This document shows, one piece after another, positions 1-64,000 of a DNA stretch of 64,000 nt. The stretch lies in assembly GCA_000388065.2 (NCBI GenBank), contig KB932203.1; one strand, given 5' to 3'. The notes beneath the pieces were generated by a model, which saw only the letters and a program-made list of their open reading frames with translations, did no database searches and was not told where the DNA came from. The position numbers and the translations under genes were made by a program. Numbering within the stretch: position 1 is the stretch's first letter; the number at the start of each line of letters is the position of its first letter. The stretch comes from Fonticula alba ATCC 38817. Its lineage: Eukaryota > Protista > Nucleariida.

Positions 1-1290
1 CCCCTCTTCCAAACCGAGGCCATTGACGGGCTCTTCATGCGGTGGCTCCACTCGGATGCCAGCCTCTCATTGACTGGTGCGTCGGGCCCTGCCTTCCCCC
101 GCGCGCCCGTCCCAGCCGCTGACATTTTTCCCGGCCCTTCTTTCCTCGCTTGGCCCCTTTCCTTTTCACTCCGTCTCCCCACGTTCCTCTGCGTTTCCCC
201 TTGTCTCTCCTTGTCTCTCCTTGTCTCTCCTTGTCTCTCCTTGTCTCTCCTTGTCTCTCCTTGTCTCTCCTTGTCTCTCCTTGTCTCTCCGTATTCCCCC
301 ACCTCTCTATGCATTTCTCCACGTCTCTCCTCATTTCCCCCCCCCCCTCTCCACGTCTCTCCACGTCTCTTCAATTTCTCTCCACGTCGCCCCCCCCCTC
401 CCCTCCCCCTCTTGTGCGGTCCAATAGCGGACGCCCGTGCGGTGGCGCGGCCCGTCCGGCCGGATTTCCTGGCTCTGCGGCCGGAGGCGTGCCTGGCGCT
501 GGCGGTCAGGCCGGGCGCACGCGACATCGGCCTCGGGGCCCCCGGGGCCGAAGGCACGTCGGTCGGGTCGGCCCTGCTCGGGGCCTTCGGCGGCCCGGGC
601 GCCAGCGGTCCAGGCGGCCCGGGCGCCGAGGCAGCCCAGCAGCAGCAGCTCCAACGGGAGGCCCTCTACGCCTTCAGCGGCCTCGGGTCCTGGCTGTGGA
701 ACACCTTCGTCGCGCCGCCAGACAGGTGCGCACACATCCGAGCAAGCCCCGGGCAGGGTAGCGGGCGGGGGATACACGGGGACTTGCTCGGCCGACTCCT
801 GCCTGCATGGGCCTCATGCTCACGCGATTGCCTTGCCACTTGCCCGGAAGTTCGCTCCCGGCGCGGCCGCTCCCCGCTCCCCTTCGGGATCTGCTAGTGC
901 CATACTGCCTGCGTGCTTTGGACCAGGCCGTGGCCTTCATCTGTGCCCCATCCAGCCAGGGGTCCCAGTTGTGCGTGCGCCTGCCTGCCGGCCCCGCCTG
1001 CCTCCTTGGGTGTTCCCTCCGCGTCCCCCTCTGTTTTGCATCTTGCCGCGCCTTGGACGCTGTCTGTCGCGCGCCTCGCACCCTCGCCACGCGCCCTCTC
1101 ACCACACACACACACGTACACACACACGTACACACACACGTACACACGTACGTACACACGTACACACGTACACACGTACACACGTACACACGTACACACG
1201 TACACACGTACGCACACACACACACGTACACACACACGTACACACGTACGCACACACACACACGTACACACACACGTACACACGTACACA

Positions 1291-1329
<39 letters not shown>

Positions 1330-2347
1330 CTCCATAGCGACCCGGAGGTGTGCCAGACCCTGCTGACCGAGGTGGTCGGGGTGCTGGACGCCCTGTGCCG
1401 GTGTGACCCGCCTGGCACCCCGCCCGAGGCCGCCGGACAGGGGGACCACCCCCTCCGCCACCGGCTGGCGAAGCTCCTCCTCCGGGCCTTCGAGGCACTG
1501 ATGGCGGTCCCGGCCCCGCTGGCCCTGCTGCCGGTGGCCCGGTTCCTGGCCAACCACACTCGCACGGCCGGCGAGCTCCGGGCTCAGGCGGCCGCCGCCC
1601 CGCCGGCCGGGGCCTTCACCTGGCCGGAGCTCTCGCTGGAGCCACTCCTCGAGCGCTTGGTCACCCTGGTGGTCGGGGGGCCGCACTACCGCGCGCAGCC
1701 GATCCTGGCCCACCAGTTTGTTGGGCTCTTCGTCGGGCCGGACCCCTTGTTTCAGACGGCGGCCGAGGGGGCCGAGGCGGCCGCCGACCGGCCCCCGACA
1801 GCGGCCACCGGTACCTCCGTGGCGGCGTCCTCGGCCGTGGCCGGCATGCCGGCGGCTCTGCCCCCGGCCGCCGCCGCGGCGGCCCCCGGCATGGCGCGCC
1901 TGCCCCGATGGGCCTCGGACGTGGAAACCCGCCGGCGCCTGGCCCAGCTGGGGCTTGTGAACCGCTTCTTCCCGGCGCTGATCACGGTCTGCGCCTGGCA
2001 CTCGCATGCCCTGAGCAGGTGCGAGCGTCCGCCCTCCTCCTTCTCCTCCTCCTTCTCCTCCTTCTCCTCCTTCTCCTCCTCCTCGCCGGCCGCGGAGGGA
2101 GCGGGGGGTGGCTCTGTCTTTTCCTTGGGGCCCGGCTCTTCCCCTCCTTTCTTGCCTTGCTTTTGTTGTTTTGTCTGCCCCAGGTGTCCCCGGGCGCGGG
2201 CGCACATCCGGGAAGGGCGGGACAGGGCGGCACGCGCGAGCAAAAAAGCAACCTCCCCACACGCGTGCACGCACACCAGACACTCTCCCCCCGCCTCGCC
2301 TCGCCTCGCCTCGCCTCGCCTCGCGCTGACACCTGCACCGGGCGAAT

Positions 2348-2397
<50 letters not shown>

Positions 2398-5300
2398 CTC
2401 CCTCTCGAATCTGGTGACCATTGTCTTCCAGTCGACCTCCCTGGGCACCCCCTACTCGCAGGGCAATGTCCTGCCCCTTGCGCGGGCCCTGCGCATGGAG
2501 CTGCTCCATGCGCTCATCGACCTGCCGGTGTCGGTGGCCTGTCAGATGTGGCGGGCCTCGGTGGATGCCGATGCCGGGGTCAGTTTCATCCCAGCGGCCG
2601 GGGGGCCCGGCGCGGCCGGGACAGCCGGCACCGGGGCGGCCAGCGGCCCGGGCCCCGGTGGTGCACCCTTCCGGCCGATGGCGCCGGGCGGACGCGGCGG
2701 CCGGGCGGCGGCCGGGGGTTCCGGCACCAGCGGCCCCCGGCCCGGCCGGCCGGACCCCGACCCGGAGATCTTCACCCTGGTGGATGGGTCCCTGCGGGTG
2801 GTGTTCAACCACATCCTGCGCCATGAGTCCGGAGCCTTTGGCGACCTGAACATTTGGTCGAGCTCGCCGGAGTTCGGGCGGCTCCTCAGCGGCCTGGCAC
2901 AGGTACGCCCCCACCGCCTGGCACATGGGCCCTTCACGTCCCTGCGCATGTTCCCTTGCTCGCGCTGTCTCTTTCTCTCTCTCTCTTTCTCTCTCTCTCN
3001 NNNNNNNNNNNNNNNNNNNNNNNNNNNNNNNNNNNNNNNNNNNNNNNNNNNNNNNNNNNNNNNNNNNNNNNNNNNNNNNNNNNNNNNNNNNNNNNNNNNN
3101 NNNNNNNNNNNNNNNNNNNNNNNNNNNNNNNNNNNNNNNNNNNNNNNNNNNNNNNNNNNNNNNNNNNNNNNNNNNNNNNNNNNNNNNNNNNNNNNNNNNN
3201 NNNNNNNNNNNNNNNNNNNNNNNNNNNNNNNNNNNNNNNNNNNNNNNNNNNNNNNNNNNNNNNNNNNNNNNNNNNNNNNNNNNNNNNNNNNNNNNNNNNN
3301 NNNNNNNNNNNNNNNNNNNNNNNNNNNNNNNNNNNNNNNNNNNNNNNNNNNNNNNNNNNNNNNNNNNNNNNNNNNNNNNNNNNNNNNNNNNNNNNNNNNN
3401 NNNNNNNNNNNNNNNNNNNNNNNNNNNNNNNNNNNNNNNNNNNNNNNNNCTCTCTCCCTCTCTCTCTCTCTCTTTCTCTCTCTCCCTCTCTCTCTTTTCT
3501 CTCTCCCTCTCTCTCTCTTTTTCTCTCTCTCCCTCTCTCTCTCTTTTTCTCTCTCACACACACGCACACATACGTACACGCGCAAATGCGTGCCACCGAC
3601 GCTTCGAATGGCCTGTGATATGTCTCCCCATGCCCCAGAACACCCTCTACTCGGCTCGCATCAATTCCGCGTGCTTCTTGGTCCCCTCGCTGCTGGGGAC
3701 CTACTTCCACGAGCTCTTTGCCAGCCGCGCGGCCATGGCCGGGGCGGGGCTGGCCGGCGCCTGGCAGCCGCGCGACGATGTGACTCTCGCGCGAGCCCTG
3801 CTCCAGCGCTACTCCCAGCTGTATGCCTCGTCGATTGCCGCGGTCCTGCCGGACTGCCGGGCCGCGCTCCAGGCCACCCGGGCCGTGCTGCTGGCCCACC
3901 TGGAGCGGCTGATCCGCCGGACCCCGCGCATGTTGGTCGACCGGGTGACGCGGGCGTCCTCGGCGGCGGCGGCGGCGGCGGCCGCAGCAGCCGCCGCCGC
4001 GGCAGCGGCCGCCTTTGGCGACGACATTTCCTCCCCCGCCTCGGACGACTGCCTGCGCCAGGAGATCCTGGATGTTTTGGAGAAGCGCGGTGCCGACTAT
4101 TGCGAGTCCCTGCTGTTGACCTTGTGCTCGGTGCGTGCGCGCGGCGTCCCCCCCCCCCCCCCCCTGTGCCTGTGCCCCCTTACCCACGACAGGCTACCTC
4201 GGGGCCCCTGGCGGCCTGCCATCATCCTCGATCGGCCCCAAGCANNNNNNNNNNNNNNNNNNNNNNNNNNNNNNNNNNNNNNNNNNNNNNNNNNNNNNNN
4301 NNNNNNNNNNNNNNNNNNNNNNNNNNNNNNNNNNNNNNNNNNNNNNNNNNNNNNNNNNNNNNNNNNNNNNNNNNNNNNNNNNNNNNNNNNNNNNNNNNNN
4401 NNNNNNNNNNNNNNNNNNNNNNNNNNNNNNNNNCCCCCCCCCCCCCGCCGGGCGTGCAGCTCATCGGGGATTATGTTACCCCGGGTTCCGGGCCATTCGC
4501 CGCGCTGGCGGTGGCGGATTACTGCGACAAGATCGAGGCCCTGGCACATGAAATTAGCCAGGCTCTGTCGGCCCTGATCAGCCCACCGACGCGGGCGCGG
4601 GCGCGCCTTGGCCAGCCGAGCCCGGCCCGGCGGCCTGTTCGGCCCGGCGCCGGGTCGTCGAGTTCCCTGCCGCAACTGCTCTCGGTGGTCATCACGACCC
4701 TGGGCAAGTTGGCGGCGCGGGGTCTCGGCACGCGGACGTACGCCACCGAGTCCTCGGCCAGCAGCGGCAGTGTGGCGGCGGCCGTAGCGGCGGCGTCGGC
4801 CGCCGGGGCCCCAAGCACGGCCATGCGCGCGTCCGAGAGCGCTCGCTCGGCCATCGAGGGCAGCGGCCTCGCCGCGCGGGCCATCATCTGCTTCGCCAAG
4901 ATTTCCCAGGTACGCACGCCGGCATCCGGTTCTTGGTCCATCCTCGTCTGCCTGGCTGATTGCGTGCACGGGGCCTGGCCATGTGGTTCTGCGCTGACAC
5001 ATGTCCTGCCTCTTGCTTTGGTGTTCACCCGCCGCCGCCGCCGCCGGCCGGGTGGCCTCCTCCCTCTGCCCGGGGGCCATGCAGCTCCACCGGCTGAGCC
5101 CGGAGCGCTTGCACCCGACCGGGCTCGAGCTATCGGCGGACCTGTGTGCCCGGCGCGCCGACGAGTGGGTCCGCCTGCTGCGGCACCAGCCGGTCGCGGC
5201 GGCGGCCCTCTTTGCCCCGGTGTCCGCCTCGGAGGCCGGGGCGCCAGGGGACCTGGCCGCCGGCCGGCGGCCAGATGCCCGCCTGGCGGCCGACGTCTTC

Positions 5301-5741
5301 CTCGACGAGGAGGATGTCCTGCTGGCCGCCGGCGGGGCCGACCCCCGGCAATCGTCCCTGTCGCGGCTGCTGGAGCCCGGTGGCCGGGCCGACTGGACGC
5401 TCATCTTTGCTGCGGGGCTGGCGCCGGGGGCCGCGACGGCCGGGTCTCCAGTCGACCCGCCGGGGGTGGTGGCCGCGGCGGCGGCCGGCGTGGCGCTGGC
5501 TTCGTCCGCCTCGCCGGCCGCCTCGTCGGGCCTGCTGCCGGTCCTCGGCGACGGGAGCATCGTGGTGGATGTGGCTGGTGTGGGCCCCGGTGGCGGGTCA
5601 CCGCTCTCCCTGAGCAGTCTCTTCGCCGGGACCTGCGCCGGACCCCCCGCCGGGGCCGGGCTCAGCACTCCGGCTGATGAGGCCCCCTACCCGCCGGAAG
5701 ACATGGCCTTCGGGGGCTTCCTGCTGAAGCAGTTCATGTAG
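1..5741 (+). CDS. AP5Z1: AP-5 complex subunit zeta-1 (SPG48 homolog), 5'-partial, multi-exon
   Basis: Exons approx <1-76, 428-725, 851-970, 1338-2018, 2398-2902, 3639-4130, 4460-4909, 5085-5741 (TAG), with GT-AG borders. Phases are consistent where checked; the N gaps may hide exons. Colinear motifs versus human AP5Z1 as recalled: [10 protein letters not shown]~QAFSMLRAWL; [17 protein letters not shown]~LVEAVLVLDVLCRQDP; [11 protein letters not shown]~LLPLAHFFLSH; [12 protein letters not shown]~FPNLFKFLAWNS; [11 protein letters not shown]~LEMLHALLDLP; [10 protein letters not shown]~MTTLTKLASR; [11 protein letters not shown]~TRATELLTLLK. Confidence 0.87.
199..290. repeat. Tandem 10-mer (CCTTGTCTCT) x~9 in an AP5Z1 intron
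   Basis: Direct reading of repeated ccttgtctct units. Confidence 0.9.
1102..1327. repeat. Compound (CA)n/(ACACGT)n alternating purine-pyrimidine tract, intronic
   Basis: About 225 nt of cacacacgtacacacg... units ending just before the acceptor at 1337. Confidence 0.9.
3000..3449. other. Assembly gap (N run); further gaps at ~4245, 8437, 16262, 20535, 26333, 42651, 45439, 51148, 57298, 60932
   Basis: N runs, nearly all flanked by microsatellites or homopolymers. They may hide exons of AP5Z1, MED13, MMAA, DR1 and VPS13. Confidence 0.99.
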
Positions 5742-5889
5742 CTCTCTTGGTCGTGCCTTTTTTCCGTCCCCCCCCCTCATCTCCATGTCTGCCCCTGGTC
5801 CCGGGCCGGTGGAAGTTGTGTGCCCGTGTTCCTCCGCCGCCCTCGCCGGGTGGGCATGAAATAGACGCGGGCGGATGGATGTCCACATG

Positions 5890-5943
<54 letters not shown>

Positions 5944-6455
5944 CGCGCGACGGGGGGATGCCAGTGCATCCAAACGTGCCGGGGCATGGCACGGGCAAAT
6001 CCGGCCTGAGCAAGTGTATGGGGCCATGGGGCGCACCACAATTGGTGCATGCGGCCTGGCGCATACATGTGCGTGCCGGGCTCTTCCCCTGGCCTTCTTC
6101 AAGCCAGGGGTGTGTCCATGCGTATGTGCGTCTCTTTGGCGTGCTACATGTGTTTTCATGATACGGCCGCATGTTGCGCATGCATGCGGGAATGTGCGCG
6201 TGGGTGTTCGTGCATGTGTGTGCGCGCGCCTCTGCCCACGCGCGAACACCGGACACAAGCATGTTCCTCCGCTCCTTCCTCTCCCGGCATTCACCCGCCT
6301 CTCCCCACACGAACATGTCCCCCTCCCCCCGGCAGGTAGACAATGAACACAGACACACACACACACACACACACACGGACCCACATCCTTTTGAAGTGGT
6401 ATTTGGAATGCGGCACGGCGCGCGGCCGGATCCCCCGCCCGGATGGCCTGCCACG

Positions 6456-8761
6456 TCACAGGGGGAAGATCCGCACCCCGAGCCAGCTCTGCGACGGCCC
6501 GGGCAGCTGACTGAGAGGCGAGGGGACCGGCGGGCCAGGGGACGCCCCGGCGGCCAGGGCGCCCCGCGCGTCGGCCACCCCGGGGGCCTCTTCGTCAGCC
6601 AGCTCGCCGCCCGAGGGGCCGGAGGCCGCCAGGCCCGGGGCCCGGCGCGGGGCCAGGTACGTCCGCTCCAGCGGCAGGGTCGGGTCTTCGAGGGGCGAGA
6701 AGCAGGACAGGAGAAAGGCCCGCTCGCGCTCGATGGACCAGTCCAGGAAGAGGTTGGTCTGGGCCAGGTGCGCGTCGATCTTGTTCTCCGAAGCCAGCAG
6801 CGCATGGGCGCTCTCCGCCGACAGGTGCGGGTTCAGGGAGTTGGAGAAGTGCCTCGCCGGGGCCGGGATCGACGGGGTGGCCCAGTGCCGGGTGTGCGTG
6901 TCCGGCCAGATGGCCACCGGCGGGTTGAAGTCCTCCAGCATGGTGGGCCGGGTGAGCAGCGACCGGCAGACACTGACGGAGTTGGAGCCGGCCGGCGTGC
7001 CGGCCGGCCCGGCCCCGGTGGCCGACGGCACCTCGGCCAGCGGCTCGTCCGGTGCCGGCGGCAAGGCCGCCACGTGCGGGCTGTCGGCGGCCGCCGCGCC
7101 GGGCGCGCCCGGCCGCGGTCGGAGTCGCGAGCGCCCCGACGCCGGAGCCACGCCCGGCCCCGGGCCGGCAGTTGGCAGGGTGGCCCCGGCCGGCGGGGCG
7201 GTCTTCGGCAGGGGCCCGGCCCCGCCGCCCCCGTCGCTCACTTCCCGCCGGCGGAAGCCCGCTCGGAAGGACGGCAGGAAGGACGGCGGCACCAGGCCGA
7301 GCGACTGGGCCGGCGGCGCGGCGCCGACCGACATGCCCACCAGGATGTCCGCCACGTCAGCCAGCACGTTCTGGAAAACCCGGGCTGCGTCGGTTTGCGG
7401 GCAGAAGTGCACCACCTCCGGCATGTCGGCCGGCGAGATGCCGAGAGCCGCCCGGTGGGCAGCCGGCACCCCATCCGGCCCAAGCTCCAGCAGCAGGCGC
7501 TCATGCCCGGGGAAGAGGGCCAGCGCCAAGCCCGAGAGGGGGGCCGGGGACATGGCTGGAGCCGGGTCGCCGGCTGCCTGGGTCGTGCTCCCTGGCAGGG
7601 CCGGCGACCACCGGCTCCAGGCCCGGCGGCTGACCGTGCTCTGATACAGGTCCACCGCGGGGCGGGACATCTGAACGGCATGCTGCACGCACACAACCTG
7701 TCAGCCGGCGCGGCAGGGAGGGGAGCGATGGGCGAGAGCGGCGGAGGTCAGCATTGGAGTCGAGCAAGAAAAAAAAGAAAAAAAAAAAGAAGAAGCCCCC
7801 ACGCCCCGAGCAACACCAAGCGCGGGATGGGCCAAATGGCCGCCCCCCGCCCCTCCCCCCGGACGCGGGTCTCACGTGCCTCATAGACCAGGGGCGTCTT
7901 GGAGGCGGCATTCACGCAGAGGATGCCGGCGGCCTGGTGCAGGCGCCGAAGGCGCCCATCGCGCGACACCATGGCCGCATGGCTCTGGTTCGACGGGGCG
8001 AACGGCCGGTCCAGGAGGGTGAGCCATCCGGCGGCCGGCTCGCCAGGCGCCGGGAGCCCGGTGGCCGCCGGCCGGGCCGGCCCCGCGGCCCCCAGGGCCC
8101 CGGGGAACAGCGGCCCCACCGACTCGGCTGGCAGCACCTGGAACCCGTCCAGGTAGGAAAGCTCCATCAGGGACACCGAGAGGATGGTGTGCGCCCGTTG
8201 GCGCAGGTCCACGAAGCTGGTCCGGGAGTATGTGCTCCCGGGAAGGGGCTCCATCAGGGGAGCCATGCCGCAGTCGGCCTCAATCAGCGGGCAGAGGAGG
8301 TCCGCCTCGCGCAGGCAACGGAGCCATGCTTGTGGGGGCAGGGACGCCGCCAGCGGAAGCCAGGTGGCGAGGCGGGGAAGTTAGTTGAGCGGGGGTTGGA
8401 GGATGCCTCGGGCGGAGACAGAAGCGGGGGGGGGGGNNNNNNNNNNNNNNNGGGACAGCAGCCCGCAGGCGTGCGCATGCGGGTTCCTGCCAATCGGCGC
8501 ATACCCGGCAAGTGTTCCGGCGGGAAGCCGGCCTCCGAGAAGATGACCACGCGCCAGAAGTCGTGTGTGCTGCCGCTGTGGGTTTGCTGCTTGGATGAGC
8601 GGTCCTTCAGCAGGCCGCTGACGAAGGCCCAAACCAGCCGGACGATGACCGGGCCGCAGGAGTCATGCGCCAGCAGCGGCAGGCGCACCGAGCCGCGAAT
8701 GGACAGCCGGTCGTCGGACCAGGAGATGAAGACGAAATTTCTGTCCCCCGTGGTGCCGGTG

Positions 8762-8792
<31 letters not shown>

Positions 8793-9924
8793 CTGTGTGT
8801 AAGAAAAGGGCCCGGAAGAGGGGCGCGGGCTCTCCTTGGCCCCCTCTCCCCGCACCCACTGCCACGGAGGCAAGGACCCCCGGAGGGGGGCGGAGGCAAG
8901 GGCTGGTGCGAGAGGGAACAACACGCACGAGTACAGGGAGTACGTCACCACAAGGACATACTCTCGCTGGGTGACCGACAGCGAGGAGGGGGCCGACGTG
9001 AGCTGGGCATTGAATTGGTCCTGATACCAGCGGTCCGGCTGGGGTGGCGATGGGGGGCTCGAGGGCGGCGGGTCGGGGGTGGTGCGCCGGGATTTGGGCG
9101 CCGGGGGCACCGGCAGGGCTGGGCCCAGGGCACAGCCGCACCCGGCTCCAGAGCCTGGGCCCGCCACGCCGGGCAGCCCGTAGGGGAAGACCTGCTGCCG
9201 GCAGGGGGGCCGGGCGGGCGGGGGGCCTGCACGGCCGGAGTCCGCCGGGCTGGCCCGGCGAGCTGGGCCCCGCTTCCCCGGGGTCGCCTTGCGCAGCAGG
9301 GAGGCCGGGCCCGGGGCACTGGCCGCCGGGATTTGTGACGCGTGGCCGACAATCAAAAAGGGGCTGGGCGGCGAGCGCGGCAGAGACCGGAACAGGGGCA
9401 GCGTGTCGAAGGGACGCAAAAACCGGCTGGCCGTCGAGTAAAACAGCTGGCACAGCTGCCGGGCCAGCTGGCTATCCTTGCTGGCGAGAGCCATGATGAC
9501 GCTCGGCTGGAAGGGCTAGGTGTTTCCGTGTGTTTCCGTGTGTTTCCGTGTGTTTCCGTGTGGTCGTGGGTTTGCGTATGCATATACGTGTGTGTGTATG
9601 TGTGCGTGCGTGCGCACACGCATAGGGGGATGCATGCGGGAGCGCGCGCATCGGCGCATGTGCCCATGGCCAGCAAAGGGAAAGAGGGTAAGCGGCGAGA
9701 AGGGCCCAGCGGTGGCAAAAGGCAAGCGGCGATGCGACACCACGGTCCGGCCGCCAGACGCGGAGCCGCACACAAGACGCACCATGACCACCACCAAACC
9801 CCCATCGGGAAGACGCTTGCCGGCGATGGTCACCGCATACGATTCGCACACCGACAGGAGGAACACCGTGGGAGGGGCCATGTCCACCCGGCGCGGGGCG
9901 CCTGGCCAGCGGAAGGCCCAGCGG

Positions 9925-9966
<42 letters not shown>

Positions 9967-12900
9967 CGGGAGTGAGTCGGGCAAGCCACAGCCAAAGGCA
10001 GGAGAAAGAGGCGGGGGGGGGGATGAGAAAAAAAAGGAGAAACAACAGCGGGCCGGACCCGACCACACACACATACCCGTCTGGTCGGTCTCGGGCAGGG
10101 TGAAGTCCGGCAGGGAGGCAAATGCCTGGGCCAGGGCGGCTGCCGCATCGGCCGGGTGCGGCGCCAGCCGGCCGAAGCCGAAATTCTGTGACTCCATGTC
10201 AGCACCAACAGGGGACCCGGCAGGCAACATCTCACACGAGAGGAAGGAAGCAAGAAAGAAAAGATCCCCCCCCCCCCCAAATCCCCTTCGCGGAAAGCAG
10301 CACGACGCACACTGTAGGCAGTCGACATGGTGTGCGATGCGCGGGCAATGTGCGCCGACGAGAGGGCCGGCCCGGTGGGGCTGGGCCGGGCGCCGGCCGG
10401 GGCCGGCCGCGGTGAGGCCTCTCCGGCTGCCGGGGCCGCAACCCCGGCGGCAGGGCCCAGCCCAGCGGCCGTAGCCACCCCCAGCGGGACCGGCACAAAG
10501 GGAGCCGGGGCTTGGCGCTGGAGAAGGTGCTGCTGCTGCTGCTGCTGCCGAGCCGCCGACAGGGGCCCCGGCTGCGCGGCCCCGGCCAGGGCGCCCCCGA
10601 CGAAGGCAAAGCGCAAGTCCACCCGCGGCGAGTGGAAAACCCGCTGTTGCGGCAGGAAGCGCCCGGCTCCAGGGGCCGCCCCGGGCCCGGACGACCCGGC
10701 CGGGCCCTTGCCGCTGGGATGCGAGCCCGCCGGCCCGGCCCCCAGCCCCGGCGCCGGCAGCCCCAGCGTGTCGGCCGTGCTGGAGTTCACCCCGCAGGCC
10801 AGGTGCGAGATGCAGGCCGGGGCGGTCCAGTTGAAGCGAGCCGAGTCGACCGGCCGCCGGCCGATCATCAGCGGACACCCGTCCGGGAGTTGGCGATACT
10901 GGCACGCGCACCCGGGATAGTCCCCGAGCGAGTGGGCCGACGGGGCCGGGATGATGCGTGCCGGCTTGGCCGAGTGCGAGTGGATCGGCATCAGGCCCAG
11001 CTCCTCCCAGAAGGGCAGCGACCTGAGAGCCGCGCGTGAAGGATGCGCCCCCGGGGGGAGGAGGGGAGGCCGGCATGGATCGGGGCAATGGGCCATGCAG
11101 GACAGGCACGAGAGAGGGGCGAGAGCCCGGAGGGGACAAAGAGGGTGTGTGTGCGTGTGTGTGTGTGTGTGTGAGCGAGAGAAGGAGAGTGGGGGCAAGG
11201 ACACGCGCGCGCTCGGATCGGGCGCCACCATGGCCTGGGGCACGCACCGCGAGCTCAGCTGCACCCGGGAAAAGGCATTCAGCGAGCTGAGGTTGTCCGC
11301 CTGCTTGGTCGACGTGCCGGGCAGATCGGACGAGGCCATGGTGGCCGTCACGCGACACTCGATCTCCGGCCAGAATACCGGCATCACCGGCGCCTGGCCG
11401 ATGGCCAGCCGGCGGTCCTCCCCCGCGGCGGGAGACCCGGCCTCCTGGGGGGCCCGGCCGCCGGAGAAAATGCCCGCCAGGGCGGCCATCGCCAACGGGC
11501 CGCCCACCGTGGCCAGGGGCGACGCCAAGAAGTGCCAGTCCTGCTCCAGGGTCAGGTACCCCGGGCGGGTGATGCCGCCGAGGAAATCCGGGTGCCGCAG
11601 GGGGAAGGCCGCCGTCAGGGCCAAGCGCAGGCGCTGCAGCAGGACCGCCGAGTGGTCCGGCTCCGTCAGCGAGCACACAATCGGCACGGCATCGGGCCGA
11701 CTTTCGGGCGAGGTGAAGACTGGGTGTTTGGGAGGCGGCCCGGCGGCCGGGGAGCAAGTGCGGCGGAGGCGGGAGGAGTCAGTCGACACGCCGCCGGAGA
11801 TGGCAGCCAGGGCGCACCGGCGGACGTACTGCGCTTGTGCTGGGGGAAGGGAAAGGTAGACTGGGCACCATCCGGGCGCCGGGCTGAGCGGAGCCCGGTC
11901 AGGCTGTAGCCGCGCCAAAGCTGCATGTGCGTGGACCATCGATCAGGGGGGGTAAGGAGGAGGAGGAAGGAAAAGAGGAGGGAAAAGAGGAGGGAAAAGA
12001 GGAGGGAAGAGAGGAGGGAAGAGAAGAGGGAAGAGAGGAGGGAAGAGAAGAGGGAAGAGAGGAGGGAAAAGGAGGACAGGCAGCATTGTCAGGATGTGAA
12101 GGAACCCCAGTCAGATGAGATGCATGGAGGAAGGCAGGGCAGGCGGTGCGCACAGCGGATTCCGGGCCGGCGAAGAGCTGCGCCGTGGTGATCTTCCCGA
12201 ACTTGGCTCGGCCAGCCGGCTCGCGCTGGGGATGCGCCCCGTCGCCCGGTAGCGGCGATGGCCGACGCGCCGCCGGCGAAGGGGCACCATGGCCGTCGCC
12301 CGGGCAGGAGGGGCCTGCAAACGCCGGGCCGAGGGGACCACATGAGTGGAGGGGAGGGGGGGGAGGGGGGGGGGGACGAAAAGGCGGGGGAATCCGGTGA
12401 GACAGGCAAAAGCAGCCAGCCATCGGCGCACTGGGGACGCACTGGCTCCGCCGAGACCCGGGGCAGGCGCCTCAGGCGTAGGCCCCAGGGCCCCGGGGGC
12501 AGGTCCTCCAGCCCCCGGGGCAGCGGCCTGCGGTGAGACGCTCGGCGGGCAAGCCGCCGGACTGAGCAGGGCCGAGCCCGAGTTCGGCGGCGACTGCCCT
12601 GGCGAGGACACGCTATACGGGGCCAGGGTCGAGGGGAAGAAGGAGAGTCCGGGCCGGCCGCCGGCACAGGCGGCCTCCATGCGCGTGCGGGCCTTCTCCG
12701 CGCGCGGGGTCCGGACTGGGTCCCGGTGCCCGGACACAAGGCCGAAGGGTCAGCGAGCCAGATCAAATCCCATCCGGTTGACCGACAACCGAGCGGAGAA
12801 GGAGGGCCCCTTGCTTTCGCCTACCGCTCCCGCCCGACCCGGCCCCCCCCCCCCCCGTCTCTCGCATTCAGCACGGGCGCGTACCAGGCAAATAGTCCGG

Positions 12901-14645
12901 GGTTTCGGCCGGAAAGAGAAACTCCGGCTGATAGGGCGCCGCGGTGGGCACCCCGCCAGCGGCCGGGGCCCCGGGCAAGGAGGTCGCCCCCAGTGCACCT
13001 GCCGTGGCCATGGCCGCCGTGGTCATGGCCGGCGAGTCGGCCTTGCTGGTGGCCGGCCGCACTCGGGCCCGCAGGGGCCCGGAGTTCGACCGCTCCAACA
13101 GACTCGACCGGGAGCGCCAGTAGCTCTCCAGGGAGAAGCGATTGCCCGGGGCCGGTGGTGGTGTTGGCGGGGGGGGCGGCGGCGGGGCCGGCAGCGACGG
13201 CGGCGGCAGCGGCGACAAAGCCGAGCCCGGGCCCGGCGGGCTGTCACCCGCCGACCTCGGAGCCGGGCTGGCTTCGGTGAGGCCGGCCTCCGACGCGCCC
13301 GGCGACCGACCGGTGTCCATGCGCCCGAATGCGTCGGCCCCGAGGAAGAGAGCCAGAGCCTCGTCATACGAGGGCAGGGCCCGGGCCGCGCCGTCGGCCG
13401 GGTCGAAGTCATCATCATCATGGAAGCCCCGGTGCGCCGGGTCCAGGGGCCAGGGCAGGGCCGGGTCCTGCTGCGCCTGCAGGATGAGGCTGTGCAGGGG
13501 CCGCGGCTCTGGCCGAGTCGCATGCCGGCGTCGGTACCGCAGGGGGGGATAGTCGGCCGCCGGCGGCGGCGGCGGCCCGCCAGCCCGAGCAAAGTCCCCC
13601 ACCCGCAGCCGGGCCAATCGCCGCAGGGCCGACTGCAGGGCATCCACCGACTTGAAGGTGAATGCCTCGTGGATGAGCTGGCTCTGGTAGAAGGAGTAGT
13701 CCGCCAGCGACGGGGCAAACGGCCGGAAGGGGTAGGCCGGGTCTGGCGGGGCGGCGGCGGCGGCCGGGGCCCGGGGCTTGGGGTCGCCCCCGGCCGGGGT
13801 GGCCGTCGGGCCGGGGGCGGGGCTTGCCGCCGGGTCCGGCCCGGGCCCCGGCCCGGCACCCGCTCCGGGGGTCTCGGTGAACCAGCTAGCCGAGCAGGGG
13901 CTGATGCTCTGGGAGAGGGTGACGCTGGACTGGCAGTAAATCGCCGCAATGGGAACCACGGAGAAGGACCGGCCGGGGCCCGGGTCGCCGGGGTCGCCGG
14001 CCGGCGCGCCGCCCGCATCGGCCGCATGGTGGTACTGGATGACCACCCCCTGGGCGCACTGGGCACAGCAGACGGCCGACAAGTCCGCCTCGCACAGGAG
14101 GAAGGAGAGCATCTGCGAGATGAGCCCCGGCGGGGACCACGCCTGCGAGGCCCGGCTCAGCCCCGACAGGCAGCTCCCCGGGCACAGGGAAAAGAGCCCC
14201 GGGCAGACGAAGGCCCATGCGCGTAGCACCGCCGCCGGCAGGGGCCCCACCCCGTGCAGCACGGTGGCCTGGGCGCCGGACGGCGCGACAAAGACTGGCG
14301 CCCGGCCCCAGCCGGCGGGGCAGCGGCCCAACAGGAAGGCACCGAACAGCAACCCGGTCAGAGCGACGGCCCGATTGGAGGGAAGGCAGCGACCCGCCGG
14401 AAGGCATCCAACGTACCGGGCAAATTGTGGCACTGGTTGATCGGGTGCGCCGGGTCCATGGAGGACAGGGCGGTGGCGGCCGCGGCGGCGGCCATCCCGG
14501 TGCCCGGGGGGACCGAGCAGCCGACCAGTCGCGCCAGCGGCACCAAGTCCAGGCTGACCACTGGCGAGTGGACCACCACGCGGCTGACCGGCTGGTCGTA
14601 CCAGTCGCCACTCAGCCGAACAGCCGACAGGAGGCTGTCGTGTTG

Positions 14646-14682
<37 letters not shown>

Positions 14683-15000
14683 CCCCAGGGGGAGGGACGG
14701 GAGGTGAGTGGGGGGGGGGGGGCGGAAGCGAGAAGACTGGCACAAAAACAGGCGCAAAGGCAAGGGCGATCGGCCCGGGGCAAAAAGCAGGCCGGGTGCC
14801 TGTACCACGCCAGGCGGTGAGACGTGCCTGGAGGAGGAAGGCGAGTCCTGAGGGAAGGCAATGAAGTCGCCCAGCCGCACGCCGCCAATGAGGGTGGATA
14901 TCCGACTGCAGGGGGTGTGGCATGTGCCGGTGGGGGGGGGGGGTGCAGTCGGAGTGTCAGCTGCGCAGGGGGGCAGGGGCCGCGGCAGGCCGGGCCCCGC

Positions 15001-15033
<33 letters not shown>

Positions 15034-16250
15034 AGGCTCGACGCACCGGTCGGCAAAGTTGGTCAGGCTGTGTGACAGGCTGTTCATCAGGTCCAGGTCC
15101 AGCAGGGGATTGATGGTGCCACTGTCGACTGGTTGCACCGGCGATCGGCACACGCGAAGGAGGAGCCAGCCGGCGTCAGAACCGGAGCCGGGAAAGGGCC
15201 CCCCCCCCCCGCGGCGGGGGCAAAGGCGGGGGCGGAAGCTGGCAAGGGAAAGGGGCAAGCGCGCCTGCTGCACGTACGTCGAACCGAGGCCGGCAGGATG
15301 AGGCTCACCCGGTTGCCGGCGGCCAGCGCCAAACGGTAGGCCGGCTCGGCGGCGTCGCCCGGGCCCGAGGGCTCATCCTGCGTCCGGATGTCCAGGTGCG
15401 GCCCGAGGGTCAGGCCGTCGGCGGTGCGGCCGCAAAAAATCAGCAGGTCGATGTGGTGCGTGGCCGGGGCGGGGCCGGCGCCATCCTCGGCCCCGGCCGC
15501 CGGGGCCGGCGACGTGAAGGAACACACCACCCCCAAGTTGAGCAGGGTCAGGCCGAGCTTGACCGCCGGGCAGGCGAAGGACCCATCGCGCAGGTCGAAA
15601 AGCCGCGGCCGCCGGGGACCCACGCCGGTCCCCGCGCCCGGGCCCAGGGCAAAGCGCGCGCGGAACCAATCAAACGCATGCACGCGATCCTATTTGGCCC
15701 AGGCGCCCGGGGCGGGGGGGCGGGGGGGGGGAGGAGCGCCGAGGGGACGTGCAAATGCCAAGCGGCCCGGCGCACGGGGCGAGAGGGGAGGGAGGCGGGG
15801 GAGGGGCCGGACAAACGGTGAGGCTCGCGCCGCGGTGGGGGGCACAGATCGTGGCAGCAGATGCACATGGGGGGCGGCCGGCCGGCCGGCCGGTCGGACA
15901 GGCCGCCGGGCGACGCGCACCAGCGAGAAGGCGGCCACCGAGGCCGCGTCAGCTTGCAGGTGTGCCGAGAACCGGGAAAACCCATGCGGCAGGTGGAAGA
16001 TACGTTGGTCCGGCCGAGCGGCGCTGGCGGGGGCGCTGGCGCCGGCTGGCGACCCCGGCGTCGACGCCCCGACCCCCGAGGCGGCATGCTGTGGCGGGTG
16101 CTGCGTCGGCGGGGCCGCGCGGCCGGTCGGGTGCGCCTGCGCGGCCGCGGCCGGGGGTCCGGCCGCCACCGAGCGCGCCTGGGGGGCCGGGGCCGCCACC
16201 GAGCCCGGGCCCCCTCCGCCGGACGGGAAGTTCAACGGGATGGAGGCCAT
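6456..16250 (-). CDS. MED13: Mediator kinase-module subunit 13 (MED13/Ssn2)-like, divergent, many exons; true start may lie in the N gap above 16261
   Basis: Minus-strand exons chain from ~16250 to TGA at 6456. Colinear motifs versus MED13 as recalled: LMNSLSHSL..LIGGVRLGDFIAFP~[40 protein letters not shown]~VILCPFGLNGTL; ALRSLPFWEELGLMP~ALPYWERLMLEP; LVWAFVSGLL..FWRVVIFSEAGFPPEHLPAWLRCL~[44 protein letters not shown]~SILSACLVAM. Exon phases around 11900-12450 are uncertain. Confidence 0.72.
11975..12070. repeat. Purine-rich ~12-mer tandem repeat (GAGGAGGGAARA)n, intronic
   Basis: Repeated gaggagggaaaa/gaggagggaaga units. Confidence 0.8.
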
Positions 16251-17335
16251 CGACGGGACGGNNNNNNNNNNNNNNNNNNNNNNNNNNNNNNNNNNNNNNN
16301 NNNNNNNNNNNNNNNNNNNNNNNNNNNNNNNNNNNNNNNNNNNNNNNNNNNNNNNNNNNNNNNNNNNNNNNNNNNNNNNNNNNNNNNNNNNNNNNNNNNN
16401 NNNNNNNNNNNNNNNNNNNNNNNNNNNNNNNNNNNNNNNNNNNNNNNNNNNNNNNNNNNNNNNNNNNNNNNNNNNNNNNNNNNNNNNNNNNNNNNNNNNN
16501 NNNNNNNNNNNNNNNNNNNNNNNNNNNNNNNNNNNNNNNNNNNNNNNNNNNNNNNNNNNNNNNNNNNNNNNNNNNNNNNNNNNNNNNNNNNNNNNNNNNN
16601 NNNNNNNNNNNNNNNNNNNNNNNNNNNNNNNNCGGCCGCCGGGGGTCCGCACGCACCTCTCGCCGGATGAATCACCCAGCGTCCCCGCCCGCCGGCCGCT
16701 CGCCCTGGCGTGCATGTGCCGTTGTCCGTCCTTCTCCCCCCGGACCCCGACGCCCGAAGCCCGGAGCCCGCCGAGGGGCGGGGGAACCGCGGCCGCCGTC
16801 CGGGCTCTTTTTCCCACACTGCTGCCGGGAGCCAGCCCGGGGTGGCCGATCTGGGGGCGCCCGGTCCGGTGGCACCCGGGACGCCCCCGAGAAGCCATGC
16901 ACGATGGTGCCGATGGTCCGATCAGGCGCGCCGGGCGCGTGTCACGAGCACGCGTGATTGGCGCCCGCTTGGCGGCGTTTCCACCCTCCCCCGCCCGGGC
17001 CCTCGCCGGAGGGAGACGCCCCGGGCCGGCTGGGCGCCGCCGCGAGGCAACCACGGCGGCACACACACACACACACACACACATGGACGCACACACACAC
17101 ACACACGGACGCACGCACACACACGGACGCACACACACACACACACACACACACGGCGCGGGAAGGAGCCTGTCTATTTTTGTTTCTATTCCCCCCTCGC
17201 GTGGCGGGAAGATGGCCCGAAGGGTCGGCACTGGCCGGGTCCCCCTCGGCCATACGGCCGCTGGCCTGGGCGAGTGAGCGCGCGCCGGCGAGGAGCAGGG
17301 GATGGGGGGGGGGGGGCAAGGGGGAAGGCGCTTGC

Positions 17336-17890
17336 TCAGGAGGACGGCGCCGCGTCGGTGCCCACGGCGGCGTCGGCAGAGGAGGAGGCCGCGGCCGCCT
17401 GCAGGCGGCGCTCCTTCTCGCGCTCATACCGGTCGAGAGGCGACTCGCTGTAGTCGACGTCGGCCAGGGCGTCCGGGCGCTCGCCGAACTTGAACCACCG
17501 GTTGGCAATGTTGAAGGTGATCAGCCCGGACAGGCCGAAGCTCAGCACCAGAACCGAGGCCAGGGTCCGGCCGCGGTACTTGCGCCCGGCCGAGGTGCTC
17601 AGCGCCTCGGCGCGCTGCTGCTTCTGCGCCATGAGCTGCTCCAGGCGGAGGCGGTTGCGCTCGGCCTCGGTGAGGGCCGCCCGGTCGAGGGCCGCCGCGC
17701 CGTCCGGCATGTATGTCCGCAGGCCCTCCGGGCTGAAGGCCGACAGCCGGGGGATTTCGGCGGTCGGGGCCGCCGCGGGGGTGGCCGGGGCGGCGGCCGG
17801 GGCGGCGGCCGGGGCGGCGGCCGGGGTGCCACCTGGCGGGTTCTGCGACAGGGCCGCCAAGGATCGCGCGAAGGCGCCAGAGGAGAGCAT
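17336..17890 (-). CDS. Small hypothetical protein (~184 aa) with one predicted TM helix, possibly mitochondrial
   Basis: ATG 17890 to TGA 17336, with codon usage like the neighbouring genes. Ala/Pro N-terminus, a helical segment (LTEAERNRLRLEQLMAQKQQ), basic RKYRGR, a hydrophobic stretch (TLASVLVLSFGLSGLITFNI) and a charged tail. An acceptor-like ttttcgccag just upstream suggests a further 5' exon. Confidence 0.55.
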   Translation of the reverse strand: MLSSGAFARSLAALSQNPPGGTPAAAPAAAPAAAPATPAAAPTAEIPRLSAFSPEGLRTYMPDGAAALDRAALTEAERNRLRLEQLMAQKQQRAEALSTSAGRKYRGRTLASVLVLSFGLSGLITFNIANRWFKFGERPDALADVDYSESPLDRYEREKERRLQAAAASSSADAAVGTDAAPSS

Positions 17891-18402
17891 GGTGCTGGCG
17901 AAAAAAAAAGAAGGCGGATCGGGAAGGAGATGGAGGGGGGGGGGGAGGCGGGGATGCCCGGTCCCCCGGGACCCGGGCAAGATCGCGCCCCGGCGCCTCA
18001 TTTTTGGTGCGCATGTGCGGGCCGCAGGCCGGGGACGCGCGTCCGGGCACCCGTGTGTGCGCCCTCCCCGGCCCCCGGAGACCAGCAGTCCGGGCGCCGA
18101 CGCGCGCGTAATTTGCGAAGGGGGTCGCGTGGACCGTTGGCAGCGACACTGATCGGTGACCGCCCCCCCCGGTGGACAACCAAAACACATCCACACATCA
18201 ACACACCCACTCACACACCCGGCACAGAGTGAAGGGCCGATAGGCCGGGGCGGGGCCGCTCGGCCGCAGCCATCCCAGTCATCCTCCACATCCCCCCCCC
18301 CTTTTACCCTCTCCTGCCCCCTCCTTCCCCCCCCCCCCCCTCGGAAAAAAGCGGCACAAGCGACCGAGCGCAAAGAAGAAGAAGAAGAAGAAGAAGAACA
18401 AC
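17891..18402. promoter_or_regulatory. Putative bidirectional promoter region between the small TM gene and MMAA, with (GAA)n just 5' of the MMAA ATG
   Basis: Divergent ATGs at 17890 (-) and 18403 (+); gaagaa run at ~18374-18398. Inferred from gene geometry only. Confidence 0.4.
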
Positions 18403-20461
18403 ATGTCTCGCCTGTTGCGCTGTATGGCCACGTCCGCCGCCCGGCATGCGGCCGGCCGTCGATGCCCCGCGCCGGGGGTCCTCCCTGCGGGCCTGCTCCA
18501 GGCGCCCAGCCCGCCGGGGCTGCCGGCCGTGGCGATGCCGGGCTTGCTCCGCACGGCGCCGGTCGCCCGACTGTCCTCCTGTGCCCCGCCCGCGGGCGAC
18601 GCTCCGGCCCGCTGCTCGGCGACCGGGCTCCTGCTTGTGCCGGAGCCGGAGGAACGCGCGCGCATGGCCGCGGCGGCGGCCACCGCCGCCGGGCTGGACC
18701 CGGTGCAGACGGACTTCTTCCTGCGCCTGGCTGCCGGCGAGCGGGCCGCCCTGGCCCGTGTCATCACGCAGCTGGAGAGCTCGCGCCCGGTGGACCGCCA
18801 GCGGGCGCATGCCATTGTCGACGCGGCTGCGCGTCTCACACAAGAGGTGCGCGGCTTCCTTCCCCCTCCTCCGCGCGCGCGCGCGCGCGCGCTTTCTGCC
18901 CGCCGCTGACCGCCTGTCCTTTCCCTGCCTGCCGCGCCCCGCCTCTCGCCTTGACGATGCCATCGCGGAAGCTGCCGCCGGCCTTCCGCCTGGGCATCAG
19001 CGGTGCCCCGGGCGCCGGCAAGTCCACCCTGATCGAGGCCCTCGGCCTGCACATTGTCCGCCGTGGCCTGCGCCTGGCGGTCCTGGTGCGCGCTCCCCTT
19101 ACCTCGGCCCCTTGCCCCTTGCCGCTGCCGCTGGCCGGCCGTCGGCCAACATGCCGGCCTACTGACCTGCCCGGGCCCCCCGCGCATGCGTCCCCCTGCT
19201 CGGCTGGCCGGGCCAGGCCATCGACCCGTCCAGCCCGCGGCACGGCGGGTCCATCCTCGGCGACGCGACTCGCATGTCCGGCCTGTCGGCGCACCCGCTG
19301 GCCTATGTGCGGCCGAGCCCCACGCGCGGGGCCCTCGGCGGCCTCGGCCCGCGCACCTCCGACGCGGTGACCCTGTGCGAGGGTGCGTTTTGTGCCCTGC
19401 CCACCGGCCCCGGCCCCGGGCCCATACATATGCTGCCTCTGGCCCTGGCTAATGTGCAACATGCCTTTGACTCGCCCCGTGCGCGCCGGCCCCCAGCGGC
19501 CGGCTACGATGTGGTCCTCATCGAGACCGTGGGCGCCGGGCAGAATGAGGCCCATGCGGCCGACGCGGTGGATGTCCTGGCCATGGCCCTCGGCCCCGGG
19601 CATGGGGATCGCCTGCAGGCCCTCAAGCGCGGCCTGGCCGAGCTGTCGCACATCATCGTGGCCACCAAGGCCGACGGGCATCTGGCCACGGCGGCCATGG
19701 CGTCGGCTTCCGATGCGGCGGCTGCGCTGGAAATCTCCGGCCGGGTGGAGCGCCACGGGGCGTGCTCCGGGGCCGACATGGACGCCGGGCCGGCCGACGC
19801 CGGCCGGCCCTTCGACCCCCGGCCGCCGGTGGAGCCGCCCCTGCCGCCCATCGGCAGCCCGGAGGCCGGCTCCATTGTCCTGCCGCCGCTGCCGCTGCCC
19901 GGGGACCATTCCCCCTGGAAGCGCGTGCCCGTGGTCACGGTCTCCTCCGTGCGCTACCACTCGGACTATGCCTCGCGGCTGAGCGACAGCGACGGCGCGG
20001 CCGCCGCGCACGCGGCCGCCCAGCAGCCCGGCCCGGCCGGCCCCACGGCCGGCCCGCAGGTCAGCCCCCTGGATCGGCCCGGGACTTTCGCCGGGCCGCC
20101 GAAGAACCGCGTCGACGAGTTCGGCGTGGCCACCCCGTCGGCCGGCCTGTCCGACGCCGATGGCGGCATCTCCCGGCTGTGGAGTACCCTCGGCCAGCTG
20201 CGCGCCGAGCTGATGGTTCGCACCCCCCCCCCCCTCCCGGCGCTTGGCCCTCGCTGCCCCTCCTCCCACTGGCCCCGGCCGTGTGCCTCGCCGCCCGGCC
20301 GCCCCTTTGCCACTCACCGTGATCCCCCCCCCCCCGCCCCTTGCTTTCTCTTTTTTGTCGCCGCCTGCGCCACCGCAGGTTGGCCACCGCCTGGCCGAGC
20401 GCCGCGCGGCCCAGCGCGAGCGTGTCTTTTGGCGCGAGGTTGTCGACGGTGTCGTGCGCGA
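18403..20461 (+). CDS. MMAA: Methylmalonic aciduria type A protein / MeaB-ArgK GTPase (mitochondrial); 3' end lost in the N gap
   Basis: Exons 18403-18846, 18972-19085, 19217-19382, 19497-20215, 20379-20461, in phase. Arg-rich presequence. Motifs ERAALARVITQLES, RLGISGAPGAGKST, AIDPSS..GGSILGDATRM, YVRPSPTRG, GYDVVLIETVGAGQNE, GDRLQALKRG and TKADG. Confidence 0.94.
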
Positions 20462-21480
20462 GTGCGTTTTCCCTTCTCCCTCTGCTCGGTCGCCTTTCCC
20501 TGCCGCCGCTGCTCGGCCCCACACGGGCGCTCCCNNNNNNNNNNNNNNNNNNNNNNNNNNNNNNNNNNNNNNNNNNNNNNNNNNNNNNNNNNNNNNNNNN
20601 NNNNNNNNNNNNNNNNNNNNNNNNNNNNNNNNNNNNNNNNNNNNNNNNNNNNNNNNNNNNNNNNNNNNNNNNNNNNNNNNNNNNNNNNNNNNNNNNNNNN
20701 NNNNNNNNNNNNNNNNNNNNNNNNNNNNNNNNNNNNNNNNNNNNNNNNNNNNNNNNNNNNNNNNNNNNNNNNNNNNNNNNNNNNNNNNNNNNNNNNNNNN
20801 NNNNNNNNNNNNNNNNNNNNNNNNNNNNNNNNNNNNNNNNNNNNNNNNNNNNNNNNNNNNNNNNNNNNNNNNNNNNNNNNNNNNNNNNNNNNNNNNNNNN
20901 NNNNNNNNNNNNNNNNNNNNNNNNNNNNNNNNNNNNNNNNNNNNNNNNNNNNNNNNNNNNNNNNNNNNNNNNNNNNNNNNNNNNNNNNNNNNNNNNNNNN
21001 NNNNNNNNNNNNNNNNNNNNNNNNNNNNNNNNNNNNNNNNNNNNNNNNNNNNNNNNNNNNCGGGGGCTGGCCGCCGGCAAGCCGTGCGCGCATGGGGGGG
21101 GCGCGCCGTGGGCGGGCCGGGGGCGGGCCGGGGGCGGGGCGCATGCGCCGGGCGCGGTTTCCTCCGTGTCCGAGGGAGGGACGCCAATCCATACACACCG
21201 GCCTTGGCGGCAGGATGGCCCATGCGAAAAGCATGCCCGGAACCCGGGGCGTAGCCGGCCAGGTTGCGCGCGCGGCACTCCCCCCCCTCCCTCCCTCCCT
21301 CCCCCTGCCTCGCGCCTTCCCCCTCGGACCTCCTCCCTGCTCGCTCGCTGTTCCGCCTGCCCGCCCGCCTCGCCGGCTTTGTTGCTCTCGCGCGCGCGCG
21401 CCGCGCCTGTCCCCCCTCCGCTCGCCCCTCCCGCGTGGTCCATCCCCCTTGGCCTTCCTCCGTCAGAGGCGCACGCGCGC

Positions 21481-24400
21481 ATGAACGCCACGCGGCCGTT
21501 CTTTGGCGGCCCCGCCGGCGGCGTCAATCAGGCCGTGGCGATGGTGGCCGGCCCCCGGGCAGCCGGTCCCCGGCCGGGTAGTCCCTTTGGCTCTGGGGCC
21601 TCGTCCCTTTCGGCCGGACCCGGGACCGGTGCCGAGCCGTCGCCCTTCTCCCCAAGCAATGCGGCCATCGCGGCGGTAAGCTCCGGTCCGGCTGCCTTCG
21701 GGGCCTTCGGCTCGGCGCCGCAAGCCCCGGCCGCGGCTCTGCCAGGCAGCTCGACCGGCCCGCCGGCCATGGTCCCCGCCCCGGCAGCCACGCAGGCCCC
21801 CCCGTCCTCATCGCCTCCCCCCCCGGTCCAACGGGTGCAACTCCACTTCCAGCGTGCGCCCCTCGCCGATTGTCCTCGGTTCTGATGCGCCCCCGCTCCG
21901 GTCAGCCGTCGCCCGCAGCTCACCCTCCTTCTTCCCCCCCCGCCTGCTTGCGCACACATGGCCACACACGCACGCACGCACGCACGTAATCCAGCCAGAA
22001 GCCCGAGCCTTCCCGCTCCTGCCGTTGCTCCGGCAGTCAGTTCGCCCACCGGGACTCCTGCTGCTGCTGCTGCCGCCCCTGCTGCTTCTCTCAGGCCGGG
22101 CGCCACTGCATCGCCGGCGGCCACCACCTCATCACAGCGGATCCCACCGCCAGCCTTGCCCCACCGGCACCCGACTTCGGGCCGGCCGGCGGCCACCGAC
22201 GGCATGGCCGGCCTTTCGCTGGAGCAGATGCCGCAGCTCAGTAACTTCGAGATCCCGGTGCGCCCTCGGCCTGGCTCCTCCTTTTGACCCTTGCCACCGC
22301 CAGACGCGCCCTCGCTGACCCCCTGCCGCCGGGCGGTTGGCCCTCGCCCCCCCCCCCTCCGCCCCCCCCGAAGCTGGCCCTCTTCTCGCCGGCCGGGCAG
22401 CTCAACGCCCGGACATACGACCAGGCCATGGAGACCTACTCCCGGTCGGCGGCCGGGAAGGTGAGCTGCGACCCGCGCACCCTGCGCGGGCTGGCCCTCT
22501 CGGCCGATTATCTGTCCTCGTGCGTGGTGGATCTGCCGGTCACCGTGCGTCCAGGCCAGCAGCAGGAGCTCCTGATCAACGGGCCGGCCGGCCCGCTGGA
22601 GCACCTGCCTCCGGCCGATGACCTGGCCATCACGGCCCGCTCGCTGCCCTTCAACATGGCGGCCCCGGGCAACCCGTACCTCCCGCCGGGGACCCCCCCG
22701 GCCGAGGTGGACTCCCTGCTGGCCCGGTGCAACTTCTACCTGGTGGAGTTCCTGGACTATGTGTTCTATCGCGTCCGGGCCCTGGTCAATGCCCTCATCC
22801 ACACGCAGGTGCCCTGCACCAACTGCCCGCCCGGCGGGGGCTCCTCCCTGGCTCAGACCCGGGGCAGCCTGGCCGTCACCATCCCGGCCCTCGAACGGGC
22901 CACCCGCATCCTGGTCCTGGTGTTCCACCTGTCGCAGACGCCCTCCATCGAGCCGACCCTGACGGCCGACCGGTCCAAGATCAATTCCGTGCGTCTGGGC
23001 CCTCCCCCCCCCCCCCCCCCACCCCCCCTTCCCCGCTCGCGCCCCGGCCCGCCCCGGGGGCTGCGCGTGCCCGTGCTGCGCGGCCCGCTGGCGCTGACAT
23101 TCCCCCCTCCCCTGGCCCCAGCTCCTGTCCTCCTCGCTGGCGCAGCTGGACGACTGGTATGCCGCCTACCGGACGCTGGTCAGTGGCGAGGGCCGTGTGG
23201 CGGCCGATGACGACCCGCTGCTCCGCTGTGAGGGCGAGTTCAAGGCCCTTCTGATCCTCTACGGCCTGCCCGATGTACGTTTGCCTCCCTGCCCACCCGC
23301 TGGCCGGCTCGGCTGCGAGCGCCGCCCCCTGCCACCGCGCCCCTGACCCTGATTCCGCGCATGTGCCGGCATTGCTCCTGTCTATGGGGTCTACCGCTCG
23401 CCAGAACATCATCCCCCTGGTGCCGGATCGGCTGCTTTCCCACCCGCTGGTCAAGCGGTCCATTGCCTTCACCTACGCCCAGGCGGCCGGCGATGCGGCT
23501 TCCATGCTCAACCACTTCCGCGCGGCGCCCTACTTCCAGGCGGTGCTGATGATGCGTGTACGTTGCCCCGCCTGCTCGTGGCTCTTCTTCGCCTGCTCGT
23601 GGCTCTTCTTCGCCTGCTCCTCTCCCATTTGCCACCCTCCCGTCTCGCTTGTCACTTTGTCCCTCCGGCTCCCCCTTTTTTTGTCGCCCTCGGCTGACCT
23701 GCTGGCCCCTGCCCGGCCCCTCCCCGGCTTGGCGCGGCCAGTTCCTGCCACGCGCGCGCTTCGACCACCTGCGCACCCTCAGCCACTTCCTCAGCCGCTG
23801 TCGCAGCAACGGTCCGAGTGACGTCGCCATCAATACCACCTCCCCCCTGCCGAGCTTCTACGGCCAGCAGCCCGCCCCCAAGGTGACCCTCATTCCGGTG
23901 GAGGTGCTGGCCGGGTTCTACTGCTTCGCCAGCCCGGCCGAGTGCTGCCACTTCCTGGCCACTCTCGGCTACACCATTCGGCGGGTTTCCCCGGCGGACG
24001 CCAGTGCCATGACCCTGCCGGCCATCATCCCGGCGGACTTCCTCCCGGCCACGTATTCCGGCTTGGTGGCGGAAATCCCCCAGCTGCAGGTTGTTTATAC
24101 CCCAGGTCCGTGCCATGGGCCGTTCTCTGCAACTTGCGCCCAGTACCCGCATGCGCCGCCCCGCCCCCCCCCCGCCCCGCGGGCGACAGTCCTCCACCGG
24201 CCTCATCTCTGACTTGACCCCGGTCCTGCTCGCATCTGCCAGGCCCCACTCTGGCCAATATGAGGTCCTGGCACACCTCGACCACCATGGGCCTGCTCCA
24301 GGCCCAGCCGCTGTCGGTGCTGATCGAGGGCCAGTCCATCCGGTCGCTGCCGGTCGCCCCGCCGGCCATCGACGATCCGACCATCCGGCCGGAGCCCTAT

Positions 24401-24699
24401 GTCCCGGCGTCGGAAAATGCCCCCAGGCCCGAGCGTGCCAGCAGGTCCCGCCGCTTGGGGGGGCTCACTCTGCCGGACGGGGACCCGCCCGGCGGCGGTG
24501 CGGCCCTGGCAGGCGCCTCCGCCACCGGGCCCGCGCCCCCGGCCGCCAACGTGCGCACCCTGTCCCAAAAGTTCCGCCAGCAAATCCCGCCACACGCTGG
24601 GTCATCGGCAGGCACCGTGTCGTCGCGCCGGGAGCCCGCCTCTACCTCGACCACCGGGGCCCAGCCGCCGGCCCCCTTCAGCCCGGGTGACACGCCGTT

Positions 24700-24753
<54 letters not shown>

Positions 24754-26035
24754 GCCCATGGCCCGGCCCTCGGCGGGGGCCGGCTCGCCGGAGCTGGGCA
24801 CCACCTTGTCGCCCTTTTCCGTTGGGCCGGGCAGCCCGGGCCCGGCGGCCGCCATGGCCCCGGTCAAGGCCGAAGCACCCAGCCCCTTTGTCTTTGGCTC
24901 CGGCCCAGGCATCAAGGCTCCCGTCGCATCGAGCCCCGCATTTCCCCCGGCCCCCGCGGCCGCACCGCCCGGCCCCTCCGCCAGCTCCGCGACGCCGGCC
25001 ACCCGGGCGCCCTTTTTGGCTCCCACCGCCGTCGTCGCCGCCGCCGCCGCCGCCGCCGGCGGCCCGGTGGCATCCTTCATGCCCGAGCTGCCGGCCGCCC
25101 GCCAGACTCAGCCGGCTGCCCGGCCGACTGCCGGCCCCGACTCGGCTGCCTCGCATCCATTTGGCTTTGGCCCCGCCCCGGTGACGGCCTCGGCCACGGG
25201 GTTCGTCTTCGCGCCGCAGCCGGCCACCGCGCGTACCGACCGGCCGCCCACCCTCCAGCCACAGCCGCAGCTACAGCAGCCGCAGTTGCAGCCGCGGCCC
25301 CCGTTGCCACGGTCCCAGCCGCCTGAGGCGCACTCGCAGCCGCCGGCCCGGCAGCCGAAGCGCCCGATCGCGGAATCGCCCCGGCCGGAGGACGACACCC
25401 CGCCGGGGGAATTCCTCTTCCGCCGGCGGGGCCCGGCTGCCTCGGCGCCAGCGCCCCCGCCCCCGAAGGAGCCAGCCCTGTCGCCGGAGGAGCTGGCGGC
25501 GTATCGCGCGCGGGCGCTGGCCGCCCGGCGCGACGTGCTGGCCCGGCGAGCCGTGCGCCAGTGGCGCGCCCTCGTCCGGCAGCGGCGCCTCCTCCGCCGG
25601 TCCCTTGATGCCTGGGCCCGGGCCATCGCCCGGCGTCGGGCCTTGGCCGCCCGGGTGCTGGCCCAGTGGCGGGCCTTTGTCGAGTTTGCCGCCTGGCGCC
25701 GGGACCGAGCCCTGTCCACGATGCAGGCCTGCGCGGCGGGCCCGGCCCCGCTGCACTTCGCCCGGGCGGCCGCCCACCTCCGTCCATCCGCGCGGGGCGC
25801 CGCCGCCGCCGCCGCCGCCGCCGCCCCTGCCACTCTGGACTTTGGGGACCTGCTCCTGCACACTCCCCTCGGCGCACGCCTCCTCCAGCTTCAAACCCCA
25901 GCAGCGCCGGCCCCTCCGGCGCTGACCGCCACCCAGCGCCGCCTATTGGCCGCCGGCGCGGCCGACCCGCTTGCCACGCCCCCGGCACACGCCTTCACCC
26001 TGCTCGGTACGCCGCTGCTCGGGGTCCGGCGGGAG

Positions 26036-26109
<74 letters not shown>

Positions 26110-26781
26110 ACAATCGCGGCCTGGCCGCCACTCGCAAGGCCCGCTACTGACCCATTCTCCCCGGCCATGTGCGCTGGGCTCCCTCTCGCCAGACATGCTG
26201 CTGAAGCTCTTCGACCGGGTCCGGCTCCCGGCGGCCCTGGGGCCGCAGCTGTCGGGCCCCGCGCCCCGGGCCCACGACCCGGCCCTCGTCGCCGAGGCCT
26301 CATGGGGCGGTGCGTGTGTTGCCCCCCCCCCCNNNNNNNNNNCACGCCCGGCTCCGTGTAGATCTCGGCCGTGCGGTTCTCATCCGCATGGTTCGCCTGC
26401 TGCGGAGCACCCTGCGCGCCCTGGCATTCGAGGTACGGGCGCACCTGCCCTCCCGCCTGCTGACCCCCCAGCCCCCGTACCTGGGCGCCTTGCCCCCCTC
26501 CCCCCCCCCCCCCGACCTCCATCTGCGCGCCCGGAACCGCAGGACCACCTCCTGTCGCCGGAGGCCAGGTCGCTGTTGCGCGGCGACGCCGAGTCCATCC
26601 TCCCGTTTTTGTACTTTGACGGGCCCGGCGAGGTCTTTGACAGCCGGGAGAGTCCGATCTCGGCCACCCTGCTGCTGGAGCGCACCGCCTCGATCCAACG
26701 GTGCGCCACGCGCACACGCGCACACGCGCACATGCGTACCCCCCTCGGCGCCCCTGCCGCCGGACCCTCACACTGACATGT

Positions 26782-26855
<74 letters not shown>

Positions 26856-27515
26856 TTGGCCGCGTGGCCTGCCAGCTGCACGATCAACGCCACGGTGCTC
26901 CTGTCCCACCAAGTGGAGGTCCTCCGCCTGGGGACCAAGTCGCTGCTGGCGGCCGACATGCTGACTACCGGCCGGGGCGCGGCGGATCGGCTCCGGCGCG
27001 AGGCGCTCCCCGCCCGGGCAGCCTGCCAGCGCCTGCTGACCGACGCCGCGGCCGCCGGAGCCGTCTTCCCCTTCCTGCAGTACATGTATCTCCTGCTGGA
27101 GTACACGGCCCTTGGGGACATTGCCCTCCGGTCGCCGGACGTCCATGGCCCCCTCGCGGCTGGGGATGCGGAAAAGTGCCTGCTCAACAATCTGGCCCAC
27201 ATGTTCCTCACACACCCGGCCCTGGGGCCCATGCTGGCCGATGTGCGCGATGCCGTTCGGCGCTTGTATGCGGCCTCGGGCCCCAGGCCCCGGGCCGGCC
27301 CGTCGACCCGCGCGCGGCCCTCCCACGGGCCCGAGCACCCGGATCCGAAGCGCGCGCGGTGCGCACCGTCTGCCCCGGCAGGCGAGGTCGCCGGGACATT
27401 CGCCCAGCCCTCCGAGCCCTGGGCCCGGCCCCTGGCCGCCGGGCCGCCGGGCCCGGTTTGCACCCCCTCCTCAGCGGCGCGTCTCATCGACCGGGCCCGG
27501 AGCCTCTTCCTCTGA
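21481..27515 (+). CDS. SAC3: SAC3/GANP (MCM3AP) family TREX-2 scaffold, mRNA export factor
   Basis: ATG 21481; exons approx 21481-21853, 21994-22258, 22373-22988, 23146-23274, 23405-23557, 23741-24105, 24243-~26007, then several more to TGA 27515. SAC3 domain motifs YSRSAAGK..PRTLRGLALSADYL, LDYVFYRVRAL, CEGEFKALLIL, RAAPYFQAVLM and FASPAECCHFLATLG. Also PFG/FG motifs and an Arg/Trp-rich CID-like helix. Confidence 0.88.
26039..26109. repeat. Poly-C tract (71 nt), intronic
   Basis: Direct count; a second poly-C of the same 71-nt length lies at 26785-26855. Confidence 0.85.
26785..26855. repeat. Poly-C tract (71 nt), intronic
   Basis: Direct count. Confidence 0.85.
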
Positions 27516-27639
27516 TTGACTGGGCCTTGCCCTGCCGGAGCCCGCCGCGCCTGCCCACTCTCTTCACATAGACCTTGCTGCCAGCCCAGACCGGAGCACG
27601 CCCGCACACCGGCGCGGGGCATTCGCGCCCACACCCATG

Positions 27640-27898
27640 TATACACAAGCACATGAATACAGTTGCGCGTCCCTGCACACAAGTACACATACACACATAC
27701 GCACGCACGCACACATGTACGCATGTATATAAGTACACATGTACGCATGTACACATGTACACATGTATATAAGTACACATGTACGCATGTATATAAGTAC
27801 ACATGTACGCATGTACGCATGTACACATGTACGCATGTACACACATGTACACACATGTACACATGTACACACATGTACATACATGTACACACATGTAC

Positions 27899-27976
<78 letters not shown>
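27640..27976. repeat. Degenerate (TACACATG)n/(TACGCATG)n plus (CA)n tract between the convergent SAC3 and UNC13 genes
   Basis: Units such as tacacatgtacgcatg and tataagtacacatg, followed by a long pure (CA)n run. Confidence 0.9.
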
Positions 27977-28096
27977 GGACAGTGAGGAGAACAAAGAAGC
28001 AAGGGGACAATGTCACGCGCGTGTTGGCACCGCCTTGGGCATGGGTATCTTCCTCCCGGGCGCCGGCAGCAGGGCAGCCACAAGCGTCACCGGGGG

Positions 28097-38923
<10,827 letters not shown>

Positions 38924-40196
38924 GGTACTGTGCGCCCGGCGTGCGGGGGCCGGGATCGAGCGAGGGTGGGCGAAGGGAGATGCAGGGAGGGGGGGGGGGC
39001 GGCTAAAGAGGGACGAGGCGGCAAGAGGGCAAGAAGGAGCACGGAAACGGGCGGAGGGAGGAACGGCGGGGTGACTTGGCCGGGCACCCGAGGCGCGGCA
39101 CCCAGGCCGGGGGCCCAAAAAGCGCCAGCCACGCCACGAGCCGGGGCGGCCGGTGATGGGGGTGCCGGGGGCGGGGCCAGCCGGCCGGAGCCCGGGCGCC
39201 GGCCGGCCCACGCCTCCCTCCCTGGTGGAGGGGAGGACCGGCGGGATCTCGTCTCCACGGTCGGAGGGACGCGATCTGCCCGGGGCTGGGGCCTGGCGCC
39301 GGCGCGCTTCCCTGCAAGGCAGGGCGCACTCCGCCCCCCCCCCCCCCCCCCCCCCCCCGTCGTGGCCCGCGCTCAGGCCAAGGCCAGGCCCTGCGGACCG
39401 ATCGCTGGTGCGTAAACGTCCGGAGGCCCGGAAAAACGGGGATCAGACCGGGCGCGCCCGCGCGATCCACACACCCCCCCCCGCAGCAGTGGCAGCGGCA
39501 ACGGCAACAACAACTCGGCTCCTGGGAGGCCCCCCGCGGGGGTGGAAACGCCCGGATGGGAATGGCGCGGCGCGGCGCGGCGGCTGCCCGAAGAACACCC
39601 AGCGAAGAGAGACGCAGCCGACGGAAACACCCCTGGCCGGGGGCAGGCCGCGGGCCGGCATCGAGCCCGGAGGCCGGCCCGCGAACGCCGAGATGGCGCA
39701 TCCTGGCCGGCCCACTCGAACAGGCCAGGCACCCGGCCGCACGCCCCCTGCCCGCAGCCGCACCCACGAGCGCGCCCGCACGCCCGGCCGCACGCACGCG
39801 CGCGCACACACTCACACACACATGCACACGCTTTTACACTGGCACCATCACCGCCGACCGGGCCCTTTCCCCCCCTCCTCCCTCCGCCAGCCCCGGCCCC
39901 CCCCGCCCGCCGGCGCCCCCCAACGGGGGCAGGACACCGCGAACGAGCGTCTCCACTGACGGAGCACCCCCGATGGCCAAAATCCCTGAGTGCCGAAGGT
40001 ATCCCGTGCCGGTGTCCCAGTTAAGTTGTGTTAATCCCCGGAGGACCATCAATGAAGAGGCCAATAAAAATAACCATTTGTGGCGGGCATTTGCCGCGAC
40101 GGCGTCCCTTTAGCCCCCCCCCCCCCCCCTTCCCCCTTCGCCTTCCTTCCCCGCTCCGGTCCTCGATCTCCCCTCTTTATCTCCTCTCTGGCACTA
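38924..40196. promoter_or_regulatory. Divergent intergenic region between UNC13 (-) and NAGK (+)
   Basis: Inferred from the divergent ATGs at 38923 and 40197; contains a lower-GC island at ~39950-40110. Confidence 0.35.
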
Positions 40197-40459
40197 ATGA
40201 CCGGGCACACCACGGCCCTCGCGCTCGTGGTCGGCGTTGACGGGTGCGTGCGCGTCCACTTGCCCGCTGTCCAGCCCAGCGACTCCCCTTGTGTTCCGCC
40301 CTCTCCTCCCTGACCTTCCGCCCCGATCGCACAGCGGCGCCACCAAGTCCACCCTGACCGTGGGGTTGGCGCGTAACTGCCCCCAGGACCCGGTGCAGGG
40401 CTTCTGCCTGTCCGGGCCAGCGGCCAACATCCATGTGCGCGCATGCTCATGGCGATCCT

Positions 40460-40506
<47 letters not shown>

Positions 40507-42390
40507 GCGCCCTCGCCGTCGGAGCTAATCCTCCTCCTCCCTTTCCGCCTCGCCCCGCCCGGGGCTTGGCGCCTGTGCCCGGGCCCCCGAGCAGATCCGC
40601 GGCGTCGAGGTGGTCGCGCGTGAACTCCACCACACCCTGGCCGCCGGCGTGCGCGGCCTGCTGGAGAGTCCCGGCCTGCGGGAGCACTCGTGCACCTGTC
40701 CGCTGGGCGAGTCTTGCCCATTGTGGCCGGCCGGGCGGGCGGGCACCGAGGCGGGCGGCCCCCCGCGCGCGGTGATCGCATCCCTGGTGGCCTGCCTGAG
40801 TGGCATCCAGTCGGACACCGACGCCGAGGCCCTGCGCCGGTGCCTCCAGCAAAAGGTGTGGTCCGGGGCTGCGTGTGCCCGGCAGCGTCTTTGCGCGCAT
40901 TTGCTCTCCAACGACGGGGGCACCGAGGTGCCGGATGCCGACCTGGCGGGCCTGCTGTCGCTTCAGCCGGGGGCCTTTCTCCCGCCGGCCCACACGCTGA
41001 TCCTGAACGACACGCGTGTCTGCATCACCGGGCAGCATCCCATTTCGGAAGTCGGCGGCGCGGCCCTGTCCGTGTGCCTGGTGGCCGGGACCGGCAGCAA
41101 TTGCACCACCCTGCCGTGGCACCTGGAGCCGCACGAGATCTCCGGTACGCCGCCGGGCGCCGGTCCTTCCCCACAGGGCCGCCGCCCTCCTACGGCCCTT
41201 CGCCCCTGCTGCTGGTCTGACGTCATCTCGCGATCTCTCCCCGGCCGCCCCCCGCCCCCCGCCCCCGCCCCCCGTCTCTGGCTGAGCAGATGCGGCTCGG
41301 TGTCACTGCGATGCTTGCGACCGGGACGCAGCATGCAGCCAGCCCCTGGCCTCGAAGCCGGCCAGTTTCCAACGCGTGTCGGCCGGCGGCTGGGGGCACC
41401 TTCTCGCCGACCATGGAAGCGGTGCGCCTCGCCGTGTTTTTTTTTTGGATGTTGTCCTTCTTCCTCTCTCCCCTTCTGCTCCCTCTCTCCCCTTCCCCCG
41501 CGTCCCCTGGGCATCCGCCCGACCGACCCCTCTTTCGCTCACTCGCTCGCTCGCTCGCCCGTCCGTCCACCCGCCCGCCCGCCCGCCCGCCCGCCCGCCC
41601 GCCCCACGGCCACCAGGCTATGCATGCGCTCTTCTCTGCTTGCAGAACATTTTCTTGGCCCTGGACCATGTGCCACTGCAACTGGACTCGTACGCCCCCG
41701 AGGCCGGCCCGGAGGAGCTCGGCAACCCGGCCGCCGCGGCCGTGGCCCTCGGCCTGATGGCCGATCACTTTCAGGTGCGTCAGCTCACGTCCCCCCCCCC
41801 CCCTGCCTCTGTCTCTCGGTCTCGGCTGTCCCCCTCGCTACGCCCACGCGCGCGACTTACCGCCGCCCTGTCAACGGCAGATCCCGGCGGATGTGCGCGC
41901 CAGCGGCACCTCGGCCATCCAAAGCTGGATGGTGCAGAACATCTACACCGCCGGGTCCGACTCCAAGAGCTTCATCGCCGGCTTCGCGCTGCAAGTGGCC
42001 CACGGCGCCGCCACCCTCAAGGACCCCTTCTGCCGGGCGCACCTGCACCATGCGGGCTGGTGGCTGGGACGGCTGTTGCGATCGGTCATTCAACGCTCGC
42101 TCCCGGGCCCGGGCCCGGAGCTGCCGTGCGGCGTGTCGGTGGCCTGCATCGGGTCGCTGTTCAATGCCTTCGAGGCGGGACTGGGCGAGGGCCTGCTGCT
42201 TGGCCTGCGGGCCGGTCGGCAACTTGTCGGCATTGTCATGCGCGTCACCTGCCACCAGGCAAAGGGGGAGTTTGCTGGCGCGCTTGCGGCGTCGGCCTTT
42301 GCGCTGGAGCTGGTGCTGGGGCCGGGCGGGCCGGGTGTTCCGGGCCGGGTGCCGGCCTCCATACTGCTCACCCGGCGGGTTCCCCTCTGA
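40197..42390 (+). CDS. NAGK: N-acetyl-D-glucosamine kinase (BadF/BadG/BcrA/BcrD ASKHA family)
   Basis: Spliced product has VGVDG|GATKST, SGPAANIH, ACLSG, LILND, CLVAGTGSNC, SAGGWGHLLADHGSGY, SKSFIAGFALQVAHGA..KDPFCR..AGWWLGR and VACIGSLF. It has three micro-exons at the 5' end and TGA at 42390. Confidence 0.86.
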
Positions 42391-42969
42391 GGCCCGAGAG
42401 AAGGGCCTCCGGGGTGGGCCCTGGCCCGGGGCGGCCCGGGCAGGACCGGCAGAACCCCAGCCGCAGGCAATCAACAAGCCTCCCCTGTCCACCCGGGCGC
42501 GCCTGCGCCGGTGCCTGTCTCCCCGACCTGCCCCGGCCCGGGGGCTGCCCCTTCCTGCTCTCGGTCGGCCAAATGCAAGCAAAAGAGCAACCCCAAATCC
42601 GGCCACTTTCTCAGAAGTCTATATTCGTTTTTTCCATAATTGTGGCCTCCNNNNNNNNNNNNNNNNNNNNNNNNNNNNNNNNNNNNNNNNNNNNNNNNNN
42701 NNNNNNNNNNGGGGGGGGGGGGGGGGGGGGGGGGGCGGCGAGAGGGAGGGAGAAGGGAGGCGATCGCCAGGGATCCCTCCCTGGCGGTCTGTCTAGTATG
42801 TGCCCCGTGCCCTCTTGGGCGGCTGCGCCGGCCGTCTTGCCTGGCCTCCGCACTCTTGCTCATCTCTGCTGTCCTGCCTCTCGCTCTCTCTCGCCCTCCC
42901 TCGTGGCACTTTCGCGCACTGGCGAGAGAAAAGAACCCAGAGGGAGGGGGACGGAGAGGCACTCATGTC

Positions 42970-45900
42970 TCAAGAGCGCTTGGCCACGCGAACGTGCAGC
43001 ACCAGCATCACCTGCGTACCGAGGAGCTTCTCGATACGAGCCGAGGCATTTTGCACCATGGCGCGGTGGATGGTGCCATTCCGGCCGACGATTTTGGCCC
43101 GGTGGGCTTCGCGCGGGACCGTCAGCACATGGTCAATGCGCAGGAATCCCTTGAGCGGGGTCCAGCCGACGGTGGCCTGCTGCGCTTCCCAGGGGATCTC
43201 CTCATGGGTGTACTCCAGGAGCTGCTGGCGGATGATCTCATTGATGCGGGTCTCGATGCTCAGATCGGTCGAGGCGTCCGCGCTATATTCCCACGGGCCG
43301 GGCCGGGCACGCTTCATGAGGAACCTCTGCACGTACGACGAGCATGCACACGCGTGTGTGTGTGTGTGTGTGTGTGTGAGTGTGGGCGATCGAAGAGAAA
43401 GCAAAGGAGAAAAGAAGAAAGAGCAGCCCCAAGTTGCAATCAGCCAGCCAACCAGCCAGCCAACCAGCCAGCCAGCCAGAAAAGAAACAGGGCACAGGCA
43501 GAGGGGGGCACACACGCACCACCAACGGGTCCAGGCCACGCTGCTTGGCCGCCGAGATCATGAAGAACCCGTGCAAATTCAGGTCCTCACTCAGGTTGAC
43601 GTTCAGCTGGCCACGCAGCATGTCGGCCACGCGCGGGTCCGAATGGAGCGGCGCCTCCGGCCGGTCGATCCGGTGCAAAGGCGACCTCTCCAGCATGACC
43701 AGGCGCAGGTCCGACCGCTCGTGGGCGTCCCACTCGTCGGACTTCAGCGGCTCAATGCCCTGCTTCTCCAGCGTCTCATTGGACAGACGCTCGGCCATGC
43801 GCTCCAACTCGTTGAGCTCCGCCTCATCGGAGTCCTCGGCGTCGGAGGCCGCATCGCCAGGGGCGGCTGCCGCGGCCGCCAGCGACTTCAGGGCCTCTTC
43901 CTGGTCGAAGTCCAGGGAATTCAGCAAATCCTGCAGCGACTGGCCCCCCGGGGCATCCAGCAACTCCACCTGCTCGGCCATGCTGACCAGCAGCCGTGGA
44001 TCCGGGTACATGACCTCCGGCAGGCGCTGCCGCAGGAAGGCCCGATTGGCCCGGCGTACGGCCGGCGTGGCATCCGGATCGAAGTACTCCTCGTCGGAGT
44101 CCAGGCCATCCGACAGGTCGCTCTCCTCGTCGTCCTCCTCCTCCGGCTCCTTGTCGGAGTCGGAGTCGCTGGACCGCCCGCCGGCCTCCAGGTCGTCGAA
44201 CAGCTGCGCGGCCTCGAGCTCCGCACGCTCATCCGCCCGCATCAGCGCCTCGAAGGCCGGCAGCCCGACAAGCAGATCCGGCTCCGGCACAAAGTACGGC
44301 GACAGGTAGGGCTCCGGCACATTGGCCAGGTGCATGGTCGCCTCGGGTGTGGCGGTCGAATCGAGCCGCACCAGGGCCCAGTGCCGGTTGAGGGCCACGC
44401 GGAAGTAGTTCACCAGAATGGCCCGCAAGTACTGGCGGAAGGTCGAGCACCGGGGGTTGTTCGGCTGCAGGAAGTCCACCACATCGATGTCATCCTGCAG
44501 CTCCAGGCGCTGGATCTCCAGCAGGATCTGGTCCAGCAGGGCCAATTCCTCCGGCACCGAGGGATCCAGGCGCAGGTACTCCAGCTGTGCGGGCGAGGCC
44601 TCGCGCAGGAAGCGCCGCAGCCCGGCCGCCGTGCTGGCGCACAGGAGTTCCGGCCGCGGCTGGAACTGGTTGTCCGGACACATCAGGGCATTCAGCAGGG
44701 CCAGCGACCCGAAGAGCGGCGGGTTGGCCGGCTGCTGAGTCAGGTATTCCGTCGGCAGGAGCCGGGCCACGAAGGCCGGCAGGTCGCTCGGGACCAGGTC
44801 ATCCTGGGGGAAGTCCCGCCAGTTTTGGTGCAGGAGCTCCGTGCGCCGGCGCGCATCGGCCACCGAGGGGAAGGGCCCGAAGACGCGGTTGAGCTCCTCG
44901 GCCGACAGCTCGGACAGCGGCCGCGTGGGGTCGAGGGGGTCCGACTCGCCGGACCCCAGCGGCGGCGCCGGCGGCGGAGGCGCGTGCGGCGTCTTCAGGT
45001 CAAAGCTCTTGGGCCGGATATTGGCGAAGATCGAGCCATAGAACTCGGCCAGACTGCTCATGTCCTTGTTGGAGGAGGCGATATCGGTCTGTGGCGGGGG
45101 GGGGTCGGGGGCGGGGGGAGGGGAGGCGTGAGTACAGGGGCACCCACAGGAGGGCCATGGGCAGAGGTGTCAGCAGAGGAGGCGATGCCGTGAGGCCGGC
45201 CCGGTGGGTGTGCACCTTGTTGAAGACGATGAGCTTTTCCACATTGGAGGGATGCGCGGCCAGACGCTTGGCGATGTCCACGTCATTGGTCTGGTGGCTC
45301 TTGGAACAGTCGATCATCAGTACAACCAGATCCACGTCATCCAAGACCTTCCAGGCCTTCTCGATAGTAGGAAGGTTGCTCCTACAATGAGAGTCAAGAG
45401 TGGGCGAGCGGGTGGGCCGGCGGGAGGGTGAGCGGGGGNNNNNNNNNNNNNNNNNNNNNNNNNNNNNNNNNNNNNNNNNNNNNNNNNNNNNNNNNNNNNN
45501 NNNNNNNNNNNNNNGGGGGGGGGGGAAGGGGAGGAAAGAGGGGGGCGAAGGGAAGGCAAAAAGAGGGCCAAGGGCAGGAGGATGGGAGCGCTCTCAAATA
45601 AGGACCACCGGCAAAAGGGAGTGCAGCAACAACAAACAACGAGTACGGAACAGGAGAGAGGGAGGAAGAGGGAGGAGGAGGGAGGAGGAGGGAGGAAGGG
45701 AGAGAGAGAGAGAGAGAGAGAGAGAGCAAACGCACTTGCGCGCAACCTTGGTCGACAGAATGCCCGGGGTGTCGACGAAAACGATCTGCACATTCTCGCG
45801 CGTCAGGATGCCGAGGGTGTTGGTGCGCGTGGTGTTGGCCTTGCGCGAGGAAATGGACACCTCGCCACCGATCAGGGCATTCAGCAGGGTGGACTTGCCG

Positions 45901-46862
45901 GAGTTCGGCGTGCCGATGATGGCCACGCGGATGACCCGCGGCTCCTTCACCTGGGAGGCGGCCTTCTCCCGGGCCTCGGTGGTGGCCTGGTACTGGAGGT
46001 TCACCTGCTCCGCGTCGAAGTCCTTCAGCGGGTGCTTGATCGGGTCGGTCTGGGTCAGGCGCGTCAGCTGGGCCCAGTCCTCGTTCTCCGAGTCGGTGCC
46101 AGCCACGAAGTCCTCCTCGGCGGCGGCGGCGGCGGCCGCGTCGGCCGGGGCGGTGCCGGCGACCGCCGCGGCCTTGGCACCCGTCGAGAGGAGGTGCTCC
46201 GTCGGCGACACGGGCCCCAGCCGCGGGCTGGTCACCTCCAGTGGCAGGGGGTCAATCGAGATGGCCGAGTCGCGGAGCTGGAACTCCGGGTCATAGAGCA
46301 GCGTCGAGGAGTTGGCCACGGAGCGGCTCAGGCGCGGGATGTAGCCCTTGGCCGGGGTGGGCTGGGTGCGCTCGGGCAGCGGGTACTCCGACAGCCGACC
46401 TGGCGTGCCAGGGCCGCCCAGGGCGCCTGGCGCGCCGGCCTGCAGCGACCGGAGCAGACGTTCATTGTGCGACAGCGGCCGATCGGGCAGCGGCTCCGGC
46501 GCCACGAAAGACGCGAACTCCTGCCCGGCCCCGGCGAGAGCCTGCGGCCGGGGCAGGACCGGCATGCTTGGCGGGGGGGACGCCGGCATGCCTGGCGGGG
46601 GGGACGCCGGCAGGCCTGGCGAGGGGGGTGCCGGGGCTGGCGGGGTGGCCGCAGGCGCCGGGGCACTGGCCGGGGTGCCGGCGCCCTGGGCCAGGCGCAG
46701 CTGGTCCAGCATCTGGGCCCGGCGATTGACCGAGTAGTGTCGGCGCGGGGCCGGGCGCTCTAGCAGGACATCCAACAGCGGAATGGCCGGCGCCCGGGGG
46801 CCCGAGCCGTGGCCTGGCAGCAGGTGGCCCGGCACCCGGCGAACCAATGACCAGCGGAGCAT
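42970..46862 (-). CDS. ERAL1: GTPase Era, mitochondrial (ERAL1-like), ~1072 aa with a very large G4-G5 insertion
   Basis: Exons 46862-45736, 45381-45216, 45088-43520, 43326-42970 join in frame (3219 nt). G1 [10 protein letters not shown]2 KANTTR, G3 DTPG, G4 FNK|TD and G5 FFMISA. After these come GPWEY and a type II KH domain ([30 protein letters not shown]). Confidence 0.94.
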
Positions 46863-47673
46863 TGCGCGCGCGTGTGTGTTTGTCTGTGTGTCTGGCTGTG
46901 TGCGTGTGCGTGTGCGTGTGCGTGTGTGTGTGTGTCTTGGCGTGGGCAGATCCGCTCCGCTCGCGTGGTTTTACGGTCCGGCACGCTGCTCGAGGCTCTT
47001 TCTCTTCCCCTGCCTACGTGGAGATTTCACCTGACTGAGGCGAGGGCGTGGGGCGCGGTACAGCAGGCGCCGAAGGAAGTGGGCGGAGAGAGGGTGGGGG
47101 GGGGGGGAGAGGAAGGGGAGCCGTGCGGTGCTTGAAACGCTCTTGATAAACCAGCGGCAGATCCCTCGTGCACGGGGCAGCCAATGCAGAGACCCGGGAG
47201 AAGGGAGGGGCGGAGGTGGCGATGGGCCTGTGACAAGGCCGCGAGAGTGCGAGGGTAGAGGGGCGCAGGAGATATGGATGTGCAAAGGAGAGGGGGAGGG
47301 AGGGGGAGAGAGAGAAGGGGGATACCCGGTTCCCGGCATGCTCCAGGCAGCCCTCGCCAGGACCGTTGAAAAATGTATGTCCCCCCCCTCGGATCAGGCA
47401 CATGCCGAACGAGGAAGCAGGGGACAAGAGGCGGGCCCGGGCCCCGGCGACGATGGCGATACATGGCATGGCCCGGGGACCACGCTCGGGGCCACGCCGC
47501 CGGTCCGTGGGTTGGCAGCTCATTGGGAGTTATCATGTGTGTGTATTGTCATGCAGGGGGAGGTCAGCCGGCGCAGGGGGCGGGGGGGGGGGGGCGGAGA
47601 CCGACACCGGCCGGCGAACAGCTGGCCTCTCGGCCCGGCCCGCCATCCCCCCCCCTTTCCCTGCCAGCCGGCT

Positions 47674-50600
47674 CTACTTGGCGGCCGAGGGGCCGCCGGC
47701 TCCCGATCCATTGCGGGCTGGGGTATTGTCGGGTGTGGCCGTTGGCGCGGCCGGTGCCGGTGCCGGTGCCGCCCCGGAGGATGTGCCCCCGGCAGCCGAG
47801 CTGGCCGGGGTGCTGCCCTCCGAGGCGGACTTGTCGGCGGGGGAGGGCTTTTCGCTGGCCGTCGAGGACTTGTCACTGGCCGCGGGCCGATCGGCGCCGG
47901 GCTTGTCACTTGAGGCGTGCCCGCCGCCGCCGCCACCGCCGCGGCTGCCACCCGGGCCGCCGGTCGAGGCGCCGGACCCACTGGCCCCCTGCTGCCGGGG
48001 GAGGCTATCGCGCGAGGCGTTGATGACATCCATGACGGCCTGCGAGCCGGGCGAGCTGGGCGCCTCGAAGGGGTCCTGCCCGGGGAGGTTCAGCACGAAG
48101 ACCTGGGAGATGGACTTGAACTTCTCGTCGCTCTCATCGTCATCATCGAAGAGGACCAAGTAGTCGTTGCCGGCGCGCCGGAGCGAGGGCGGCTGCACGA
48201 CAGTGGCCTCGTAGAAGCATGTGGTGCCGGGATACAGGCAGAGGACCTTCTTGAACCGGGGGAACTCATGCGGGACGTAGTTTGTGGCGTTCTGCCGGGA
48301 GCGGGGCGGGGGGCGGGGGGGGGGGGGGGAGGGAGAGAAGGAGGAGGAGAGAAAAGCATGTGTGTACGTGCGTGTGTATGTGAGAGAGGGAGGGAGAGAG
48401 CACCGGCCAGGGCGCCACTGGCAGGCGAGGAAACACCAGCGGAGCAATGGCAAAGGGGCGTACCTCCTTCGGCGGCTCGGGCAGACTCTTCGGCAGGGGG
48501 ATGATCATGTCCGAATTGAGGGTATACCGCTTGGGGGGCTCCTGCTCGTCCTCGTTCTCGGCGTCGGTCACCTCGTACCGCGTGCGGGACAGGCGCCTTC
48601 GCCGGGCAGCCGCGCGACCAAGGGCATGTTAGCCGAGCAGCGACAGGGGAGGCGGGCGGGCAGCGAGCAAACAAAGGTCCATCCACCAAACGGACACCCA
48701 CGCACCGTGACACCTCGGCCAGGATCCACTCCTGAGTCTTGGCCTTGCCCTTGCCGGTCAGTGCGGCCACAAAGTCCCCAGGGGCAAAGACGGCCCCGGG
48801 CTCGGCCGGAGTCGGCCCGCACAGGGGCGGCGGGTTCTTGCCCTTGTAGATGCTGACATTCTTCTTCTGCGGGTGGATGGGTCCCCCGCCCCCGCACCCC
48901 CGATCAAGGTAGGCCGAGAGTCAGACACACGCATCCAGGAGGCCACCCGGCCCGAGGCCACGGAGGGCCGGGAAAGGGCCGGCGCAAGAGGAGGCCACAC
49001 AAGCAAATGGCCCCGGGCCGCTCCCCCCCCCCCTCCCCCACCTCCCACAACCGGGCCGGCCCTGCAGGTTGCCATGCTACGTACCACGCGCTCCTCGATG
49101 GGGGACTCGAACTTGGGGCGCTTGCGGGGGTGGTCGGCCGACCCGTCCAGCCGACTGGCCGAGTCGTCGCGGCGCGAATGGCCATCGGCTTCGCGCTTGG
49201 CGTCGGAGCCGGCCCGCGAGCCGCCCGGCCGGCCGCCCCCGGCTCCGCCGCCCGGGCTGTCGATGGCCGGGGAGCTGCCCCGGCCGCCGCGCGAGGCCGA
49301 TGGCGAATCGCGCGATGACCGGCTCCCGGCGTTGGCCACCGCCAGCGACCCATGCGAGGAGGAGCCGGACGCGCTGCCGGGCCCGCCGCCGGAGCCGGGC
49401 CCGCCGCCGGAACGCCCGGACCCGGACCCATCACGGTGCGACCCATGCCGCGAGCTGCCACCGGGCCCGGCGCCACCATCGGCCGAGGCCCCACCCCGGC
49501 CGGCCCGGCTGCTGGAGCCCGACCCGGCCGTGATGCCAGGCGACTGATGGGACCCGCCGCCGGACATGGCCGAGTGCGAGCCCCCGGGCCCGGTGCCGCC
49601 GCGGTAGTCCGACCGGCCATCCTCCGGGCCGGCCCCCTCCGAGGTCACATCCACCAGCAGGTCCCCGGAGGGGGAGCTTTCCACATAGGGGATGGCAATT
49701 TCCGGGGTGTAGGTGTCCTCCAGGGTGGTGGCCGCGCGGGTCATGCGCCCGACGGCGCGCTGGAAAAACTGGTTCAGCAGCAGGACCTGGTGCTCCTGGT
49801 TGGTCTTCAGAGGCAGCAGGTGCGTCAGGCTCCGGTAAATGTCATGCAGCAGGGCGTCACACTTGTCCGGGCCCAGCTCCGCGTGGTTCCGGCAAAAGTA
49901 CAGGATCTTGTCGTGCGTCACGGCCGACAAATCGGCCGAGAGCTCTTCCAACTCGCGGATCTGCAACACGCGCGCAAGGGGAAGGGCCGGGGGCGGGCAA
50001 ATGGCGGTCAGAGGGTCGGTCGCCCGGCCGGGTCAGCCAAGGGGAAGGAACAGGCCGTGGGTCGGGGAGGACCGGGCCACAGGGGGCGCCGGGGCGCCGG
50101 GGCACCGGAGCACCGGGCGGGGCCAGAGAGGGGGAGGGGCGAAAGGGAACATACATTGGTCAGGCGCTTGCGCCACTCCTGGGCCAGGTGCTCGGCCGTG
50201 TCCAGGAACATGTCCAGCTCGCGCATGGCCTTAAAGTCGTCGGGGGCCGCAGTCGAGCCGGCCGCCGCGGCGGCGGCGGCGGTGGCGGTGGTGGCGATGG
50301 CGGTGGCGGTGGCCGGCCCGGCGGCGGGGGGCCCGGTCACGGTCGACGGGGCGGCCGATGCCGCGGCCGCCGACGAAGCCGTCGCCGCAGTCGCGGCCGG
50401 CGTCGACTGCGCTGCACCGCCCCCGCGGGACGCCTGGCTGGCAGCCTTGCCTTGAGAGGCCCCGCTGGCGGACTTGGCACCCGGTTTGTTGGCGGACTTG
50501 CCCGACCCGCCACCGGAGGAGCCGCTGCCCTTCGAGGAGGAGGAGGAGGAGGAGGAGCCCCCGGAGCCGGACGAGGAGGACCCCTGTCGCGCTGAGGCGC

Positions 50601-50745
50601 CGGAGCCCCCGACCGGGGGGGTGCCGGTGCGCACGGCCGTGGCGCGTCGCGACGTGGCGGCCGGCCGCGCCGAACCGCCCTTGCCGGATGCCTGCGCCGG
50701 GGGGGCCGGCGCCGAGGAGGCCGACGGCGGGCCGCCTGCCGACAT
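47674..50745 (-). CDS. SGF29: SGF29 tandem-Tudor protein with an ING-like N-terminal coiled coil (~792 aa)
   Basis: Exons 50745-50155, 49960-49085, 48866-48706, 48596-48464, 48291-47674 join in frame. Tudor motifs PPPLCG..PGDFVAA..EWILAEV, RYEVTD, RYTLNSDMIIPLP and VLCLYPGTTCFYEA..DYLVLFDD match SGF29. An acceptor-like ccaag precedes the ATG, so a 5' exon is possible. Confidence 0.9.
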
Positions 50746-50785
50746 GGTCACTTGGGGGGGGGAGGAGAGAGGAGCAGGGGAGGAA

Positions 50786-50818
<33 letters not shown>

Positions 50819-51497
50819 TCGGCCGGGGAAAGGGCGTGCAGCAGGGGGAGATGTGGGGACACGGAGGCAGATGCGCTGCCCTCGACGCGGGCCCTCTCCC
50901 CGGGGGTGGGGGCATTTTCAGCGGGGATCAGCCCGCTAGTGTGTATCCCCCCCTCTGCCCGGGGAGCAAACACGACCGGGGGCCTCGGGGGTCTCACGGT
51001 GTGTGGTGCGCGGCCGCGCCCGGCCGGGCGACTGGCTCCGGGGGATCGACACCCCGGTGTCTCCGTTGGCATGTGGGCATCGCCGGTTGTGGGTGCGATG
51101 TCGGCCACTGCCGCCAGAGGTGTGTGCGAGGGGGCGGGGGTCTGGGGNNNNNNNNNNNNNNNNNNNNNNNNNNNNNNNNNNNNNNNNNNNNNNNNNNNNN
51201 NNNNNNNNNNNNNNNNNNNNNNNNNNNNNNNNNNNNNNNNNNNNNNNNNNNNNNNNNNNNNNNNNNNNNNNNNNNNNNNNNNNNNNNNNNNNNNNNNNNN
51301 NNNNNNNNNNNNNNNNNNNNNNNNNNNNNNNNNNNNNNNNNNNNNNNNNNNNNNNNNNNNNNNNNNNNNNNNNNNNNNNNNNNNNNNNNNNNNNNNNNNN
51401 NNNNNNNNNNNNNNNNNNNNNNNNNNNNNNNNNNNNNNNNNNNNNNNNNNNNNNNNNNNNNNNNNNNNNNNNNNNNNNNNNNNNNNNNNNNNNNNNN

Positions 51498-51530
<33 letters not shown>

Positions 51531-51554
51531 TGCGCGTGCATCTCCCTCCTCAAG
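50746..51554. promoter_or_regulatory. Putative bidirectional promoter between SGF29 (-) and NC2beta (+); partly an N gap
   Basis: Head-to-head arrangement with about 0.8 kb or less between the coding starts. The first NC2beta exon is unresolved (N gap 51148-51497). Confidence 0.45.
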
Positions 51555-52156
51555 CCACAATCTCGAAGATGGTACAGGAGATGCTGCCCGACGATGTGAC
51601 CTGCGCGCGCGACGCCTATGACGTCCTGATGTCCTGCTGCATCGGTGCGTGCCCCCTTGCTTTCGCCTCCCTCCTCCCCCCTGCCCTCTCCCCCGCGCAC
51701 ATGCATCGATGCCTGCCCGCCTGACACGCCGACCCATGCACACGCGCGTCGGCAGAGTTTGTTCACCTCCTGGCGGCCGAGGCCAATGAGATCTGCGAGG
51801 CCGAGCAGAAGCGCACAATCCTGCCGGAGCACATTGTTGCGGCGCTCAAGCGCCTGGAATTCGGCGAGGAGTTCCTGAAGCCCGTGGAGGAGGCCTTCCC
51901 CGAACACAAGAAGGACGCCAAGGAGCGGGTGCGTGTCCCTTGGCCCGCCTCTCTTCTTTTTTTTTCGCCCCCCCCCCCTCGCTTCCTCGGCCATGCATCT
52001 GCCCGGACAACGCCCGCTCGCTCACCCGCACGCACAACGCCCCTGCACCAGACAACCGAGCGGCGCAACCAGCGCGAGAAAAGCGTCGTCACCGATGAGA
52101 TGCTCCGGCAGCAGCAGGCGCTGCTGGACAAGGCCCGCGAGAAGTTCTTCAATTAG
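51555..52156 (+). CDS. DR1: Negative cofactor 2 beta / Dr1 (histone-fold TBP regulator), first exon unresolved
   Basis: Exons 51555-51644, 51756-51928, 52052-52156 (TAG): ATISKMVQEMLPDDVTCARDAYDVLMSCCI|EFVHLLAAEANEICEAEQKRTILPEHIVAALKRLEF..MLRQQQALLDKAR. These are classic NC2beta H2B-like fold motifs. Confidence 0.93.
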
Positions 52157-52435
52157 ACACGGCTGCCCGAATTGAATACACCACAAAAGACACACATACA
52201 CCCACGTGCAAGGAGGAGAAGCCCCGTATATGTATAAAAATAGGCCAAGAGGGCACTTCGTGTCAGGCTGCACGCGGTTTTCGGTGCACTTTTTTTTTTT
52301 TCGGACACAGGGGGGAAAGCGAGCCGGGGGGTCTTGTGCGCCGATTGCCGATCGCCGATCGCCGGCCGTCAGACGGATGCCTACACAGCGGGACCCCCCC
52401 CCCCCCCCCCCTGCCCCCCGGCACCTCCGCCCCGG

Positions 52436-55400
52436 CTACAGGTCATCCGGCCGGAGGGCCAGCCCTGGCAGGCGGTCCGCCACGCAGACCACCCGCCGGC
52501 GGTCGGTCGACGTTAGCAGCACCGCCCCGCGAGCCGGGACCAGCGCCACATGCGCCGGGGCCTGGTCCTCGAGGCCGGGACCGAACAGAGCCCCCCCCGT
52601 GCCGAGAGGCCACTCATGGCGGATGGCCGCCGGCAGGCGAGCAACCCCGGCCAGGGGAGAGGGCTCCAGTTGCGGGTGGTCCAGCAGGTGCAGGTCCAGC
52701 AGCGCAAAATGGCGCCCGGGCCCGGGCGGCCCATCGGCCACCAGCACCAGGCACATGGTCGGATCGACCAGCGTCAGGTCCAGGATGGCGGCCCAACGCC
52801 GCGGCATATCCAGCACCAAGTGCAGACCGGCCACACAGGGGATGGGCCCGCGGCTGGCATCCGGCCCGGGCCCCGGGCCCCGGTGGACCCGGCCACAGGT
52901 GGCCACGCAAACCAAGTGCACCCGACCGGGCTGGGCAAAGGCCCCGCCATTGCTCGCCGGCTGGGGCTGCTCAATGGCCGGGTGCAGGTGCAGGTGGTGC
53001 TCGGCCGGGGTGCCGGCCTCGGGCGGATCGCCTGGCGCCCGACACCGGAGCCGGGGCTCGAACACCGGCGGCAGGGCCCCCTCCAGCAGGAAGCCCGCTC
53101 CCGGGCGGACCCCCGCCCCGGGGCCCAGGACCAGCCCCTCGGCCGGACTGGATGGCAGGAGGCTGGCCCCCAGGCCGGGGTCAGGGCCGCGGGGCGCCTG
53201 CCGCCAGGCCCCACTGGCCCGGAGGTGGAAGTCCGCCTGCAAGTGGGACAGCTGCTCGCGCAGGGCCAGCAACCCCGATGCCAGGCTGCCTCGGGCAGAT
53301 GCGGCGAGGATGCCGGCCAGGCCCGGGACCGGGCGCCCGGCAACCGGCCCCGGCCCGGCGATGAAGAACCCGAAGTACTCGTCGAAGCGGCAGTCGGCCC
53401 CGCGCACGGCCATGCCGCCGGGGTGGACCGGCCCCTGGGCCGGCCGGCCGACAAACAGCCGCTCGATGGTGGCCGTCAGCTGGGCCTGGGAGAAGGCCTC
53501 GCCCGAGGAGGCCGAGGGGTCGGCCGAGCGGGCGGCCGCCGCGGCTGCCGCCGCCGCCGCCGCCGCCCGCGCACCCTTCTCCCGGGCCGGCCCGGCGTCG
53601 GCATCCTCGTCGTCGCTGGCGCCATCGGTGGCCGCCTCATGCAGGGCCGCGTCGATGCCCTGCAGCCAGGCGAAGAAGTGCACCAGCTGCTCGGTGTGCG
53701 ACTCGACGGCCACCCGGCAGTGCTCGAACTGCGACATCAGCTCCGCCGTGGTGCTGATCATCCGGCGCAGGGTGGGCTCCGAAAGGGCGAGCCCCGGGCC
53801 GGCCGCCGAGCCGGGCCCCGGGGCCGACAGCGGCAGCAGCAGCTCCAGCTCGATGAGCAGCGCGCGCAGCGAGGGGAGCGTGAAGTCCGAGATGATGTTC
53901 AAGATGCTCTGGCTGGCGAAGCGCAGCAGGCGCACGAGCTTCCGCCGGCGCTGTGCATTTCCCCGCGCGCCAGGGGGAGAGGCAGAGACGGAAAGCGCCA
54001 GGCGGCGAGGGAGCGAGGGAGGGAGGGAGGGAGAATGGAGCAGCCCGGCAGGACGGCGCGCCACCCCGGACAGGGGTCAGCCACATGTGGACCGGCAGGG
54101 CCGGCGATACAGCGAAGAAGGAGGGGCAAAATGAATGAGGCAGGGGCCAGAGGGAGGGGGCAAAAAAAAAAAAAGGCCCACAAAATGCCTCCGGGCTGGC
54201 GCACCTCCGCATGGTACGACGAGGACAGGAGGTCCGCCACATAGCCCGGCGTCAGGCCGGTGGACAGGGCACTCAGCAGGGACAGCCGGATGCGGCTCAG
54301 CAGGCGCTGCTCCGGGTCGCCGGCAGCCTCCCCGGCCGGGTCCTCGGCGTCCTCATCCGCCGGCATGGCGGCGGTGGCGGCCCGCGAGAAGCCCAGCAGC
54401 TCGGCCTGCACGCAGGACCAGGCATGCCGGCTCCGGGCATAGGTGGTGGCCGCCCAATTGAGCAGGACCTCCGCCCGGCGGGTGTACACGCTGAGCTCCT
54501 TCAGCAGCGGTCGCGCATGATGCAAGTCCCCCGAGAGGAAGGCGAAGGCCTCGGCCGGCTGGGGCCCCGGCCGCAGGCACAGCACGCTGGCCAGCGGCCC
54601 GCCCGTGGCCGACCAGGACAGGCAGGCCGACGTGCCGGCCGCCATGGCATCGGTGCCCGGCGCCGCCGCGCCCGGGGGAGGGATGTCGGGCCCGGTGGCC
54701 GGCACGCCGGTCAACCGGGCCGGCCCGGCCGCCGCCCCGAAGAACATCCCCAGGCTCAGGGCATTGGGCCAGAACACCGAGAAGGCCGGAGTCCGGCCAG
54801 CGGCCCGGTCAGCCGGCCCATCCAAACATGCCAGCACCACATCCGGCGAGGTGGCCGGCTCGGCGGCCGCCCGGCCCACCAGCCTGGGCAGCTCCGGCGG
54901 CGACACCGCCAAAAACCCGGCCGGCAGGTCCGACGACTGGAGCTCCAACGCGTCGAGCGGCGCCGGCCGCGGGGGCGGGCACAGGCTGCGCGCAAATTCC
55001 TCCTTGAGCGACTGGCCATCGGTCGGGCGGTCAGTGCCGGGGCATCACTTGTCTTTGGACTTGGCACCGGCCGGTGCTCGACCCCCCCCCCCGGGCCGGC
55101 TGGCCGGCACGCGCGCCGACGCGAGCCCACACCGAAGCCGCAGCGACAGGCGAACGTACCGTCATGCGGCCGCTACCCATGTCAGGCGGCGGGATCTTGG
55201 CCAGCGAGTCGTGACGGCGCCCCCCCGGCATGCAGCGCTCCGCAGGATGCCGCGACGCCAGGAGAATGGCCGCGTCCGCGCTGAGGGACACGGCGAAGCG
55301 CGCCCCACAGGCGAACGACAGGAGGCAGGCGCGCGGGGCCGTCAGCCAGGCAACCGAGCAGGGGAGGCATGCGCCATCGCCAGGCTGCGTGACATCCACC

Positions 55401-55804
55401 GCCGGAGATGCCGGGCCCTCCGACAAAGACCCCACCATCGCCAGCAGGTCCTCCGGCCGGAGGGCCCACACCAGGTCCCCGGAGTGCACGGAAAACAGGA
55501 CCACCAGACGGAGCCCGGCGCTGGACTTGGGGCTGCTGCTGCTGCTGCTGCTGCGGCTGTCACCGCTGCCAGGGCGCAGAAACAGCGGCCCGTGCCCGCC
55601 GCCAGCCGCCGGCGCCCGGAGGTCAAAGCATGCCAGGGCCAGCTCGTCATCCGGACTGATGTCCAGCCGGGTGGGGCTCGGCAACAGCGACAGGCCGCCC
55701 CGGTGGCCTGACACCTCAGCCGCCAGCCCCGGCGCCAGGTGCCGGCGCCAGTAGCCCGAGGTGAGGAGCACATCGCGCAGGGCGCTGCTTGCGGCCTGTG
55801 CCAT
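52436..55804 (-). CDS. ANAPC4: Anaphase-promoting complex subunit 4 (APC4)-like, divergent
   Basis: Exons approx 55804-55161, ~55012-54205, ~53950-52436. It has a WD-like start (RLDISPDDELALAC). The helical region LLNWAATTYARSRHAW..LSALSTG..SILNIISDFTLPSLRALLIEL..HFFAWL parallels APC4 LLQYINLSLTCMCEAW..SIQKLVISHLQSGSESLLYHL..AFFRWL as recalled. The C-terminal RGAVLLTSTDRRRV resembles RKVSCVLSSNLRHV. Confidence 0.65.
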
Positions 55805-56441
55805 GCTCACAAGATGGGGAGGGGGGTGCGTCAGAAGAGCGGCACCGGGCGGGGGCAGGAACAAAAAGATGGATGTGTAAGGGCGGGCGGCGGAGGCGCG
55901 GACATGAGGAGAGGAAGTGCCCGGGCCCCTCGGCGGGGAGTGTCCCGCGCACGCGTCCTGAAAAAAAACAAACAAATAAGCGCCAGGCACACCGCACACA
56001 CCGGCACCGAAAGGCCCCTCCCCCCCCCCCCGCACCGGCCGAAGAAGTATGCGCGAGCTCGCCGGCCGAGCAATCCCGCCGGCATCGGGCCGCGGGAAGC
56101 GATGCCAATTGCCAACGCATTCGGGCGCCCGGGATCCAGGGCGCGAGAGTGCGCGCGGCGGTCCCGGCGCCCGGTTCCTGACCCTCCCCTGAAACGCATA
56201 GACACACACACAGACACACACACACACACACAGGCACACACAGGCGGGCGTCACCGCCCTGTGGCCCTGTCTCTGCCAGCAGGTACATGCCCCATACAAA
56301 TGACATAGGTATATTGGTGAATGTGCCCACGGGCCCGGGCCTTCGTTCCGCGCCCAGCAGGCGAAGGACGGCAGGCAGGGAAGATGAACATCAACAGGGA
56401 GCCGGTGACACACCGGCACCATCAAAGGTGCGGCCCTTCCC

Positions 56442-59400
56442 CTAGGCCAGGGACGGGCCGCCGAAGCTCTCCTCGAACAGGCGCTGCGAGAGACGCATGT
56501 ACTTCTCGACCTCCTGAAAGACCACCGCCAAGAGAGGACCCGAAGAAGTGGCGGCACCAGCGCGCATGTGCGACCGGAAGTGGCAAGGCCCCCCCGGGGG
56601 ACGAGAGTGTCAGTCACGGAGGGGCGAGGGCAGGGGAAAAGAAAAAGGCACGAGGACAAAGGGGGGGGGGGGGAATGGCACGAACCGCTGGCTCCGAATC
56701 ACTGAGCGGCACGAAGCGCTCCTTGGTGCCGGACGGGTAGGCCGACAGGGGCGAGGTGGCCGCGGCCGGGCTGGCATCCGGCACACCGGACAACGAGGAC
56801 GCCGGCGGCGGGATGGCCGACCGGCTGGTGGTCGACGACCGCGACGACCGCCGGAACAGCCCGCCGTCGGAGGCCGACGTGGAGGCGGCCGCGGGGGCGG
56901 CCGACTCGGCGTGGATGTGCACCGAGCTGGCCGACGGGGTGACCGCGGCCGAGCGCTTGCCGGTGGCCACGCTGGAAACCACATTGGCCAGCGAGGTGGG
57001 CACATAGTAGATCATCAGGCCGCTCTGGTGCAGGAAGGACCCGGCATCGCGCCGCGCCGGGGAGCCGAGCATCGGCGCCGGGCTGGCAGGGGCCGAGGCC
57101 GCCGCGACCGCCGCCCCGGCGCCCTGCTTCGGCGGGGCCACCAGCACCCAGTCGACCAGGCGATCGAAGGTGACAAACCACTTGACCGAGGGCCCGCGCG
57201 CGTCCACATACAGGATGCCCTGGCGCGCGAAGTACAGGCTGGCCGACTCGCGGCGGATGTCCAGATGGTTGATGTAGTCCCAGGTGAAGAACTGCGANNN
57301 NNNNNNNNNNNNNNNNNNNNNNNNNNNNNNNNNNNNNNNNNNNNNNNNNNNNNNNNNNNNNNNNNNNNNNNNNNNNNNNNNNNNNNNNNNNNNNNNNNNN
57401 NNNNNNNNNNNNNNNNNNNNNNNNAAGGCGCCAGGACGGCAGCGACAGCATCAGATAAGCATGCTCCTTGGGCATATGGCGGGCGGGCCGAGGGGGAGGA
57501 AAAAGAAAAGAAGAAGAAAGAACGCACCTGGCCCTCATCGATGGTGGTCAGCAGGTGATTGCCGAAGGAATGGTGGGGGTAGTACGGCCGGAGGATGCGG
57601 TCCGGGCCGATGTAGCGCGGGATGCGAACATGCTCCGCCACGACGACCGAGCCGCTGACATCATTGCGGATGCCACTGGCGACTGCGGGCCCGCGGAGAA
57701 CGGAAAAGAGGAAGAAGACAGCCGCATCGGGAGGCCGGCCGCCACACAGGGCAAGGGAATAGCACAAAGCACCGAAAATAAAAAAAAAAAGAGGTCAGAC
57801 ATCAGGCACAGAGACAGAAACGGAGAGAGGGCGAGCAAAGGAAGCGGCGGCGGGACAAAGGCGACGCGAAAGAAACACCCCAAGGGCAGGGCACGACGCA
57901 CTGATGGCCGCGCCATCCAGCAGGCCAACCACCGGCTTGGTCACGGCGCCGGCCACGCCCTTGCCCACGCCGGAGAGGAAGCCCTTGAGGCCCTCCTCCT
58001 TGGCCCCATCCAGGGGCTTGGTCACCACCCCGGTCAGGGCGCTGCCGAGCCCACGCGCGAAGGTGGTCAGCCCGGTGCGCGTGGACTTGACGGTGCCCTG
58101 GCTGCGGGCGGCGATGCGCGTCACCTCGCGATCCTGCTGGAAGCGACTGTCGAAGGTCACCTCGGCCACGCCCTTGCTCAGGGAGCTGGTGATCTTGGTG
58201 GCGCTGTCCAGCACGCCGGACCCGGTGGACCGGAGCAGGGACGAAGTGCCGGCCGCCGCGCCCAGCAGGAACTCCTTCGACCCGCGGGTCAGGCCCTGGG
58301 CCGGCTCATAGAAGAAGTCCTGCACACCGGAGGACAGGCTGTTGAAGAGGCCCACCGGGTTGCCGAGCATGTCAATCGACCCGACCAGCATCAGCAACTG
58401 GCGCATCACCTGCGTGGCATAGTGCCGGGTCACCAGCGACACAAAGAGGCTGTCGGCCGCCGCGAAGTTCGACACCTCCAGCGAATTCAGCCGGATCGGC
58501 GCCCGGTCAATGCTCCCGAGGGACATGGACAGCAGGTCCACCACCGAGCTCAGGAACCCGAAGACCAGGGCGCCCTGCATGACCGACCGCTGGGGAGCAT
58601 CATCGGCCGCCGGGACAATGGCATCCCCGGCGCCGGCACCCGTGGAGCCGATGCCGCCATCGGGGCCGCCCTCGCCGCCGCCGGCGGCCGAGCCACCGGC
58701 CCCGCCCTCGGCCGCACCCTCGGCCAAGCCGTCCGGATTCCGGGACCGCATGAGCGTCAGGTTGATCTGGATCGGCTGGATCTCGAACACCCCGAAGTAG
58801 AGCCGCGTCGAGGCCGACCGGTGAACCGTCTGCGGCCGGGGCAGGCGCGGATCCACCGGACCGAAGGCGCCATGCAGGGTGGCCAGGCCGGGCTCCTCCA
58901 GAGCCGGCGGCCGGATCGCGGCCCCGGTCGGCAGCACCGCAAAGTGCCCCTCCTCCGGCTGCGGGCCGCCGCCCGGGCGAGGGCCCGGCACCGGCGCGCC
59001 CACCTGCAGCCGAGCAGAGGAACTCCCACTCGAGGGAAGCACACTGAAAACGAAGTCCAACATGCGCATCAGGAACACCTCGCTGCAATTGAGCTCGCAC
59101 TCCTGCAGCAGGACACTCAGGGACTTGGCCACGAAGACATGCGCCTCGGGTTGCTTGACAATCAGCGTCGACAGGTAGAGCAGGGGCTTGGCGGAGGACG
59201 CGTCGCCGGCCGTGATGACGGCCCCGGGCTCGGCCTCGGCCACCGACCCGGCCGATGACCCGGAATCACCGGCACGCTGCTTGGTGATGGTCGAGTGGAA
59301 GACCACCGGGAAGAGGGACCCGCGACTGGTGTCATCGATTTGCATCTGGCCAACGGTCAGGTCGATGGCCTGCGACAGGGAGGAGTCCGAGAACTGCAGC

Positions 59401-59845
59401 TTCAGGTCCTGCACCGTCAGGTACATGATCTCCCGCGGCACGGCATTGACAATGCTCAGGCCGATGCCCTTGAGGTTGACGGCCAGGTTGAAGGAGAAGG
59501 CAGAGCTGAGGGAGGCCAACTCGGTGTCCTCGTCCGAACCGTCGGCCCCGCCGGCCGAGGGGGGCTGTGCCAGCGAATCCGACGAGCCGGTCCGGGCGAG
59601 ATCGCCCGCATCCGGGGTCGTCGGAGACGTGGCCTCGGGCGTCGTACCGGCGGCCCAGCCGTGCAGGCGCTTGATGAGCACCCCGCGCGGGCGGAGGGCC
59701 GCAATCGGGGCCATGATCTTGGCCCGCGCCGGCCGGACGTCACTGCAAGGGGAGAAGGTGATCGGGCGGGCGGGCGGGCGGGCGGGCGGGAGGGAGGTGT
59801 GCCAGACACAGGCAAATACACCCGGGGGGGGAGGGGGGAAAAAAC

Positions 59846-59876
<31 letters not shown>

Positions 59877-62800
59877 GGCGAAGGAGGAACATGTCAGTAC
59901 ACGCCGGCACAAGGGGAAGGCAGCAGACAGCCATGTCGCCGCCGGGGCCATTGGAGCGTGGAGAGGGCGACCCACAGCCACAGGCACGCACTGATCACGG
60001 ATGGTCACCACGGTGGCCGTGGACTTGATGTCCACGGTGACCAGGACATAGCGCCGCGTCTGGGCCCCGGACTCGCGACTGGTCACCGTGATGGGAACCG
60101 GCTTGCGCCGGCCGATGACACGCAAATCCAACGGCAGCGACGCCGGCGGGATGGCGCACTCCGGCGAGTACATGGTCGAGCGCAGGGCATTCACCGCGTC
60201 GCCGGCATACAGCTTGACCAGGCGCTTCTCCGACAGCGGGGTGTCCCACAGGAAGGGAACCACCTGCGAGGCCGCGGCGAAGTAGTGCCCGGCCACGGGG
60301 TTGCTGTCGGTCAGGTAGCTCTCCATGCGGTAGCCGGTGTCCGGCTCGGCGGCCACCCCGGTGGCCGAGGCGCACTCCCCCTGCACCAGGGCCATGTGGT
60401 ACGAGGAGAGATTCACCAAACGGAAGGGGGCCTCACTGCGGAAGGGGAACACCCGCACAAAGAGAACCGCCCCTTCGAGGGACACGTCCACCCGCACAAC
60501 CGACACCTGCCCCTGCGGCGAGAAGATCCGCACGAAGGACTCGCCGACATTGTTGGCCGAGAAGCCGGCCGACCAGCGCCGGAATCCGTCCATCAGCTCG
60601 ATCGACTGGCGCAGGGACAGGTTCAGGTCCTGGCCCTGCTGGAAGTGGAAGGCCGACGACTTGCCCGGGAGGATGGTGGTGATGCCCTCGTCCTGCTGCG
60701 GAGGCGCGCGGCATGCCATGGCCGTCGCACGTCCAAAGCCAAGGGGGCACCGGCCAGGGCAGGGCGAGGCGAGATGGCGAGGAAGGGGGGGGGGAAAAGC
60801 ACCAGCCAGTCAGAGGGGGCCCCCGGAAGGGAAGGGAAAGGAGAGCGGCAGGCAGAACAGCGGGACAAAGCACGGTCGAGACCCGGGGAAAGGGGCCAGC
60901 CAAAAGCACAAGCAGGGGCAAGGGGGCGGGGNNNNNNNNNNNNNNNNNNNNNNNNNNNNNNGGGGGGGGGGGGGGCACAAGGGAGGGGACGTACGGTCGA
61001 ACGGCCGGCCGAGGGGGCAGTCGTCGACTTCCGCAGGAAGGTCGACTTGCCCGTGCCCGCCTCGAAGTGGCGGAAGTCCAGCGACACATTGGTGTGGTTG
61101 ACCAGGATGTAACGCGGCTTGAGGGTGATCACCTTGACCGACCGCAGTGAGGCGGCCACCTGCTGGTCGAGGGTGGACTCGGCCCCGGCCCCGGCCAGGC
61201 GGATCTCGCTGGCCAGCTGCCAGGCCTTGGTGGACTTGCCAGCCCCGAGCAGGGTGACTTCGCCCTCGGACCCGACGGCCGCCGTGTTGAAGGGCTGGAT
61301 GTGGCGGGGTCACGGAGGACAGGCGGTTAGTCATCGAACCCGGTGCCCAAGGAGCCGGGCCATGCCGGGGGGGGGGGGATCCCATGCGCAGGGCATTCGC
61401 GTCCCCTGCAAAAGGGGGAAAAAAAAAAGACGAAAAAAGGGCAGGAGCATAACCAACGCACGCTGGACCACTGGGACTCGTGCACCCGCAGCGACGTCAG
61501 GGACTTCATGCTGCTGGTGACGTAGAGCGTCATCGGGCAGGATTGCGACCCGTCGACGCTGTTGAAGGTAGACAGCATCGTGAGGGCCGTGTCCTCCAGA
61601 GGGGTGGCATCACCGACGCCGATGGTGCTGGCGCTCATGCGGTTGGCATTGCGCACTTGCAGATCGAGGCCCGTCTTGTTGACGATGAGATACGGCGAGA
61701 AGATGGTCAGCGCCCGGGGCAGAGGATGCGACCCGGGGCCGGACACCAGCCGCCGGTGGGCCACCCGCAGCCCCAGCGGGTCCGGGCAGTTGTCCGTGAA
61801 CAGGTCGATGGTCCCCTCGCCGGCGCCGGCCCCCATGGAGGGGTCCAGGATGCGCAGGGCCTCACGCGAGCAGAAGGTGGCCGCCGGGCTGCGCCGATGC
61901 GACCCCAGCTGCGGCAGCGACAGCCCCATGTACACCCGCCCGGTCACCGGCACATCGAACACCTCGCACCGGCTGCACGGGTCCAGGGTCCGAGAGAAGC
62001 CATTGACACTGTCGAAGGCCCGACGCTCGGTCTCCAGGCCGAAGGCCACCGGCGTCGGCAGGACATTCTCCAACACCAGCGGCGCAAACAGCCGCAGGTT
62101 CACCCGGCGCCCGGCGCCGGAGGAAGCAAAGCAGGCAGCCAGATGGAACACCGAGCGCGACCCATTGACCGGGTTGCACTCGAGCACGCCCCCGGACCAG
62201 GACGGCGCCCTCAGCAATTGCCCCGGCACCCCGGACAGGTCCAGCGCCTGGCAGAAGTCGAAGACATCGGAGATGGCCGATCCGGACCCGAGGGACACCG
62301 AATGCGGCACCGGCCGCACCGCCAGGGCCCCATGCGGGAAGCAGGTCACCGGCAGGGCCAGCGTCCCGCCATGCGGCTGGACAACATGCCCGGCTGGCGG
62401 ACCCCCGGCCGACCCGGCATCGGCCTTGGCCCCGGCCGGCAGGAAGACCACCTCCAGCGGCACGCTGGTGGCATTTTCCAACACCAGCGGCGACCGGAAA
62501 TGCACCACCTTCAGGCCATCCACCACATTGATGTCCACCACCATGGGCACCCGGCGGAAGGTGGCCCCAGACCCGGACCCGGCCGTGCCGCCGGCGAGCC
62601 CACCAACACCGGCCACCACGGTGGAAGCCAGATGCGTCAGCCCGGCCAGCGGGGCGGCCCGAGTGGACCCGCGCGTCGGGGTCGACGGCGACTCGGCCAC
62701 CGGCGAAGCGGCCACCGAGCCCGAGGAATCGCCAACCGCCTGGCGCAGGGCCAACAACCGCGAACCGACCGTGGCCATGGAGAAGGAGGAAGCCGGCAGC

Positions 62801-64000
62801 CCATCGGCCCCGGCCGCCAGGCTGACCGACAGGCGCGAGGCCGCCACGGCGCTGGTGGCCGCCGCGGCCGCGGCCGCCGTGGCACCCATGGCCGCTGGCC
62901 GCACACCGAAGGCCGCCGACGACAGGCGCGACCCGTCGCCAGGCAGGGCCAGCAGGCTGGGCGTGGCGGACACCGCCGCCGGCGCACCCTCCGCCATGTC
63001 CACCAGGGCCAGGTGCAAGTCCAGCCCGGTGCTGTTGATCACCTCGAAGGCCGAGGACCGGGCACCGGCCGACCGGGCCGCCACCAGCAGCGTATTGTCG
63101 GCGGACACCTGCCCGGACAGCTCCTGGAACAGGGTCCCGGCACGCAGGAGATCCTGCAGCAGGTCGTGCGTGACCGTGCACTCCAGCCGCCGCGGGGCCA
63201 GCAGCTCGATGCTGGTGGCCTGCCCGATGGACACCGACGCCGAGCAGGACCACTTCTCGATGACCGGCTCCCAGGCGGACCGGCGATTGTTGAAGTAGTT
63301 GACATAGAAGGACGGCGAGATGGACACCGCCATGGAGGTCACCTCGCCCAGGGACCCGGTCAGGTCCACGCTCAGCGGCAGGAAGCACACGTCGAAGAGC
63401 GGCGTGTTGGTCAGGCCCAGGTCATTGACCACGGTCAGGTGCAGCCCCTGCAGGTGCAGCGAAACCACCAGGGCCCGGGCTGCCGGATCCACGGCAGCGA
63501 GGCCCGGGGCATCGGCCGCCGCCGCCGCCGCCACGGCCTGGGACTCGGCCGCCGTGTGCGACAGGAGCTCCTGCTGCCGGGCCGCATCGGCCAGAACCAG
63601 GTGCCGGTCGATCTCCGTCGGCCGGAGGATGTCATGCGCGTCGACAATCTGGCAGCAGGAAGAGGGGGGGAGGGGGGAGGGGGGGACGAAGAGACGAACC
63701 AGGGAGGAGCCGAATGAAGGAGGAGCCCGGGAAAAAGAGTCAGACATGAGAGGGCACATGGCTCGCCAGGGGGAGGAGAGCGGCCGGCAGGGAGGCAGGC
63801 AGAGTCACGCACGGTGTCCGGCTTCGGGCGGCGAGCGTCGGCATTGAGGAACTGGCACCCGGTCAGGGTGCTGGCGATGTAGCCGCCGTAATTCGAGAGG
63901 ATAATCAAACCCGCCAGGTTGATGGAGATGTTGGTCGGCTGCAGGGTCAGCCCCACACCGATGGACGTCTCCTTGAGGGTGAGCCCCACGCGGCAGCTCA
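56442..64000 (-). CDS. VPS13: VPS13 family lipid-transfer protein, C-terminal part (5'-partial)
   Basis: Motifs NYFNNRRSAWEPVIE; VAB/SHR-binding repeats (FRSPLVLENAT, IFSPYLIVNKTG, PRYILVNHT); LKGIGLSIVN..EIMY; QIDD..FPVV; IQPIQINLT; LVGSIDMLGNPVGLF..GVQDFFYEP; the ATG_C helix GLTTFARGLGSALTGVVTKP..GFLSGVGKG; RIPRYI; a PH-like tail. The last exon EVEKYMRLSQRLFEESFGGPSLA ends at TAG 56442. Confidence 0.94.

What the first reader, a model, noticed from the sequence alone, without database searches (positions are those of the whole stretch)
43560..45088. ~500-aa insertion between G4 and G5 of mitochondrial Era
Seen: G4 (NK|TD) ends at the start of a 523-codon exon and G5 (FFMISA) lies at its end, with no stop and no microsatellite intron in between. 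The insert has structured-looking helical segments ([37 protein letters not shown]) and acidic tracts ([18 protein letters not shown]). Known: this gap is only tens of residues in bacterial Era and under ~100 in human ERAL1 as recalled; Era-KH binds the 3' end of small-subunit rRNA. Inference: an uncharacterised domain grafted into the GTPase, possibly an rRNA mimic or chaperone for mitoribosome assembly.
Basis: partly seen in the sequence, partly recalled or inferred. Interest (0 to 1): 0.7.

Follow-up and report, generated by a model that had tools for sequence, protein, structure and literature searches.

The report
Giant orphan insert in Fonticula Era
The amoeba Fonticula alba makes its mitochondrial ribosome-assembly GTPase (Era/ERAL1) with about 480 extra, very acidic residues in one surface loop of the GTPase domain; the insert is real and stays in the spliced mRNA, but it resembles nothing else known and is most likely a tolerated, species-specific expansion.

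Summary
A four-exon gene on the minus strand (46862..42970) encodes a 1072-aa Era/ERAL1 orthologue of Fonticula alba, already public as XP_009494314.1, a "hypothetical protein".

- **Splicing:** cDNA contigs show all three introns removed. Exon 3 (45088..43520, 523 codons) is covered in every bin with no internal joint.
- **Motif positions:** G4 (NK|TD) is split by intron 2. G5 (ISA) lies 10 codons before the end of exon 3.
- **Gap size:** 509 residues separate G4 from G5, against 69 in human ERAL1 and about 28 in bacterial Era.
- **Exact site:** helix alpha4 is kept. The roughly 479-aa insert (residues 451-929) sits in the alpha4-beta6 loop, which is also lengthened in human ERAL1.
- **Character:** the insert is complex sequence with pI 4.3, flanked by basic Era pieces (pI 9.3 and 10.0).
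- **Relatives:** an exhaustive HMMER search of 1.84 billion proteins, plus Pfam, NCBIfam, PDB, ESM Atlas and two metagenome scans, found only the protein itself. Two single-sequence AlphaFold models were unusable (pLDDT about 40).

My reading is a working Era with a lineage-specific appendage. Other notes of this scan report many such inserts in this genome. The "rRNA mimic/chaperone" idea is untested but not excluded. Interest is moderate to low.

The parts
45736..46862 (-). Exon 1 (residues 1-375 plus two bases of codon 376). It holds a presequence-like Arg-rich start and a ~300-aa Pro/Ala-rich N-terminal extension that includes a 24-nt x 3.2 tandem repeat at 46559-46634. It then carries G1 (GTPNSGKS, residue 317), G2 and G3 (DTPG, residue 364).
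   Evidence: A cDNA contig joins 45737 to 45381.
45382..45735 (-). Intron 1 (GT..AG, 354 nt as assembled). It contains an assembly gap of N and microsatellite-like CT/CCT tracts.
45216..45381 (-). Exon 2 (residues 376-431). It covers Era profile positions 74-120 and ends with the N-K of G4.
45089..45215 (-). Intron 2 (127 nt, phase 0). It splits the G4 motif as NK|TD.
   Evidence: The joint 45088|45216 appears in two cDNA contig sets.
43520..45088 (-). Exon 3 (523 codons, residues 432-954). In order it holds the T-D of G4, helix alpha4, the insert, then strand beta6 with G5.
45032..45082 (-). Residues 434-450. This stretch is still matched by the Era profiles (up to position 138 of 291), so it is the retained helix alpha4.
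   Evidence: The structural assignment rests on the Era/Ras fold (inference).
43595..45031 (-). The insert proper, residues 451-929 (479 aa). It matches no Era profile position. It has pI 4.34, with 93 D+E against 44 K+R.
44222..44941 (-). Insert part A, residues ~481-720. It is a non-repetitive, hydrophobic, helix-prone stretch. It scores as 'foldable' on the charge-hydropathy plot.
   Evidence: Helices are guessed, at low confidence.
44072..44221 (-). Insert part B, residues ~721-770. It is an Asp/Glu/Ser tract, scored as disordered, with net charge down to -15 per 30 residues.
43595..44071 (-). Insert part C, residues ~771-929. It mixes helix-prone and acidic/Ala-rich segments. One 42-residue stretch weakly resembles a consensus armadillo repeat.
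   Evidence: (E = 0.043, designed proteins only).
43520..43594 (-). Residues 930-954. This is strand beta6 and G5 (ISA at 942-944, DNA 43550-43558), aligned to human ERAL1 from residue 304 onward.
43327..43519 (-). Intron 3 (193 nt, GT..AG). It contains (CA)n and (GCTG)n microsatellites.
   Evidence: Joint 43326|43520.
42970..43326 (-). Exon 4 (residues 955-1072 plus the TGA stop). It holds the PGPWEY motif and the KH type-2 domain with VGRNG.

Best explanation
This is the Fonticula alba orthologue of the mitochondrial small-subunit assembly GTPase Era/ERAL1.

Its catalytic and RNA-binding parts are intact, so I infer that it does the usual job. The KH domain holds the 3' end of the mitochondrial small-subunit rRNA, and the GTPase domain acts as the release switch.

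The extra ~479 residues form a species-specific expansion of the alpha4-beta6 loop. In the Ras/Era fold this loop lies at the end of the sheet away from the nucleotide pocket, and it is already ~40 residues longer in human ERAL1 than in bacteria. A long appendage can therefore hang there without disturbing GTP binding.

I take the appendage to be a tolerated, fast-evolving, partly helical and partly disordered acidic segment. It looks like one case of a genome-wide tendency of this GC-rich amoeba to carry long inserts inside conserved domains, not a conserved functional domain.

Shown here: the gene model, the expression and splicing, the Era identity, the exact site of the insert, its acidity, and the absence of relatives. 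Inferred: mitochondrial location, retained Era function, and the passive nature of the insert.
For: Splicing and coverage of exon 3 in cDNA contigs.

The exon translations are identical to XP_009494314.1.

Era identity:
- TIGR00436 scores 149.8 bits against a cut-off of 116.25, in two stretches. The first runs to residue ~442-450.
- The best solved relative of each conserved piece is human ERAL1.
- G1-G5 and the KH GxxG motif are present.

Orphan status of the insert:
- phmmer against 1.84 billion representatives returned the protein itself only.
- The word search found nothing.
- Pfam and NCBIfam found nothing.
- The ESM Atlas gave no usable hit.
- JGI metagenome contigs held no relative.

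The same protein also has a ~200-aa longer Pro/Ala-rich N-terminal extension with a tandem repeat.

Leads from other notes of this scan, not tested here: long inserts in MedA, adenylyl cyclase, a GPCR loop, Rim15 and a cyclin, and a giant orphan tail on mitoribosomal mS29.
Against: About half of the insert (residues ~480-720 and 780-825) is complex, hydrophobic and helix-prone. It does not look like typical junk low-complexity sequence.

Its codon usage is as strongly biased as the rest of the gene.

The strong contrast between the acidic insert (pI 4.3) and the basic RNA-binding core (pI 9.3 and 10.0) would suit a functional electrostatic role.

The absence of relatives may only reflect the lack of any close sequenced relative of Fonticula.

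No test of selection was possible.

A second, normal-length Era gene elsewhere in the genome was not excluded.
Confidence: 0.6

Rival explanations
1. The insert is a functional acidic module. It might mimic nucleic acid and fold back on the basic KH/GTPase surfaces to gate binding of the rRNA 3' end. Alternatively it might dock or chaperone basic mitoribosomal proteins during small-subunit assembly. This is.
For: The insert has pI 4.34 and a net charge of about -49. It is flanked by Era pieces of pI 9.3 and 10.0. It contains hydrophobic helix-prone segments that could form a folded core. It is kept in frame and expressed. ERAL1 sits beside uS7m and blocks h23, bS21m and uS11m (PMC9892005), so an arm there could reach partners. 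An earlier scan note reports a giant orphan tail on mS29 in the same genome (lead only).
Against: No relative, family or confident fold was found. Acidic tracts are common in neutral expansions. Nothing ties the segment to RNA or to ribosomal proteins.
Confidence: 0.2
2. Much of the segment is removed after all, either by a rare or alternative internal splice or by proteolytic processing in mitochondria. The working protein would then be closer to normal size.
For: No single contig spans all of exon 3. The contigs listed leave 44532-44550 and 44745-44916 without a listed piece, although the depth there is above zero. Contigs cannot show rare isoforms. Six strong-looking GT donors exist inside the exon.
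Against: No internal joint was reported in either cDNA set, whereas all three real introns were found. Codon periodicity is uniform along the exon. Removing part of a loop by proteolysis would split the G domain into two chains.
Confidence: 0.08
3. The gene is an Era under relaxed constraint and on its way to loss, as happened in higher fungi. Or it is a diverged paralogue beside a normal Era elsewhere in the genome.
For: Era was lost in higher fungi, and Fonticula belongs to their sister lineage (PMC10582724). The protein scores below the stricter NF000908 cut-off (212.9 against 237). The N-terminus and the loop are both bloated.
Against: All G motifs, the PGPWEY motif and the KH GxxG motif are intact. 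The gene is transcribed and correctly spliced. TIGR00436 scores above its cut-off. The scan's notes on this genome list no other Era, which is weak evidence.
Confidence: 0.07

Closest known systems
Human ERAL1 (mitochondrial Era; PDB 8csp, 8csq, 9h52)
   Same: It is the best solved match of all three conserved pieces (E = 2.9e-14, 0.042 and 2.5e-15). Both share the PGPWEY motif after G5 and have an Era G domain followed by a KH type-2 domain. The same alpha4-beta6 loop is longer than in bacteria (69 residues between G4 and G5).
   Different: F. alba has 509 residues between G4 and G5, about 440 more than human. Its N-terminal region is about 200 aa longer (G1 at residue 317 against ~117). The insert shows no sequence similarity to the human loop.
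Bacterial Era (E. coli 1ega, Aquifex 3iev, Thermus 1wf3)
   Same: The domain order and motifs are the same. The TIGR00436 Era model scores above its cut-off.
   Different: Bacterial Era is about 300 aa long, with roughly 28 residues between G4 and G5. That figure is estimated from the alignment ranges. Bacterial Era has no presequence and no insert.
G' subdomain of EF-G/eEF2 (recalled from the literature, not tested here)
   Same: It is a precedent for a whole extra module placed between G4 and G5 of a translational GTPase without loss of GTPase function.
   Different: G' is about 90 aa, conserved across the family, folded, and has a known partner (L7/L12). The Fonticula insert is five times longer, is found in one species only, and has no known fold or partner.
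Long lineage-specific inserts inside conserved domains. Cases in Plasmodium and Dictyostelium proteins are recalled from memory. Cases in other F. alba genes come from this scan's notes.
   Same: The segments are in frame and expressed, have no homologues and a biased composition, and sit in surface loops of otherwise conserved proteins.
   Different: Much of this insert is not low-complexity sequence. Only two short codon-repeat tracts were found.

Membership tests
Era / ERAL1 GTPase family | P-loop G domain carrying G1 to G5 in the normal order | tested here: met
   G1 GTPNSGKS at residue 317, G2 TTR, G3 DTPG at 364, G4 NKTD at 430 and G5 ISA at 942. Pfam MMR_HSR1 scores 82.7 bits over residues 312-431.
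Era / ERAL1 GTPase family | C-terminal KH type-2 domain with a GxxG loop | tested here: met
   The Era profile NF000908 covers positions 163-277 on exon 4 at E = 1.8e-21. VGRNG is at residue 1034. Pfam KH_2 alone is below its cut-off (19.1 against 22 bits).
Era / ERAL1 GTPase family | Whole-protein score above the curated cut-off of an Era equivalog model | tested here: met
   TIGR00436 scores 149.8 bits against a cut-off of 116.25. The stricter NF000908 model scores 212.9 against 237 and is not reached.
Mitochondrial ERAL1 subfamily | Closer to ERAL1 than to bacterial or plastid Era | tested here: met
   Human ERAL1 is the top Era-family PDB hit for each conserved piece; for exon 2 two MnmE/TrmE chains score slightly better. 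For residues 900-1072 the E-value is 2.5e-15, against 1.5e-06 for the best bacterial Era. No phylogeny was made, because no other eukaryotic Era could be fetched.
Mitochondrial ERAL1 subfamily | Mitochondrial targeting, binding of the SSU rRNA 3' end, and a role in mt-SSU assembly | not testable with these tools
   The only support is an Arg-rich N-terminus free of acidic residues, read directly from the sequence. The function is inferred from orthology (PMC9892005, PMC10582724).
Armadillo/HEAT alpha-solenoid (considered for the insert) | Several tandem ~40-residue helical repeats detectable by a profile or by self-similarity | tested here: not met
   One 82-residue stretch hits designed consensus-ARM proteins at E = 0.043-0.1. 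There is no Pfam Arm/HEAT hit at E <= 10. Self-BLAST found no internal repeat. Residues 478-725 have no PDB hit.
Intein or other self-removing protein insert | A Hint/intein domain with its splice-junction residues | tested here: not met
   No Pfam or NCBIfam family matches exon 3.

The most novel reading that the evidence does not exclude
The acidic, partly helical insert is a working module of Fonticula mitoribosome assembly. It could be an intramolecular nucleic-acid mimic that gates the KH domain's grip on the rRNA 3' end, or an arm that recruits basic small-subunit proteins. It may have evolved together with the giant orphan extension reported on mS29 in the same genome. That would point to a remodelled mt-SSU assembly pathway in the sister lineage of fungi, shortly before fungi lost Era altogether.
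Probability: 0.12. Interest if true: 0.65.

Novelty: new variant of a known kind. Interest (0 to 1): 0.35.

Why it matters
Era is one of the most conserved ribosome-assembly GTPases, and its G domain is normally compact. An expressed Era with about 480 extra residues inside that domain shows how much the alpha4-beta6 loop can tolerate. It also marks a natural site for engineering tags or domains into Era/ERAL1.

Fonticula belongs to the lineage next to fungi, and higher fungi have lost Era. If the insert proved functional, it would be a rare view of how mitochondrial small-subunit assembly was rewired in that lineage.

If the insert is neutral, as I think more likely, it is a clear example of the insert-rich proteome of this GC-rich amoeba and not a finding about ribosome biology.

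Tried and rejected
Searches for relatives of the insert
- (1) Word-index search with exon 3, seeing candidates of 288-915 aa: nothing.
- (2) The same index with P0001 regions 955-1072 and 305-455, seeing candidates of 590-1876 aa: the protein itself only. In one search I set the threshold at 1e-10, which may have hidden weaker long Era-likes. Normal-length Era proteins were outside the length range. I therefore could not collect other eukaryotic ERAL1 sequences, build a phylogeny or survey loop length.
- (3) Exhaustive phmmer with exon 3: the protein itself only.
- (4) JGI metagenome contigs, with the insert and with the conserved C-terminal part: no relative.
- (5) ESM Atlas feature search on residues 480-730 and 765-935: no usable hit, and the Atlas holds no model.

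Structure
- (6) AlphaFold2 without an alignment, on exon 3 and on residues 478-725: pLDDT 39.5 and 39.8. I ran no fold search, because such models give meaningless matches.
- (7) PDB sequence search of the insert: only chance-level hits.

RNA evidence
- (8) RNA raw-read runs labelled organism B (X22, X23): 1 and 0 reads laid, so they are no test.
- (9) The loose ends of some cDNA contigs at 43852, 44169, 44617, 44790, 44961 and 45965 were searched for in the window and not found. I take them to be foreign or chimeric contigs that align only in part. This was not resolved.

Origin of the insert
- (10) A nested gene, an antisense gene or a retained intron is rejected by the splice joints, which link exon 3 to exons 2 and 4 on the minus strand.
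- (11) A microsatellite or transposon origin is rejected. Exon 3 holds only two short codon-repeat tracts, and the rest of the window holds no similar DNA or protein except two short chance-level hits.

Side test
- (12) I looked for split domains in other open frames of the window. Only VPS13 pieces turned up, so the test was uninformative.

Full report
WHAT IS THERE

The window is GC-rich eukaryotic DNA (65-75% GC around the finding). On the minus strand, four open pieces carry the parts of an Era GTPase in order.
- Exon 1 matches Era profile positions 4-64.
- Exon 2 matches positions 74-120.
- Exon 4 matches positions 163-277, including the KH domain.
- The 523-codon exon 3 between them matches no family at all.

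GENE MODEL AND EXPRESSION

Two contig sets of organism A (X7, X10) were flagged only as 'RNA?'. They behave as cDNA. They skip 43327-43519 and 45089-45215 with GT..AG ends on the minus strand. One contig joins exon 1 (to 45737), exon 2 (45381-45216) and exon 3 (from 45088). Another joins exon 3 (44066-43520) to exon 4. Depth over the introns is zero.

Every 132-base bin of exon 3 has depth in X7, and no joint inside the exon was reported. No single contig spans the whole exon, and contigs cannot exclude rare isoforms.

Exon 3 has the codon signature of the rest of the gene. GC at codon position 3 is 0.86-0.94 in every 50-codon block, and 0.30-0.54 at position 2. The open frame alone would prove little, because the antisense strand is open for 797 codons as well.

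IDENTITY

An exhaustive HMMER search with exon 3 returned exactly one protein out of 1.84 billion. It is P0001, 1072 aa, 100% identical over residues 432-954. P0001 is XP_009494314.1 / KCV71191.1, 'hypothetical protein H696_02143' of Fonticula alba.

Each of my exon translations is found exactly in P0001, at residues 1-375, 377-431, 432-954 and 955-1072. All full-length work used P0001.

P0001 passes the curated cut-off of the Era equivalog TIGR00436 (149.8 against 116.25 bits, in two stretches). It falls short of the stricter NF000908 model (212.9 against 237). Human mitochondrial ERAL1 is the best Era-family solved relative of each conserved piece, and overall best for exons 1 and 4. The ERAL1-type PGPWEY motif follows G5. 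The motifs lie at G1 317, G3 364, G4 430-433, G5 942-944 and KH VGRNG 1034.

WHERE EXACTLY THE INSERT SITS

The first Era-profile stretch runs on past G4 to residue ~442-450, which is profile position 138 of 291. Homology resumes at about residue 930-938. So helix alpha4 is kept, and the unmatched 479 residues (451-929) replace at most about ten profile positions in the alpha4-beta6 connection.

Human ERAL1 has NKVD at 236-239 and SA at 309-310, that is 69 residues between the motifs. The Perrault mutation N236I is described as a G4 mutation (PMC9892005), which agrees with this numbering. Bacterial Era has roughly 28 residues between the motifs, estimated from the alignment ranges. Fonticula has 509.

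The same loop is thus already the variable one in the mitochondrial subfamily. From the established Ras-like fold, G4 and G5 lie at the nucleotide end of strands beta5 and beta6. The alpha4-beta6 turn lies at the opposite end. That is why a large appendage there need not disturb GTP binding. This last step is inference.

WHAT THE INSERT IS LIKE

It is not a microsatellite product. Only a short acidic codon-repeat tract (44117-44168) and a poly-Pro tract (44959-44991) are repetitive. There is no internal protein repeat. The rest of the window holds no similar DNA or protein apart from two short chance-level DNA hits.

It is strongly acidic, with pI 4.34 and 93 D+E against 44 K+R. The flanking Era pieces are basic, with pI 9.3 and 10.0.

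A charge-hydropathy scan divides it as follows:
- residues ~481-720 are foldable and hydrophobic;
- residues ~721-795 are a disordered Asp/Glu/Ser tract;
- residues 781-825 are a short foldable stretch;
- residues 826-915 are acidic or Ala-rich and disordered.

Two AlphaFold2 runs without an alignment drew helices throughout, but at pLDDT 39.5 and 39.8. These are unusable, so no fold search was made.

The only sequence hint is a single stretch (exon-3 residues 376-457) that resembles the consensus armadillo repeat of designed proteins at E = 0.043. No Pfam hit or internal repeat backs it.

RELATIVES

None was found.
- Word-index searches found nothing, or only the protein itself.
- The exhaustive representative search found the protein itself only.
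- Pfam and NCBIfam found nothing.
- The PDB gave nothing significant.
- The ESM Atlas gave no usable hit.
- Two scans of JGI metagenome contigs found no relative.

The library includes EukProt (one search shows an EukProt accession). A recognisably similar segment in another protist in that library would probably have been seen. Fonticula has no close sequenced relative, however, so fast-evolving sequence could escape detection.

CONTEXT

In human mt-SSU intermediates, the ERAL1 KH domain binds the 12S rRNA 3' end flexibly. Its GTPase domain contacts uS7m. ERAL1 blocks docking of h23, bS21m and uS11m until it leaves (PMC9892005). Era was lost in higher fungi and is absent from S. cerevisiae (PMC10582724; PMC9892005). 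Fonticula lies in the sister lineage of fungi and keeps it.

Other notes of this scan on the same genome report long inserts inside conserved domains:
- MedA, with inserts of 425 and 110 aa;
- an adenylyl cyclase, with about 960 aa;
- a GPCR loop, with about 500 aa;
- the Rim15 receiver domain, with about 520 aa;
- a cyclin box, with about 300 aa;
- a ~2100-aa orphan tail on mitoribosomal mS29.

These are unchecked leads. The one thing I could see myself is that this same protein also has a bloated Pro/Ala-rich N-terminus with a 24-nt tandem repeat.

READING

Most likely (0.6): this is a working ERAL1 orthologue with a tolerated, lineage-specific appendage in a permissive loop.

Rivals:
- a functional acidic module, acting as an RNA mimic, an autoinhibitor or a docking arm for ribosomal proteins (0.2);
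- hidden removal of the segment by rare splicing or by proteolysis (0.08);
- relaxed constraint, or a diverged paralogue (0.07).

Its functional inference remains speculation.

NOVELTY

The gene model is public but unnamed. My literature searches found no description of an Era with a large intra-G-domain insert. I rate it a new variant of a known kind, of moderate to low interest unless the insert proves to be conserved or functional.

Noticed in passing
window 46559-46634 (minus-strand exon 1): A 24-nt unit repeated 3.2 times (90% matches) encodes PG(L/M)PASPP-type repeats. It lies in the ~300-aa Pro/Ala-rich N-terminal extension of the same Era protein. This is a second lineage-specific expansion in the gene.
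   Followed up: partly
window 45442-45513 (intron 1) and about 42650-42710 (downstream of the gene): Assembly gaps (runs of N) lie in intron 1 and just 3' of the gene. The true length of intron 1 is therefore unknown. The cDNA contig bridges the gap, so no exon is hidden there.
   Followed up: partly
window 42800-45193, plus strand: A 797-codon open frame runs antisense to the Era gene, and there are several other long overlapping frames. This is typical of stop-poor GC-rich coding DNA and is not a gene.
   Followed up: partly
window 43852, 44169, 44617, 44790, 44961, 45965: Some cDNA contigs align up to these points and then continue for ~255 letters of sequence that is not in the window. They are probably foreign or chimeric contigs aligning in part. 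Alternative transcripts were not excluded.
   Followed up: partly
window 57798-63804, minus strand: Two long open frames match the VPS13 middle region and the VPS13 adaptor-binding (VAB) domain. They are part of a VPS13-family lipid-transfer protein gene.
   Followed up: no
window 43354-43384, 43437-43479, 45652-45726, 46872-46940: The introns and the 5' flank of the gene are filled with microsatellites: (CA)n, (GCTG)n/(CAGC)n and (CT/CCT)n. The exons are nearly free of them.
   Followed up: no
runs X5, X6, X8, X9, X14-X19: Near-identical DNA of this locus occurs in soil, sediment, sludge and gut metagenome runs and in runs labelled 'organism B' (2025). Fonticula-like organisms, or this strain, are therefore present in environmental data and could supply variants for a selection test.
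   Followed up: no

Follow-up and report, generated by a model that had tools for sequence, protein, structure and literature searches.

The gene on the minus strand at 50745..47674 of the window, the whole 64,000-nt stretch of Fonticula alba ATCC 38817 contig KB932203.1 that we analyzed, is in our estimation, with a probability of roughly 0.8, the F. alba orthologue of SGF29: a reader of H3K4me2/3 for the Gcn5 module that has an ING-like docking helix and is not a one-off chimera. Within the Gcn5-Ada2-Ada3-Sgf29 acetyltransferase module, which is found in SAGA and related complexes, SGF29 is the subunit that reads H3K4me2/3. A preliminary description of this DNA had presented the product as a chimera or reader swap, in which the N-terminal coiled coil of an ING protein was fused to the tandem Tudor of SGF29. 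Below, we present the transcript evidence for the gene, the assignment of its two folded parts, and the readings of the resemblance to ING that we have weighed.

Gene structure and expression

The gene structure is given in Table 1. The product is a protein of 792 aa, encoded by a CDS of 2379 nt whose frame is open through every joint. GT..AG ends are present at all four introns, with GTATGT, GTACGT, GTGCGT, and GTACGC as the 5′ ends, and the G+C content over the gene is ∼70%. For transcript evidence we used Logan contigs from four RNA runs dating from 2012, in which 61-65% of the words sampled from the locus are present. All four introns were skipped in these contigs, and one contig of 2311 nt covers 50659 to 47656 with every junction, which amounts to nearly the whole CDS. 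Depth was 11-18 over the exons and 0.8-6 over the introns, and was 5- to 15-fold lower in the introns. No further exons were seen, and coverage by the RNA contigs ends near 50773 and 47635. A joint between 47792 and 49391, present in two of the runs, was rejected as a splice and is considered an assembly artefact: its ends are CA..CC, it has a side of 20 nt, and it lies within Gly/Ser-coding repeats.

The gene is expressed, and its helical N-terminal part and its Tudor part are on one message. Because the RNA contigs cross all of the junctions, the intron between 49085 and 48866 is spliced within one mRNA; in-frame splicing at this place, which had been set as a check on the proposed fusion, was confirmed by the presence of the joint in all four RNA runs and of a single contig running through it. 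We also considered that the gene model might be an artefact in which two adjacent genes, one for an N-terminal helical protein and the other for a separate SGF29, had been wrongly merged. The only point in its favor is the long low-complexity linker that separates the two folded parts, and with single RNA contigs spanning the four junctions in each of the four runs, the low depth of the introns relative to the exons, and an open frame across every junction, we regard such a merger as hardly credible. Genes in the neighborhood include Era and one at 40130-42601, which is multi-exon according to the RNA contigs.

Table 1. Features of the SGF29 gene in the window (positions are those of the window; strand as given)
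Feature	Position	Strand	Description
Gene span	50745..47674	minus	5 exons, 4 introns
Exon 1	50155..50745	minus	aa 1-197; ATG at 50745; low-complexity head, then ING-like helix from aa 177
Intron 1	49961..50154	minus	194 nt, GT..AG; joint 49960/50155 in 4/4 RNA runs
Exon 2	49085..49960	minus	aa 198-489; remaining helical domain, Gly/Ser-rich linker, RKRPK motif
Intron 2	48867..49084	minus	218 nt, GT..AG; joint 48866/49085 in 4/4 RNA runs
Exon 3	48706..48866	minus	beginning of Tudor 1, PPPLCG ... WILAEV; match to human SGF29 chain 3LX7, E 8e-7
Intron 3	48597..48705	minus	109 nt, GT..AG; RNA joint 48595/48705, cut ambiguous by 1 nt
Exon 4	48464..48596	minus	remaining Tudor 1, RYEVTD ... IIPLP; PF07039, E 2e-6
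Intron 4	48292..48463	minus	172 nt, GT..AG; RNA contigs join 48464 to 48291
Exon 5	47674..48291	minus	Tudor 2 with cage residues, low-complexity tail, TAG stop at 47676-47674; PF07039, E 8e-15
ING-like helical block	49718..50217	minus	aa 177-278, split by intron 1; aa 177-223 with sub-threshold PF12998 match

The length of 792 aa is accounted for by three low-complexity tracts, namely, an A/S/G/T/P-rich tract at aa 1-165, a G/S-rich linker at aa 291-470, and an S/A/G/P-rich tail at aa 666-792. The parts that look folded come to only ∼110 aa in the helical block and ∼170 aa in the Tudor pair. A basic motif, RKRPK, was located at aa 476-480 (nt 49126-49112), immediately ahead of the Tudor pair, and both the Gly/Ser linker and the KRPK motif of the preliminary description are therefore present.

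The C-terminal part is an SGF29 tandem Tudor

The Pfam model of the SGF29 Tudor (PF07039, SGF29_Tudor; cut-off 23.8 bits) matched the C-terminal part of the protein above its cut-off on two exons, with 28.2 bits on exon 4 (E 2e-6, profile positions 32-68) and 55.5 bits on exon 5 (E 8e-15, profile positions 72-132). Human SGF29 crystal chains 3LX7, 3MEW, 3ME9, and 3MEA were also matched, with E 8e-7 for exon 3 and E 2e-7 for exon 5 (E 1e-6 to 1e-7 over 3LX7, 3ME9, and 3MEW), and the closest ESM Atlas clusters were those of SGF29, with scores of 0.95, 0.93, and 0.92. Word-indexed searches with the Tudor 1 and Tudor 2 regions and a scan with a Tudor 2 peptide returned no match.

In human SGF29, the half-cage for methyl-lysine consists of Y238, Y245, F264, and D266 (PMC4589357). 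HMMER alignment to 3MEW/3ME9 identified Y607, Y614, F635, and D637 (nt 48234-48142) as the corresponding residues, identical to the human ones at all four positions. The spacing of the cage residues in the human SGF29 sequence is 7/19/2. SGF29 holds H3A1 and H3K4me3 in two separate barrels (PMC7764450), and Tudor 1 has its acidic stretch here in the form RYEVTDAENED. The complete SGF29 double Tudor that had been claimed for this gene is thus found, with PF07039 on exons 4 and 5, the matches to the human chains, and an intact Y/Y/F/D cage. Judged by these conserved residues, H3K4me2/3 reading by the Tudor pair is a well-supported prediction.

The C-terminal C4HC3 PHD finger that marks ING proteins was not found, in agreement with the preliminary description. 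The whole protein of 792 aa has 5 Cys and 15 His, there is no CxxC motif anywhere in it, and no PHD or zinc-finger Pfam model matched any of the exons.

The first N-terminal helix weakly resembles that of ING proteins

Intron 1 cuts the helical block within its most conserved motif, and we analyzed the peptide joined across this intron (aa 177-223, 47 aa) as well as the separate pieces. The joined peptide matched PF12998, the ING family, at E 0.023; its score of 15.7 bits does not reach the 23.9 bits that Pfam sets as the gathering cut-off for an ING domain. PF12998 was the only Pfam family to match it at E<=10 among 24736 models. The alignment places residues 1-43 of the peptide on profile positions 2-44 and covers the first helix only. 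As a control, the same peptide in reverse gave no ING match. The separate exon 1, exon 2, and trimmed pieces gave no PF12998 match at E<=10, the second half (aa 198-292) being unmatched, and the exon pieces of the N-terminal block matched no Pfam model. The proposed ING N-terminal coiled coil therefore holds insofar as PF12998 is the sole family matched and in the register that had been proposed, but not as a full ING domain, as the score is below the cut-off and only the first helix is aligned.

As a positive control, we used a 26-aa fragment of ING4 that is exactly residues 6-31 of 4AFL; the ING4 string that the preliminary description had given was accurate for this fragment. It found the N-terminal domains of ING5 and ING3 in the PDB and matched PF12998 with E 1e-8 on profile positions 2-27, a register that agrees with that of aa 177-223.

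We also scored the gapless alignment to ING4 over ∼100 aa that the preliminary description had put forward, with its own choice of three ING4 fragments held at fixed spacing over 102 aa (BLOSUM62). The score in this register was +58 (39, 13, and 6 for the three fragments), with identities at 15 of the 61 positions, which corresponds to a z of 6.2 relative to 20000 shuffles (mean -48, SD 17) and to p values of <5e-5, 0.006, and 0.024 for the individual fragments. Other registers, those at plus/minus 7 included, scored <= -9, and the six-frame maximum in the window was 17 (127378 positions). By a Karlin-Altschul estimate, the pairwise score loses its significance after database-wide correction, so the alignment goes beyond chance as a pairwise comparison but is not significant at the scale of a database, and we give it supporting rather than decisive weight. 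The helix breaks at GPDK and PLKTNQ coincide with what we take to be the loop and the kink of ING4. Taken together, these comparisons suggest that the first helix carries an ING-type signature that is weak but specific, real but sub-threshold.

Relatives and fold of the helical block

When the exon pieces and the joined helix were searched with phmmer against the PDB, which contains the N termini of ING3, ING4, and ING5, no ING chain was recovered at E<=10; the only protein matched by the helical piece was TOM20, with E 0.27. Among 1.84 billion representative proteins, phmmer found no credible relatives of the helical piece of exon 2, and the four matches that it gave were discarded as internally repetitive proteins without relevant Pfam domains. 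No match was obtained in a word-indexed homologue search with the helical piece or in metagenome contigs with a 22-mer of the exon 1/exon 2 junction, and an ESM Atlas feature search with the helical piece led to unrelated bacterial clusters at scores of <=0.52.

A single-sequence AF2 model of aa 198-297 has helices at aa 199-245 and 252-276, at low confidence (mean pLDDT 59.5). Foldseek against AFDB Swiss-Prot and an Atlas shape search, both started from this low-pLDDT model, returned the generic helical proteins bS20 and TetR_C, which we judged meaningless. The putative helical block, which extends from about aa 166 to 280-290, lies where the coiled coil of SGF29 would be expected.

An SGF29 cluster rich in chlorophytes is annotated with the ING family

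In the ESM Atlas, the structure list for an SGF29 Tudor hit led to a cluster of 56 full-length SGF29 proteins ('SGF29 C-terminal domain-containing proteins'), with a representative of 327 aa and Chlorophyta as the commonest phylum. All members (100%) are annotated with PF07039, and 86% of them with PF12998. Since the Tudor pair takes up the C-terminal part of these proteins, PF12998 presumably lies on their N termini. In a separate, diatom-rich Atlas cluster, PF13867 is annotated in 85% of the members. We found no published link between the SGF29 N terminus and ING in the literature.

Weighing the readings of the ING resemblance

Coiled coil, linker, and tandem Tudor make up the standard plan of SGF29 (in the human protein, the coiled coil is at residues 3-98 and the Tudors are at 160-212 and 232-286 [PMC10630320]), and the architecture of the F. 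alba protein is not unusual. This plan, together with the PF12998 annotation already present on the chlorophyte cluster, speaks against a chimera or reader swap as a novel architecture. A true ING-SGF29 chimera, whose ING domain would bring the Tudor reader to MYST complexes of the NuA4/NuA3/HBO1 type or to Sin3-HDAC, or bridge these to Gcn5, would fit with the position of the ING-type signature in the very helix by which ING proteins assemble into complexes and with the Tudor pair being the only reader in a protein that has no PHD finger. However, the match to ING is a weak one that covers only part of the domain, and a whole cluster of chlorophyte SGF29 proteins of normal length (327 aa) has the same annotation, which points to a trait of the family; we consider a true chimera highly improbable. 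Likewise, no test result points toward the coupling to MYST or Sin3/HDAC complexes that had been envisaged, and the default partner of an SGF29 N terminus is Ada3 in the Gcn5 module (PMC7528701).

The likeness to ING might also be a matter of chance or of convergence between amphipathic helices, in which case the block would be the ordinary, fast-evolving coiled coil of SGF29 and the orthology would be unchanged. The sub-threshold score (15.7 versus 23.9 bits), the absence of PF12998 on either exon piece alone, the failure of the PDB search to recover an ING chain, the exclusively unrelated proteins to which the helical piece led when searched by embedding and by fold, and the loss of significance of the pairwise score after database-wide correction are all in keeping with this. 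It is harder to reconcile with ING being the sole Pfam family matched, and in the predicted register, with the lack of a match for the reversed sequence, with three separate fragments scoring positive in one gapless register of 102 aa, or with an independent algal SGF29 cluster in which PF12998 is so frequent, and we think it rather unlikely. For an ING-like signature seen in two very distant lineages, a trait of the family is a simpler explanation than two separate fusions, and the signature is probably a general property of the SGF29 N terminus rather than a lineage-specific fusion. A further step would be homology, across eukaryotes, between the N-terminal domain of ING and the docking domain at the N terminus of SGF29, a tentative proposition to which we give somewhat less than an even chance. 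For the F. alba gene itself we retain the assignment as an SGF29 orthologue, and the comparisons with ING suggest that its docking helix may be a divergent member of the helical docking-domain type shared with the ING N terminus, a weak but specific resemblance.

Proposed function

Tethering to promoters and processive H3 acetylation have been described for SGF29 of yeast and human. For the F. alba protein, we propose that the C-terminal Tudor pair would bind the N terminus of H3 with K4me2/3 and that, by analogy with other species, the N-terminal helices would attach it to Ada3 within the HAT module. Docking and reading combined may tether Gcn5 to promoters marked with H3K4me3 and thereby favor processive acetylation of H3. 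SGF29 is part of the HAT module with Gcn5, Ada2, and Ada3, and an Ada3 C-terminal mutant is probably unable to bind SGF29 (PMC7528701; PMC10226619).

Significance

As an ordinary and well-supported SGF29 orthologue, the gene contributes a corrected, RNA-backed gene model for a lineage with little sampling. Of broader interest are the ING-type signature of its docking helix and the PF12998 annotation across a green-algal SGF29 cluster. In both HAT families, a helical docking domain is combined with an H3K4me3 reader and is bundled with a scaffold subunit beside the catalytic subunit. If the two docking domains are homologous, the Gcn5-type and MYST-type readers of H3K4me3 would descend from one adaptor in which the helical docking module was kept and the reader was exchanged (tandem Tudor versus PHD finger), and the signature common to both would still be seen in two distant lineages, represented by the F. 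alba protein and the chlorophyte SGF29 cluster. The subunit logic of two major HAT families would then have a common origin. To our knowledge, the interface between Sgf29 and Ada3 has yet to be solved, while the bundles of Yng2/ING with Eaf6 and Epl1 have been; were the link to ING true, the Sgf29-Ada3 interface could be modelled on these bundles.

Comparison with SGF29, ING, and algal proteins

The chlorophyte SGF29 cluster shares with the F. alba protein the combination of PF07039 and PF12998, although the latter is sub-threshold here, and it differs in belonging to another supergroup and in having the ordinary length of SGF29. The resemblance to the ING N-terminal domain (PF12998; ING4 in 4AFL, ING5 in 5ME8, and ING3 in 8COK) consists of the alignment of aa 177-223 to profile positions 2-44 and of the gapless register with ING4 residues 6-107. 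In contrast to ING, the conserved Leu-Pro of the motif is Leu-Ala in the F. alba protein, the profile fails to recognize the second half of the domain, a PHD finger is lacking downstream, and pairwise search retrieves no ING protein.

Relative to SGF29 (human SGF29/CCDC101 and yeast Sgf29), the F. alba protein is long, at 792 aa compared with about 260-330 aa, and its N-terminal helices are without detectable sequence relatives and have the sub-threshold PF12998 match. In its predicted layout, it agrees with SGF29: a putative helical region of ∼100 aa is followed by a linker and then by the Tudors, and other domains are absent. The Tudor 1 motifs PPPLCG and WILAEV are present, and the tandem Tudor is that of SGF29, its Y/Y/F/D cage being identical.

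Noncanonical joint within SGF29

We examined the splice joints of SGF29, the five-exon minus-strand gene encoding a C-terminal tandem Tudor, in assembled Logan contigs of four RNA runs. In two of these runs, contigs contained a joint, 47792/49391, at which 1598 nt were skipped. Its ends are noncanonical (CA..CC) and its 20-nt anchor lies within repeats coding for Gly/Ser, and it is most likely an assembly artifact induced by these repeats.

Genomic surroundings of SGF29

The features identified on either side of SGF29 are listed in the table below. The SGF29 start is located ∼400 nt downstream of an assembly gap, one of several in the window, which contains ten further runs of N. Because this gap falls between SGF29 and the next gene, the promoter region is incomplete in the present assembly. 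Across the gap, and head-to-head with SGF29, is the exon fragment with the histone-fold signature, which is NF-YB/Dr1-like.

Features surrounding SGF29 in the window
Feature	Coordinates	Strand	Evidence
Expressed gene, six exons	40130-42601	+	RNA contigs, depth ∼45-58
ORF with GTPase G-domain	45597-46862	-	PF01926 MMR_HSR1, E 4e-17
Assembly gap (run of N)	51148-51497		CA/GT microsatellites on both flanks
Exon fragment, histone-fold signature	51542-51646	+	PF00808 CBFD_NFYB_HMF, E 0.0025, 18.5 bits
974-aa ORF, VPS13 adaptor-binding (VAB) domain	57798-60719	-	E 5e-12

High-GC3 open frames extend from 52439 to 63804 on the same strand as the VAB-domain ORF and suggest a single, very large VPS13 gene occupying the upstream 12 kb. 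The G-domain of the GTPase ORF is consistent with the Era-like gene that the preliminary description had placed at 43560-45088; a lookup of the ORF product as such returned no record. For the six-exon gene, three introns correspond to listed GT..AG joints in the RNA contigs, and the remaining two were seen as contiguous pieces within single RNA contigs. Its largest exon had no match in Pfam. At the N-terminus of its spliced product (∼520 aa) is a GVDGGATKS-type motif, which resembles that of sugar kinases of the BadF/GlcNAc-kinase type.

SAP30_Sin3_bdg annotation in other SGF29 proteins

Among ESM Atlas protein clusters with SGF29 proteins, PF13867 (SAP30_Sin3_bdg) was annotated in 85% of a diatom-rich cluster (203 members; representative, 312 aa) and in 12% of the members of an ascomycete cluster. 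This annotation may represent a cross-hit to the part of the protein that precedes the two Tudor domains.
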